NCBI GenBank assembly: GCA_964187785.1
Contig: OZ076409.1
Span: 76,634,001-76,698,000 of the forward strand
DNA: 64,000 bases
Direction: 5' to 3'
Source: Amphiscolops sp. MND2022
Lineage: Eukaryota
The position numbers were made by a program, and so were the translations under genes. Shown here in pieces: positions 1 to 64,000 of this stretch (its first letter is position 1; every line of letters starts with the position of its first letter). The notes below the pieces were generated by a model. The model ran no database searches. It was not told where the DNA came from and worked only from the letters and a program-made list of their open reading frames with translations.

Positions 1-1
1 A

Positions 2-712
2 GCCCAAGGGCTGAGCGGCGGCTTGCAAGTAGTTAGCTAACCCCGGAATCCTTTGTTCTACTGCCCGAACGAAGTCGGATGAGTTGGGATGGGATAGTTG
101 GCCACGGCTTGCAGGGCCACTATCTATCACTGCCTGTTCGCCAGTGCTTCGCCCAATGAGATTCAGGTTCGGCACGGGTGGTAACCGGGACCCCGAGGGC
201 TCCCGATCAGAGACTCGTTGATTGGTTGAAGGAATCTGCTGAGTTCCATATGGTGCTCCAAAAGCAGGCGAGCCAGAGTAAGTTGGCGTCATCGACACTG
301 AATTCGGTGCTACAATTGGCAGCAACGAGGGAGCACTGGCAGGCATCATTCTCAAGGAGGCCTCTTGTTCAAATTTGGTACCTTGGCTGGCGCCGTATAC
401 CGCTGTGGATCGTTCGTCTAGAAATTGATGGGTAAGGTCGTAACCATCCCAGGCGCCATTGGCACATGTCAAGGCACGGCAGTAGCCAGCTACCTCAGTT
501 ACAATTGAGAGTGACACGCCCGGCAGCGTTTGCATGGTGTCAAGCTGAGTAAGTAATGCTGCTACACCAGCGATGGCCACTGGCGGAAGGCCATTTCGTA
601 ACCTGTCTTCTACAAATTGGGCCTGATTGACCCTCTGCGCTCGCGCAGATTCCTGAGGCCTTGCACTACTAGGCCCTGTTGCACGCACGGAGTTGCTTGG
701 GCAGTAGGCCAT
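2..712 (-). CDS. Extra ORF of Gypsy element 1 (>=237 aa, runs off the window), unknown function
   Basis: Manual translation from ATG at 712 (MAYCPSNSVRATGPSS...YLQAAAQPLG) has no stop down to position 2. It lies downstream of pol on the same strand. It is not in the ORF track because no stop is in the window. Confidence 0.7.
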   Translation of the reverse strand, partial: MAYCPSNSVRATGPSSARPQESARAQRVNQAQFVEDRLRNGLPPVAIAGVAALLTQLDTMQTLPGVSLSIVTEVAGYCRALTCANGAWDGYDLTHQFLDERSTAVYGASQGTKFEQEASLRMMPASAPSLLPIVAPNSVSMTPTYSGSPAFGAPYGTQQIPSTNQRVSDREPSGSRLPPVPNLNLIGRSTGEQAVIDSGPASRGQLSHPNSSDFVRAVEQRIPGLANYLQAAAQPLG

Positions 713-724
713 TATTTCATAGGT

Positions 725-746
725 CTAAAAAGGATGACTGTTAGGT
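725..746 (-). promoter_or_regulatory. Putative 3' splice acceptor (branch point CCTAAC + pyrimidine tract + AG) upstream of the extra ORF
   Basis: Minus strand reads CCTAACagtcatcctttttAG|acctatgaaataATG. Confidence 0.5.
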
Positions 747-1001
747 TTACCCGGTGAGTGTTGGTGGGAGCTTAAGGCTCGTCACCCAGTTACAGTGATA
801 CAACATCGGCTCCTTAAGGGAACCGTAACGAACTCAAATCTAACTAAATTACCTAGAACAAAAACATTTGAAGGAGTAACATAACAAATTAATATTTTGG
901 TGGCAAGAGTGTTCAAGACTCTTCCAGGGATATTACAATCAGGCAATGGTAAAGGGGGAAAAGGGGTAGATTTAAATGACGAGGCTATTTCAGCCTTATA
1001 C

Positions 1002-1460
1002 TTATATTGACACATACACGCGGCTGTGTGAAACCACATGAATACCAGTACCCTCGAACATGTTCGCTAAGGCATGGTACAGATTGACCAACGAGAAGGT
1101 AGGTCTCTCGGGGTCCAAAATGGGCACATGGACCCGTGCGGATCCCTTGTCCATTAAGCGCTGTACTAGGTGTGTCATGCAGCGCAAATAGTCGTCGGTC
1201 AGCAGCGGCGCACGCTGGTTTGCTCGTACTATCAGCAGATGAACACTTTGGTTGGGGTTTGGATTAACATCAGGGGGATGGTGAGCATCTCGCCCACCTT
1301 AGGCCGCAAGGAGAATACTTTTTCTATGCCACATTCTCGCAGCACGTATCGCAAGGCGGCTGAGTTAGTTTTCAGGTCAGCGGGGCATGCTAACACAATG
1401 TCGCCTTCTGCTTGCAAAAAGTCAGTTTCGTCGTACGAGACATGTTCGGCTGAATTTGGA
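1002..1460 (-). pseudogene. Degenerate TARG1/OARD1-like macrodomain at the Pol C-terminus of element 1
   Basis: Joining ORFs 1232-1618 and 1002-1187 across one frameshift gives VSYDETDFLQAEGDIVLACPADLK...KVGEMLTIP...VHLLIVR...YLRCMTHLVQRLMDKGSARVHVPIL...LANMFEGTGIHVV, which follows the TARG1 secondary-structure pattern. The GxGLD motif is absent. Confidence 0.55.
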
Positions 1461-1659
1461 TATAGGGCTCCCGGGTAAACAATTTCTCGTCCGGGTCCAT
1501 TATCGGAGAGAAGGCACACGCGAGGCGCGCGTCCTTGAATCGCAGCCAGGTCTTGCCATACCGAGCGTGGCATCGCTCGATTGTCGCTGCCGGCTTTGAC
1601 CCATGTATCCAGAGTCACCAGGGCGGCTTTTGGGAACAGAGGGACCTCAAATGTGTGAG

Positions 1660-2075
1660 TCTACTCATCTAGCAATCGAATTCTGGGATAGGTGGCGAAG
1701 CAGGTAATGATTAGTTCTAACCACCATGCAAACTTTACCTTGCCCCGATACCAATCTACGATGTGGAAGCAAAGTATCTAGTCCGTAGTAGTCAGGGTTC
1801 TAAGACTCACTAAACAGGACAGCAGGTGCAGCGGTTCCACGATAGTCTCCACTCGTGGAGCAGTAACCAGCAACCACCAATGAGGGGCAGGACTGTATAC
1901 TCCACCCGGTTCCACTTGCACTCCGTACTTGTCACACAACAGGTCAGAAGTGATGCACCGGGCCATTTGCACGGGTTCCCTTTCAAAATTGAATGGTCCA
2001 AACGCAATGTTGTTGGGCACGGGGCATCACAAGAGGCAACGTAAACTCCAGGCCCTTCTCATCACTATCTCATCA
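1660..2075 (-). pseudogene. Second, more diverged macrodomain-like repeat in element 1 Pol tail
   Basis: Read through an in-frame stop: ...EPGGVYSPAPHWWLLVTAPRVETIVEPLHLLSCLVSLRTL...ILCFHIVDWYRGKVKFAWWLELIITCFATYPRIRLL. This parallels the TARG1 C-terminal half. Confidence 0.35.
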
Positions 2076-5000
2076 CTAGTCCACTCCTTGAAACGGGGGC
2101 AGGGAGCTTTCTCTACTCCAGGTAATGATAGCTTCTCAAAGATAGCGTCCACGGGGTGATTTCCAGATCGTTCCACGGCGGAGTAGGTTTTCTCGGCCCA
2201 CACTGTGAGGCGGTGTACTAGTTTTTCTCTCTCTTCCGGAGGAACTCCCCGGGCTCCAATGGGAACCCTCCGGTTCTCTTTCACAGCTAACAAGCAGACA
2301 CAGTCTCGCAGCCCGCAGGTTCCGCATTTGTAGCGCGGCTGTCGCTTACTTCTCAGTTGATATCTTGGAGCTTCGGATGCTTCTGCGGATTTTGGGTTTT
2401 CGGTCTCGGCCTGGGTTGCTGTTTCGGCTAAGGCCTCGGTTTCAACGTTCGTGGTTGATTCTTTCCTCCTCGTTTTTGCCTTTGCTCGGACTAGCCGTTT
2501 CTTCTGCGCCTTGGGCGGTCTCCCCCTCCCCCTTTTAAAAGAAGGAGCGGTCCCCGCTCCGGGCGACGCTGCGGGAATGTTAGGGAGTTTGGGCTGAACG
2601 TCACTCTCATCGCTGGCAGATTTCAAAAGAATTGGGGGAGCGGTCGGCCAGATGGGATAGTTGCTAAGGAAATTAGTCAGTGAGGGATTCGTTAATAAAG
2701 ATGCCGATGTCCCCGGCAATGAGTCCTTATCAGAAGATGAGATTTGTGGAGACGGTGAGCGCACGCGCTCATGCTCGGAGAATAGTTGAGGTAGAATACG
2801 GGCGGGTGATATTGATTGATCTGAAGCAGCCGGAGGAGCCTCGGGCGCCGCTTGACCTGCATTAAATAGATCCGGAGGTACCGGCAACATGACATCAGAT
2901 AATTCGTCATCAGTACCCGATGTGCAATAGTCAAATTGCTGGTAATGCATACGCGAGCCTCCTGCGCGTAGCTTTGTACGTAATCGAGTGTCCATCCAGT
3001 GACGTTTGCGTGAGGGCAATGACGCATCGGACGCTTCTGAAAGCAGTTGTTCGGACTTATACGAGGGAAGCGATTTGTCGTCGTCAACCACGTCAACAGA
3101 GCGTTCAGGCTCGGGGTCCATAAGTACCACTATTTCGCCGCTGTCCGCGGGTCCAGCAGCGAGTTCAAGAGGGCCACTATGATGTGGTTTGAGGCGCTCG
3201 AAATGAATTTTTGGCCCGTGTCCAGTACGTAGACACGACCGTCCTGGAAGACTTGCACAACTTTGTGAGGGCCACGCCAAGCGCGCATTAGCTTGGGGGA
3301 GCCTTTTTGCGGCACGTAACGGCAAAAAAACCAGACGAGCTCTCCCGGCTGGTAGGCTCGCGCTTGTATCGCACGGTCGTATTTTAGTTTTTGGCGTAGT
3401 TGAGCCTGGTGTGTGTTACGTCCCACCAAGTCATGAAACCAACACGTGATCGACGTACGCTTCATGCGTTTCGAAAGATTTGGCGGCAAATTCGGGGTAT
3501 AGAAACGTAAGAGGAATGGCTTTCTCCATGCCCCGCGTTAACATGTAGGGTGAGAAGCCAGTGGTAGCGTGCCTCGTTGAATTATAGGCACCCATGACTT
3601 CGTCTAGACATTGGTCCCAGTCGCGCATGCGGCGGGAGCAAAAGACTCGCAGTATGGTTAATAGTGTTCGATTTTGGCGTTCTACCAAGCCTTGGTTCCT
3701 GGGATGCCCTGCAGTGGAAGTCACTTTCGTGACGTGGGCTGCTTTCAGGAATTCATTGGATACTTCGGCAGTCAAGTTCGGAGCATTGTCTGATTGCATT
3801 CGAGTGGGTGTGCCATGACGGGCCAACCATTTCTGCAGCAACAACCGAGAGGTAGTTACAGCGTCATAGTCGTGATGACCGCAAGGAACTGCTTCTGCGA
3901 ACTTGGAGAAATGATCGATGATGACCAATATGCCAGTGTTGTTGTTGTCTGAGGGGCAGATTTTCAGATGGTCATACTGGACCAGTTCATTGAAGTATCC
4001 GCTCTGGATGTTCTTCAGATGGAATCGGACGTCACCAGGCTTGTCTCGTACTTGTTGGCAGGTGAGACACTGGCTAACGTAACGACCCACGCTGCGTCGA
4101 ATGCCAGGCCATGTGTGGCGTTCTTGGATTCGGGCCACCACTTTTGAGATGCCCTGATGTCCCATGGCGTCGTGCGCCCGAAACAAGATCTCGTGTTGAT
4201 ACAGTTGAGGCATGATGATCATGCACGGACGTTCGTGCAAGGGGCGTTGGTTGGGGGAATACCGTACGCAGAGAATATCATTTATGTTGATGAACAAGAG
4301 GTCTTTCTTCTGGCGGTAGTAGTTACGTGCGAACTTGCGCACGTTCTCAGGGAAGATGTCGTGGTCAATGGACTCGTTCAGCACCAGCTTTTTTAGTGCC
4401 AGTACATGCATATCACGATTTGGGCTAAAACCAACTCCTTGATTCCATGCACCCTGTGAGCATGTTCGTGAAGTTCGGTGTTGATGTCTTTGAGGGCCTT
4501 GATGGAGTCACGTACACCCGAAGGAGTACATTGCAGGCTGGCTGCACTCGCTCCGGCAACCGGGTAGACAGTTCGCGAAGGTACGTTGACAGCATGCGTC
4601 GGCAACAAATAATCTTCACGAGCCTCAGCGGTGACATCGATCCAGTCTTCCGGATAGTCTGGGTAGAACTCTTCGTTCGGTTGTAGTGCGAGAGGGGGTG
4701 GTGGCGGCAAGGGCGCTGCCAGCGCTTTTGCTTGTTTCTCTCGTCGGGTTGCCCGTTGAGTGCGGCGAAGCACACGTAATACTGGGCTGGGAGCCTTAGG
4801 CTCCAGGTTCTGCAGATGCTCGGGGAGATCGGGATGATTCGGAATCACCCGACCTTGGAGGTCGAACCAGGGGGCAACAGGGAGCTTGTCGAATTCTTCA
4901 GCCGACACGAAATTCCAACGCTGTCCCGCGGCTGGCAGCTGCGCAAGTTGTTTCTCTCGGCATCGATATTCATTAGTTCGCTTGCTCAAGCCGTCGGCGT

Positions 5001-6430
5001 TGCGATGCTGAGTTCGTGGGCGGTGTTACACGCGAAAATGATATTTCTCCAGGGTCATGACCCATCGGCCAATCAGTGCTTGATCCGTGGAATATGTTTT
5101 CAACCAGGACAAATCTTGGTTGTCCACCCTCAGGGTGAACTTTCGTGGACAAAGATAACTGTGGTACTTCACAATGAAGCAATAGGCTGCAAACACTTCC
5201 AATTTGGGAGCCCCATACTTGGCTTGTGTGGTCGTGAGTTTCTTGCTGCCATACACAATTGGTTTCAGGCGCCTTTCGCCAGGAAGACCTTGCCATTGGT
5301 GGAGGATGCCAGAGATGGCAACAGCGCTGGCGTCTGTGTCCAGCACGAATTCTCCTTCGGAATCGGGCTGCGCAAGCGCAGTTGCCTCGATCAGTGCTTT
5401 TTTTATTTCGTTAAATGCTTTTTGCTGTTCGGGACCCCAGGTGAACGTGACGTTGAGTCCGGTAACGGTGTGTAAGGGTGCGACTAATTTGGCGTGCCAG
5501 GGAATAAATTCGCGATAATAGTTGGCGAATCCCAGGAAGCTCTGCATTTCTGTTTTGTTGCGGGGAATCTCCCAGTCGCGCAATTTGGCAACGGCTTTCG
5601 GGTCTGGTTTCACGCCTTCCGCGGAGACGACACGTCCCAAATATTTGATCTCCGATTTCATGAAATCGCACTTGGCTACGCGCATTTTGAAACCAGCTTC
5701 ACGGAGGCACTCAAAGACTTCGCGTAGTCGTGCCATGTGGTCTTCTACAGTCTCGGTTGCAATCACAATGTCATCGATGTAGGCCATCACCATTTGGCCT
5801 TCGCGGTTGACAATGTTCCGTAGCGCGCGCGCTATCGCTCGCTGGAAAGTGGCTGAAGCGTTACACATGCCGAATGGCATTTGCCGCCACTCAAAAAGCC
5901 CTAATTCGCAAGCAAAAACGGTTTTGTGACGATCCGCCTTTCGCACAGGAATTTGCCAAAATACCCAGGCAAGGTCTATGCTGGTGTAAATCTTGGCTTT
6001 ACCCAGCCGGGCCAGGCTTTCATCGATTCGAGGCAAAGGATAGGCATCTTTGATGGTCACCTCGTTTAACGGGCGGAAGTCACAGCAGAAGCGTAACTCC
6101 CCGTTTTTCTTTTTTACCATCACAATGCCACTCGCCCAAGGGGACAGCGAGGGTTGTATCATTCCCAAGGCCAAGAGGTTCCACACCTCTTGGTTGGCAC
6201 GCTCAACCTTTTCAGGGGACATCCTACGAGCACCTTCGCGATGCGGCACAGCCCCTGGCTCCACCTCTACGGTGTGTTTAGCGATAGTACAGCGGCCGAT
6301 GTCAGCCTTGTGTTTCATGAACAAATCATCGAACTCATTAAGGATCCTACCGAGGGACTCGCAGGCGCTAGCGCCTCATAAATCCTTAACTTCTTGCAGC
6401 TGAGAGTCTGGTCCGGGAATTGGAGCCATT
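2027..6430 (-). pseudogene. pol: pol of element 1 (RT, RNase H, integrase, long C-terminal extension), frameshifted
   Basis: ORF 5026-6324 has RT (SPWAS, DFRPLN, MPFG, YIDD) and RNase H. ORF 3431-4411 has integrase (HDAMGH, CLTC, QYDH, QSDN, VERQN). ORF 3130-3489 has the GPY/F-type region (WRGPHKV). ORF 2027-3325 has an AT-hook (KRGRGRPPK) and CGTCGLRDCVC. Confidence 0.9.
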
Positions 6431-9400
6431 AGCTCTTGGTCGGTACGTTTGGAATTTCACGCTCCGAAAGTCCTGACTCACTAGGATCAGTTGAGGATAA
6501 AAACTCAAATTCTGAAAAAGAAGTTAATTCAGAAGCAGTGGATAGATTCATTTCACTGTACACTTTACAAACAAAATTTGCTCGACCGTTGTCGGCGTTA
6601 GTTCCTTCATTGGTCGTTGTAGAAGAGCCCAGATTCTGAGGCACTGCCTGGTACACCAATGACACGGGTACTACGGTGCCCAGTTGAACACCACACCGTA
6701 CGCGTTGTGGATCACTGGTGAGGTTTATCAGACTCACGTACAATGTGCCTGTCTCACTGACAGTGGCCACGCTGTCCTCTAAAAAGACGATGTTATGCAA
6801 TGAAGTGTCAGATAAAGAGGCGTTAAGCGCTACGCTTTGGAAGATCATTGGCTCCAGCGCATCGGTGACGAGCTTAGCTCTAGCCACCGCACGTTCGAAA
6901 GGCTGCAGGACTACGTCACAGTCCAGAACAACCGGGGTAGTTAATGAAGCGTCACCTACCTGTGCATGTGCATGATGCCAGACAGGTTTCACTGGTGCTC
7001 GCACCACGATCTTCATGGATGTAAGGTCCACTAAGACCTGATAGGAGCGGAGGAAGTTCCGCCCTAGGAGGAAGTCCTCCACACCCATAGCGTCATCCAC
7101 CACGACAAAGTTCGTTTCAAGTTCGTATCTTCCCAATTGGAAGTGGATACATTCTGCCAGGCCGTAGGTCTTTATCGTCTTCCCATTGGCGGCATACAAG
7201 TCCACCTGGTATGGTTTCAGGACAGTACCGGTCTGCGCTGCCACTCTATTGAAAGCAGAGAATGTCAATATGGACACGCCAGAGCCAGTGTCCACCAGTC
7301 CTCGCAATGGGATTGGTGCCGCGTGGGGCACGACGAATGAGACAACGAGCGACGCACGCTCATCTATACGTGCTTCACCAGTTGGTTCTTGGTGATTTAT
7401 ATTGTAGCACTTCAGTTCTTGAGGGCCCAGGCATAGGCCCGGTGGGAATACATCCACTACCACGCAAGCTTCAAACTTCACATCTACGCCATCCATCGTC
7501 GCGCAGACGGGCACTGGAGAGTACGTCGTCAGGGTTTTGGACTCTCCCGGAGCGTACCACTCCTTTGGACGGGGCAATTCGACTCGTGTATAAAAGATGG
7601 ACAACTCGACCCAGAGTTTTGCGAGGGTCAATGTTGGTCTGCGGACTTGTTCGGCAGCTAACAGCAAGTGGATAGATATTAGCGTTCGTCCTTGCGGATC
7701 GAATGTTGTAGGCTCCAAGCAGGTTTGGACTTGCTTAGCACCGCAGGTGAACGTCAACGGAGTGTGGAATGCAGGTGGCTGCGCCGGGTGTAGCATCAGT
7801 ACACGATCATCTTCTAGAGGCACTGTATGCGCGGCGACGCCAGCGGAGTCGACTTCAGCCCATGGGTTGTAGGCAAATTCATCGTTGGGCTTCTGGGTTT
7901 GGGAGTGCTCGCCACATTGCACTCCGGCATGGTCAAAGACTCCACAGTTGGTGCATTGGTAGATTCCGGGATAACCTTCGAGAATCCCATCGGTTGTGTC
8001 TTCGGCAGTTACTTTCACGCCTTCAGGTTCAGAGGCGGCTAGGGGTTTGCGGGCTTGCTCGCGATTGGGACACTCGCGAGCGAAATGTCCGTTTTGCCCG
8101 CAATGGAAGCAAGCACCTGCTGGTACTCGGGCTGGAATCATAACAGCGGGAGCTGCTGGGGCATTTGAGGGAGGCGCCGGGGGTGGCAATACGCCTTGTG
8201 GCATTGCCATTTTGTTCGGCGGCAACGGTACAAAAGGATGAGGTCGAGACCTCATGGCCAATCTGGGATCGTAAGGTTGTTGGGGTTGTGTTGGTTTGGG
8301 ACGGTTACGCTGTAATTGGCGAGTGGTGAAGCGCAAAGATTCCACCGTAGGGGGGTCCGTGAGGAAAGTTTCTGAGGCATACACTATGACGAGCTCTCGT
8401 CGCAATATTGGATCTCGCACACCTTCCATAAAGCGTTGCAGGATCTCATAGCGTTTGGTAGTGATACTCTCCTGCGGGAAGCCCTGACTTCTGAGACCCT
8501 CTAGAGCGTCCAGGTACTGCATCCAGTCCTCCTTCTCTTGTTGGACACGACTTTGGAAAGTTTGCCGTACCTGCATGTGATTTCCTCCGGCTCCGAAGCG
8601 ACTGGACAACAGCTCGAATACCTTTTCGGGAGTGTCACGTTCAGACTCGGCTTTGTTGATGATGTAGTTGCGAGCTTCACCTTCGAGGTGACTGATGATG
8701 CTCCAGGCCCGGTCTTCAGCCGAGACCTTGGTCTGAATTCGTTTCAGGTATCTCTGCATAACGAGGATCCATCCATCGATAGACCCATCCTTGGAACCAC
8801 GGTACACGTTGGGTCTGGTTTGGGCCAGATCCCGCCCTGCGAGCAAAGGTGCCAGTTCCTTAGACATAGCTTTGGATATGGCGGCAGTGAACCTTAGCTG
8901 TTCGGGGGCGATGACTGCAGCCTCTCCTTCCTTGGGTTCCGCCTCGTTCGTTCCATCGTCACTACCGTGCGTGGCTTGCACCGATAGGTCCATCGTCTCT
9001 TCCTTCTTTCGAGTGCTGCTCGCACAAGGAGTGCCCGAGGGCATTCCGTCATAGGCTGTTAGGTCGGCTGTCAAGTGCAGGGAATTTGGTCCGGGCCTTG
9101 TGGTAGGGGCCGTCACGTACGCGGCTCCTTCAGTTTGGGATCCCAGTGTGACTTTGGTGCTGGCTAAATCAAATTCGGTAGAAGAATCTAGATAGATAGT
9201 TGACATTGGGTCCACACCTTGGTCTCGGGTGGCGCTATTGGCTGCAGATGGGGTCATCAGACTCGTAGAGTAGGAGTCATGGGGCCCTCTCATCTGCACT
9301 CGTGCAGGTTTGCGCTCTGTTTCAGACATGATGAGCACTGGATCCTTGACCCGAGTTTCAGGCACTGTTGGTTTGGAGGCACTGGGTTTCAGCGCGCTGG

Positions 9401-10391
9401 TTAACTCCGGCTTTATCGCTCGACTTGGGTGTGGTTGTTCCGGAGCCTTGGTGGAGCTCCCAGCTGGCATACCCTTTCCTGCACCAAGTGGTCGCGGGAG
9501 GGACCTCTCACGCCTCATGGTGTTGATAGCGTTGAGCACAGTATGCATTTGGTTGCTCAAGTCGTTGATCTGGGTCTCTACGCGCAGCTCACGGGCCATT
9601 AGCAAGTCATTCATTTCGCCCATTCGATGGCCTAGTGTGTCTACTCGGGCACTCTGCACATTCTGCGCGGTACCCAATTGGTCACTAACTTGTAGACCTT
9701 CCCGCATCGTCATTTGCATCGTTCTCATGTTTTCGACAATGGCATGATGCTGCTCATTGCACTCAGCACGAGTGCTGGCTAATCCTGCTAAGGCACGCTG
9801 GGTCTCGGCTTGGGCATCCAATAGTGCTGCCTTATACACCGAGGACCGCTGGGGCGATGCCACTGAGCCAGCCGCACTCCTCGTACGCGGTGCATCGAAG
9901 TAGCGTTCCCCCGCGTTCATCATGGGCGGTCGCACCCTCTTGTGCTTTCCGTAGGCACAAACTCGAGTGAACCCTCGAGCAAGTCCCGATCCTTGTGGTC
10001 TCTAATAATTCGCGTTTTCCACATAGGTGAGGTCTTGGTCCACAGCGACTTGCAAGCGCGAATTCGTTTCTTCGCTCAGGGGTGCTCGGGAGCACCCTTC
10101 CTCGGCTACGGGTTCGTTAGTTACGTTTGAGTTGGGCCACTCCTCTTCTGCCTCGTTGGCTCTTTCGCGGCATGTCTCGTCGACCCATTGCTCAGTGCGT
10201 CGGGAGCTTCCAGAAGTGACTAAACCGTCAGAGGGGGGAGCCATGGCGGCCAGTTCCTCCTTGCGTTGTTGTTCTATAGTAACTTCGTCAGACATTTCGT
10301 CTGAAAAATGCGAACCGTCCATCGAGGATTCATGCGTTGCCCAAGACTGCGAGCTCAGGTCGGATTTCGCTGGACTTCGCATGGTTATCAT
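6429..10391 (-). pseudogene. gag: gag-protease of element 1 (one frameshift near 9950-10000)
   Basis: 1168-aa ORF with coiled coil, capsid-like region (YRGSKDGSIDGWI...LEGEAR), CCHC knuckle, a second degenerate knuckle (CTNCGVFDHAGVQC) and an in-frame DTG protease. The upstream 129-aa ORF is the likely N-terminus. Confidence 0.85.
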
Positions 10392-12361
10392 ACACTATAT
10401 CAGTGGCCAAACGAGCACTAGCAACTCAGACGTCGCTCCTGTGTCCTCAATTTTCCGAAATACGTTCTAGGGGTTGTAGGCTGCTCAAATTCGCACAGCG
10501 CTTTCTCACAAGCGCACTGGGCCAGAAAATCAACCTGGTTTAGGGCAGAAAATCTCCGGTCACTTACAGGAAGAATTTCAAGGAATTTTTGGATTTTCCA
10601 AAAATCGCACAACAAGACTCAAGAGGCTCGTGTGTGCGCTAGAAACGCCGTATCAAGCCCAAAATTGACCAGCGTGATTTTAGGTACACGTAGATTTACG
10701 AAAATGAACACCGTTTTGAGCTGCGCTCTTTCTACACAGTTTCACCTAGGTACAGACGTGCGGTACCACTATGTACTAAGATGCACTGTTTTTCACGTCT
10801 TTTACAAGATTGCGGTCCAATGGAGAGAGCTAGCAAGCTCAAATTCTCTGCAGCAACGTAGGAACTAGCACAATGTACAATGGTGGGCTGCAATATAGCC
10901 TCACCCGTCGGCTAAGGTGCCCGGGTTACTTGGAAAAACTAAAAAAAATTTGCCTTTTTGCGCACTTTTTGGGCACCCCGTTTTTGCTATTTTCTCAACA
11001 ATTATCACACACAGATCAGCACCAAACTTGGTAGTCTATGCCAGTGGGCACCTACAATGCCACTAACATGGTCGAATTGAAGCGCGAGCGCTTATTTGAG
11101 GTTTCGACCCACTAAGTACGTTGTATACGAAAAAACAGTTTTTGATCACTTTTTTCACAAATTGACCAAGAGGATCACCTCAGGAAGTGATACGGCGGAC
11201 AAAATGGGACCAACGTGTTGCCCCACTCTCCGTAGCACTGGGATAAACCCTCAATTGGTTGTGCCCGTTAGGTATAAGGCACTGACAGTCCGGCAGTTTT
11301 GGACTTTTCGGTCCTTTTATGCTTTTCTGAAGTCGAAACGTCAGAGAGCTTTTCTCAACTTTGGTGACCGATACGCTCACTAAATTTTCGGCACGAATGT
11401 TAATTTCTGTGGTGATTACGCAAATGCAACCACTTTTTGGCTAGGGTTCAGGAATCGATGACCCGACCCTAGTCTGGAGACAGTCCGGTTTAGTGGAAAA
11501 CTGATCAAATTCAGTGCGTTTTTCCACTTTTCTCAGCACTGAATGGGAATTTTTACACGCGGTTTTCACCACAATGCGTTATTTTTACTACAAAAACAGA
11601 AAATGAGAGTGTTTGGAGCCGCTCTGTTCAATTAGATTTCGCTCCCAAGACTTTCAGACAATGCACTTTCTATGCCTGAAAGCGCCTTAAATCACAGGTT
11701 TTTTACACCGTGTCAGCCCCGGGCTGCCTGAATCCGCTACAAAAGTTGCAGTTAGTGTCCTGTGGGTTAGTTACGCTTGCAAAAACACCGTACACTGCTT
11801 TTCCATGCTTCTACACAAGTGTACGCCTGTGCTTTTAGGTGCCTTTTAGGCCAAATTTCCACTTTTTTGCAATTTTCTGGTACTAAATCGGCACTTTTAT
11901 CACAACCAAAGGTCAGAATACTGCCTCTCGTGCCTTGTATCAGCTTTCTCGAGCCTTGTAGCTGCTTTTTACAACACTTTTCGCAAAGTTTTCCTGGTTC
12001 CACTGAGCACGAGTGCCCGAAACCAAGAAAAACACCAAAAAAACGCAAAAACGAGGTTTTTTTGCTCGAGTGCCATCTTTTTCGCAGATGTAATGAAAGT
12101 TTGGACTTTAAAGCCATTGTTGAAAGTTTTTTATTGAGAACTCGCCAATACTTCCTGAAGACAACGTTTGGAAGGAACTAATATTATGCATTGAAAAGGT
12201 TTAGACTCTTTTCCACGATTCCAGAGGAAATAGTGCTGTTGAAATACGTTTGTTGACGTAAAAACGAAAATGAAACCTTTGGTAATTTGCTATTTGAAAG
12301 CAGATCAAGTTTTTCTACATTACGTTTTGTACGTATTTGTCACTCTTTTAAGGCTACCAAA

Positions 12362-12793
12362 TGTAACGATAAGCGCTGGCGCTTGAACCGTAACTTAGAG
12401 TGGAGGAACTAGAACAGCGAATATAATCTGGGACTTAGATCTCCGCGGCCCTAGCTCATTTTCCCTCCGAAGGAGCCAGTCCCAAGGTGGGGGAACCGTC
12501 TTGTAAGAAACTCTCTGGCCTGGTCTGTAACTGCTAAAAGTAACAGGCATCTTGCATAACTCAAGACCACTGCTCAACTAGCCTTTAAAAAGAGGGCTGA
12601 AAACAAGAAGAGGTTGAGCCATAGTATTGGAGAATCTGATAAAATCGACATATCCAAATAGGTAAATATAGATGTTCAAGGGCAGCCCTCGAGCATATCA
12701 ATCTACAGCAAAGAGAAATACAACAAAATTAACAGTTTGAGTCATTTTGGTAGAAATTGACCTCGGCTCCCAGCGCTAGCGCTCGTCACCACA
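12362..12793 (-). repeat. Candidate 5' LTR of element 1
   Basis: Minus strand begins TGTGGTGACG, ends CGTTACA (imperfect terminal inverted repeat) and is followed by TT-TGGTAGC (PBS-like). The second LTR is not in the window, so this is unconfirmed. An alternative LTR end/PBS lies near 10760-10772. Confidence 0.4.
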
Positions 12794-13101
12794 CAGGACA
12801 CTGCAGGGATACTCAGGCGAACATCTGAAACACGGGTTTCCGGTACTATAGTAGTGTCGATCTCTTGGGGATGGGCACAATACCGAGTTTTTCAGACGAA
12901 AAATACGTCTTTTTGGTCGTTTTCTTGCGTTCGCTCTTCACGGGCGGCGATTTCTGATTTTCTGGGGTGCTTTTCTGGCAGGTACTTCATCTTGAGCATG
13001 TTTGAGTGCCACGTCAGATTTGAACGAATTTTTGGCAAAATTTCTGAACATGTCGAGTTGCAAAATCGGTGGATATTGCTGTATCAGAGCTTGCCGTTAC
13101 A

Positions 13102-14431
13102 ATGAATCGAGAATTACTGAAGTGGAGAACGCTAGTTTCAATCCGCGGATCCTTGCTAGCCCAGGTGGTGCAGGCCAGAGTGTACGCCTTTGATCTAATT
13201 GCTTGGTCTTTAGTAGTCGAGTACTCTCTTGAAAGAGTCGCTTCCTTTCTGTTCTTCTTTCGAAACGTCCAGAATCTGTGATGAAACTTATCAGGTTCGT
13301 GGTCCAGGTAAGTAAGACGTCGCTTAGCAAAATGGGAATAGAAGCGGCCCCAGGGGCCACCGGGCACTAGAGGAAATGGGGACATCCGAGGCACGTTTTA
13401 TACTTTATATCACTTTTTAGTTTTAGATCCTAATTGACTTTTTTTCTCAAATTAGAAGAGATTTTTAGACCTGATTATTTAGATCAATTTATTTAGATCT
13501 CAGTTTTTCCCCCTCTCTTAGATCTATTTCATTAGACCTGATTCCACGCAGCCGTACAGGCCCATCTGCCTCTCGAGTAATGATTTGAATAGCTTCGAAG
13601 ATCAGCGAGAAAAAAGACCACTCTTATGCGAACGTGATAACTTTCATAAGGACAAAACTGCCTAAGATGCTCAATATTGTGTATTCGAGGCTCTCGTTTG
13701 ATGCGTCAGACTAACGACTCTGGCATCATCAATTACTACAGTAGTTGACGATAACTGGAGAATAACTTATTAATAATTATCACACTGATTTATTTTCTGG
13801 CATTGGACTGTGGAATTGAGGGTTGTTTTTTGTAAGAATGTGCTCATAAATCTTGAAGAAACCAAGTATTAGACTCATGTTGCCGTAAGGATGATGTTGA
13901 TTGAGTTAGTATAGTCCATAAACTCAGAGCCAATGCCAGCTCATATGTCTAGATTGTACTTTTACATTCTTCTAATTAATCTTTGATATCAATGCCAATG
14001 CGACTCCTTTATTTATATTAATTCTTTGTCTATTTACTATAGTGTGTCTTCTCCCCCAACATGATGATACACATGGCACTTGCTTGATGACAAAGATCCA
14101 TGATATCTGATTTTCGAATATTCTAACTTTTTCATATAAAATCAAACCTTCCTACCTTGTACCTTTCAAACATTAACCGGACGACTGTACATTCACGTAT
14201 TTCTTTCATTAACGATTTTTGTTATTCATTCATAGTTTTCATTCATGAATTCATAATATTGCCAATCGTGGACGTAATACTTATGATTTTACTCGTTTTG
14301 TTCCAGTCTTTAGTCCTTGTAGTAGTGTTTGTGTTGTTGCTTGAAATATAGTAGTTATGTCAGTGTTTTTTTGTTTTTCAGTCATTTTTAGACGTTATTC
14401 TCGTCTCTTTCAGATTCAGATGGTATTCCTT
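13102..14431 (+). repeat. Copy A (3' part) of the local repeated unit; matches 31114-32083
   Basis: Near-identical text (tgaatcgagaattactgaagtggagaacgc ... cagattcagatggtattcc), interrupted by a ~400-bp insertion at ~13177-13576. Confidence 0.9.
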
Positions 14432-14889
14432 TAGACGTTACTCTCAGTGACCATTTAGACGTCATTTCTGTTCCCCGAGTATCAATCTTTTGACTGACAG
14501 CCATCTTTTGGCAAGCAATTAATTGTGAAAACGCGTCCTTGGTTGTGTGCAAAAGCATTCTACCTTTAGTTTTCATTGTTGTGGGACCGATAAAAACTTG
14601 GTAATGAGATCTAATGAGGTTAATGTAATTGCATGGTCCAAATTGACAGGCATTTCATCCACGATCGAAAAGGTACCCGAAGAATGTTTTACATTTTCAC
14701 TGGAAATTGAAAAGTTGTATGACCGAAGGATCCCATTTGGTTTTTAGTCGGCGCTTTCGCTGTAGCTCTGGTCGGCGCAGACTCTAGCACTGGCTTTTTT
14801 AAAAAACCACGAAGTGACAGATTTTGTAAGCTGTAACGTATACCCGATATAGCGTTCCTTGGAGAATTTTCAAAGCAGCAAAAAGCGCT

Positions 14890-15941
14890 AAGTAGTCCCC
14901 GTCGACAATATCTATCCCTCATTCTCTGTCAAATCTATCGGAAAATCTTGCAAACAGGAATCTTCCCCCACGAGTGGAAAAAGGCAGTCATTGTTCCTGT
15001 GTTCAAAACAAGGGAACAAGTCCCTAATTGTTAACTATCGACCCGTATCACTGCTAAATACTCCTGGGAAAATTTTAGAAACCTTGGTTTCCAAAGAGTT
15101 GTTTACTTTTTGTTCTCTTTTTCTACATGATTCACAGTTTGGCTTCCGGAAAAACCGATCGACAGTTACTCAAATGATAACTTTTCTTCAAAAAATGTAT
15201 GAAGGGATCGCGGCAAATAGCTACTTCACAGACTTCAGCTAAGCCTTCAACAAAGTAGACCAAGGATTACTTTTACAAAAAATCTACAATATGGGTATTC
15301 GAGGAAAGCTTTTTTAAGTGATCAAATCTTTTGTAGTTGCACGTGTAGGGGACTCTCTCTCCGGAAAGAGTTTCTCGCGACCAGTGGAGTGCCACAAGGC
15401 AGCATTCTCAGCCCCCTTCTTTTACTAATCTTTATAAATGAATTGCCCGACCTTTGTAATGAAGTATGCCCCATACTTTTTGCAGTTGATGCCAATTTCT
15501 TCTGCGTTGGATTAGACACAAAAGCAATCCAAGACGACCTAAGCAGTATATTCAATTGGACTTTATCAAACAAGATGCCTTTCAACATGAAAAAATGTGC
15601 ACACATTGCAATACCAAACAAGAAAATGTTTATGGGAATGCTCTCATTGAACCTGCGTTAATTTAAACATCTTCAGGTAGATTTACTGAAAACTTTTATT
15701 AGAGAAACCCTTTTCGAAAATGACAATTTTGATAGTGTTGGAATTGATGAACAGGAAGATTGTGATGCCACGATTGAGCATATCGATCGGTTATTCGGTT
15801 GAAAGATGAACGTCCCCATTCTTGTTAATGGTAGTCCCTGTTATGGCCTCAGCAAGTATACCATCTCTCAATTTGAACACTCCCAGAAAAGAATAGTTCA
15901 GTGGGTTATCCCTAGAAAAGAATCGTACAAGGAAAAATTGT
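14890..15941 (+). pseudogene. CR1/L2-like non-LTR RT fragment, interrupted by the provirus (continues at 30205-~30400)
   Basis: WKKAVIVPV, NYRPVSLL, DFS-AFNKVD, GVPQGSILSP and LFAVD motifs with frameshifts. Confidence 0.85.
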
Positions 15942-16273
15942 TGTAACATAGCTGAAACATTCCGTTGTTGAGGACAAAAGAACTGATTGAAAGAACTCCT
16001 AAATATTTGACCTTAAAACTATTTTACCTATGACAGAACTTTAACCTTTTAACTATTTGATCAGCATCTTTAAACAAATAACTATAAAAACACTTATTAA
16101 TACAAAAACATCAGTGCTGACAATAACTAGAGAATTGCATGGTTGTGTTTTCAAATAAAAAGATTGAGAACTAATCTGAGGATTGTGATCCATGTTCCGA
16201 AGACTTGGCTGCTCTCCATTCCTGCATCCAGCCGCCAGCCATAAAAACTCATCTTAAAAGTAGAGATATAAGT
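15942..16273 (+). repeat. 5' LTR of element 2
   Basis: Direct repeat of 29868-30199. I count about 5 substitutions in 332 bp. Termini are TGT...AGT. Confidence 0.97.
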
Positions 16274-16287
16274 TGGTGACAGGAGCG
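16274..16287 (+). promoter_or_regulatory. Primer binding site
   Basis: TGGTGACAGGAGCG directly after the 5' LTR; TGG complements the tRNA CCA end. It resembles tRNA-Leu-type PBSs (inferred). Confidence 0.75.
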
Positions 16288-16978
16288 AAACAATCCTCAC
16301 TATGCAATACAGAGAAGAACTCTCCCTTTTGTGTTGAAAAGCTCACACGAGACCCCCGACCAACCACCCGCGGTGTTCCAGCCACATCATCCACGACCAG
16401 CACCAGATCCACGAGGCTGTAATAACTGAAACAAACAAGGCACGGCAGAAACTGGAAACTACAGCAATCAACGATGACTTTTGGTGACTTTCTCCAATTG
16501 GGCGAACTTTGATGCTACGATATCTGTATTCAATTTCATGATGACTTCAAAGTGCCAGTACGAATACAGTCGGTGAGTTTGATTCAATTCTGAAGCAGTA
16601 AAGTGATATAGTGTGGATTTCCAATTTCATGAGTGCTTCAACTGTTATCATTTTCAACTGAACTGTGCCTCACAGCTGTTACTCTTTTTGAAACTCAACT
16701 GTGAATTTCTGCAAACTTTTTACTTTTTTCCACTTGCAAACTTCCTCCTTTCACTGCAAATTGTAATTGTTGCAAAAACGCTATAAATTTGATCTCAAAT
16801 CTTTCTTGTTTCGCCTTGAAAGTATCATATTCGTTGTTCAGTTTTCGAAGTACAAACTACACATCAGTGTTCGACTGCATTTTACATACTTTGATCGACA
16901 ATTTTTCAATTTTTTCTTCACTACAATCTTAGTTTGTTTTATTCGTCACTCTTTAGTTTACACTTAACTTTTCAAATC

Positions 16979-18247
16979 ATGGCTGCTTTACCTCAACTCT
17001 CGCTAACACCCTACTCGGGTTTAGAAAAGGAAAATTTTCGTGAATTCGAACATTTGTTACGAAGTATCTTAGCAGTAGCTGCGGTACCGCAAGCGCAGCA
17101 AGAGAACTTTTTACAACTTCATCTTAGAGACGCTGCGCTCCGCTATTTTCAAACACTACCGGTAGCAACACGTGCGGACTTAGACCTCTCTTTGACAGCT
17201 CTTCGTGATCACTTTTGTAATCCAAGACTTCAGGAATTGCATGTTCTTAAATTGGAAAACTTAAAATTCGATCCGAAAACAGACAATCCAGAGAATTTTT
17301 TAGTCATGTTACAAACGAAAGCACTTAAAGCTTATCCCGACCCAAATCCACCCGCAGTAGCACCAACTGACGGTGCCGCGCCGGACGCAGCAGTCGAACA
17401 AACACGATTTGATTCTGAAACCACCAGAAGAGCCGAAATAATTCATTCTGCGCAACAAGCGCGCTCCGCTCAGATCCGGAGACAATTTATAAAAAATATG
17501 CCGGGCTGGCTTCGAGCGAAACTTTTGGAACAACCGGAAAATACAACGGTTGAAGATTTGTGTATATTCGCTCGGAAACAACTTTCGATCTATAACCTTT
17601 GTAAGGTTGAAGATTCGGTTATGGATGCTTTCAGTGAAGTGCGCCCTTCAGTATCTGATACTTTAGTTACAGCTCTTACAAAATTGAGCCATAGTCAAGA
17701 AACTATGGACAATCGACTGAACGAAATGTCCAAAAAACTAGAAGAGCAAGCTACGAATTTTACCACTCAGTTTTAAAATCAGCAAAACCAAAACAATTCG
17801 CAACGCGGCTCTCAAAACTATCGTAGCCAAGGCTATCGCGGAAATTGAGGAAATTTTCGTGGTCGGTATCGCGGCAATAACCGTGGAAACCGAGGTCGAG
17901 GTTACCAAGGTCGAGGACGACCTTGGCAGAACAATTACGGCAGAAATTACAATCAGTCAAATCAAAATTACCAAAATTCAAATTTTAATCAGAATCAAAA
18001 TATTCAGCAACAATGGTCAAATCATAATCAGGAAAACTTTCAACAGGGAAATTCCAATCAAGGTTCATCGCAAACTACATTTGAAGTTTTTACTCCGGAT
18101 CCTTATTACATGCCTTATACACAACAATCAACACATACTTGCTATAATTGCGGATATCCGAATCATCTAGCAAAAGATTGTACTGCGCAAGGTAACCCGC
18201 CACAACGAGGAGCTCAAATGCCGTTCAATCAAAATCAAAAAAACTAA
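16979..18247 (+). pseudogene. gag: gag of element 2 (two in-frame stops)
   Basis: ATG 16979 (MAALPQLSLTPYSG...). After reading through TAA at 17774 and a TGA at ~17846 the frame continues into an RG/N/Q-rich region and CYNCGYPNHLAKDC, ending at TAA 18245-18247. Confidence 0.88.
18238..18244 (+). promoter_or_regulatory. -1 ribosomal frameshift slippery heptamer A_AAA_AAC
   Basis: It sits in the gag frame immediately before the gag TAA. The -1 frame is open from 18244 into the protease ORF (18352). Confidence 0.8.
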
Positions 18248-21200
18248 AAACGCAGCACAAGATTCCACCTCCTAATTCTCTACTTGAAATCCAGTCTAAT
18301 GAGCCACACACATGTAACATAGAATTAAAAGAGCCAGTTATATGCGCTGTTTTGCCTCTTGAAGGTGAAAATCTTTCCTACGTTAAATTGAAATTTTCTC
18401 CGAACATTCGCCGGAGAGCCCTCATTGATACAGGCGCCTGCGCTAATGCATTGCCTCAAAATTTATACGACGAATTACGTTTGAGTCATCCCGACTTAAT
18501 TAAAAATGAAACTCCAACATTTACGTCTGTCCGCATGGCTTCAGGACAACGAGTGTCAGTTGACAATCAGGTGAATCTCACATTCTGTATTGGAATTCAT
18601 TCCTTTACGGACAGTTTTCTCGTGCTACCAAAAATGAATAGTGTAATTTTGGGAAACTCTTTCTTTAAAAACAGAATATCACAATAGACCCCAAAAACAA
18701 CTTACTGAAACTGCCCGACTTTACGGTTCAACTCAATGAAATGAAACCGGACGCTGGAAAAAAACGACAATTTGTGAAAAAAATGAAAAATATACCTATC
18801 CTATTGAGCAAAAAAGTCAATATTGGACCGCAGCAACAAGTCCTCCTTGAATGCTATTTGGATGAATATACTGACCAGTTCGCCAATTGCACAGGATTAG
18901 TAATTCCAAACAAGAATCTGGAGGACAAAGCCAATGTTGCATTAACTTTGTCTCTGAGCAAGATGGATAATGACAATAAAATATACATATCAGCGATCAA
19001 TTTGTCCGAGTCCCAGATTACGCTAAATAGCAAAAAACAAATTGCACATTTCGAAATTTTGAGCGAGTCACAGGCTGATTACCTCCTTGAAATAGATCCA
19101 CAATTATTGGCACTCGCAAAAATGAGAAGACCTGACGATTTTGAAAATGAACTTAGTCAGCTCATTCAAGATATCCACTTTCAGAAATTTGACACTGACA
19201 ATGGTCGGCCGCCACCAGATTACTCAAAACTTTGGTTTCCGACTCCCGAAACATGTACAGATCTTTCAAATTTATCACCGTTGCAACGTGAAATTTACGA
19301 CCAAATTTTGCAACTCCAACGTTGTGAAAAAATAAACCCAAAATCGAATTCACACGATAGACAAGAATTTTTGAAAAAATTGACGTGGGATACATGTGTT
19401 TTGAGCGCTGATGAAAAGTCAAAATTGGAGGACTTTCTTGTTGAATATCATGACGTGTTCGCTTTGATGTTGGGTATAATACAGAATTGAAGATCAAATT
19501 AACGCCTGCTCATCAACTTCCGGTATACGTTCAAGGTCCACCAGCACCGATTCATTTGCGTGACGAAATCTTATTTGAATTGGCGTTATTACAATATTTT
19601 AACATCATAACTACATTGTCACACTCCAAATATTCTAGTCCGATATTTGTCCATCGCAAACCATCTGGCAAGTTTCGCATACTTATCGATCTTAGAAGAG
19701 TCAACCACCTCCTACGCCATGATTACTTAAATAGCAATTTCCCGATTTCAAATATGACAGATGCGACAAACCATTTTGCGGGAAAGAAGTTATTTTGTAA
19801 ACTTGATTGTTCGCAAGCATACCATTGCGTTCAAATGGCAGATGACCTTTCGGTACAATTGCTGGCATTCAATTTCGCTTCACGTACATTTGCCTATAAT
19901 TGTTTAGCCCAAGGCCTGAACAAATCCGTCACTGGATTTAGTTCGTTCGTCAAACATTATCTAGATAAATGTCTTTCTGCCAATGTTTGTACTCAATTCA
20001 TGGACGACATTGCCATGGGAGTAAACAACTTTGATGAAATGATTCCTGCTTTGACGAAAATATTTGATTGCCTGCGAGCATCGGGATTAAAATTGTCTGC
20101 TCACAAATGCGAATTTGAGAAACAACAACAATTGATTATTTGGGAAGCACTATAACTCCTAAAGGAATCTCACCTGAAGCAGACAAAATAAACAAATTCC
20201 TTGAAAAAATCAGGATGCCAGAAACAGTTAAACAAGTGAAGAGATTGATTGGATTTTTCCAATTTTTCCGTTCATTTATGCCCAACTTGGGTCAAAAACT
20301 GCTACCATTTTACAAACTTTTGCGAAAAGATGTAGAATTTAAAACCACGAAAGAACATAGCGAAGCACTAGATGTATTAAAAACTGATTTACGAAATGCT
20401 ACCAACTCTACTTTGCGATTGGCAAAACCTGGTCTCCGATACGTACTCCTTTGTGACGCTAGTTATCATGGCACAGGCTTTGTCCTCATGATTGAGGACT
20501 ACTTGTTAGATCAACAAGGAAAAGAGAAAAAAGTATACGCGCCGGTCTCCTTTGGATCTCGATAGTTTGGCCCGACGCAATTGAAATTTTCGGTTTACTA
20601 TAAAGAATTTCTTGCTCTCTATTTCGCCTTAGATCATTTTGCACATTTTATATGGGGCGCAACTAAACCTGTGCTAGTCTTAACCGATAACCGTAGTCTC
20701 ACGCAATTTTTCCAATCTAAAAGTATTCATCCGTCGTTATGGAACTGTTTGGATAGAGTTTTGTCTTTCAACATTCTCCTTGCTCATATTCCTGGTAAAG
20801 CGAATTCGGCCGCAGATTTTTTATCACGAATGCAAACAGACCCTACTCTAACTCTGTCTCTCAAATTAACTGATCGGATACCTATTAAAGAGATCGAAAT
20901 AGAAACCGAAGCGAAATCTCCTGATGTCGCTTTATCAAATATTTTGGATAGATCACCTTTTCCGGAATCTGTTGACGATTAGGCTGACGAACGCCTAATT
21001 TCACAATTGAAAGAATTTGGTCTCTACGAACAGTTTTTACAGAAAATAACCGAAGCGCAGACTATCCCGTCTCTTGACATCACTGGCTTTTACTCCTTTT
21101 GTCAATTAAATCAAATAAACTTAGTATCGTCAGGAGAATTCAGCGACATTCTTGATGATTTGCCCAATCGGTCGGAACCAATAGACCTCGCCTCAGTACA

Positions 21201-23732
21201 AAATCAAGACGAGATCATTCGTGAAGTAATGCAATGGAAAGACCGAGGTTCGCCGGATATGTCGCCAAATTTACCAATAGTTTTGCGAAAATATCGTAAA
21301 CAGTTTCCACGCCTAATCATTCAGGACAAAAAGATCGACTTTTTTATGACGATCAAGGAAAAGTCCAACACAAACAGTTCTGTGTCCCTAAATCCCTATG
21401 GCGCGAAGTAATTTACCGCTTGCATAACTCGCCGACAGCAGGCCAAATGGGAATCAATAAAACGGTTGAAGAATTTAGAAAACGCTTTTATTTCCCGAAT
21501 TTTACAGAATACTTAACGTCAACTATCCAAAACTGTCTACAATGCTTGCAACTGAAACGTGTACCAAGCAAAAATCTGAAAACTCCGTTGCAACCGGTCT
21601 CCTCGTTGAAATCTTACCCGGGCGAAATGTTACAAATTGACCTTGTCGGTCCGTTACAGTCTCCGCTCTACCGTTATGTTCTTACGGGTATTGATGTTTT
21701 TAGAAAATATCTTTTTGCAGTCCCACTTACTAATGGGAGGTCAGAAACCGTTGCACGAGAACTTGCGTCGATATTTTTCCGTCATAGTTATCTTCCAAAA
21801 TCAATTCTATCCGACTTGGGTACTACTTTTGTGAGTGAATTGATGCACGAATTGACAAAACTTTTGGAAATAAAATTAGAACATGCCAGTCTAAAGCACC
21901 CACAAACTGTCGGTGTTGTGGAGCGCTCGCATAGCCCCCTTAAACGAATTTTGAAAATAAACACCACTGAGCAGTGGAACGACTGGTACAAGTATGTACA
22001 ACTTGCAGCCTTCATTCATAATACTTCTTATCATTTTGCAATCGGAACGAGCCCGACCACCTTGTTTCATGGTCGAGAGCCTCTGAAACCTTTAGATCTC
22101 AGGTTTAATAACAGTTCGCTTGCACGTGCGCAACCGACTACAGAATATGTGCTTGCATTGCAGGATGCCATGCTACAGAAATTTTCTGCAGCAAAAAGTA
22201 AATTGACTGAAATGTATAATAGATACCGCGCATATTATGATTACAAAGCTGAAGGGCACCCTCTTAAACAATTCTCGTTTTATCTTCTTTTGAATCCAAA
22301 ACTAATGACGCAGTCTGATTTTTCGAGTAAGTTCCTTCCTATCTGGCTACCCTTGTATCGAGTCGAGCAAGTTTTAACGAATTCAAATTACATCATTCGC
22401 AAGGTAGGTACAAACTACACTCAATGCGTACATCGCATTCGTCTCCGACCGGTTGTACCGCAATATCAAGTTGACGACTTACCGCAAATTGACCCGGATA
22501 AATTTCAACGCGATCCTATGCTTGGGCGATTCCGTGGAGAGCCAGCTATTTTCGATGAAAGCATTCCAACTCTTCTGTTACCTCCCTCAGAGGAAACTAG
22601 TGTCGCTCACAACGAAGAAAAGCCTCCACCGCTTACGGTTTCGCTTAGTTTTCCTATTGCACCAGCTGTTATCCCGATGGGACCAGCTCCAGGGCCAGCA
22701 GTTCCACCCCTACCAGCTGCAGCAGAAGCTCCAGCAATTCCCGCACTGCCAGCCCAGGACGAAGAACAACAACCAGCGTTTGTGCCATATCTTGACGATG
22801 AATCCACAGATTCTCCGTCCTCTCCACGAACGACTTCAGATGACGACCAGGCACGCTACGCAGGTGCATCTACACCCACCTCGGCCGAGCAAGCATCACG
22901 TACCGTCCGTCCGAAACTTCCGACTACCTCATCTCGCACTAATCGCACTTTGAATTTCGATGAGAATCGTGAAACAGTACCAGTCTTCATTGGACGTGGA
23001 CCTAAATCATATGGACAACCGTCATCTAGACTAGCGCTGACTCAGGTTCCAGGTACAAGCTTCCTGAAGGCAGATAAGCGCACACTCTTGCTCGATCTCT
23101 TGTCAACGAACTCGACCTCCTTCTGATGAAAGTCCACGAGTCCACCCAACTACCACGCAACAGCTGACACCGCAATCTCCTCAGGAGTATCTACAGCACC
23201 AAAAGGAAGTAAAAGCACGCTATAATTTCCGTAATTTGAAGAAAAGACTGTCCTCATCCAATGTTTTAAACTCTATTTCCTCTGACAGTCATCCGAACTT
23301 TTGCTTTTCTTCTTCGAATATTCTAGACTCTACGGAGTCTATAGCTCACTGTGTTTCCGCTGACTTCCAAATGAAACGCGGTCTGGCATCTGCCATCGCT
23401 TACCGCCACCCTGCGCTCCGCCAGCTCAGTGCTAATACTCCAAAATGTTTACCGCCGGGATCACTGGTCTCTTATTTTGACAAAAATAATCAACGTTATA
23501 TCTATTATTTAGTGACAAAAAACGATTTTTTCATACATCTACATACGAAACGCTTCAATTGAGCTTGATGGCCCTTCGTCAGCATTCAAAGCGCCACCGA
23601 ATTCGAGCACTTAGTATCCCGAGACTCGGAAGTGGTCTTGACCGTTTACATTGGCCAACTGTTTTCTCAATCTTATATCGTATTTTTTCACAGTCGCCGG
23701 TTACTATTACAATCATTCAGCCCCCACGTTAA
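18244..23732 (+). pseudogene. pol: pol of element 2: protease, RT, RNase H, integrase, Pro-rich linker, macrodomain; multiple lesions
   Basis: ALIDTGA (PR); LIDLRRVN, KLDCSQAY, QFMDD (RT); LLCDAS (RH); HN...CLQC, QIDLVGP, SDLG, VVERSH (IN); macrodomain at the end. Split across ORFs by frameshifts and stops. Confidence 0.92.
23293..23732 (+). pseudogene. TARG1/OARD1(DarG)-like macrodomain at the Pol C-terminus
   Basis: SNILDSTESIAHCVSADFQMKRGLA...PGSL...RYIYYLVTK, then after a frameshift TLQLSLMALRQH...ALSIPRLGSGLDRLHWPTVFSILYRIFSQSPVTITII. This matches TARG1 motifs AHCIS-D-MG-GIA, YYLITK and MPRIGCGLDRLQW. Confidence 0.88.
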
Positions 23733-24366
23733 TGATCGCTCTTTCTTGGGGTCATGCAATCGCTTCTTACTCACGAGACGTCGCTCTTTACTCGTCTTTC
23801 CGTTGAACGTATTAACAAAAACGCAACAAACATGAAAATCGACCTTTTCAACCGAAGTTTTTTCAGTGTTAAATTTTCGCAGCAGACTTGGATTTTCGGC
23901 GTCCCGCCCTTTTTTGCCTCGCTTTTTCTATTGGCACACCCACTGGTCGCATTGCAAATCAAAAAAAAAATTTTCTGGTCGTACGGCGCACTTCGAGATT
24001 CCATGTCCCCCTACAATAATTTCCACAATTCGACGTTTTTTAGAAAAAAAACTCTATAAAACTTGTTTCACAACCGCCCGCCAGCGGTAAGCTTGCCTTA
24101 TACTCGCTTAAAACCACTTTTATCGACAATGATTTAGATTTCCTGAGTTGGACATTTCTTTATGAATTTTGAAATGAGATCATTTGATGAAATGATTACT
24201 CCCAGTATTTTCGGGCCTTTTTAGAGGGCGACTTTTCGGCCTCCCCACTCCGATCAAAGGTTACGTCGTTGCTGTAAATACTTTTTCAATCACTTTCGAT
24301 GTTTTTTAAATTATATTTATCACTTACGTCCCTACTAACCTTTCTATTGGCCACTCAACTAGTGGT

Positions 24367-24813
24367 TCACAATGAAATTTTCTTTCTCTCTCTGAGTGAA
24401 TGACATGGAAGAGAAAGGCGGCCCTTGGTGCTGGACTCCTCGCTTTTGCAGGATAGCGAATCCATCCCTTTCTTTTTGCGTATCTCCAGAAGACTAGCAT
24501 GTCCCAGCCTAATACCTGGGCCGTGCCTAACATCTGAAAGCAGTGCATTTTTCTGAAATTCCTGTCTAAACTTTTTCGTTGAATAATTTGGTCTTACCCA
24601 AGGCTCACTGATGTCGGCATTTGACCGCAGCACGGCATCGAGTTCGAATTCATTTGGAGCGTACTCCAGGCATTCTACACTTGACTTCTGAAATTCAGGG
24701 GTTTTCATCTGGTTCCCGATTGTATCCCGGATCCGCTTCAATGCAGCGCTGTCCTTTTTTTTATCTGAAACACCATCACTCTCTTGCTTTCCCTTTCCAG
24801 TTGCAGTCGTCAT
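24367..24813 (-). CDS. Antisense accessory ORF (148 aa, basic), unknown function
   Basis: ATG-initiated ORF inside the provirus between pol and env; no recognisable motif. Confidence 0.35.
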   Translation of the reverse strand: MTTATGKGKQESDGVSDKKKDSAALKRIRDTIGNQMKTPEFQKSSVECLEYAPNEFELDAVLRSNADISEPWVRPNYSTKKFRQEFQKNALLSDVRHGPGIRLGHASLLEIRKKKGMDSLSCKSEESSTKGRLSLPCHSLRERKKISL

Positions 24814-25149
24814 GATGGTTTTCCATCATACACTTACCACTTTTTCCCCGTCACCAAGTAATATACACTTGACGCCCAACATTTTTCACCACCTTGGGCA
24901 AGAATCGATTTACAAGTTGCCATTGGCGGCTCACCTAGCCCAATTACTGCTCCATTTTCTGGCTCGTCCGTCAGTTTTTGACAGACTAGACCTAATTTTT
25001 CACAGGCCTTTCGTCGCTCCCTTCGAGCCACACTTGTTGCTCTCTGCCAACGATAGCCTTCTTGTCGCGTCCAGAAGCATTCTGGACAATCGTGCAGGAG
25101 TCTATGAAAATGGTTACTTCGTTATTGTCTTTTCTAATTTTGTTTTCTC

Positions 25150-25581
25150 TAATCCGTTTACTTACGTTTTTACAGCCCGTTCGAGACCTCCAATGAATGT
25201 TGGCAAAACGTACCCTTTGTCGGATAATACTTTTCGCAATTATTCTTCGTCTTGTATGTGCCTTTTCTCAGTTTCATGAAAAGGCCATAAGATAGTGGTT
25301 AACTCTTCGACTGTTGGCACCCTTTGACCGTTCCAGCATAAAGCCCCCATTTCGTTGAGAGTGAACCACTTGAGCCGTTTCCCCCATAAATCCTTTTGCC
25401 CCTTTGTTTGGCAGACTAATTTGTTCACTTCGTTGTTTCTTTTCATTTCAGAGATCGCATTGTATAATGTACGTTCCATTCTATCTAGCAAATATTCATA
25501 ATGAATCTTTTCGCTGCATTCTCGAGATTTAAAACAAACACATGTTGCGTTAGTTACACTTGACTCAAGTTCGTTTGTCAT
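25150..25581 (-). CDS. Antisense accessory ORF with a degenerate integrase Zn-binding (H2C2)-like segment, interrupted by stops
   Basis: GALCWNGQRVPTVEELTTILWPFHETEKRH...*LRKVLSDKGYVLP...LERAVKT resembles the VP...IL..H....H...L...Y..P....V pattern. Confidence 0.4.
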
Positions 25582-25754
25582 GACATTTAACTCCTGTTTA
25601 CCGACAAAACAACATAGTCAATATCATTCATCGACAAGTTCTTCTTGTACAGCGTTTTGTCTAGTTTGTCTCTTTCTTTCGATTCTTTACTTTTGAATTT
25701 AAGCTAAGCTTAGGCACATCATTTTACCTACTTTCCACTCGATCTTTTCATGTA

Positions 25755-26039
25755 ATGTTACAAAACATGGCTTTTGCCTTTCACTACAATTGGGAGTGTA
25801 CCCACGATGGCACGGCTTTCCCAATTATACGCATTCAAACTGATAAAACGATGGGCATTTCGCTGATCCTATCAGATGGCACCTTACGACAGCTTGTCTA
25901 CGGTTCTCCTCAATGGATCGAGCTGGTTCTTCTGTTTCAAAGACAGGATTTTCCTGTCCCGAAATTCGGCGGCTTACGGACTTTCATCAAATTCCGACAA
26001 CTGCGGATGGCTTTGTTTAATGCCTATCAAACTTTATGA
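25755..26039 (+). CDS. Small sense accessory ORF (94 aa), unknown function
   Basis: ATG-initiated, globular-looking composition, inside the provirus. Confidence 0.35.
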   Translation: MLQNMAFAFHYNWECTHDGTAFPIIRIQTDKTMGISLILSDGTLRQLVYGSPQWIELVLLFQRQDFPVPKFGGLRTFIKFRQLRMALFNAYQTL

Positions 26040-26196
26040 CCAATTCATTCTGTTCGTTGTTCATTTAAACTCTTGAATCTTCTACCCTTGATAATATGCA
26101 CTTTTTTTCTTGTAAACTAGCAGATTTGGCTCCGGTCTTTTTATAAGCCAAGTTTTTTATCAAAACAAGTAGCATTAAAACCTTTCAAGTTTCAAA

Positions 26197-26250
26197 GTAT
26201 GCTGTAAACGTATGCTGTAAACGTATGCTGTAAACGTAAAAGTATGCTGT
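26197..26250. repeat. 13-bp tandem repeat (GTATGCTGTAAAC)x3 plus a partial copy
   Basis: Visible directly, between two convergent accessory ORFs. Confidence 0.85.
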
Positions 26251-26330
26251 CAAATTCAGATTGTTCAGTTATCACACTAACTAAATTATTCTAACACATA
26301 ACGTAAAACAAAAACCTAGTTTTTTGTCAC

Positions 26331-26741
26331 TTAAAACGACTGGCTGCGTGGAAGTTTCGCAACTGCTTCAGTTTTGATGACTTTTACTTCCAGTTTTGGG
26401 TTTTCGACCACGTCAGCTTTGGTTGGACAACATTTTGTTATCATTGCAGTAATTCTTTGGATAGGAAATTTCCGCCAGCAACAGCACGCAACTATTCCTA
26501 ATACAAGTAGGGCGATTAGCCATTTCATCACTTTTTTCGATTTAGAGTCAGGTTTTTCTTCGATGCTCGATGCGCCACATACACTTGTCTTTTGTGTCAC
26601 CCAGACATTCTGACCAGGCGAGACTTCCATAGCAGTCCCTTTGGGACAACACAGTACTTTGTGGCCTCGCCACTCCCTTTGCACACATATTTCAACAATG
26701 GCATAAAAGCAGAATGCCGAAACCAAGTACAGGACTTTCAT
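26331..26741 (-). CDS. Antisense small type-I membrane protein (136 aa)
   Basis: N-terminal hydrophobic signal (MKVLYLVSAFCFYAIV), short Cys-containing ectodomain, TM helix WLIALLVLGIVA, juxtamembrane CCC+WRK and basic tail. Confidence 0.65.
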   Translation of the reverse strand: MKVLYLVSAFCFYAIVEICVQREWRGHKVLCCPKGTAMEVSPGQNVWVTQKTSVCGASSIEEKPDSKSKKVMKWLIALLVLGIVACCCWRKFPIQRITAMITKCCPTKADVVENPKLEVKVIKTEAVAKLPRSQSF

Positions 26742-27121
26742 TTAGCTGAAATATTCGAAAATCTCTTTTCGACTTGGATGACATTTTGCTGTCCTATGTC
26801 CACTTAAATACAGGATGTCACATTACTTACCTACGTGCAACTAAACAACGCCAATATCACTAATACCGTAAACATGACTTGCCAAAACAAACTTTCACAA
26901 CTCGAATTTTGTCAATATCAAAAGGGCACCGGATATTGAAAACAAATGGAATCACATTTCTTGTGATCTTTCAAAAATCCACAAACCCCTCCCAAAAATA
27001 CCTAAAGTGCCATTCTTGCATTTGAGATCGATCGAACTAGTTGCTACAGTATTCATTCGAAAATTATTCGATTTTATCCAATATCAAAAAAAGGGGGAAA
27101 CACACGAAGAAAAACGGATCC

Positions 27122-29530
27122 ATGTTAGTTTTGTTCCTCCTGGTTTTCTTCACCCCTGCTTCAGTTCGAAGTGAGTGGATTTCTAATTTAGAAGCCTCCA
27201 ATAACCCGAACGAAATCCAAGAAAAGGGCGTTCTGTTCCATGAACGCAGTAAAATCTTGCTCGCGGAGAAATTTATAAAAATTGAATTTTTAGTCCCCTT
27301 TCCGACTTATGACTTCGCACTTAAACCAGATATTGTGGCCTTAATGGCCAAATTTGCGTCGATGTGGGAACTTCCATCTGTTTTTTGTCCCTTGGACTTT
27401 TCAAGTCACTTTTCAACAAATTCAACGCCGTTCAATGTCACCTGGATGTTACAACAAATAGAAACTGAAATCCACACTGCGGAACTCGATGTTGCCCTCC
27501 TACGTAATGAAACAGCAATGTTTCTCTCCCCTCCTCAACAGCAGCGGAATACTCGCCACCGACGTGGATCCCAAGTGGGACTAGCAGCTCTTGCTGCAGT
27601 CGGTCTTTTTGGAGGAGGAGTGGCTCTTGGAAGTTCTGACTCTTGTGGACTACAAGGCATTTTTGGTTCCTGTCAGGACGATGCGAAGGCAAATGCCGAA
27701 AATATTCGCAAACTATCAGACTTCCAGGACGTTTTAACCCAGTATGTAACCGATTTTACAACATCTACGGACAAAAAATTTTTTATGGTTGAAAATGAAC
27801 TGGCGGCCCTTCACGACATCCAAAGGGAACTTGTTGATACGCAGAACAAAAACTGGGCACTTATTCAACAACAGTTTGATGTTTTTGAGCATAATTTTCA
27901 TGTACTCCGCGACTGCAACCAAATGCTTTTTTCGAATCAACAACTAAACTTCAATTTCGATACCTTATCTTCGCTACTAGCAATGATACATGCAAAAGTT
28001 AAGAGCTATCGCGCGGCCTTATTTGCATTCCGCATGAACATCTTAAATTCGATTCCGATTTTACTTAGAGGTCATTTATCTATGTCTTTGGTACCAACGG
28101 AATCGTTTTTGGCTATTCTACGAAGTGTTGCAATGAAGCAGGCGACGGCTGAGGATAGGCTGTCTTTAGCTATCCCAATGTCAGATCTGCTCTCTTACTT
28201 CGATTCCAAGCTCTTAGCAGATGCTATTACGGTTAATGAAGGTCTTTTGATGACCCTGAACATCGCGCTAGCATCTAAGCAAACCGTTTTTACTGTCTAT
28301 GAAGCAAAATTAATTCCGATGCCGTATCCAGACGATCCCCAGTCGGCTCTTACATGGAACATCAAAGCTCCATATTTAGCTTTGTCGGAGGATCACATGG
28401 AGTCATCTGTCCTCTCTGCTGAACAGTTTGAGCATTGTCTCGGCGCATCTCGTTACCGAATCTGTTCAGAGTCTGTTCCAACAGAGATGGGACACTCGTC
28501 TTGTTTAGCCACTTTGTATTCCAGTACAGCATCGGAGGCTCTTGCAGTATGTGATACTACCATTGTACAACTGCCTGCCATAGAACAAGCAACAAACTTA
28601 GGCTATGGCATTTGGTTAATTCAATCCGCTCACGCAGTTACCCTTCGTGAAGTTTCATCTTCATCTGTTCAGGGCTCTTCTTTTCGCGGATGCCGCATAT
28701 GTCTCATCACTTTAGCATGTGGAATGCAAATCATGACTGACAACATCAAAATCCGATCTGATCTAACAAGTTGTGCTCACATTCCACCAATAAAATTGCA
28801 AGTTTCTCTGCCTAATCCTATCGCTTCATTGGTTATGGAAGTCCCCCCTTTGGACGAATTACCGTTCTACACATCGAAAGCTGAAGCAGGAGTGAAGTTA
28901 TTGAAGGAGGTAAAGCTACTGTTAGCAAAAGGACCAAAGAATAGTGAAGTCAAACACATGATCGACATTGCCAGACCATATGCATCAGAAATGAAACTCT
29001 TGAAACCAGCCTTAACGAAAAAATTTAATCAATATGTTCCGTTCCGAATTTCATTCATGCTGACATTAACTGTGTTCATTGTATCGACAGCTTTGCACTT
29101 GATCTTTATGTACATTTATCATCGCTACAATCTGGCATCGAAATTGTTTCCATCCCTACTTGATAAAAACAAAAAAAGAGTGCGAGCTAAACCCATGATG
29201 AAATTGGAAACAACTGATTCTCATGCTGAGGATAAATTTCACAAACAATTTGGACGAATATATCATCTTTCACGTTCACAATCGAAAAGAAATCTAAACG
29301 AACCATCTACATCTGCTAATTGCGATCAAGTGCTCATGCAAAGTCCACTAGACCCCAGAATGGCCAGTTCAATGTTTGAATACGAGACGACTGCATTCAA
29401 ACAATGCCATCCCATTAAAAATCTTCAATCATCAATCAAAAAACACCCAAGTAACTGTCAAGTTACAATTAACCAAAAGGTTCCCGATACCGGAGACTTT
29501 GAAGCAGACCAAGCCGACACCATTGCTTGA
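27122..29530 (+). CDS. env: Envelope / class I fusion glycoprotein (F-like), 802 aa, intact ORF
   Basis: ATG 27122 with signal peptide MLVLFLLVFFTPASVRS; NxT sequons; furin site RHRR followed by the hydrophobic Gly/Ala fusion peptide GSQVGLAALAAVGLFGGGVALG; heptad-like helices; Cys-rich domain; TM ISFMLTLTVFIVSTALHLIFMYIY. Located before the PPT and 3' LTR. Confidence 0.9.
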   Translation: MLVLFLLVFFTPASVRSEWISNLEASNNPNEIQEKGVLFHERSKILLAEKFIKIEFLVPFPTYDFALKPDIVALMAKFASMWELPSVFCPLDFSSHFSTNSTPFNVTWMLQQIETEIHTAELDVALLRNETAMFLSPPQQQRNTRHRRGSQVGLAALAAVGLFGGGVALGSSDSCGLQGIFGSCQDDAKANAENIRKLSDFQDVLTQYVTDFTTSTDKKFFMVENELAALHDIQRELVDTQNKNWALIQQQFDVFEHNFHVLRDCNQMLFSNQQLNFNFDTLSSLLAMIHAKVKSYRAALFAFRMNILNSIPILLRGHLSMSLVPTESFLAILRSVAMKQATAEDRLSLAIPMSDLLSYFDSKLLADAITVNEGLLMTLNIALASKQTVFTVYEAKLIPMPYPDDPQSALTWNIKAPYLALSEDHMESSVLSAEQFEHCLGASRYRICSESVPTEMGHSSCLATLYSSTASEALAVCDTTIVQLPAIEQATNLGYGIWLIQSAHAVTLREVSSSSVQGSSFRGCRICLITLACGMQIMTDNIKIRSDLTSCAHIPPIKLQVSLPNPIASLVMEVPPLDELPFYTSKAEAGVKLLKEVKLLLAKGPKNSEVKHMIDIARPYASEMKLLKPALTKKFNQYVPFRISFMLTLTVFIVSTALHLIFMYIYHRYNLASKLFPSLLDKNKKRVRAKPMMKLETTDSHAEDKFHKQFGRIYHLSRSQSKRNLNEPSTSANCDQVLMQSPLDPRMASSMFEYETTAFKQCHPIKNLQSSIKKHPSNCQVTINQKVPDTGDFEADQADTIA

Positions 29531-29855
29531 CTTCACGAACCTTCGGTTCAATCATTCATTCATCATTGAGATTGATCAAAACAAATCCTTTCATAAATTT
29601 TCTTCTGCAGTAATATGTAAACTATAAATGCAGTAATCTTTGGCTCTACAATATTCAACTGGACTGGATGAAATATACAACTTTATCACAACATGAAACT
29701 GGGACTTGTGCTGCTCTCCAAAACTCTTATCTTTGGGCTCTTTCAATGGAATTATTGGAAGTAGACTACTCAACTTGGCAATTTCAGCTTCTAATCATCA
29801 CTACACTACTCCTCAAACTGTATGATGGCTCTTTTTCAGACGCCGGAAGTTTTTC

Positions 29856-29867
29856 GATGAGAGGAAG
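29856..29867 (+). promoter_or_regulatory. Polypurine tract
   Basis: GATGAGAGGAAG immediately 5' of the 3' LTR. Confidence 0.8.
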
Positions 29868-30199
29868 TGTAACATAGCTGAAACATTCCGTTGTTGAGGA
29901 CAAAAGAACTGATTGAAAGAACTCTTAAATATTTGACCTTAAAACTATTTTACCTATGACAGAACTTTAATCTTTTAACTATTTGATCAGCATCTTTAAA
30001 CAAATAACTATGATAACACTTATTAATACAAAAACATCAGTGCTGACAATAACTAGAGAATTGCATGGTTGTGTTTTCAAATAAGAAGATTGAGAACTAA
30101 TCTGAGGATTGTGATCCATGTTCCGAAGACTTGGCTGCTCTCCATTCCTGCATCCAGCCGCCAGCCATAAAAACTCATCTTAAAAGTAGAGATATAAGT
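29868..30199 (+). repeat. 3' LTR of element 2
   Basis: Direct repeat of 15942-16273, followed by the ATTGT TSD. Confidence 0.97.
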
Positions 30200-30559
30200 A
30201 TTGTCGACCTTACCTCTACCAATGTATATCCAAATCAGCAACCTGCTACTATCAAAAATACTACGTGGACGCTATTACTCCCAAAAGCTTCGAATACATC
30301 TTATTTTCCGCTTGTTTCTGTTTCAGCTGGATAGACCAAAGAATAAAACTCTGGAAAACGACTTCTACCAAAGCGACTGACTCTCAATTTCTAAGACTGG
30401 ATATTACTGACCGAACAAACTTGAAGAAAAAAGTAACTTTTCTGGCAGAATTTAAACAACTTGAACAAATTTTACAGGTGTACATGAGCAGTGACATGCG
30501 ATTGGACGATGAAAAACTGCGGAAGCAAAACGAACATCTAGAACATGATAACTGTGGGG

Positions 30560-31330
30560 ACGTAGTCCCTTGTGTTTATAAACACTAAATGCGTTTTACT
30601 ACTCTGTGTTCCGTGACGATATCGCGTTTCGATATGGCTGGGAACCCAGAAACCTACCTTCGAAATCCGCCTGTGATGAAAACTTGGTCGTGACCCATGC
30701 AATGCGCTGTGCAAGGGGTGGCTTCACACATGTGAGACACAATGAAATACGTGACACGTTCGCGGAACTATTGGACGAAATCTGTTTCGATGTCGAAATG
30801 GAGCCGATCCTTCAGCCTCTACAAGGGAAACCCTTTCAAAGAAACCAACGAGCACTGAAGATGACGCCCGACTTGACATTAACGCAAACTGTGGGAATCA
30901 GCTTCAAATCATACTTCGACGTTAAAATTTTTAACCCTTTGCAAAAATTTGTCCGAAAAACATTGACGACGATTATAACGTCCACGAGAACGCTGGAAAT
31001 TGCGCTTCAACAGAACTTACTTCGACGTTAAAATTTTTAACCCCTTTGCAAAAAGTTGTCCGGAAAACATTGCCGACGCCTATAACTTCCACGATAACGC
31101 AAAGAAGTTGAAGTATGAATCGAGAATTACTGAAGTGGAGAACGCTAGCTTCCATCCGCGGATCCTTGCTAGCCCAGGTGGTGCAGGCCCAGTAATGATT
31201 TGAATAGCTTCGAAGATCAGCGAGAAAAAAGACGACTCTTATGCGAACGTGATAACTTTCAAAAGGACAAAACTGCCTCGCTCTCCTAAGATGCTCAATA
31301 TTGTGTATTCGAGGCTCACGTTTGATGCGT
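30560..31330 (+). pseudogene. CRE-like non-LTR fragment (Zn knuckle + restriction-like endonuclease region)
   Basis: FRDDIAFRYGW...HAMRCARGG...RHNEIRD...EPILQPLQG...ARLDI...YFDVKIFNP...KKLKYESRITEVENASF.P...GGAG. Internal ~80-bp duplication at ~30912-31100. Confidence 0.7.
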
Positions 31331-32111
31331 CAGACTAACAACTCTGGCATCATCAATTATTACAGTAGTTGACGATAACTTTAGGATAACTTATTAATAA
31401 TTATCACACTGATTCATTTTCTGGCATTGGACTGTGGAATTGAGGGTTGTTTTTTGTAAGAATGTGCTCATAAATCTTGATGAAACCAAGTATTAGACTC
31501 ATGTTGCCGTAAGGATGATGTTGATTTAGTATACTATGCTTTTCTGCGCTATCGAAAAATATTTCCATAAACTCAGAGCCAATGCCAGCTCATATGTCTA
31601 GATTGTACTTTTACATTCTTCTAATTAATCTTTGATCTCAATGTCAATGCGACTCCTTTATTTATATTAATTCTTTGTCTATTTACTATAGTGTGTCTTC
31701 TCCCCCCAACATGATGATACACATGGCACTTGCTTGATGACAAAGATCCATGATATCTGATTTTCGAATATTCTAACTTTTTCATATAAAATCAAACCTT
31801 CCTACCTTGTACCTTTCAAACATTAACCGGACGACTGTACATTCACGTATTTCTTTCATTAACTATTTTTGTTATTCATTCATAGTTTTCATTCATGAAT
31901 TCATAATATTGCCAATCGGGGACGTATTTCTCATGATTTTACTCGTTTTATTCCAGTCTTTAGTCCTTGTAGTAGTGTTTGTGTTGTTGCTTGAAATATA
32001 GTAGTTATGTCAGTGTTTTTTTTGTTTTTCAGTCATTTTTAGACGTTATTCTCGTCTCTTTCAGATTCAGATGGTATTCCTTTGGACTAAGCCTGATGGA
32101 CTATTCCTGAT

Positions 32112-32857
32112 GGACTAAGCTCTGATGAAATTGTCTGGTTGGGTGAGAAGCCCAACATCCAATGGAACTGTGACGTGTGCCTTCCCACTGCCAATGAAGA
32201 AGCCGTCTCTTCTCTTACTGAAGCTAAGTTGAATTCAATTTTGTCCGATTTTCAAGTCACTATTAAAAATTCAGTATCTGAAATTGTACCTGGCCTTATT
32301 AAAAATGCCTTACTTGACATGAATGAAAACGTCAAAGAGGCTGTTACCAGCTCTCTTCCCTCTTATCGAGATATTGTTTTGAATGCCAAGAAACCTCCCT
32401 CTGAACCTCAGTTTATCATTACTGGGATTCCTGAAAAAGAAGAAAAATACTTTAAACAAGTTGAAGAAGACACTAAAATGGTTGATGATATTATTCAGCA
32501 CATGGGTTTGCGCACTGAAGGCAATATAAATGCTATTCGCCGACTGGGAAAGATTTCTAAAACAAAGGAGCCGATAAGGGAGAGAATTCTAGTTCACGAT
32601 GTCGTCCAATACTTGTTACTGCAACGAATCCTCTCTTCATGAACCACTGTTTTGCTCGCAGTCACCATCTCCAAACATTCGACTATCGTGTCTACATCAA
32701 AAAACTTTTATCCTCTGCTGATCGCCAACGTGAAAAGAACATTCTATCCAAAAGATATCATATGATCCACGCAGAAAATAAAGACAAGAAAGATTTCCGT
32801 ATACGAAACCTAAAACTCTATTATCAAAACAAAGAAGTTGAAATTGAATCTACTTGA
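32112..32857 (+). pseudogene. LINE ORF1 (5'-truncated PHD finger end, coiled coil, RRM-like), one frameshift
   Basis: GLSSDEIVWLGEKPNIQWNCDVC; FIITGIPE; IRRLGK; VYIKK...RQREK. Confidence 0.75.
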
Positions 32858-32875
32858 CTAGACTCTCTGAGATGT

Positions 32876-35709
32876 ATGCTGGTGAATTGTCAATCAATAT
32901 GTCCAATGGAAAAGCGTATGACTTTAGTCCATCTGTGCAATTCTAACTCTGTTGCTTTGGTTTTTCTTACGGAAACATGGCTTCATGATGAAATTACTGA
33001 CTCAGAAGTTTTCATTGGTTCCTCTTATCGTACTATTGCGCGCACTGATAGAAGTCGCGGTGAACATGGTGGCTTACTAATTGCCCAGTCGTCCAACATT
33101 CCAATTCGTGCAATTGATATTACTATTGAGGAATTCGGTTTCGCCATTGCTTGTGTAATTCTCAGTCATGTTCCCTCGTTCTTTATATTGGTATACAATC
33201 CTCCCTACTACTCTTCTAAATATTCTGTGGTTATTTCAAAATTAGTCCGATGTATGGAAGCCTATTACAAAAAGTTTGTTGATATTTTGCTGCAATTCAG
33301 CTACACTGGTACCCATAATGTCTACATTCTTGGTGATTTCAACTTCCCAAATGTCGACTGGAAATCCTATTCTTCTACTTCTTCAATGGAACGTTACTTC
33401 CTTGACTTTATTCTTGAAAAAGACCTAGTTCAGATGGTTCATGAGCCTACACATAAAAATCAAAACATTCTTGACCTTGTGTTCTGTGATAGTCAATGTT
33501 TAGCCCTGTCAATTAGCCCTGTTCTATTTTCTGATCACTATCCTATATACTTTGATTTCGCTTCCTCTGTGTCTTCAAACTCCTACAAGAATGTTTTTTC
33601 CAGATCATCCTTCAATGTGATTTCATTCAATGGTTGTTTACAACCTTTATTCAATCTGATCAGTTTCGACAATATCCCAAACAGTCAATATCCCGAAGAG
33701 TGGTATTTGATTCTATCTTCATCGCTAAACAGCTCCATTGCAACTAAACGTGCTAAACGACTATCACTGCCGTTATACTATTCTTCTCACACTATTCATC
33801 TTCTAAATACCAGAGACACAACTCTTCGCAAATTGTCAAAGTACAGTTCTTTCCTGCAAGCTACCAAACTCAAAGAAATTACAACAGCTATTTCTGATTC
33901 TATTGAACTAGACAAACAATTGTTCGTAAATCAGTTTGATCTTTCATCTTCTAGGCTGTGTTTCAAGTTGTTACGCAACCTTGGATTTGGCAAGACACTT
34001 CCCTCAGTAATGTTTCACAAAACCAAAGCTCTGAATTGCGATCATGAAAAATCTTCAGAGTTCAATTCTTATTTTGCGTCTGTATTCAATGAGAAAGAAG
34101 ATCATCAGTTTCCTGAGACCTTTGATAACCCCTCGATTAAACTAGATGACTTCCAACTGTCTGTTTCCGATGTTGAAGATCTGTTGAGAAAATGCCCTGA
34201 TTCCAGTGCATGTGGTGCTGACAATATTCCATCATTTGTTCTAAGTAGCTGTTCTGATATCCTCGCCCCTCTTGCTTTTGATTTATTTAATTGGATTATA
34301 CGGAACCGTACCTGGCCATCTCAATGGAAAACTTCACTTGTCACTCCTCTACATAAGTCTGGAAATCATTCGGACATTACCAACTACAGACCAATTAGTA
34401 TTCTGCCTAAGCTGTCGCTTGTCCTTGAGAGATTATTGTTTAATTTTATTTACCCTAGAATTAGTCAAATGATTAAACGTGAACAACATGGTTTCATGAA
34501 ATCTAGAAGCACTGTTTCTCAAATGATCAGCTACCTGGACAGTGTTTATGTTTCTTGTGATTGTGATTCTTATGCCGTTGCTGTTTATTTTGATGTCACA
34601 AAGGCCTTTGATTCTGTTTCTCACCATTTGTTGTTGTCAAAACTTGAAAAATTTTCTTTCGACCGCAATTTTCTAGAATTATTCAACTCTTATCTATTTG
34701 GGCGCTACCAGAGTGTGTGCATAAATCAATCTATTTCGTCGGCCCTACCTGTTACATCAGGTGTGCCCCAGGGCAGTGTGTTGGGTCCGTTACTATTTTT
34801 ATGTTTCATAAATGATATTGGTGATTGCATACAAGACAGCCAATTCCGACTCTTTGCCGATGATCTTAAGGTCTTCAATAACTTCAATGCACAATCAGTT
34901 CAAGCCGACTTTAATAGTCTTTCTGAATGGAGCGAATTGAACAATCTTGACTTTCACCCTGAAAAGTGTAAAGTTATCGATTTTAGTCGCAAAAACAAAT
35001 CCGACCAATTGATGCTTGGTTGCAATCCTCTTCCCTTTGTCGAAGAAATGGATCACCTTGGTTTCATTATCTCTAACCACTTATCATGGAAACGACATGT
35101 TGATTCTAAGCTCCTAAAATCAAAAAGAGTTTTCTTTTTTCTAAAGAGAAACATTCCATTTTCTACATCTTCTAAAAGGAAAAAGTTATTGTATTCATCC
35201 CTTACTCTTCCTATTTTACTGTATGGCTCACCTGTATGGTGTCCAACTAGAACCCAGCTTCGTCAACTTGAAAATTTTCAATACAAAGTAATACGTTGGA
35301 TCAATAAAACTTCTTATCTTGTTTCAGCACTGATACATCTTGACATCCTTCCAATATGCTACCAAATTGTGAAAAACGACGTTATTCTGTTATGGAAGTT
35401 GTGTAACAATTCTGTGGACCTAGACAACAATATCATGAGATCCAACCTATGCACACGCTCGTCATCGAATGGCCTGTTCTACATTCCAAAATGCAACAAA
35501 AGTTTTCCACAAATGACAATTTCTATATTAGAGCGGCGCGTTCAGCAAATGAACTGATAAATTTGAAAATTGTGTCTTTTGATATGCCTCTTGATATTTT
35601 CAAGTCTTGTATAAATCGGTTCCTTGCTGATAAAACTGCAAATTGTTTCAACATTGATCACTCATGCAGTTTCTACCTGAAATGCCTATGTACTTTTTGT
35701 AGATCATAA
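32876..35709 (+). CDS. LINE ORF2: AP endonuclease + reverse transcriptase (one frameshift near 35490)
   Basis: LTETWL, VYNPP, LGDFN, LDLVF, SDHYP (APE); NYRPISIL, FDVTKAFDSV, GVPQGSVLGP, FADD (RT); C-terminal CSFYLKCLCTFCRS in the shifted frame. Confidence 0.92.
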
Positions 35710-35759
35710 CTCATTACATTTTGATGTCGTATCACCCTTTGAAAAGGAATTGAGTCTTT

Positions 35760-36778
<1,019 letters not shown>

Positions 36779-38354
36779 GTGTAGCCAAGTGTAAAAAAGG
36801 TAGGGTAATACAAATTTGAGAAATTTTCCCCGGAGCTTGCGAAAACTCAATACGTGTTAACCGCACTCAGCAAAGTGATCACCAACAGCATTACACTTTT
36901 CCTGATGCTAATGACAAAGGAATATGTCAATAGGGTTGAGCGCTGAAGGGTTTAACAAAGTCATGGTCAGCGCCAACCTTCCAAGTGGTTTGTCATTTGG
37001 CAGTTTTTTTGGAACCCTTTCTGGTGTTCAAATTAACACCAAATGTTTCGTTGCAACCTTGCTGAAAAAACTACACTACTTGCAATTCGATAAATGCAGA
37101 CATCAGATAGTCTCACGACGTTAGAAATTATTAGAGTAGACATCGAAATTTTGGCCAAAACGCGACTTTTTTGATGGCATCTTCTGAGACACCAAAACGT
37201 CGTACAGAAGCCAAAATCACCGTGTGATCTATTTTCATGATATTGTTGCTTGGCGCAAAAAATGGCTGACCTCAGACAATTTAAATATAAGCACTCTTTA
37301 TTTACGTATAATCTGAGGTCTGGTCCGGGTCACTTCAAATGCAAATTTTGGGCTAAAATGCGAAATTTCGGAATTTTGCTTATGGACAGCTATAAATTGT
37401 TCAAAACAGTTAGAAAACATTTGGGAAAGCTTTTTTACTTGATAATCAATCAGTTTTGATCATTACCACGCCAAGATGGACCTTCGAAGACGACTAGTCT
37501 GGAATGCTATGTCGTGACAATAGCTTAAAAAGAGAATCACTTTTCTGGTAAAATTAGAAGTCGCCAAGAAGTTATCACTCAGGAAAAAGAAGTTAAACTG
37601 AACAACTTTGAATCTAGATTGACTTGTTCATTGTCAGTACAAAGAAGTGCTTGAGAGCGGTTTTTTAAACCCTTTTTCGGGAAAATTACTAACAGATGTT
37701 TAGAAAAAAAATAGCTCTTTGGGAATTTAACCAGAACAAATACCTTCAATTCTATAGACTCCGAAAACTGACAAAAACCTTCTCGTTTTCAGGCCTACTT
37801 GATAAACCCCCCCTAAGGTAAGGCGGACATTGGCCCATTGGCTTTTAGGTAAGGCGGACATTGAGGGCCAAGTCGAAAAAAGGACAAGCAAGTACCCTTT
37901 TTTAGTACGGGACTACAGCTTAAACCGATGTCATTGTTTCAAAGATCGTTTTCAACATCGTTTTAATATTTTACTATATGATAACTAGATTTTTGTCGTG
38001 AATGATCTCTAAGCATCACTTATGCTTTGTAACTTATCAGCGAAGTGGCCATTTGAGAAGAGTGCACCGATGCCTATACTTTGATCCAAATTTTTGAAAC
38101 AATTTTCTGATAAAAAGTCATGCTTCGAGAATGCATTATGAAGAAGCAGTTTAATCACAGTCTTCAAAACAATATATATAGAAGCATAATAAATAGTAAA
38201 CTGGGCATCAACTGCTCCAAGAAAAGCAATTCACTCTGTGTGATGGCTAGAGAACCGTCACTCAGTTGTTCTTCGAATTATATGATATCCTTAAATGTTC
38301 AAATTTTCTGGATCCATCGTTTTTGAATCTCTTGCGAAACAATTCTTCATTGAG

Positions 38355-38419
38355 TCATCATCTCCATCATTATCATAATCATCATCATCATCTTCATCAT
38401 CATCATCGTCGTCGTCATC
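38355..38419 (+). repeat. Imperfect (CAT)n microsatellite
   Basis: catcatctccatcattatcataatcatcatcat... Confidence 0.8.
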
Positions 38420-39320
38420 TAGTTACCATGTACACGGAATGCTCATTCAATCAAATGAGCAGTCCCCATTTCTTTCACTTAGCGACTTCCAGGTTTTTTA
38501 GTCATCTGGAGGTGGGCGGAAATAGGTCGAAGGAACGGGATCGAAAATCAGAGTTAGTCCTCATGTCGACATACCAAATTTTTAAATGAGATCGAAAAAA
38601 CTCGGATCGAAATTTTTATAACGTAGTTAGATATGTTCACATACCCCTAGTGCCCTGAAGTATAAAGACCTCTCGTTCAAAGATTAATCAGCTGGGGAAA
38701 ATCGAAGAGAGCCGCACGACTGGCATTCATTCAGTGTCATCAGCTAAATGAACATGTCCAAAGTTTAAAAAATAACACAAAACTTTGCGTTCGAAGGATT
38801 CATATAGACTATAGCAGAACAAGAAACAAATCTTATGAGTAAAGTAGCTGAAAAAACAGGGAATCAACTTTGAAATTCCTAGAAGCCTCTCAAGGTTCGA
38901 AAGATGACGAAGAATTTCTGAGACGTTGAGATAAAATTAAGAATCAATGGCGCAAATCCTGTCTTGATATCCTTTTATACTATTCTGCCTGGAAGGGAAG
39001 GAGAAAGATCTGAAGCAGAAAAGCCATAGTCTGCTCTATACGTCGAAAGTACGTTCAGTCACCCTCAATTCATGTTTTTTTCTTATTAAGGGCCCCAGCA
39101 ATTAGAGGAGGGAGCGGACTGGGTGTCACTGGGCTGGGGTGTGCACCCGAGACCCCGAGACTATCTATCCAAAGAGGAAATAATGCCCGTCTATCTTGTT
39201 CTTTTTTCATTTAACTAGTTTATTTATTCTCAAATTGTGATTTTATATTTTATCATACATGTAGATCATGGCCAGCAAATAGTGGCTTCTCGAAAAAACA
39301 AAATTTGTTTTATTTGTTCG

Positions 39321-39520
39321 NNNNNNNNNNNNNNNNNNNNNNNNNNNNNNNNNNNNNNNNNNNNNNNNNNNNNNNNNNNNNNNNNNNNNNNNNNNNNNNN
39401 NNNNNNNNNNNNNNNNNNNNNNNNNNNNNNNNNNNNNNNNNNNNNNNNNNNNNNNNNNNNNNNNNNNNNNNNNNNNNNNNNNNNNNNNNNNNNNNNNNNN
39501 NNNNNNNNNNNNNNNNNNNN
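39321..39520. other. Assembly gap (200 N)
   Basis: Run of n. Confidence 1.
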
Positions 39521-41915
39521 GGCCTATTTTTTTAAAAACCAACGAAGTGGCAGATTTTGTAAGCTGTAACGTATACCCGATATAGCGTTCCTTTGAGAAT
39601 TTTCAAAGCAGCAAAAAGCGCTAAGTAGTCCCCGTCGACAATATCTATCCCTCATTCTATGTCAAATCTATCGGAAAATCATGCAAACAGGAATCTTCCC
39701 CCACGAGTGGAAAAAGGCAGTCATTGTTCCTGTGTTCAAAAAAAGGGAACAAGTCCCTAATTGTTAACTATCGACCCGTATCACTGCTAGATACCCCTGG
39801 GAAAATTTTAGAAACCTTGGTTTCCAAAGAGTTGTATACTTTTTGTTCTCTTTTTCTACATGATTCACAGTTTGGCTTCCGGAAAAACCGATCGACAGTT
39901 ACTCAACTGATAACTTTTCAAAAAATGTATGAAGGGATCGCGGCAAATAGCGATAGTGATGTTACTTCCACAGACTTCAGCAAAGCCTTCAACAAAGTAG
40001 ACCAAGGATTACTTTTACAAAAAATCTACAATATGGGTATTCGAGGAAAGCTTTTTTAAGTGATCAAATCTTTTGTAGTTGCACGTGTAGGGGACTCTAT
40101 CTCCGGAAAGAGTTTCTCGCGACCAGTGGAGTGCCACAAGGCAGCATTCTCAGCCCCCTTCTTTTCCTAATCTTTAAAAATGAATTGCCCGACCTTTGTA
40201 ATGAAGTATGCCCCATACTTTTTGCAGTTGATGCCAATTTCTTCTGCGTTGGATTAGACACAAAAGCTATCCAAGATGACCTAAGCAGTATATTCAATTG
40301 GACTTTATCAAACAAGATGCCTTTCAACATGGAAAAATGAAAAATGTGCACACATTGCAATACCAAACAAGAAAATGTTTTTGGGAATGCTCTCATTGAA
40401 TCTGCGTTAATTTAAACTTCTTCAGGTAGATTTACTGAAAACTTTTATTGAGGTTTTAAGTCCCCCGATAGAGAAACCCTTTTCGAAAATTACAATTTTG
40501 ATAGTGTTGGAATTGATGAACAGGAAGATTGTGATGCCACGATTGAGCATATCGATCGGTTATTCGGTTGAAAGATGATCGTCCCCATTCTTGTTGATGG
40601 TAGTCCCTGTTATGGCCTCAGCAAGTATACCATCTCTCAACTTGAAAACTCTCAGAAAAGAATAGTTCAGTGGGTTATCCCTAGAAAAGAGTCGTACAAG
40701 GAAAAATTGTCGACCTTATCTCTACCAATGTATATCCAAATCAGCAACCTGCTACTATCAAAAATACTACGTGGACGCTATTACTCCCAAAAGCTTCGAA
40801 TACCTCTTATTTTCCGCTTCTTTCTGTTTCAGCTGGATAGACCAAAGAATAAAACTCTGGAAAACGACTTTTACCAAAGCGACTGACTCTCAATTTCTAA
40901 GACTGGATATTACTGACCGAACAAACTTGAAGAAAAAAGTAACTTTTCTGGCAGAATTTAAACAACTTGAACAAATTTTACAAGTGTACATGAGCAGTGA
41001 CATGCGATTGGACGATGAATAACTGCGGAAGCAAAACGAACATCTAGAACATGATAACTGGGGACGTAGTCCCTTGTGTTTATAAACACTAAATGCGTTT
41101 TACTACTCTGTGTTCCGTGACGATATCGCGTTTCGATATGGCTGGGAACCCAGAAACCTACCTTCGAAATCCGCCGGTGATGAAAACTTGGTCGTGACCC
41201 ATGCAATGCGCTGTGCAAGGGGTGGCTTCACACATGTAAGACACAATGAAATACGTGACACGTTCGCGGAACTATTGGACGAAATCTGTTTCGATGTCGA
41301 AATGGAGCCGATCCTTCAGCCTCTACAAGGGAAACCCTTTCAAAGAAACCAACGAGCACTGAAGATGACGCCCGACTTGACATTAACGCAAACTGTGGGA
41401 ATCAGCTTCAAATCATACTTCGACGTTAAAATTTTCAACCCTTTGCAAAAATTTGTCCGAAAAACATTGACGACGATTATAACGTCCACGAGAACGCTGG
41501 AAATTGCGCTTCAACAGAACTTACTTCGACGTTAAAATTTTTAACCCCTTTGCAAAAAGTTGTCCGGAAAACATTGCCTATAACTTCCACGATAACGCAA
41601 AGAAGTTGAAGTATGAATCGAGAATTACTGAAGTGGAGAACGCTAGCTTCAATCCGCGGATCCTTGCTAGCCCAGTAATGATTTGAATAGCTTCGAAGAT
41701 CAGCGAGAAAAAAGACGACTCTTATGCGAACGTGATAACTTTCAAAAGGACAAAACTGCCTCGCTCTCCTAAGATGCTCAATATTGTGTATTCGAGGCTA
41801 ACGTTTGATGCGTCAGACTAACAACTCTGGCATCATCAATTACTACAGTAGTTGACGATAACTTTAGGATAACTTATTAATAATTATCACGCTGATTCAT
41901 TTTCTGACATTGGAC
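39521..41915 (+). repeat. Copy B of the repeated unit (RT fragment + CRE-like fragment) carrying the empty provirus site
   Basis: Matches 14792-15941 joined to 30205-31432. At ~40700 it reads gaaaaATTGTcgacc with a single ATTGT. Confidence 0.95.
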
Positions 41916-42448
41916 CCCCTTTGAGTTTTTTGTTATTTTGCAACAGAATGTATGTTTATAAATCAAAAAGGGTCCCCTTATACATTTTTTCACCACTTTT
42001 GCGATCATAGCGGACTCCTTTGGGGTTTTGGCACCGTGCGACTTACCGGCGGCATTTTTTCACAGTTTTTAGTTTTTGGCTGAGTAAGATGAGTTTTTTG
42101 CTGTTCCCAGTTGGGGAAAAAGTAGTTTTCGAGCCTTTTCCACATCCCTTCGGGTATTTGTTGGCACTGTAAAATTGTCAACATTGGTGTCATTTTGCAT
42201 ATTTAAAAAATACTTTTTTGAACCTTGAGCGGGGCGCCGACTTAGGCCGTTCCCGGCTTGTTTGACAATGTAAGGCCTTTCAGAATTTCCTTCTTTCACC
42301 AAAAGGTCCACTTTGGTTTTGGGGTTTTCCTGTCAAAAAGTCTGTTTCGTGTTCAAAACAGTTTTGGACGTTTCAAAGAACCAACATTTTGAAAAATTTA
42401 CCATTTGAGCTTAAGCGCTCGCCGACATTAGAAGTCCGCGTCTTATTT

Positions 42449-43047
42449 TTTAGTCGGCGCTTTTCTTCAGAAAAGAGCCCGACTATTGCAGTCACTCGTT
42501 TTTAGTCGGAGCTTCCCCCTTTAGTAAAAAAGCCCGACTATTACAGTGGGTAGTTTTTTTCAGCCTACAATCTCACTCTGAATGGTCCACTTTTTTTTAC
42601 AATTCTTACAATCTTACTCAGCTTACGAAGTAGTATTTTTACATCATCTAAGAAACTCAACAGGGCCAAAGGGTACTCCCTTAGAGTATTTTCGGCTCTG
42701 TGAGACTTTTTTTCGGGAAAAATTTCACCAAAGGGTCCCCCTTCAATTCTTTGATATTATCCGACAGAATGGATGTTGAAAAATCCCAAAGGGCCCCCCT
42801 TTTCAGTTTTTTCGGCATTGTGAGACTTTTTTTCATAAAAATCTAAGTTATTCCAAGGGGTCCCCCTTTGGTTCTTTACTTTTTAAACGTAACCTACAAA
42901 ACCGGATGAGTGTAAGGGTCCCCCATTTCGGTTTTTTCGGCACTATGCGACTTTTTCTCGAAATTTTTTTCTGTCTCCAAAGCGTCCTTCCTTCGATTTT
43001 ATTTGGGCCTAAGATATAGCGCCGACTTGAGACGTTTCCGTCTCGTT
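42449..43047 (+). mobile_element. Helentron/DINE-like non-autonomous element, family 1
   Basis: T-run + AGTCGGCGC at the 5' end, GCGCCGACT plus hairpin gagacg-tttc-cgtctc and T-run at the 3' end, internal AAGGGTCCCC core repeats. A related partial copy lies at 41914-42262. Confidence 0.65.
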
Positions 43048-43302
43048 TTTAATAACTTACAAACTTGATGTCCAATTTAGCAGGACATGCCTAGCAGGAC
43101 ATGCCTTTATGCCATCTTTTTCTATTTTCTAATGTCTGACTTTTCTCAGCTCATTAACAAAAAATTCAATTAAATCAATACTACTTTTTATTACAAAATA
43201 TCTGAGAATATCCCATATCTAGTTACAAATAATTGCACAGTAACAAATTGCATTAAACGTATTCTTTTCCGTCCATATTCAATATGGGAAAGGAAAATAT
43301 AA

Positions 43303-46300
43303 TTATTTATTTGCATTTTTCTTTGCTTCTTTGCTCTTTTCACGTTTATCTTTTTTCTCCTGTAATTTTCTCTGTTTGTGCTCCAGATTATTTTGAATTG
43401 TGATTCTGCAGAGTGACAAATTGGCGGCACAGTCTTTTATTCTTCTAGTTTGGTCTTCTTCCAGAACCAAAAGTTTCTCAACATACTGTGCAGTTGATAC
43501 TGTTTTTGCTTTTCGTCGCAATGACTCGTAAGTGCAGAATGTTTCGAACTGCCGCAACATTCTATATTCTGTCTCCTTCAAGGTCGTCTTTTTTTCCTCA
43601 GAGTTGTCTAAAAATCAAACTCGGTCAAATTCAATAATGGTTTGTTCTATATGTTGCACTCATGAATAAAATTTCAAAATTAGAATGTTATCAAACTATT
43701 TGGATCTCAGTCTGCCCGTTTTCTATTTTGTTACTGGGTTTCAACGTCAAAAAGGGAAGATAATCATTTACTAACGGCAATATTTCATTAGTTGGAAAAT
43801 TCTTTCGAACATGCTGAAGGGTGGAGGTAGAAAGGTTTTCTTTTTGTACTCTTCAAGCATCCAGAACATCTCGTACTTCCATTCGGTGGAGGAGTTCTCT
43901 GAAATGCTGTTGTACACTGATCCATACAAGGCCACGAGCAGGTTGAGAATGAGTGCGTTGCCGAGGAAGAGGAAACACACAATGACGATCTCGGTGAGGA
44001 AAGGATGCAGGCCCTCCTTGACTGTCTTGTAGAACGTGTGCCCAATAGACATGTAAAAGGGACGCAGCAGCAACCACTGGTAATCTGTGTACTCTCGTTC
44101 ACCCGCGTGATCGACGTTGTAGAGAAAAATGACGATGCCACACGCGATGATTACCAACAGAAACACGCTGTAACGGGTTTATTTGATAAAGCAACATATA
44201 AAAACTTGAGTATTCCGCCCTACCTAAGAAGTGATTATCAATGACGAAAAGGTCTGTTGGTTTTGCCATGGTGCTCAAGGTTGTTTAGGCTCTATTGCAT
44301 TTAACAGCACCAGTTTCGTAGCATGGATGAATGAAATGGTATTTTTTTCGCAAAAAATTCCGGCAGTCAAAAATGACCACTTGGTGTAATTTTGCTGCTA
44401 TCAAGTTTTGGATTAGATGAGAAAATGCGTTTGCAGCTCGAACCTTTTTGTTGAACTACTGTTTCATGCGTCTGAGAGGATACTGAAACTTTCTTACCTG
44501 AGAAAAATGAGCGTTTCAACCAACATCTTGCGTATCATTATCCATATTGGCCCAAGTTTCGGACTAACTTGGTAGAACCGCAGCAGTCTTAGCCACATGA
44601 AGAACACAACTGGACCGTACATCACTAAAAATTGAACGGTGATTAATAAACTATCTTTTCGCCGAGTTTTGAAATAATTTAGTCTGCAAACCTTTTGCGA
44701 CATCGAACGTATTTTTTGAGATGCTCAGAGGAAACGCTACTATGCCGAAAGTGATATAAATCAAGTTGATCACGTTCCATTCACTCTTCAACCACAATCT
44801 CATTTTCAGCCCCCACGCGGCTTTATCCAAAACCAATTGGGAAATCTCATCTACTGCATGTGAAACTGAAACAAATCATAGTACCAGCCAAAAGCTTGAA
44901 AATGAGATTCACGCATTCAGTTCAAAGTTTATGTTAAAGTAAGCCTCTGGTGCAGTGCAAGGCTGTATTGCGGTTTTCATTCAGCGGTATAGAATGTATC
45001 ACTTTTTAGTATCGTCAGTTGGGACTATTGATAGCATTCAACCTTTTCGAAATGAAATGTGAAACAACTCATTACCATTGCATTTGAAAACATATTTTGT
45101 TGACATCACTCTCATCCATGGTTTGTTTTATTAATTTTCATACTTATAATTTCACGGAGGAACCGATTATTACTTACTGAGGAAGCAAAATTGTGCGAAT
45201 TGATAAATGTTGTACTCCTGATACGTAATTTTGTATAAATAGTAGAAAGTGAAAAGAGCCAAAAAGGCAATATAAGCTGTGACATGGATCACAAATTTGG
45301 TAATAGGGGCGTTGATGAAGACTGAGTATTTGGTGGGTTTTTCAATCATTATCTTGGTTTTCATTTCCTCCAGTTTACTGTTGGACTGTGCTTGAACTTC
45401 CATGTCAATCATGTCCGTGGAAGAAGAATCTCTGAGTAAAGGAGTGATATTCGATTCACTGTTGCTGCTTGCTTGGGGGCCGTTCTCGAAGAACTCTTCA
45501 CTGTTCAAGTCGTACTCGTGCATTCCGAAACTGTGCTTGTCGTATTCGAATGTCGATACGAAAAAAGGACACAGTAGACCGAGTACCACGTCTAAATTGG
45601 AACATCTCAGGGTGTTTTTCCATTGGGAATTGATCGCTGCCTGGACTGCGTTGTTGGCTATGAAACTCTTGGCATCACAATAACCTGTGGAAAAAATCAT
45701 GTTATGGTTCATGATCTATTCGCTAGAAAACATTGACCGTATTTTTCTCAGAACATTGCTTCTCTTATTCGACCGCTGCAAAATGTGGCTTTATTAGATG
45801 CCGGCTTTCATTCCATTCCGACAAATTCGCTAAGGCTAAGAAGCGAGTTCAAAAATCAATCTGAAATAAGGTTGACTCGTTTCGAACACCAGAAATGCAA
45901 ATTATATTGGCACAAAAAGAGCGATGCTGTTGACATTACAGAAACTTTGGGCGGGGGGTCAGAGTTGACAGTTTAAAATAGTCTTGTGAAGAGAATGTCT
46001 ATTTGGGAAGAATGATCGGATTTTATTTTAGTCAGCGAACCAGAAATGCAGCTTTAGAAAAACGCAGACTATAGTTGTGACTTTTTTGAGACCAACGTAG
46101 TGACAGATTTTATAAGCTGACTTGAACTATCACTAAATGCCACACTATTTTTCTGGCACTTGAGATAGAGGTTAATTAGACTTTTTTGAGGTCCCCTTCT
46201 ACATTTTTCGGCACTATGCGACTTATCGGAGACCGAAAAAATTTTGAAAAAAACTTCGAGAAAATGGGATTTTTTTTCAATTTTTTCCTCATGCGGGTAC

Positions 46301-49300
46301 TGTAGAAGAGAATAGTTGACACTTTGAAGTCCTTTTGCTATTTTTGAGCCTTAAATATGGCGCCGACTTGGGCCGTTCCCTGCATGTTTTGTAATTACAT
46401 TTGTAATGTACATTTTTGTAATTGAAATTCTGTAATTTGTAATTGACATGAAGTGTCTACCTTAATTGCACATGACGAAGTCAATGTGCATTGCAGTCCA
46501 GCTAAGAAAGTTTTTTTTTCCACAATAGTCAACTTCATAATGAGCGCCTTTTAGACAAAAGCCAAAACCCCTGAGAGATTCGAACCTGCAGCCTCCCGAT
46601 TGCACGGTATAAGTGTTGACCACTGTGCCATAGGGACGTTATTGAACAAAGTTGAACTGTTGAATATATACGCATGCGATTAAAATAATATATATACGCA
46701 TATTAAAATAATGTCTTCGTCATGTGTTGCGAAGCACCGCTTCGCCTCTGTGTATGATCTTTGCGATGCTTTTGATGGACCAAAAACTAAAAATGAAATA
46801 AATTCTGAAACAATTATTTTCATTCCAACCTGCAATGTCAATGCAATTTTTGTACCCGAAGCAGTCATCTTTGTACAATAGCAGCTGCTGACAGAGCTCT
46901 TTGTTGTTGGACGAACATACAGTCAAAATTTCGTTAGCCATATCATTGAACAGTTGCTCGTTGCTGATCATTTTCTTGCGAGCGTCATTATCATTTGCCG
47001 GTAGCGCCGTTGAGAGAAGTCGCCACAATTCTGAGATTATTAGTGCCAACATGAGCTGTGAACTGCATCTTTCCCAGTAGAACTTGGCCGAGGCCAGCCT
47101 GTTGCTGAAGGTGGCCCATAGCGCCAGTTCCATGAAGGGGTCCTCAAAAAGTACCTTGGGGTATACGTTTTTACACGTGTGATGGCAATGGTTCGATCCT
47201 ACAGAGCCATTAAGAGCTGCGGTTGCTGCCATGCGTCTACCCTGTACGAACTTAATCTTGTGGCTCAAAGCAGCGGAGGTGCGTTTCTTGATCAGCGTGT
47301 ACACATCGTTGATGCAGTATTCGGTTCTGACACCACACGCGGATCTCAGCAGTTTGAGGAAAGGAGGGTAGTTGAAGCAGGTGTCTTGATATAGACGAGC
47401 CAGGACCATGGGTTTGAGGAAGGCTGGAATTATTCAGGCATTATAAACGAAGATATTGTGTCTATATTGGCATCGAGCAGGGCCAATCGCTTCGATACAT
47501 TAATTTCATCTACTTTTAAGTTGTCATTGGCTATTTTTAGGGTTATCAAAATATACGGTAAGTTTTCACGGTCGAAAAATTAGGGATTTTCTGAAAGTAT
47601 TCAATTTCAGACTTTAAGCTATTTTTTGTCGCACATTTTGTGAAGTAGTATTCGATTTCAGTAGTAAGTTTTCATGTTTTTGGAGTAAGATCGAAACAAG
47701 CCACGAGTCCCTGTGAATTTTACATTGTCTACCCTTCAATTTCTCTATCATTTTTAGTCGGCGTTTTCAAAGAAAATGCACGACTCTTACAGTGGCTAGT
47801 TTTTTTTGTCAGTTCAACGCGATCGGTCCACTTTTTCTGTTCAGACTTTCAGGAGGAGAACGTAGGGTTCGATTCTCGCACTAAACCACAAGTTTTTTAA
47901 TGTTTCCACAAGTAGAGGGTAGACCAAAGGGTCCCCTCTTTGGATTTTTTTCGGCACTATGCAACTTTTTTTCCGAAAATTTTTGAATTCTATTAAAGGG
48001 TACCCCTTTGAATTTTTCGGAAGTTGTACGTTTGTAAAAAAAAAAACGTTTAATGGGCCTAAAGGGTCTCTTTTGGGTTTTTCGGCATTATGCGACTTTT
48101 TTTACCAAATACTCTTTTGAAAAATTTTAATTTTTCTCAGAGGCAAACTAGTTTTTTCTCATGTTTGCAGTGCAGAAAAAACCTGTTTTCGAGTTTCGGG
48201 GAAATCCCTTTCGGGATTTTTCGGCACTGTGTGATAAATGAGAAATTTCACAATAGGCTGAGTTGTTCCTTGAGCTAAGTTATTATTGAGCCTTAGATAT
48301 GACGCCGAGTTAGGCCGTTCCCGGCTTTTTTTCTAAATACATGATCAGTTCCTTGTTTGGTTTTCCTGTTTTTCCTGCATTCGGAATGCTAGATGTGAAA
48401 CATACTCTTCATGTCAAGGCCGTGTTCCATGAAGCTCTTGACAAACTCGAGTTTCTCCTCGCTGAAAGCCTTGTGCATGAGGGAGTGAATGTTGTGTCTG
48501 TAGTTGATGTCTTGCTCGTTAGCCAGCATCAATCTGACGTTGTCGTCACAGCGCCCCCACTCCATAGCCAACTCCAAGTTATCCGTACCCTTCTTTGTCA
48601 CACAAAATAGCGCCTAAAATGCACAATTCGAGGTTTCAGGCACCGCTCATCAGGGATTCCGCAAGCAAGATACCTGGAGAAGACAACGATGTTTCTGCTG
48701 CCTAGTTTGAAGCACCGCTAAACGTTAATTTTGTACTTTTAAGTCGCTGCCTTCATACCGATTGTCCAGGAATTGGGGAAAAACTGTTTGTTGATAGGTC
48801 ATTTTTCATTTTAGTCTCTAAATTACGTTTACCTTGAGAAAAATATTTATATGGAAGTGTATCTTGATAAGTCGTTGGTGTCGCATCCTGCGATTCGATT
48901 GATGATTCGTATTAACGACCATGGGGCCCTCGTTCACTGTAGAGCAATTTTTGATTTTCTGACTTTTCGAGCAAAATTCTACTTTTTGAAAGTGTATTTT
49001 TGCAAATAAATACTTCACGAGAGCGAACTAATGTTACATCTTCATGAAATAATTAGTGCCATCATTACCCTGCTTGTTTCTGATGCTGATAAAATTCAAG
49101 GAAAGTGAGAAATGAAATCAGCGACTTTTGCATTGAAAAGGTGGAAACTAATCATTGAATAAAGCCTCGCCCCCGCTGTCACTTTTGGTTCCTTTTTGAT
49201 TCTTTCCTAACAAACGCTCCTCGTTTTTATTATGCTATTTCAACATCACATCTGATGCAATCAAATTTGCATGCGAAGTATGTGTGTCAGCTTAATTCAA

Positions 49301-52300
49301 CGGCGACAAATCTTTCAGCGGAATTATTTGTTGTAGGATTGTCTTTTCAACGGAAATGTTACTTTGAGGGAATAATTACTTTGAGGATTGCCTCATCCAA
49401 CATGTAGTCTGGGTCGTCAATTTTGTAGATAACGACCAAGTCTTTCTTTCGACAACACTCTGCGATGTAATGAATGTATGTGGCGGGTGTGAAAGAATCC
49501 ATGCTGAACAGCTCCCCGTTCTTTTTCAGACAACTTTGATGAAAGCTGAAGAACAAAACATGACAAGAGGTGAAACAAGAAAGAATCAAGATACCAACGG
49601 GTAAGCTAGGATATACTTGCCACCCACCTCTACCCATTGAAAAGACGGCAAGATACAAGGGCAGCAGGCCTGAAAGATCCCGGGCGCTGCATGTCACCAT
49701 CAGGTTTACTCTTTTAATCAATTGCTCTATTCGCATTTTACTATTCGAAGCACGCGCTGCATCGAAGGACACGTACACAGTCATACGCATAGGTATACGC
49801 CAACCTCCATTGTCATGAATTTTTCAAGAGGGCGGGGCTTCATTTGTGGGTTGGGTGTGTGCCAATTTGGTTTTTGTACACTTGCAACTGCTACCAAGGA
49901 ATGACGTAGTTTTAATTTGGGTCCTATCGATCATTCAATTCAGTTTAATTAGCTTGCATCCGTTCGCAAATGCTGCACGACCACTTTCAAAAGGTGCCAA
50001 GCGATCATTTAAATGGAACAATACTTTTGGGAGACTGGGTCGCTGTAAAAATTGACTTTTGTTTCCGGAAATGAATCTTATGTACATGTACATATGGGTT
50101 CGAGTATGTATTTAAATTTCCATGGTACACATTTGAAGGAAATTGCAATTGCTCCTCCCAAATTTTTGACAGCTACTCATTTACCCAAGTTATATCCTCC
50201 CAATTGAGCATTTTGTGCATTATAAACTGTTATCACATTATATGGAATGATCATGAGTTGAATATCGAATTAACTACTTTGGGGGAAAGCTTAAATAACT
50301 TTCTCTTTCTTTCACTTCGTTGCTCACAAAAGTGTACATTAGGAGTGTCTTTTGTAAATCTCAATTGAATTAAATGTCGTGTACGGTAAGGATTCTAATG
50401 GAATGGGGTTTTTTGGGCTCCTGACTACAGTGCTTTATACTTTCCTATAATTTCTTGGTTGAAAAGAGTTGTTTTTCTCATTCGAAAGAAGGACTTTCAA
50501 TTTTTGACTCTAAGAGAACTCGAACTGAGTGTCTTGGCTTATTCACAACATTTAAAGCTTTATTAAGTGTATTACTTCGATCGGAATAGCCGCGAATAAA
50601 AAAGTTAGGTAATTGTGCGTGTGCGACGGATGAATCCGTATACACAAGTACTGTCTTGAAACATAATATAGAAAAACTGGGCGAAAATACAGGGCGGAAA
50701 ACTCGTCCAAAAGCAACTCGTTGAAAATTCCCCGCTGGAAAACTCGTCGCAAGTACCGAAAATCATCTCAGCCAAATATAGAGACGACTTTGTGATCGTA
50801 CTGTGTTATTAAGTTCTAAGTTATTAAGAAGTATTAAACTGTAAACTATAAAAGTGATTATATTACTATAAAAGTGAGTATATTACTATTATAAAAGTAT
50901 GTCTAATCATTTGACGAGTTTGCACTCAAATATTATTCGACGAGTTAATCTTCACCCAGTTTTCCGCTCTTTAATTTCGACGAGTTTTCCGCATACCCTT
51001 GAAACATTTCTTTGATGCCTTATGCCAGTGGTGTCTTACTTGCGTTCCATGATGCTGGCAATTTTGTGGCATTGAAGGGAGGTCAGTATCTGGTTGGTAC
51101 ATTTGGAGTTAGTGATATGCAGTTTGATGGCCAGGGTGAGGATGTCGGCCGCGTCGCCAGAGCCCTCGCACACCACCACCGGAATGCAATTGGCCAGGGC
51201 CCTCGCTGCCCGCTCGAAGCAGTCGTATTCACCTCCAACTGCAACACACGTCGCTTATTGTCAAATCACCACGTTTGTATTGAAAAATTTTTAAGAAGCG
51301 GCCAAGAATAGTGTTCATTAAGGTGTGACGTCGGGATATTTGTTAACACCATGGTATCTTTTCCCTCCCTTTCATGGGCGTTGCAGAATTATTTCATCGT
51401 AGAAACTAATTTTCATTACAAATTAATAATAGTGATGAATAACAATTTTTACCCAAAAATGAACCAAATAGGAGCTCGGCTCCAGGCCGTCTGACTCCCT
51501 AGTCAACACTGCGTCATATACTTGTTCCCTTTCGCTAAACTAATTCAATGAGATGGCGACTTTTACTTGCGAGTTGATGCCACGGAGCAAACACGAAAAA
51601 TCTTGTTGCGCCTCCTGCTGAGTTTTGTGTAGAGATTTTTATTAAAAATATATTCAGTCTCTCACCAAGAATAAGGACAACGGGAGTGTTGAGTCCATTT
51701 TCGTGGGATATGAAAGTCTCGATGTCGCATCGCATGCCCACCTCGTGCTTCGTCTTGTCCTTGATGCCACAGTCGGCCAAGATGAGGTTGATGTTCTGTG
51801 GGTTCAGAGGAAACGAGTACTTCTGGTGTTTGTCCCGTGGACTGGCCTTTGTTACTCTACACCTGCAAACGCATGGGATGACTTCGGGGGTCAAACTTTT
51901 TCACTCGTTGTGGCGATAACTTTTGTTCGAAAAGTATTCGCATAAATAATCTGGAAAACCTACCCGTTTAGATAAAAAACTAAAAACTCTCATGACGTAA
52001 TGCCTAAATCCTAAATTATTATGGTAGGTATTAGAGCATGCATCTGAAAGAACTTTGAGAATGATAGGAAGGAACTTTGTATTTGCGCTCTCATGAGCTT
52101 GTTTCGAAAAGCTTGTTCAAAATTTCAATCGTAAAGCATGTACTACTTTAATTTCCAGTAGTTTATTTGTGTTGTTTTTGAGAAGCAGTCTTTACAAATA
52201 TAGACATCAATCGGTGAATATAATCGAAGTCTGTTTGTTTACCAACATCGGAAAGCATCTTACTTTTTGAGGCGGGGTTGACCTATTGAATTGTTTGCTG

Positions 52301-55300
52301 TTACAGGGGTGCAATTCGTACCAACACCTAGCAAGGAAGTTTTGAACTGGCATATGGTATGAAATTAGGTCATGTGCAAGATGCTAGTATGGCGCTATCT
52401 CGCGAAACAGTTGCAGCAAGTGATTATATGTATCTTTTGTCCTCGGTGGGAGGGGAGGTTGATTTGATTTGACCGCGTTGATTATCAAGTGAGGGAATGG
52501 AAGTGATTATGTGTTATCTACCTATGCGGCTACCTGTCGCTAATTTATTCAAAATGCTGATTCTATAACTTCTAATCACGCCCATTTTTGGTTATAAAAA
52601 GCGGCACTTTCCTCCATACAATATTAGCATACAATTGCGTTGACCAATAGGCCGGTATTAATTTGCATCCCGATAGAAACGCTTCTTGTTAACGGTTCAT
52701 TAGTTCTGCGCAGTTTCATGACATGGCTAAGTTTGGAACTGGACTTTTTGCAATGGATGCAAAAACTTAGAAGATCCATTTGCATCCATTGCAATTCTTC
52801 TATTGTTGAGCGAAGTTAACGTTGGTTCGCCTTTAACTGTTGAATAAGTGATGAATTTTCACGTGTTACAAGCTAAAGCCACTGGCATCAAACTTGCAAA
52901 AATGGAATCTTTGATCCAGCAAAGTTTATTGACAAGAAGTGAAACCTATTTTGGAGACTTGATGTGTTTTTGCGTAATCGTTTTTGCGTCATTTACTTCA
53001 ATTTGACATGTTGCTGTTAGTCTATTTACGAGGTCATTTTTGTTCAAAGTTGATGACGAGCATATTCTCTTTCAACATTATTTCTTGGAACTTATATACA
53101 GTAAGAGTGCCTTTGGAGACTTGATCGTTTAAAACTAAACTGAGCTATGGTCTTTCATCTGTTATTAGTTTTTGACGAAGCATATTCTCAATAAAAATTT
53201 TTTCGTAAGAGAATGGACATTTTCGTAGTCACACGAACCATTTTCTATTATGATAAATAAGCGCTTGCTTCTCTCAAAAAGATTGAAAAGACGGACTTCT
53301 TGGTTTAAAAATGGAGAAAATCAGCTTCATGCTTTTTGAAAATAAATTCATTCTATTTTGATCTTTTTTTCTCGGAATTGGAAACATATACGTCGAAAAT
53401 AGTTTCATTTTTTGTGGAGTTGAAATCTGAACATCATTTCGGCATTTTTTGCTATTTGTTAGTTTTATTTTGCGGTATTTCAATTTTTCCAATTTTTCAA
53501 GCTTAATTTTGAAACTGCAGCAACCATATATACACATCCGAGACGCCAGACTCGCGGGCTAAAGTCGAGTAAAAAAATTCGGCTGGCTCCGTTCTTTTTT
53601 TTTGGAAGTTTTTGAAGTTGCAAATATTTCGGAGCTTATTTTTTAGTCGGCGCTTCATGAAGTGAAACGCGACTGTTATAGTGACTTTTTTTTAAAAAAA
53701 TTTCAATCTACACGAACTGACCAAAATAGTTCTTTAAAGTTCTACAAAATTTTTTGGTCCCAAATTGAATCATTTGGCCTAGCGAACTGAACCAAAAAGG
53801 TTTTTCCTCTTTTTCCGCGTAACATACAATACCGGAAGAGACTGAAGGGTCCCCCTTAGAGTTTTTTTCGGCATCGTGAGACTTTTTTTCGAAAATTTAT
53901 TTTCCCTAAAGAGTCCCCCTTCAATTTTTTGATGTTTTGCGAAAGAATGGATGTTTAAAAATTCCAAAGGGTCCCCCTTTCAGTTTTTTCGGCATTGAGA
54001 CTTTTTCGAAAGAAATTCACCAAACGGTCCCCCTTCAATTTTTTGCTGTTTTGCAACAGTGGATTTTAAAAAATGCGAAATGGTCCCTCACCTTTTAGCG
54101 CGCCAATTCGCTCCAACTTTTGAGTTTTTCAGGTACTGTAAAAGAGAATGCTTAGACAATTTGAAGTCCTTTTGCTGTTTTAGAGAATACTTTGACACTT
54201 TGAAGTCCTTTTGCTATTTTTGAGCCTTAGATATGGCGCCGACTTGGGCCGGTCCCGGCTTGTTAAATCTACCGGTTATATTGGAGATACTTCGCGTCAA
54301 TGTTCTTGCAACTTTCTGGTATCATTTAGCAGGCCAGTGTAGATAGTAGTAATGCTAATGTAATTTGGCCTGGAAACACGCATGTTTTATGTTTTTATCC
54401 GATACTGACACATATAGAACATGCTTTCTGACGTCATTATCAAGTTATGGTATTTTATTGAGATGGAAATGTTTGTCTGGAAGAAACAAATTGAGGCATT
54501 TAAACGTTAGGGGGACTGGTGGGAGGAATAATGTGTTATTTCGCAATATTGCAACGGGCTGCTTTTATTATTTCTTAATCAGCGCTTTGGTCGGTTCCGG
54601 TGTTTATTTTTTACCCTGGTTTGTTTGCCGATCAACTTTGATTTTCTCAAAGTAATTCAAAGCCTTTCTTCTCCGCTGCTAATGTGTGGAATACTTTTTC
54701 ATTCAAACAACGAATCTAATTGTATCCAAATCCGTGTAGGATTTTTAATATTTCTGCTTTAGCAGGAATATTATTGAAATCCGAAAATGTCTACTTATTT
54801 TTTTTCAGTACAATTTTTCGGACGATCTGAATAATTCAGATATTTTGTTCGGCAGTGAGTGTAAGCGAGAGAGATGCCGAAGACAATTCAATTCTAGTGC
54901 GATGGAACGAGCGAGTGGTAATTATCCATTCGTATGCTGACGTCATTGAGATGAAGCGAGGGAATATTCGTATTTGTGCTTTCGTTGCCCCGAGTTATTG
55001 AGATGAAGCGAATGAGTGTTAATTATTCGTTCGTTGAGAGCTTCGCCTGCATTCAAATGCGAATGCGAAACTTCGTCTACGCTTAGTACTTATATTTTCT
55101 TTAGTCCGGGAAGAATTAAAGGCGGTGTAAACTTGTACAGTGATTACATGTAATTGTGCGCTAAATAATGATTAAACAAGAGTGTATTGGTATTCCAGAT
55201 ATGATTCTTTTATTAATGAATTTTTTGTTTCAAAAAAATAAAGATTAAAGCAGAAATAGTACTGTGCCCCGGAGGGACCTATTTTTTGACTAGGCGGAGG

Positions 55301-58300
55301 AACCCGATAGTATTAATCGTAAATTTTGATGCAAATTACTTGATGTCGTTTTTGATTTAAAAGAAGGCCTATAACTTTTGAAAACAATATTCCAAACAGG
55401 AAAGCCTAGTCTCAAAGGTAGCAAAAGCATCGTGATTTTGTTGTCCCAATTCTTTTCAAATTGGTGCCATAATTTTTATGACAATTTCAATATAAATGCA
55501 CCTGTAGGGGTAGGCAATTTCCTCGGGGTATCTGCTCAAGGAGTCCCTGTCTTCGTTATGTGCGTAGTTTGTGGAACTTGTCTTCCTCGAAATTTTTTTG
55601 GCCGATGTTTTTCTCTTCTTGGACTGAGGCAGCATAGATTCTTCGATGGCCCATCTGTTTTTGATGTACCACTGAAACGGGACAAAACATTCGATATCAA
55701 ACCTACTTTTTTTCCTTTTCAACCAATCATGATAACTAAATGTATTTTTTATTAAATTTTCCCCAAACCCTACCATTGCAGTCTATCAATGCAAAACCAG
55801 CCTCATTCATTTGGATTATTGCTGGAGGCTGACAAGGTCGATTAAGTTGGTGGCGACTAGAACTAGTGTCTGTAATTGATCCGTTAACTTTAATCCTATT
55901 TCCACCCTCGGAGACACCAATCATGCATGCTGTGTCCGCAAAAAATGTCGGGCGGGGGGGGGGGTGGTCAGAGAAACCCTTGGTGTGTTTTCACGCCATG
56001 TCGACACCTTCCCTCCGATTGTTCAGGTGCCGGCATCTTTTCAAATGGAAAGGAATATAATGTTTGCGCTAAGTTGAAATGCAAGTAAGCTATGGATAAG
56101 TGTGTAAACATCCTTACTATCCATAGGCTAAATAAAATTCCGGTCGCTTGTTATGTTAATAAAGCATAATTTAGCTATTTGAGTGACAATGCAGCTCCGT
56201 TTTTGACGCCATATCAAGATTTCCATATATTTCATACAAAATTGCTAGCGGGTAACACAAAGCTTTAGAGACTGGACCAGTTACCCGGTTAATTAGTTCT
56301 TATTGATTAAAAGAATTAATTTAATCAGTTAAAACAAAAAGGAGTTTATAGTTAGACCTGATCCCAATTGACGGATGGATACTCTCTACAATGGTCAAAA
56401 ATCGATCAAATAAACGTTACCGCAACTGGTTCAGACAGACTTGGAAACTCGGTCATATTTTTGGTTCAAGTTGAAAGTTCGTGGAAGCTACTTTTTATGA
56501 AAATTGGATTGAATTTCAGTTTAACAATTCAACTTATTTTTTGTTAAAAATCACCTCTCTTTGGTCAATTGGTCAGCGGGTGTGACGCAGGTTAACCGAA
56601 TGAACGGTTATTTTAAACGATGAATCGATTGAGCTAAAATTTTAACTGGTCCAGGCTTTACAAAGCTTGTGAAGTATTCTCGCCTTCAACCAAAAACTCT
56701 TCAAAAACGCAAAAGTAAGTGCTAGTTGAATACCTGTAAGATTTGTTCATGTTGATCAACACAGTTCCAGTTGGCGATGCCTATCAAGTTGAAGGTCCGT
56801 TGTACGACCCCAATCCATTCCTGGTAAATTCTCTCATTTAGTAAATCGGTGATATAACCATCAATTCCCAGAGTGGTTCCTCCTGTCAGAATCCAAGTTG
56901 ATGTTGAAGTTGCAGCGTTGAGGAAACCTTGTTTGAACCTGAAATTAATGCAGATAGCTCCTGATGCGTGCCACCTGGAAGTAATCGCATCAGAAACAAG
57001 ACGCCAGGGCTTTTGACTAGTATTAATCTATAAAAGGTAAATTGGCTTACCCGCCCGCTGCTCAAATGCCAATTAAGAGTCATAGAAATAAACTAGTGAT
57101 TCATGGATATGAAATGGTAACTAGATGATCGTACGTTTTTGGCACCAGTCTTTCGAATGCATTTTTGCACGTATTTCAGTAAATGAGGTCGCTTCTGAAA
57201 GGTTAACTGTTTGGTGCTTAGTTCATTTGAAGCTTTTCATTCACGTAACACGAAACATTACTGTTTTTGAGCTCACGCTTGAATTTATTGAACAAACCAA
57301 ATGAACAGCTTCCTACAGGACCGCAAAAAAATGTATATTTCGTAGTCGAATGTTTCCGATGGTTGTGATATTTATCCCTCTGTTGGTTTTATTACGTACG
57401 GAGTTCAACTCGAAGTATAGTGTTTGGAAACTGGAGTAGATTTTAACCTGGAAACTTGTCGCTCTTCGACAATCTTGACTCGGCTGTGGCTGCCGGCGAA
57501 GGAAATGACTAAGTTCGGTTTGGTTAGCCCGAATTTCTTCATGAGGGTATCTCGCACGACTGTAGCGGGGCTCGTGTTGTTGGCCATCACTGCGAAGTTG
57601 GCTATCTTGTCTATGTTCTCCACTTCATTTAGAAAGCGGATCTTCCCAATGATTGCTTGATCAATGTTGTAAATACAAAAGTTCTCTGAAATACCAAATT
57701 AACCTTTACAGGTATTCATTCATTCATTCCTTCATCCTTTTTGTTCAGTTTTAATCAATTCATGTTCAGTCTCGACGAAACTTGCCTGTATTTTGAAATG
57801 AAATGATTTACTCAGTTTACTACATGAACTTAGTTATCAAAGCTCAAATTGTGAAGTTATTGATTTTTTGCAAAATCTTGTAGTGACCCAAATCGTGATC
57901 CACCTGAATCATGAACTTTTGCCTGATTACTTTCAGTTGTATAATTTAGTCAATCACTCGGTGCTTTGGAATTTTCCGGCTAGGGAAATGTTTCTAATCG
58001 ATAAGTTTTCATTGTTTCTTATCACCTGAGTGGAATCTCCAGAAATCTTTTTGCATCCATTTTCTAGGGCTGTGTTCAAGTGTTTATCGATACTTTAATG
58101 GAATGGAATGACTGATAAATTACATTTGCAGTCACTTCACAGCGTGCTGTGGCTATTTATGAGATGTATCATCATTTTTCAGAATCGCTCAGATGAGAGT
58201 ATTGCATTTTCCACGACGATTTTGGCAGTCTTTCAAATCAGTGCCGCCATCTCATACTCTCTACCATATTCCTCTCAATTCACTACTATTTCACGCTCCT

Positions 58301-59718
58301 GTATGGTACGTGTGCCATGCAATATATCCGTCAGTCGTTTATAAAACTCAAATGACTTTAGGAAATGCCCTCACAAAATATGACCTGATCCAACGGCACT
58401 GATTTCGAAACTTGTTTAAAAAAATGGAATTCCAATTTGATTAGCATAATTTGCGAATATTTTCTCAGGCTGCCGTATAAAATCCGGAACTACGTTTACC
58501 AGCCATTTTCGTAAAGTATCTTCAGTTTCAAAGCAATTGATGCTGTCTTTCACAGACCTAGCTGTCAGAAAAACAGGCAAAAGCGGTGCTCGCCTGGATC
58601 AGGCCTAATTCCATTATCAAACACTCCCTAGAGGCACTTTAGTTGAGGTATGCCTCTTCAAACTGACAATCAAGTAGTTAAACCCTATCAAAGTGTCCTA
58701 TTTGCTCAATTCGCAAGTTGCCCATAATCAAATGTTTTATTTCATATTTCGGTGTGAAAGTGAAATATTGAGAGTCTGCCTGAGGAAATAGGTTTATTTC
58801 TGGGACTTAGGTGTCTAATTAAAGCCTTGTGTTGATCTCCCGTCGCATTCTTTTCAAGATGTCTCATTTTACCAAGTGGGTTATTTTGCGCTTTTTCTCG
58901 CCCTGAGCCAACAATAAACTGAAGGTGAGGCTCAATGCTGTTAATTTGAATTTTAAGTACTGTATTACTTGAATTTGAGCCGCGGCTAATTCGTATCTTT
59001 TTTTTTCAGTTACTGACATTATTGGATGGTTGTTAGTATTGAAGTATTGGTTTGCTCATATTTGGTCATCAGTCGAATTGAGGACAAAAGACGATAAGAC
59101 GCCTACCTAAATGGAGCATGGCACAATTGAAATCTATGATTGTTTATAAGGCAAACTCCGAATATTATGATAGCTGATATTGCATGAGATAAATTTCAAA
59201 ATGACGTGATAGTATGCAGTTGGGCGTTCTTCCTAATTAGCCAAACGTCAAGTCATGCACTAACCCCGCCATTTGAGGGTATCTCTGGTCCATGGTTTGA
59301 TGTTAACTTGGTTCACAGCCTCTTCGTGGGCGGATATGGGGTATAGACAACCGGCACACAAGTCCTTCAGCTGTTGGCCACCTTCACCGGGAAACGTCTG
59401 CGGGGGTAATTTTGAGGTACCGAAAAACTTGACACATTTTTTGGCCGTCAAGTTTTTAACGTGGAATAAGTTCTCTTCAAAGTCCGTCTCCATGATTTCT
59501 CGGATTCTCTGCTTTCTCCTCTGCACCGATCGAGGGGATCCTAAACGAGTATCAAATCGAAGGGGCGATAACCGAGCCAGACATCCGGAAACTAAGTTTT
59601 TGCGAATTTTTGGACTGAGCCTGTTTCCACTGGCTGGCTCTTCGCTTTCATTGATGAATCCGTTTGCCAACGATAAGCTGCTAAAACTGTTTTGTCTGCT
59701 TTGGAAATTGCCTTGCAT
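43303..59718 (-). CDS. TRPM: TRPM-family (melastatin-like) transient receptor potential cation channel, multi-exon
   Basis: GT-AG exons inferred: 59718-59265, 57685-57448, 56938-56734, ~51862-51666, 51238-51040, 49545-49363, 48613-48406, 47423-46830, 45684-45178, 44865-44692, 44624-44498, 44167-43776, 43607-43303. All junctions are phase-compatible except 56734->~51.9 kb. Motifs: PNLVISFAG, WILTGG, IGIANW, PVVVCEGSG-AAD, LAMEWGR, LWATFSNR, LGPIWIMI, NLLVAL, TRP box EWKY...LPPPF, terminal coiled coil. Confidence 0.93.
46027..46390 (+). mobile_element. Helentron/DINE-like element, family 1 (degenerate copy)
   Basis: tttagtcagcg at the 5' end; ggcgccgacttgggccgttccc at the 3' end. Confidence 0.55.
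46465..46753 (+). mobile_element. Helentron-like non-autonomous element, family 2, with internal tRNA-like cassette
   Basis: subTIRs CACATGACGAAG (46469-46480) and CTTCGTCATGTG (46715-46726), 3' hairpin GCGAAGC-acc-GCTTCGC. Near-identical copy at 63572-63863. Confidence 0.7.
47752..48330 (+). mobile_element. Helentron/DINE-like element, family 1
   Basis: ttttAGTCGGCG ... CGCCGAGT-aggccgttcccggc-TTTT, with core repeats. Confidence 0.65.
53641..54264 (+). mobile_element. Helentron/DINE-like element, family 1
   Basis: Perfect 9-bp subTIRs AGTCGGCGC/GCGCCGACT, 3' hairpin GCCGG-tc-CCGGC, T-rich ends and tandem core repeats. Confidence 0.7.
56266..56660. mobile_element. hAT-type MITE
   Basis: TIRs TAGAGACTGGACCAGTTA / TAACTGGTCCAGGCTTTA, flanked by an 8-bp TSD CAAAGCTT (56258-56265 and 56661-56668). 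Confidence 0.85.
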
Positions 59719-60948
59719 TTAAACGAGCGATAATAGTTGATGCATTTAATCTTTAAAAGTGATTATTGCATGATCAAATTGCAAGTAAAATCACGATGGA
59801 TGATGCCCTTTAATGGTGTGCTAGTAAAAACGCAGGTAATGATGTTTATTGAAAAAGATTTACAAGATATATCCGCTAAAAATATGTTCCAGGTACGTTT
59901 ATTGAAATATGTTGGATGCGTTTAGTATCATTCGTGCCAAACAACAGCCATTTGGCTAACTGCAGCAGATTCACTATTGTACACGATCAATTTTAAATTC
60001 CTTATCCTCAGCTTGAGTAAATGGCCCTAGGCTCGAATTGCAAGTAGGCATTCATTAAATGTGTGAAATAAACTAATATTCCCTCTTAGTTGCCATGTCT
60101 CGAATTGTTCCTATGGTGAACATATACTACAGGCCTGATAACATCGTACCAGATGCATTAGTTTGAGATAAGACACTCTAACGATTACCTTTTGGAGAAA
60201 CTCAATGACAAATCGGTTGAATTTATTCTAACCAGGTTGAAATAGATGATAATAACCAGTGCTGCCCAATTTCCATACTATATGAAACAGGTATTTTTAT
60301 ATTCCCTTCATTGCATTGTTGCAAACGAAGCTAATAATCCTGACAAAAGATTCAAGTCAGCTTCTTTTGGAACGTTAATGCCGACCGTTCGATCGTTTTT
60401 AATGGTGTTAAAAAATGGAATGTCATTTGTTTTTATTTGTGGCAAATTTTGCTAATGCGTTGAGAGCCGCTTTTGATATGAGCGATGAAGCGAAAAAGGC
60501 ATTTAGTATTCACAGCTGCTGCGAATTTGCCTCAAACTCTACTGTTGAACATTGTTTGAGGCGCAAAAATGGAATGGGCCAAAAATAAATACTCCCGGGC
60601 CAAAAGTGGCTTCTTTCATCTTAAGAATTACTTCATTTGGTCACAAAAATATCAAGACTTTTTCCAATAATGACTCCAATTTAAAACAAACAACCTGTCA
60701 AACAAATCTAAGTCATCGTTTTTTTCTTGAGGCTTGCCAAGCTTTTAAAACCAATTTCTGGCTAGTATTTTCGAACGCTTCCAAATTTTATCGGTTGCTT
60801 GCTATAGAAGTAACCATGAAAGTTGAGCATAGCTATTGTTGAATAGATTTTCGATTTGAGCGAAGTCAAAATCGAAATCAGTCAAACTTTGGGTAACACT
60901 ATGAAAATCATACATTCGAACAGTTCGACGTCGCATTGAAATAATGAA

Positions 60949-61330
60949 ACAAGACGGGAACGTGTTAAGTCGGCGCTATACCTAAGGCTCAAAAAGTGCA
61001 GTTTTTAAAATATGGTCAGGACGTTTTTTAAATGAAAAACTCAGACAAAAGTTTCGAAACACCCAAAGGGTGTCTTTGGTGCTCGGAAAACGCTTCAGAA
61101 GATCGGATATAGTGATGGGACAAATGGAAGCACTTGTTTTTGAACATCTGCCTGTTTAGAACGCAATATAGTTCGGATATAACCTCAAATATTCGGATAT
61201 AGCGCTTTACTCCGTATATTACGTCAAAAGTATTTGTTAAAAGTGCACTGTGGACCGATCGCGTTGAACTGACGAAAAAATTAGCCACTGTAAGAGTCGT
61301 GTTTTTTCTTCGAAAACGCCGACTAAAAAT
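60949..61330 (-). mobile_element. Helentron/DINE-like element, family 1 (reverse orientation)
   Basis: Reverse complements of both family-1 termini (aagacgggaacgtgttaagtcggcgc ... cgccgactaaaaa). Confidence 0.6.
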
Positions 61331-63571
61331 AGTGAGGGATTAGTTAGCGAGAGCTGTTGCTAAAGATCACGAGTTGAAATACCGCCGAGTTGAGATGAAG
61401 CGAATGAGTGTTGATTATACTTTCGCGGAGAGCTTCGCCTGCATTCAAATATATATTTGCTTTAGTCCGAGATTTACTACTATTACTACTAAAAGACTGA
61501 CAACAGATTTAAAGGCGGTATAAACTGGTACAGTGCTTAATTGTGCGCTAAATAGTGATTAAACAGGAGTGTATTGGTATCCCAGGTATGATTCTGAGTC
61601 GAATATTTAGGATCGATTTATTACAAAACAGAAAATGATAATTTCAGAAATTTAGTGATCAAAGTTTGTTGAATGACTCGATCTTCCTCCTTCCGGGGCG
61701 CTTTGCGCCCCTCCCGGTCGGCCTTCAGTAATGACACGTCGCTCCACTTCCTCACGTAGGACACTATAGCTATGCTATAACAATAAAATTTTCACCTCTT
61801 TCGATCCTAGATAAAATCAAGTCACAATTCGATCTTGGATAATTTTTCGATCTTACACAATTCCACCCTGATGCATGAATTTTTTGTGATTATCTACTTT
61901 TGTTTTCGCTTTCCTACAATCAAATTTAATTTTGATGTGGTTGCATGCAACATTTTCACTTTTTTGGCTAAATCTTTTTTCATTGGAAAACATAAATCAG
62001 CTACAGATCCAGCGAGATTCAAGCGGCGGAAATGGCGGTTCTTCAACTCTTTTTGATCAAATAAATGGTGCTTTCATCTTGTATTTTTCCCTCATTAGGA
62101 ATCGGCAAATAATAAGAAAACGAAAAATAATTTCCGGTTAAACAAAAGTGTTCGCTAGACTTTATCAATCTCTCTACACCGCAATTCTTACTTTTTAGTT
62201 ATTGCGTCATCGTGAATGCGCGCATTTCGCATTTGTTCGAAAGTGCCAGTTATGAGGTCAACTAAAAGTGTGACTGAAAAAATGGTGGCTATAAACTCGA
62301 GCATGGCAATTGTTCGTTTTAGACCAAATTTCTTTGTTGCAGCTTTGTTGTAAATGAGCTTTTTGAAAAGACTGATTTCGTGATAGATTTTCGGGAAGTA
62401 ATCAGCGTGCATTTGCTAGCCTTCTGTTCCAAGCCGCTGCTTCTAAGCAATTTCAATTTGTGCCTCATCATTCGGGATTGCGCTAATTCTAATGGTTGAA
62501 TTGGCGCAATTTGATTGAACTTGTCTCACTTTACCTTTGAAAGCAGCTTGTATCCTGCTAAAAATAGTCGTTTCAAATTTTGGGGCATATTTTTTCGTAT
62601 TTCTGTCATTTGAATTATCTTAGAGATAAGGCTGAACTCAATGTTAAGAAGATTTTGGTTGATGGAGGTTAATTAATCGATTTTTGAAAGTAAACAATGG
62701 CGAAATTTTCACTTATTTTTGAACATTCATCAAATGTAAGTTTTTTCAAAAAAGTTTCTAACGCGTTGTGAGTGTTCAATGAATATAGCATATCAGTTTT
62801 GCTATCAAGTTATCAGCGTTCTTTTGAACCACTAGCTAGAACTTAAGCTATTCTTTTCCGCTTTTGACAAGCTTTCGTTCAAGTGGCATGAAAATTCTCA
62901 TCAAAAATCTTCCCGCTCATTTCCACTTTTGAAGAAACTGAAATATCACTGAAACTGATTGGACCTATTTTTTCTTGAACCTGCATGATATCTTCGAGCC
63001 ATTCCTTCAATCAGCTAGAGATAGATGTTATTGGAAGAAAGCGTGTTTTGTCTATTGAGTAAAATAATAGTTTGCTGAGAGATTTCTGACATCCTTCAAA
63101 ATAATGAATGCAAAACGTCATTATCACTTGATATTCTCCTTTATTCAGGTGTTTTTAGTCGCCGCTCCCTGTTCAAAAGAGCAGACTATAGTTGTGATTT
63201 TTTAACAGCCTCGCAAACTGACAAATTTATAGAAGCTTTTAACAAAAAAGTCTTAAGGCATATTAAATATAATACGTTTTTTCCTTCAACATCAAAATGC
63301 TGCTGCATCAAACTAGCTTTTCGCAGAATCCAGTTCTCTTAGCCCATTAAAGAGTTCATTCGTAGCAAAAACTTTGTATGCTTCCAGTGAAATTTACTTG
63401 GTTAGTCCTTTTTTACGAAATTCAAAAATCAATAAATTCTCAATGAGATTGATTCTATGAAAAATTCGTGGAAATGAAAAAATTCTTTTTGAATATTGTT
63501 TGAAATCTTTTGTAGTTGCAGAAGTAATACTGTGTCAGTGATGGGCCAATTTTTGGATATACCTCCCTTTC

Positions 63572-63863
63572 ATTGCACATGACGAAGTCAATGTGCATTG
63601 CAGTCCAGCTAAGAAAGTTTTTTTTCCACTATAGTCAACTTCATAATGAGCGCTTTTTAGAATAAAGCCAAAACCCCAGAGAGATTCGAACCTGCAGCCT
63701 CCCGATTGCACGGCATAAGTGTTGACCACTGTGCCGTAGGGACGTTATTGAACAAAGTTGAACTGTTGAATATATACGCATGCGATTAAAATAATATATA
63801 TACGCATATTAAAATAATCGATGTCTTCGTCATGTGTTGCGAAGCACCGCTTCGCCTCTGTGT
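63572..63863 (+). mobile_element. Helentron-like element, family 2, second copy (tRNA-like cassette at ~63672-63743, minus strand)
   Basis: Near-identical to 46465-46753; A box TGGCACAGTGG-like and B box GGTTCGAATC on the minus strand. Confidence 0.7.
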
Positions 63864-64000
63864 TCTGGGCACTAACATAGTTTTAGGTTTTTTTTCTGTT
63901 CTAACCGGTGTAGAGTGAGCACATAGGAACGTCCTCCTCATCTTCAAGACCATCAAGCTCAATTTCCATTCTTCCTTCCTTCTTTAGTTAGTGTCGCACT

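Follow-up and report, generated by a model that had tools for sequence, protein, structure and literature searches.

The window, a 64,000-nucleotide stretch of contig OZ076409.1 from Amphiscolops sp. MND2022, holds an LTR retrotransposon of 14,258 bp with exact boundaries (Table 1). Its LTR pair, target-site duplication, primer-binding site, and purine-rich tract, and a pol ordered PR-RT-RH-IN with HHCC and DDE signatures, are the structural features of Ty3/Gypsy elements (Metaviridae). The best PDB matches of the RT, weak and obtained against few references, were 4ol8 and Ty3 Gag-Pol 7q5b, which ranked above retroviral RTs. By RT and Env lineage the element does not belong to the Retroviridae; its likeness to complex retroviruses is one of organization only. 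A search with an 8-nt primer-binding-site pattern was uninformative.

Table 1. Features of the element and its flanks (positions in the window)
Feature	Position	Strand	Remarks
Whole element	15942..30199		14,258 bp
5′ target-site duplication	15937..15941	.	ATTGT; present once at the empty paralogous site 40706-40710
5′ LTR	15942..16273	+	332 bp; termini TG...GT instead of TG...CA
Primer-binding site	16274..16285	+	12 nt complementary to tRNA-Leu(CAG) 3′ end; CAG identity called at 1/4 retrieved loci matching the pattern
gag	16980..18247	+	One CCHC knuckle; one break in window copy
pol	18196..23732	+	PR (DTGA 18427), dUTPase-like, RT (FMDD 19997), RNase H, IN (HHCC, DDE), Pro-rich linker, macrodomain; fragmented in window copy
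Slippery heptamer A AAA AAC	18238..18244	+	gag/pol -1 junction; exact heptamer in 5/6 siblings
TARG1/OARD1-like macrodomain	23290..23732	+	Pol C-terminus; TK-motif Lys and GLDRL retained
Antisense gene, exon 5	24195..24271	-	Short basic tail; intron 4 only in subfamilies closer to window copy
Antisense gene, exon 4	24328..24533	-	OTU strands and catalytic-His motif FHCEP
Antisense gene, exon 3	24598..24764	-	OTU helical part; 167 nt in 22/34 copies
Antisense gene, exon 2	24838..25101	-	CxxC, linker, OTU catalytic-Cys motif; window copy out of frame near exon end
Antisense gene, exon 1	25166..25479	-	Integrase-like N-terminal extension and both His of HHCC; window-copy stop at 25240-25242
sORF2	25755..26039	+	94-aa predicted soluble protein; 11/40 loci; some lineages only
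ORF-A	26331..26741	-	136-aa predicted type I membrane protein; signal peptide, ~45-aa Cys-rich ectodomain, TM (hydropathy)
env	27122..29530	+	802 aa, one open frame; signal peptide, RHRR furin-like site (aa 145), hydrophobic fusion peptide (150-172), coiled coil, TM (639-667)
Purine-rich tract	29851..29867	+	Adjoins 3′ LTR
3′ LTR	29868..30199	+	332 bp; 5 mismatches between LTR pair
3′ target-site duplication	30200..30204	.	ATTGT

Previously, a first-pass annotation had described a 14.26-kb provirus flanked by a target-site duplication, with gag and a frameshifted pol ending in a TARG1-like macrodomain. The 332-bp LTRs, the ATTGT on both sides, and the empty paralogous site bear out the provirus, and Pfam and sibling copies bear out gag and the fusion of the macrodomain to Pol. 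Pfam detected the gag zinc knuckle, PR, RT, RH, and IN, and a dUTPase-like fold in pol scored E 9e-4, below the cut-off. The frameshift holds only for the gag/pol junction, where a -1 shift is kept in all six siblings as the sole frame break common to them; no stimulatory hairpin was found at the slippery site (fold z 0.16). Each of the nine other gag-pol breaks is open in four to six of the six siblings and is therefore decay of the window copy. Programmed shifts within pol were considered and rejected, the siblings being open (21300-21411 in 5/6). Decay of this copy also extends to antisense exons 1 and 2, and env remains open.

The broken macrodomain piece in the window matched at E 5e-4, and a sibling copy matched OARD1 at E 3e-24 with TK and GLDRL aligned; IN and macrodomain share a single open frame in 6/6 siblings. 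Among 40 loci, which were chosen for carrying exon 4 and are thus cassette carriers, the domain is present in 28, with TK in 24 and GxGxDxL in 21. It is missing from the other 12 and is therefore dispensable. A TARG1-like macrodomain fused to Pol is carried by most sublineages. Its TK-motif lysine probably corresponds to K84 of TARG1. K84 is described as the catalytic residue of TARG1, which strips ADP-ribose from DNA (PMC8501950).

The main content of the 3.3-kb spacer between pol and env is one antisense gene of four to five exons separated by short GT-AG introns. The codon positions of the introns are fixed across copies whose protein identity falls to 25-45%. Donor 1 is GT in 24/25 copies, acceptor 1 AG in 36/38, donor 2 GT in 37/38, and acceptor 3 AG in 36/36, against an AG background of 7.9%. 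The introns vary in sequence and in length (59-137 nt). In 478 of 479 binned pairs they are less conserved than the exons, and 67 of 68 called introns would break the frame if left unspliced. The dN/dS of 0.09, from few unsaturated and non-independent pairs, together with these splice sites, points to a spliced antisense frame that is under purifying selection.

The first-pass annotation had also claimed some 3.3 kb of extra open reading frames on both strands and an env, and had considered that the accessory region might be an insertion specific to this copy. The region recurs elsewhere in the genome at 98, 88, 74, and 68% DNA identity, so it is not copy-specific, and the position and orientation of the cassette are constant across the whole family. 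Conserved genes do lie on both strands, but the extra frames resolve into the spliced antisense gene, an antisense membrane-protein gene, and an optional sense gene. The splicing and the OTU protease, the most informative part of the locus, had been missed. ORF-based annotation overlooks spliced antisense genes of this kind, since Pfam is blank on their exons: among 39 single-exon, ORF-A, and sORF2 proteins, none passed the cut-off, with neither OTU (PF02338) nor rve in the exons. Genomic matches numbered 150 for exon 4 and 110 for exon 1. No longer homologue of exon 1 was present among 124 candidates. A search of representative sequences with a natural read-through frame returned 34 matches, and among the eight examined there was no spliced product; those eight were unspliced gene-caller fragments of the Gypsy family or, in one case, a chance match.

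The predicted antisense product begins with a zinc domain of the integrase-like HHCC type, and an OTU cysteine protease domain comes after it. The OTU profile match (hhalign) reached P 96.6 with a score of 63 against a shuffled maximum of 15, and P 95.7 when BEL/Pao rows were left out. The Cys motif, the His motif, and CxxC are each kept in 38/40 copies; the Cys, LGxD, and His motifs have the order and spacing of OTU proteases, and the protein is collinear over its full length with a Pfam-positive OTU protein. The residue at His+2 is Glu, where Asp or Asn is usual in OTU proteases. The match of the Gypsy N-terminal domain to integrases was moderate (P 54) and, with fewer rows, not above shuffles. 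A PWWP/Tudor reading of exon 4 alone was dropped after the OTU profile matches.

That Pfam-positive relative is an intronless homologue on the antisense strand of BEL/Pao elements in this genome; it passes the Pfam OTU cut-off, and the BEL/Pao ORF gave no rve match. Its model aligned with OTUD3 (Z 9.7, rmsd 3.9, 124 aligned), with the nairovirus L-protein OTU (Z 9.2 and 9.1), and with the N-terminus of foamy-virus integrase (Z 7.4, rmsd 3.6, 80 aligned, a Z possibly in the range of chance); Foldseek returned nothing for this model at E<=0.001. The modeled homologue is thus predicted to fold as an integrase N-terminus plus OTU. By extension from this fold model, the C-terminal domain of the Gypsy antisense protein very probably has the OTU fold, and it is probably an active deubiquitinase.

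The proposed class I fusogen was upheld as well: Env has the fold of an F-type fusogen (Hendra F, E 7e-7; baculovirus F, E 2e-16). Baculo_F was found in 6 of 65 relatives, and by sequence Env had no match in the PDB. No Env relative was confirmed in viral contigs, and one metagenome contig was too short to show the cassette. ORF-A, present in 31/40 loci with a dN/dS of 0.42 (3 pairs), gave nothing significant against the PDB; its splice contexts suggest a possible 5′-UTR intron (26830-26746). sORF2 has a dN/dS of 0.24 (5 pairs) and belongs to no known family by Pfam or PDB match. A sense ORF at 23754-24059 was rejected as a gene, with an ATG-led homologue in none of the 40 other loci and weak tblastn traces in seven.

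Taken together, the sequence comparisons argue very strongly for a recently active, F-type env-bearing Ty3/Gypsy lineage in which pol and env are separated by an exchangeable accessory cassette. In 8 of 15 Gypsy pairs whose IN and Env are at least 90% identical, the OTU proteins share at most 65% identity, with saturated dS. In BEL/Pao, a Pol end of 97% identity is likewise paired with an antisense ORF of 55%. The cassette appears to have been swapped between lineages; the trees covered the 12 of 40 loci for which all three parts were available. No Ginger1-type transposase with OTU, a candidate donor of the gene, was among the 17 OTU matches (25 candidates scored).

On the whole, we lean toward an explanation that joins this architecture to a counter-defence mechanism; the counter-defence role of the OTU and macrodomain set is, taken separately, a serious but slightly doubtful proposal. 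Transcription of the antisense mRNA would start at a promoter inside the element or in the 3′ LTR, and its introns would persist because, lying opposite to the genomic RNA, they are not removed before reverse transcription. The product would act as a deubiquitinase tethered by its zinc domain to element DNA or the integrase complex, stripping ubiquitin that would otherwise lead to breakdown of element proteins or to silencing of the provirus. The macrodomain would travel with integrase and take ADP-ribose off the integration complex or cDNA. ORF-A may serve as a surface co-factor of Env or as a receptor-interference protein. Host pressure would drive cassette exchange through recombination between co-packaged genomes. 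Viral macrodomains are reported to counter antiviral ADP-ribosylation (PMC7232374).

A housekeeping function is the less likely reading that both enzymes would aid integration and gap repair by undoing ubiquitin and ADP-ribose signalling where integration breaks the DNA, with no role in immunity. Both are tied to integrase parts, the macrodomain behind IN and the OTU behind an IN-N-terminal-like domain, and env-less BEL/Pao elements also carry the OTU gene. Furthermore, the OTU/Ulp1 domains of Ginger1 transposases have been suggested to act in repair (PMC2836005), and TARG1 takes ADP-ribose off DNA (PMC8501950). However, the wholesale swap of diverged cassettes on near-identical pol/env backbones, in Gypsy and BEL/Pao alike, fits host conflict better.

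It is improbable that the antisense protein serves to restrain the element itself, as a DDE-less integrase decoy which, with antisense RNA, damps copying or blocks superinfection, ORF-A acting in receptor interference. The retained integrase N-terminal module without a catalytic core would suit such a decoy, as would the regulatory antisense transcription described for plant elements (PMC7264820), yet a decoy needs no conserved OTU Cys/His pair. A neutral, unexpressed passenger, either a nested transposon or a host-gene fragment, is very improbable: Ginger1 transposases share domains and introns with the gene, which makes a nested insertion plausible as an origin, but the apparent selection on the spliced frame largely refutes neutrality, splice sites are conserved amid variable introns, position and orientation are constant, and the cassette has neither a DDE core nor an inverted repeat of at least 30 nt around it. 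Equally remote is a fold other than OTU, for although Pfam OTU was silent on single exons and one natural read-through frame and an Atlas search gave no usable match, the profile matches far exceed shuffles and motif order, spacing, and collinearity agree with OTU.

Most accessory genes of LTR retrotransposons cannot be assigned a function. The role of their antisense genes has been called unknown (PMC7264820); one of them now has a testable enzyme identity. Antisense genes with several introns can evidently persist in LTR elements, and the cassette offers a case of gene sharing among Gypsy, BEL/Pao, and possibly Ginger lineages. Present thinking on retroelement control in invertebrates is dominated by small RNAs, and the cassette provides a handle on control at the protein level through ubiquitin and ADP-ribose, whose removal some viruses turn on host defences. 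Returning to the counter-defence reading, we tentatively suggest a mobile gene that descends from a Ginger1-like transposase, of which it kept the integrase N-terminus and the OTU but not the catalytic core. It would be common to Gypsy elements, in spliced form, and BEL/Pao elements, without introns, would lie antisense behind integrase in every case, and would pass between lineages in the manner of an antigenic cassette. Together with the TARG1 macrodomain it would equip an invertebrate, retrovirus-like element to erase both ubiquitin and ADP-ribose, which would imply that integrase or proviral chromatin is subject to an unrecognized ubiquitin/PARP restriction in the host.

The first-pass annotation had suggested an undescribed lineage of infectious elements with an immune-evasion gene set; infectivity and immune evasion are both predictions, and the broad idea is less novel than that annotation implied. 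Among openly accessible full-text articles we found no report of an LTR element with an OTU gene or of a Gypsy Pol with a macrodomain; env-bearing and "complex" invertebrate Gypsy elements, in contrast, are known (PMC13524379, PMC6431247), and the former are widespread among animals (PMC13524379). The "ancient errantiviruses" of Chary and Hayashi (PMC13524379) share LTR-gag-pol-env, an F-type Env that has both a furin site and a fusion peptide, multiple and recent copies, and, in some cases, a Leu primer-binding site. Their accessible text mentions no macrodomain, antisense gene, or dUTPase and describes no pol-env cassette, and the supplements seen contain no OTU, antisense, or accessory entry; the "macro" matches shown there are species names. 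Planarian Burro/GYPSM1 giant Gypsy elements (PMC6431247) resemble ours in env homology, a dUTPase-like domain between PR and RT, and extras linked to ubiquitination and apoptosis, but these extras (BIR, BCL2, MATH, SUMO-like) sit in a sense polyprotein of ~4,900 aa and env lies between gag and pol; the accessible text names no OTU, macrodomain, or antisense gene. Oikopleura Tor (PMC4402516) is likewise an env-bearing, Gypsy-type invertebrate element whose env an internal promoter can drive, but accessory genes are not mentioned in the accessible part of that report.

Ginger1 DNA transposons, as far as described in PMC2836005, share a YPYY-type motif, H2C2 finger, and OTU in this order, and GT-AG introns. 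They differ in having a DDE core, GPY/F, and terminal inverted repeats, whereas here a coreless gene is cargo of an LTR element; the antisense gene is therefore not a Ginger1 member, and Ginger1 is only a possible source. Fish epsilon-like ERVs (PMC4977317, citing Basta 2009) also captured a macrodomain, but they are Retroviridae that carry it as additional ORFs, with OTU not named in the accessible text. Plant aORFs (Grande gene23, RIRE2, Retand; PMC7264820) are conserved antisense genes between pol and the 3′ LTR with their own promoter, but their products lack clear homologues and the accessible text mentions no introns; here a multi-exon enzyme gene stands beside a true env. HTLV, too, has a conserved antisense gene between pol and the 3′ LTR. 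The immune role of the nairovirus OTU and of RNA-virus macrodomains has been tested experimentally. These enzymes belong to RNA viruses, and the macrodomain of our element is TARG1-type; the likeness is in the OTU fold (of the BEL/Pao homologue) and in the predicted erasing of ubiquitin or ADP-ribose.

The 3.3-kb accessory cassette between pol and env of the Gypsy provirus holds on its minus strand what is, as predicted from the sequence, one spliced gene of five exons. At fixed offsets from protein motifs, GT was found at donor 1 in 24 of 25 testable loci and at donor 2 in 37 of 38, and AG at acceptors 1 and 3 in 36/38 and 36/36, respectively. This test allowed no picking among candidates and had a background for AG only (7.9%); its offsets were set on the window family together with three loci that had been inspected, and the copies tested are kin. 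Acceptor 2 and donor 3 were picked by score, not at fixed offsets. The introns measure 59 to 137 nt, and retention breaks the frame for 67 of 68 of them. Of 561 pairs, 479 were binned, and in 478 of these the exons are better conserved than the introns. Exon 3 is 167 nt long in 22 of 34 loci and 173 nt long in nine. From the 16 of 465 pairs that are unsaturated, the dN/dS of the spliced protease part is 0.09, similar to the values for integrase (IN, 0.06) and Env (0.05). In the window's own gene, a stop interrupts exon 1, and the reading frame breaks close to where exon 2 ends.

Exons 2-4 contain the motifs G-G-x-C-[WF], L-G-x-D and F-H-C-E-P. An hhalign comparison with 11 OTU domains, drawn from the 17 PF02338 matches of this genome, yielded P 96.6 and a score of 63, against at most 15 for 20 column shuffles, and P 95.7 with the six non-BEL rows only; the Pfam OTU model had no match on single exons. 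Two His and a CxxC, encoded by exon 1 together with the beginning of exon 2, are invariant in 23/23 rows. This zinc part did not exceed shuffles against integrase N-termini with 32 rows and gave a moderate match with 56 (P 54; 30 vs 17). At three further loci (L104, L110, L111), the OTU domain is part of a long open frame (2,244-2,747 aa) that probably belongs to another mobile element.

The accessory region belongs to the family, in line with the first-pass annotation and against the copy-specific insertion that would have refuted it: the spacer recurs in the genome at 98, 88, 74 and 68% identity. Exon 4 has at least 150 genomic matches (150/150 scored) and exon 1 at least 110 (110/150 scored). 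Among 40 loci fetched from these matches and picked for spread, with exon 4 present by construction, the antisense gene lies between IN and env in 38; one flank is visible in the remaining two. The extra ORFs claimed on both strands recur as the antisense gene, ORF-A and sORF2, but the sense ORF at 23754 lacks conservation across the 40 loci and was rejected as a gene. ORF-A stands head to head with env. Both ORF-A and sORF2 have dN/dS <1, on very few pairs, and a Pfam scan and PDB comparison found relatives of neither. In one copy (L004/L006, G000:C2:68.22-68.23 Mb), the antisense gene and sORF2 are tandemly duplicated. A distant Gypsy sublineage (L081-L092; identity to the window 49-57% in IN and 30-49% in Env) keeps the same spliced gene and has no macrodomain match; its LTR pairs are 100% identical in two elements inspected.

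Fifteen pairs share at least 90% identity in both IN and Env; in eight of them the OTU part has 65% identity or less and its dS is saturated. One such pair has a dS of 0.02 for IN and 0.07 for Env. Furthermore, in 12-row trees one copy joins three others by IN (support 81/85) and Env (94/94) and lies across a 100/99 split from those three by OTU. Synonymous sites that are saturated between near-identical flanks speak for recombination and against rapid protein evolution as the sole cause.

The provirus is TSD-flanked, as first annotated: its LTRs (332 bp each, five differing positions) are bordered on either side by ATTGT, which is single in a local duplicate of the flanking DNA, and its boundaries are therefore fixed. 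LTRs elsewhere end in ACA in the distant sublineage and ACT in another. At the primer-binding site, 12 nt 3' of the 5' LTR pair with the 3' end of genomic tRNA-Leu(CAG). This 3' end occurs in a tandem array (G000:C8:35.59-35.64 Mb, spacing often 296 bp), and its pattern has 840 matches across the 1.07-Gb assembly. Pfam recovered the order of a Gypsy element: zinc knuckle, protease, a dUTPase-like stretch (below threshold), RT, RNase H and integrase. The closest solved structures to the RT are Ty3-type. The annotated frameshift in pol held at the gag/pol junction only, where a -1 shift is common to 6/6 siblings (related copies), with an A AAA AAC slippery site just upstream of the gag stop, exact in 5/6; a fold test gave no stimulatory hairpin 3' of it (z 0.16). 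At each of nine further gag-pol breaks, 4 to 6 of the six siblings are open; thus, judged from its reading frames, the window copy is decayed, with env still open.

The proposed TARG1-like macrodomain fused to Pol was borne out. The Pol C-terminus matches human TARG1/OARD1 at E 5e-4 in the broken window copy and E 3e-24 in a sibling, with TK and GLDRL motifs aligned, and shares one frame with IN in 6/6 siblings. It is present in 28/40 diverged loci, absent from the 12 most distant, and has a dN/dS of 0.26 (72 of 253 pairs). The class I fusogen assignment likewise agrees with an Env layout of signal peptide, RHRR at 145, hydrophobic stretch at 150-172, long helix and TM at 639-667. The Env model (pLDDT 72) matches F of henipaviruses and RSV with E-values down to 7e-7, and F proteins of baculovirus and chuvirus-like type at E 2e-20 to 2e-16; the TM-scores are low (0.2-0.4 of the query). 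Relatives of Env number 133.

Features of the window
Feature	Position	Strand	Remarks
LTR pair	15942-16273, 29868-30199		LTRs of this subfamily end in AGT, not CA (16270-16273, 30196-30199)
Duplication, copy with provirus	14795-15941, 30200-31432		97-99% identical to second copy
Duplication, second copy	39528-41915		empty site
Antisense gene, donors	25165, 24837, 24597, 24327	minus	splice contexts
Antisense gene, acceptors	25102, 24765, 24534, 24272	minus	splice contexts
ORF-A	26331-26741	minus	small type I membrane protein, Cys-rich ectodomain; 31/40 loci
sORF2	25755-26039	plus	11/40 loci
Second Gypsy-type element	2027-10001	minus	GC-richer; motifs of gag, PR, RT and IN recognised by eye; ORF list shows no env
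LINE-like element	32097-36790		899-aa endonuclease+RT frame by eye, then about 1.05 kb of (ACT)n
Possible exons of a TRPM-type channel gene	43771-49823	minus	by motif resemblance

Five of the 17 OTU matches represent a single ORF type, antisense and tail to tail behind the integrase of elements that we take to be BEL/Pao-type from DUF5641 and sequence motifs. These elements (L106-L109, L112, L172-L175; e.g. G000:C1:86423095-86424045) are about 7 kb long with LTRs of 305-311 bp. The ORF (300-349 aa, intronless, integrase-N-terminal-like plus OTU) extends from behind integrase to the 3' LTR and has 136 genomic matches; four of four further, more distant matches share this setting. It likewise appears swapped between elements. 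The Gypsy gene aligns to it collinearly in all three of its parts (P 88.5, 33.7 and 88.7, each above shuffles). In its predicted model (pLDDT 76, alignment of 12 rows), the C-terminus resembles OTUD3, OTUD1 and nairovirus OTUs (Z 9.7-9.1), and residues 3-105 resemble foamy-virus, Ty3 and MLV integrase N-termini (Z 7.4, 6.5 and 4.2, where even 7.4 is possibly in the chance range); Foldseek ranked OTUs first, none at E<=0.001. Its domain order is that of a Ginger1 transposase without the DDE core, and Ginger1 transposases carry introns (PMC2836005, excerpt). By analogy, we hypothesize that the antisense gene may derive from a Ginger1-like transposase minus its DDE core; none of the 17 PF02338 matches of the host genome is a Ginger1-type transposase with OTU.

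LTR elements copy sense genomic RNA, and antisense introns are invisible to its splicing; therefore, the introns of this gene would be heritable. A separate antisense mRNA would yield the integrase-N-terminus/OTU protein, which may act at element DNA or integrase by removing ubiquitin, and the Pol-borne macrodomain would strip ADP-ribose. We prefer counter-defence as the purpose, since exchange of the cassette resembles that of a conflict gene. The main rival is that both assist integration repair; self-regulation of the element by the antisense protein is a lesser one.

On sequence evidence, the predicted spliced antisense OTU gene in an env(F) Gypsy element is real. OTU domains are known in Helitrons. 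In the literature searched (Repbase and subscription papers outside its scope), we found no report that an LTR element of any kind carries an OTU gene, that one carries an antisense enzyme gene with several introns, or that Gypsy Pol contains a macrodomain. Several parts have precedents in the excerpts cited: OTU in Ginger1 (PMC2836005), macrodomains in fish ERVs (PMC4977317), and complex organization in Burro elements (PMC6431247). The Env is of the same F-type as that reported in elements across many animal phyla (PMC13524379, excerpt). Finally, antisense ORFs are known in plant elements (PMC7264820, excerpt), and Cer1 has a spliced accessory protein in sense orientation (PMC10309623, excerpt).
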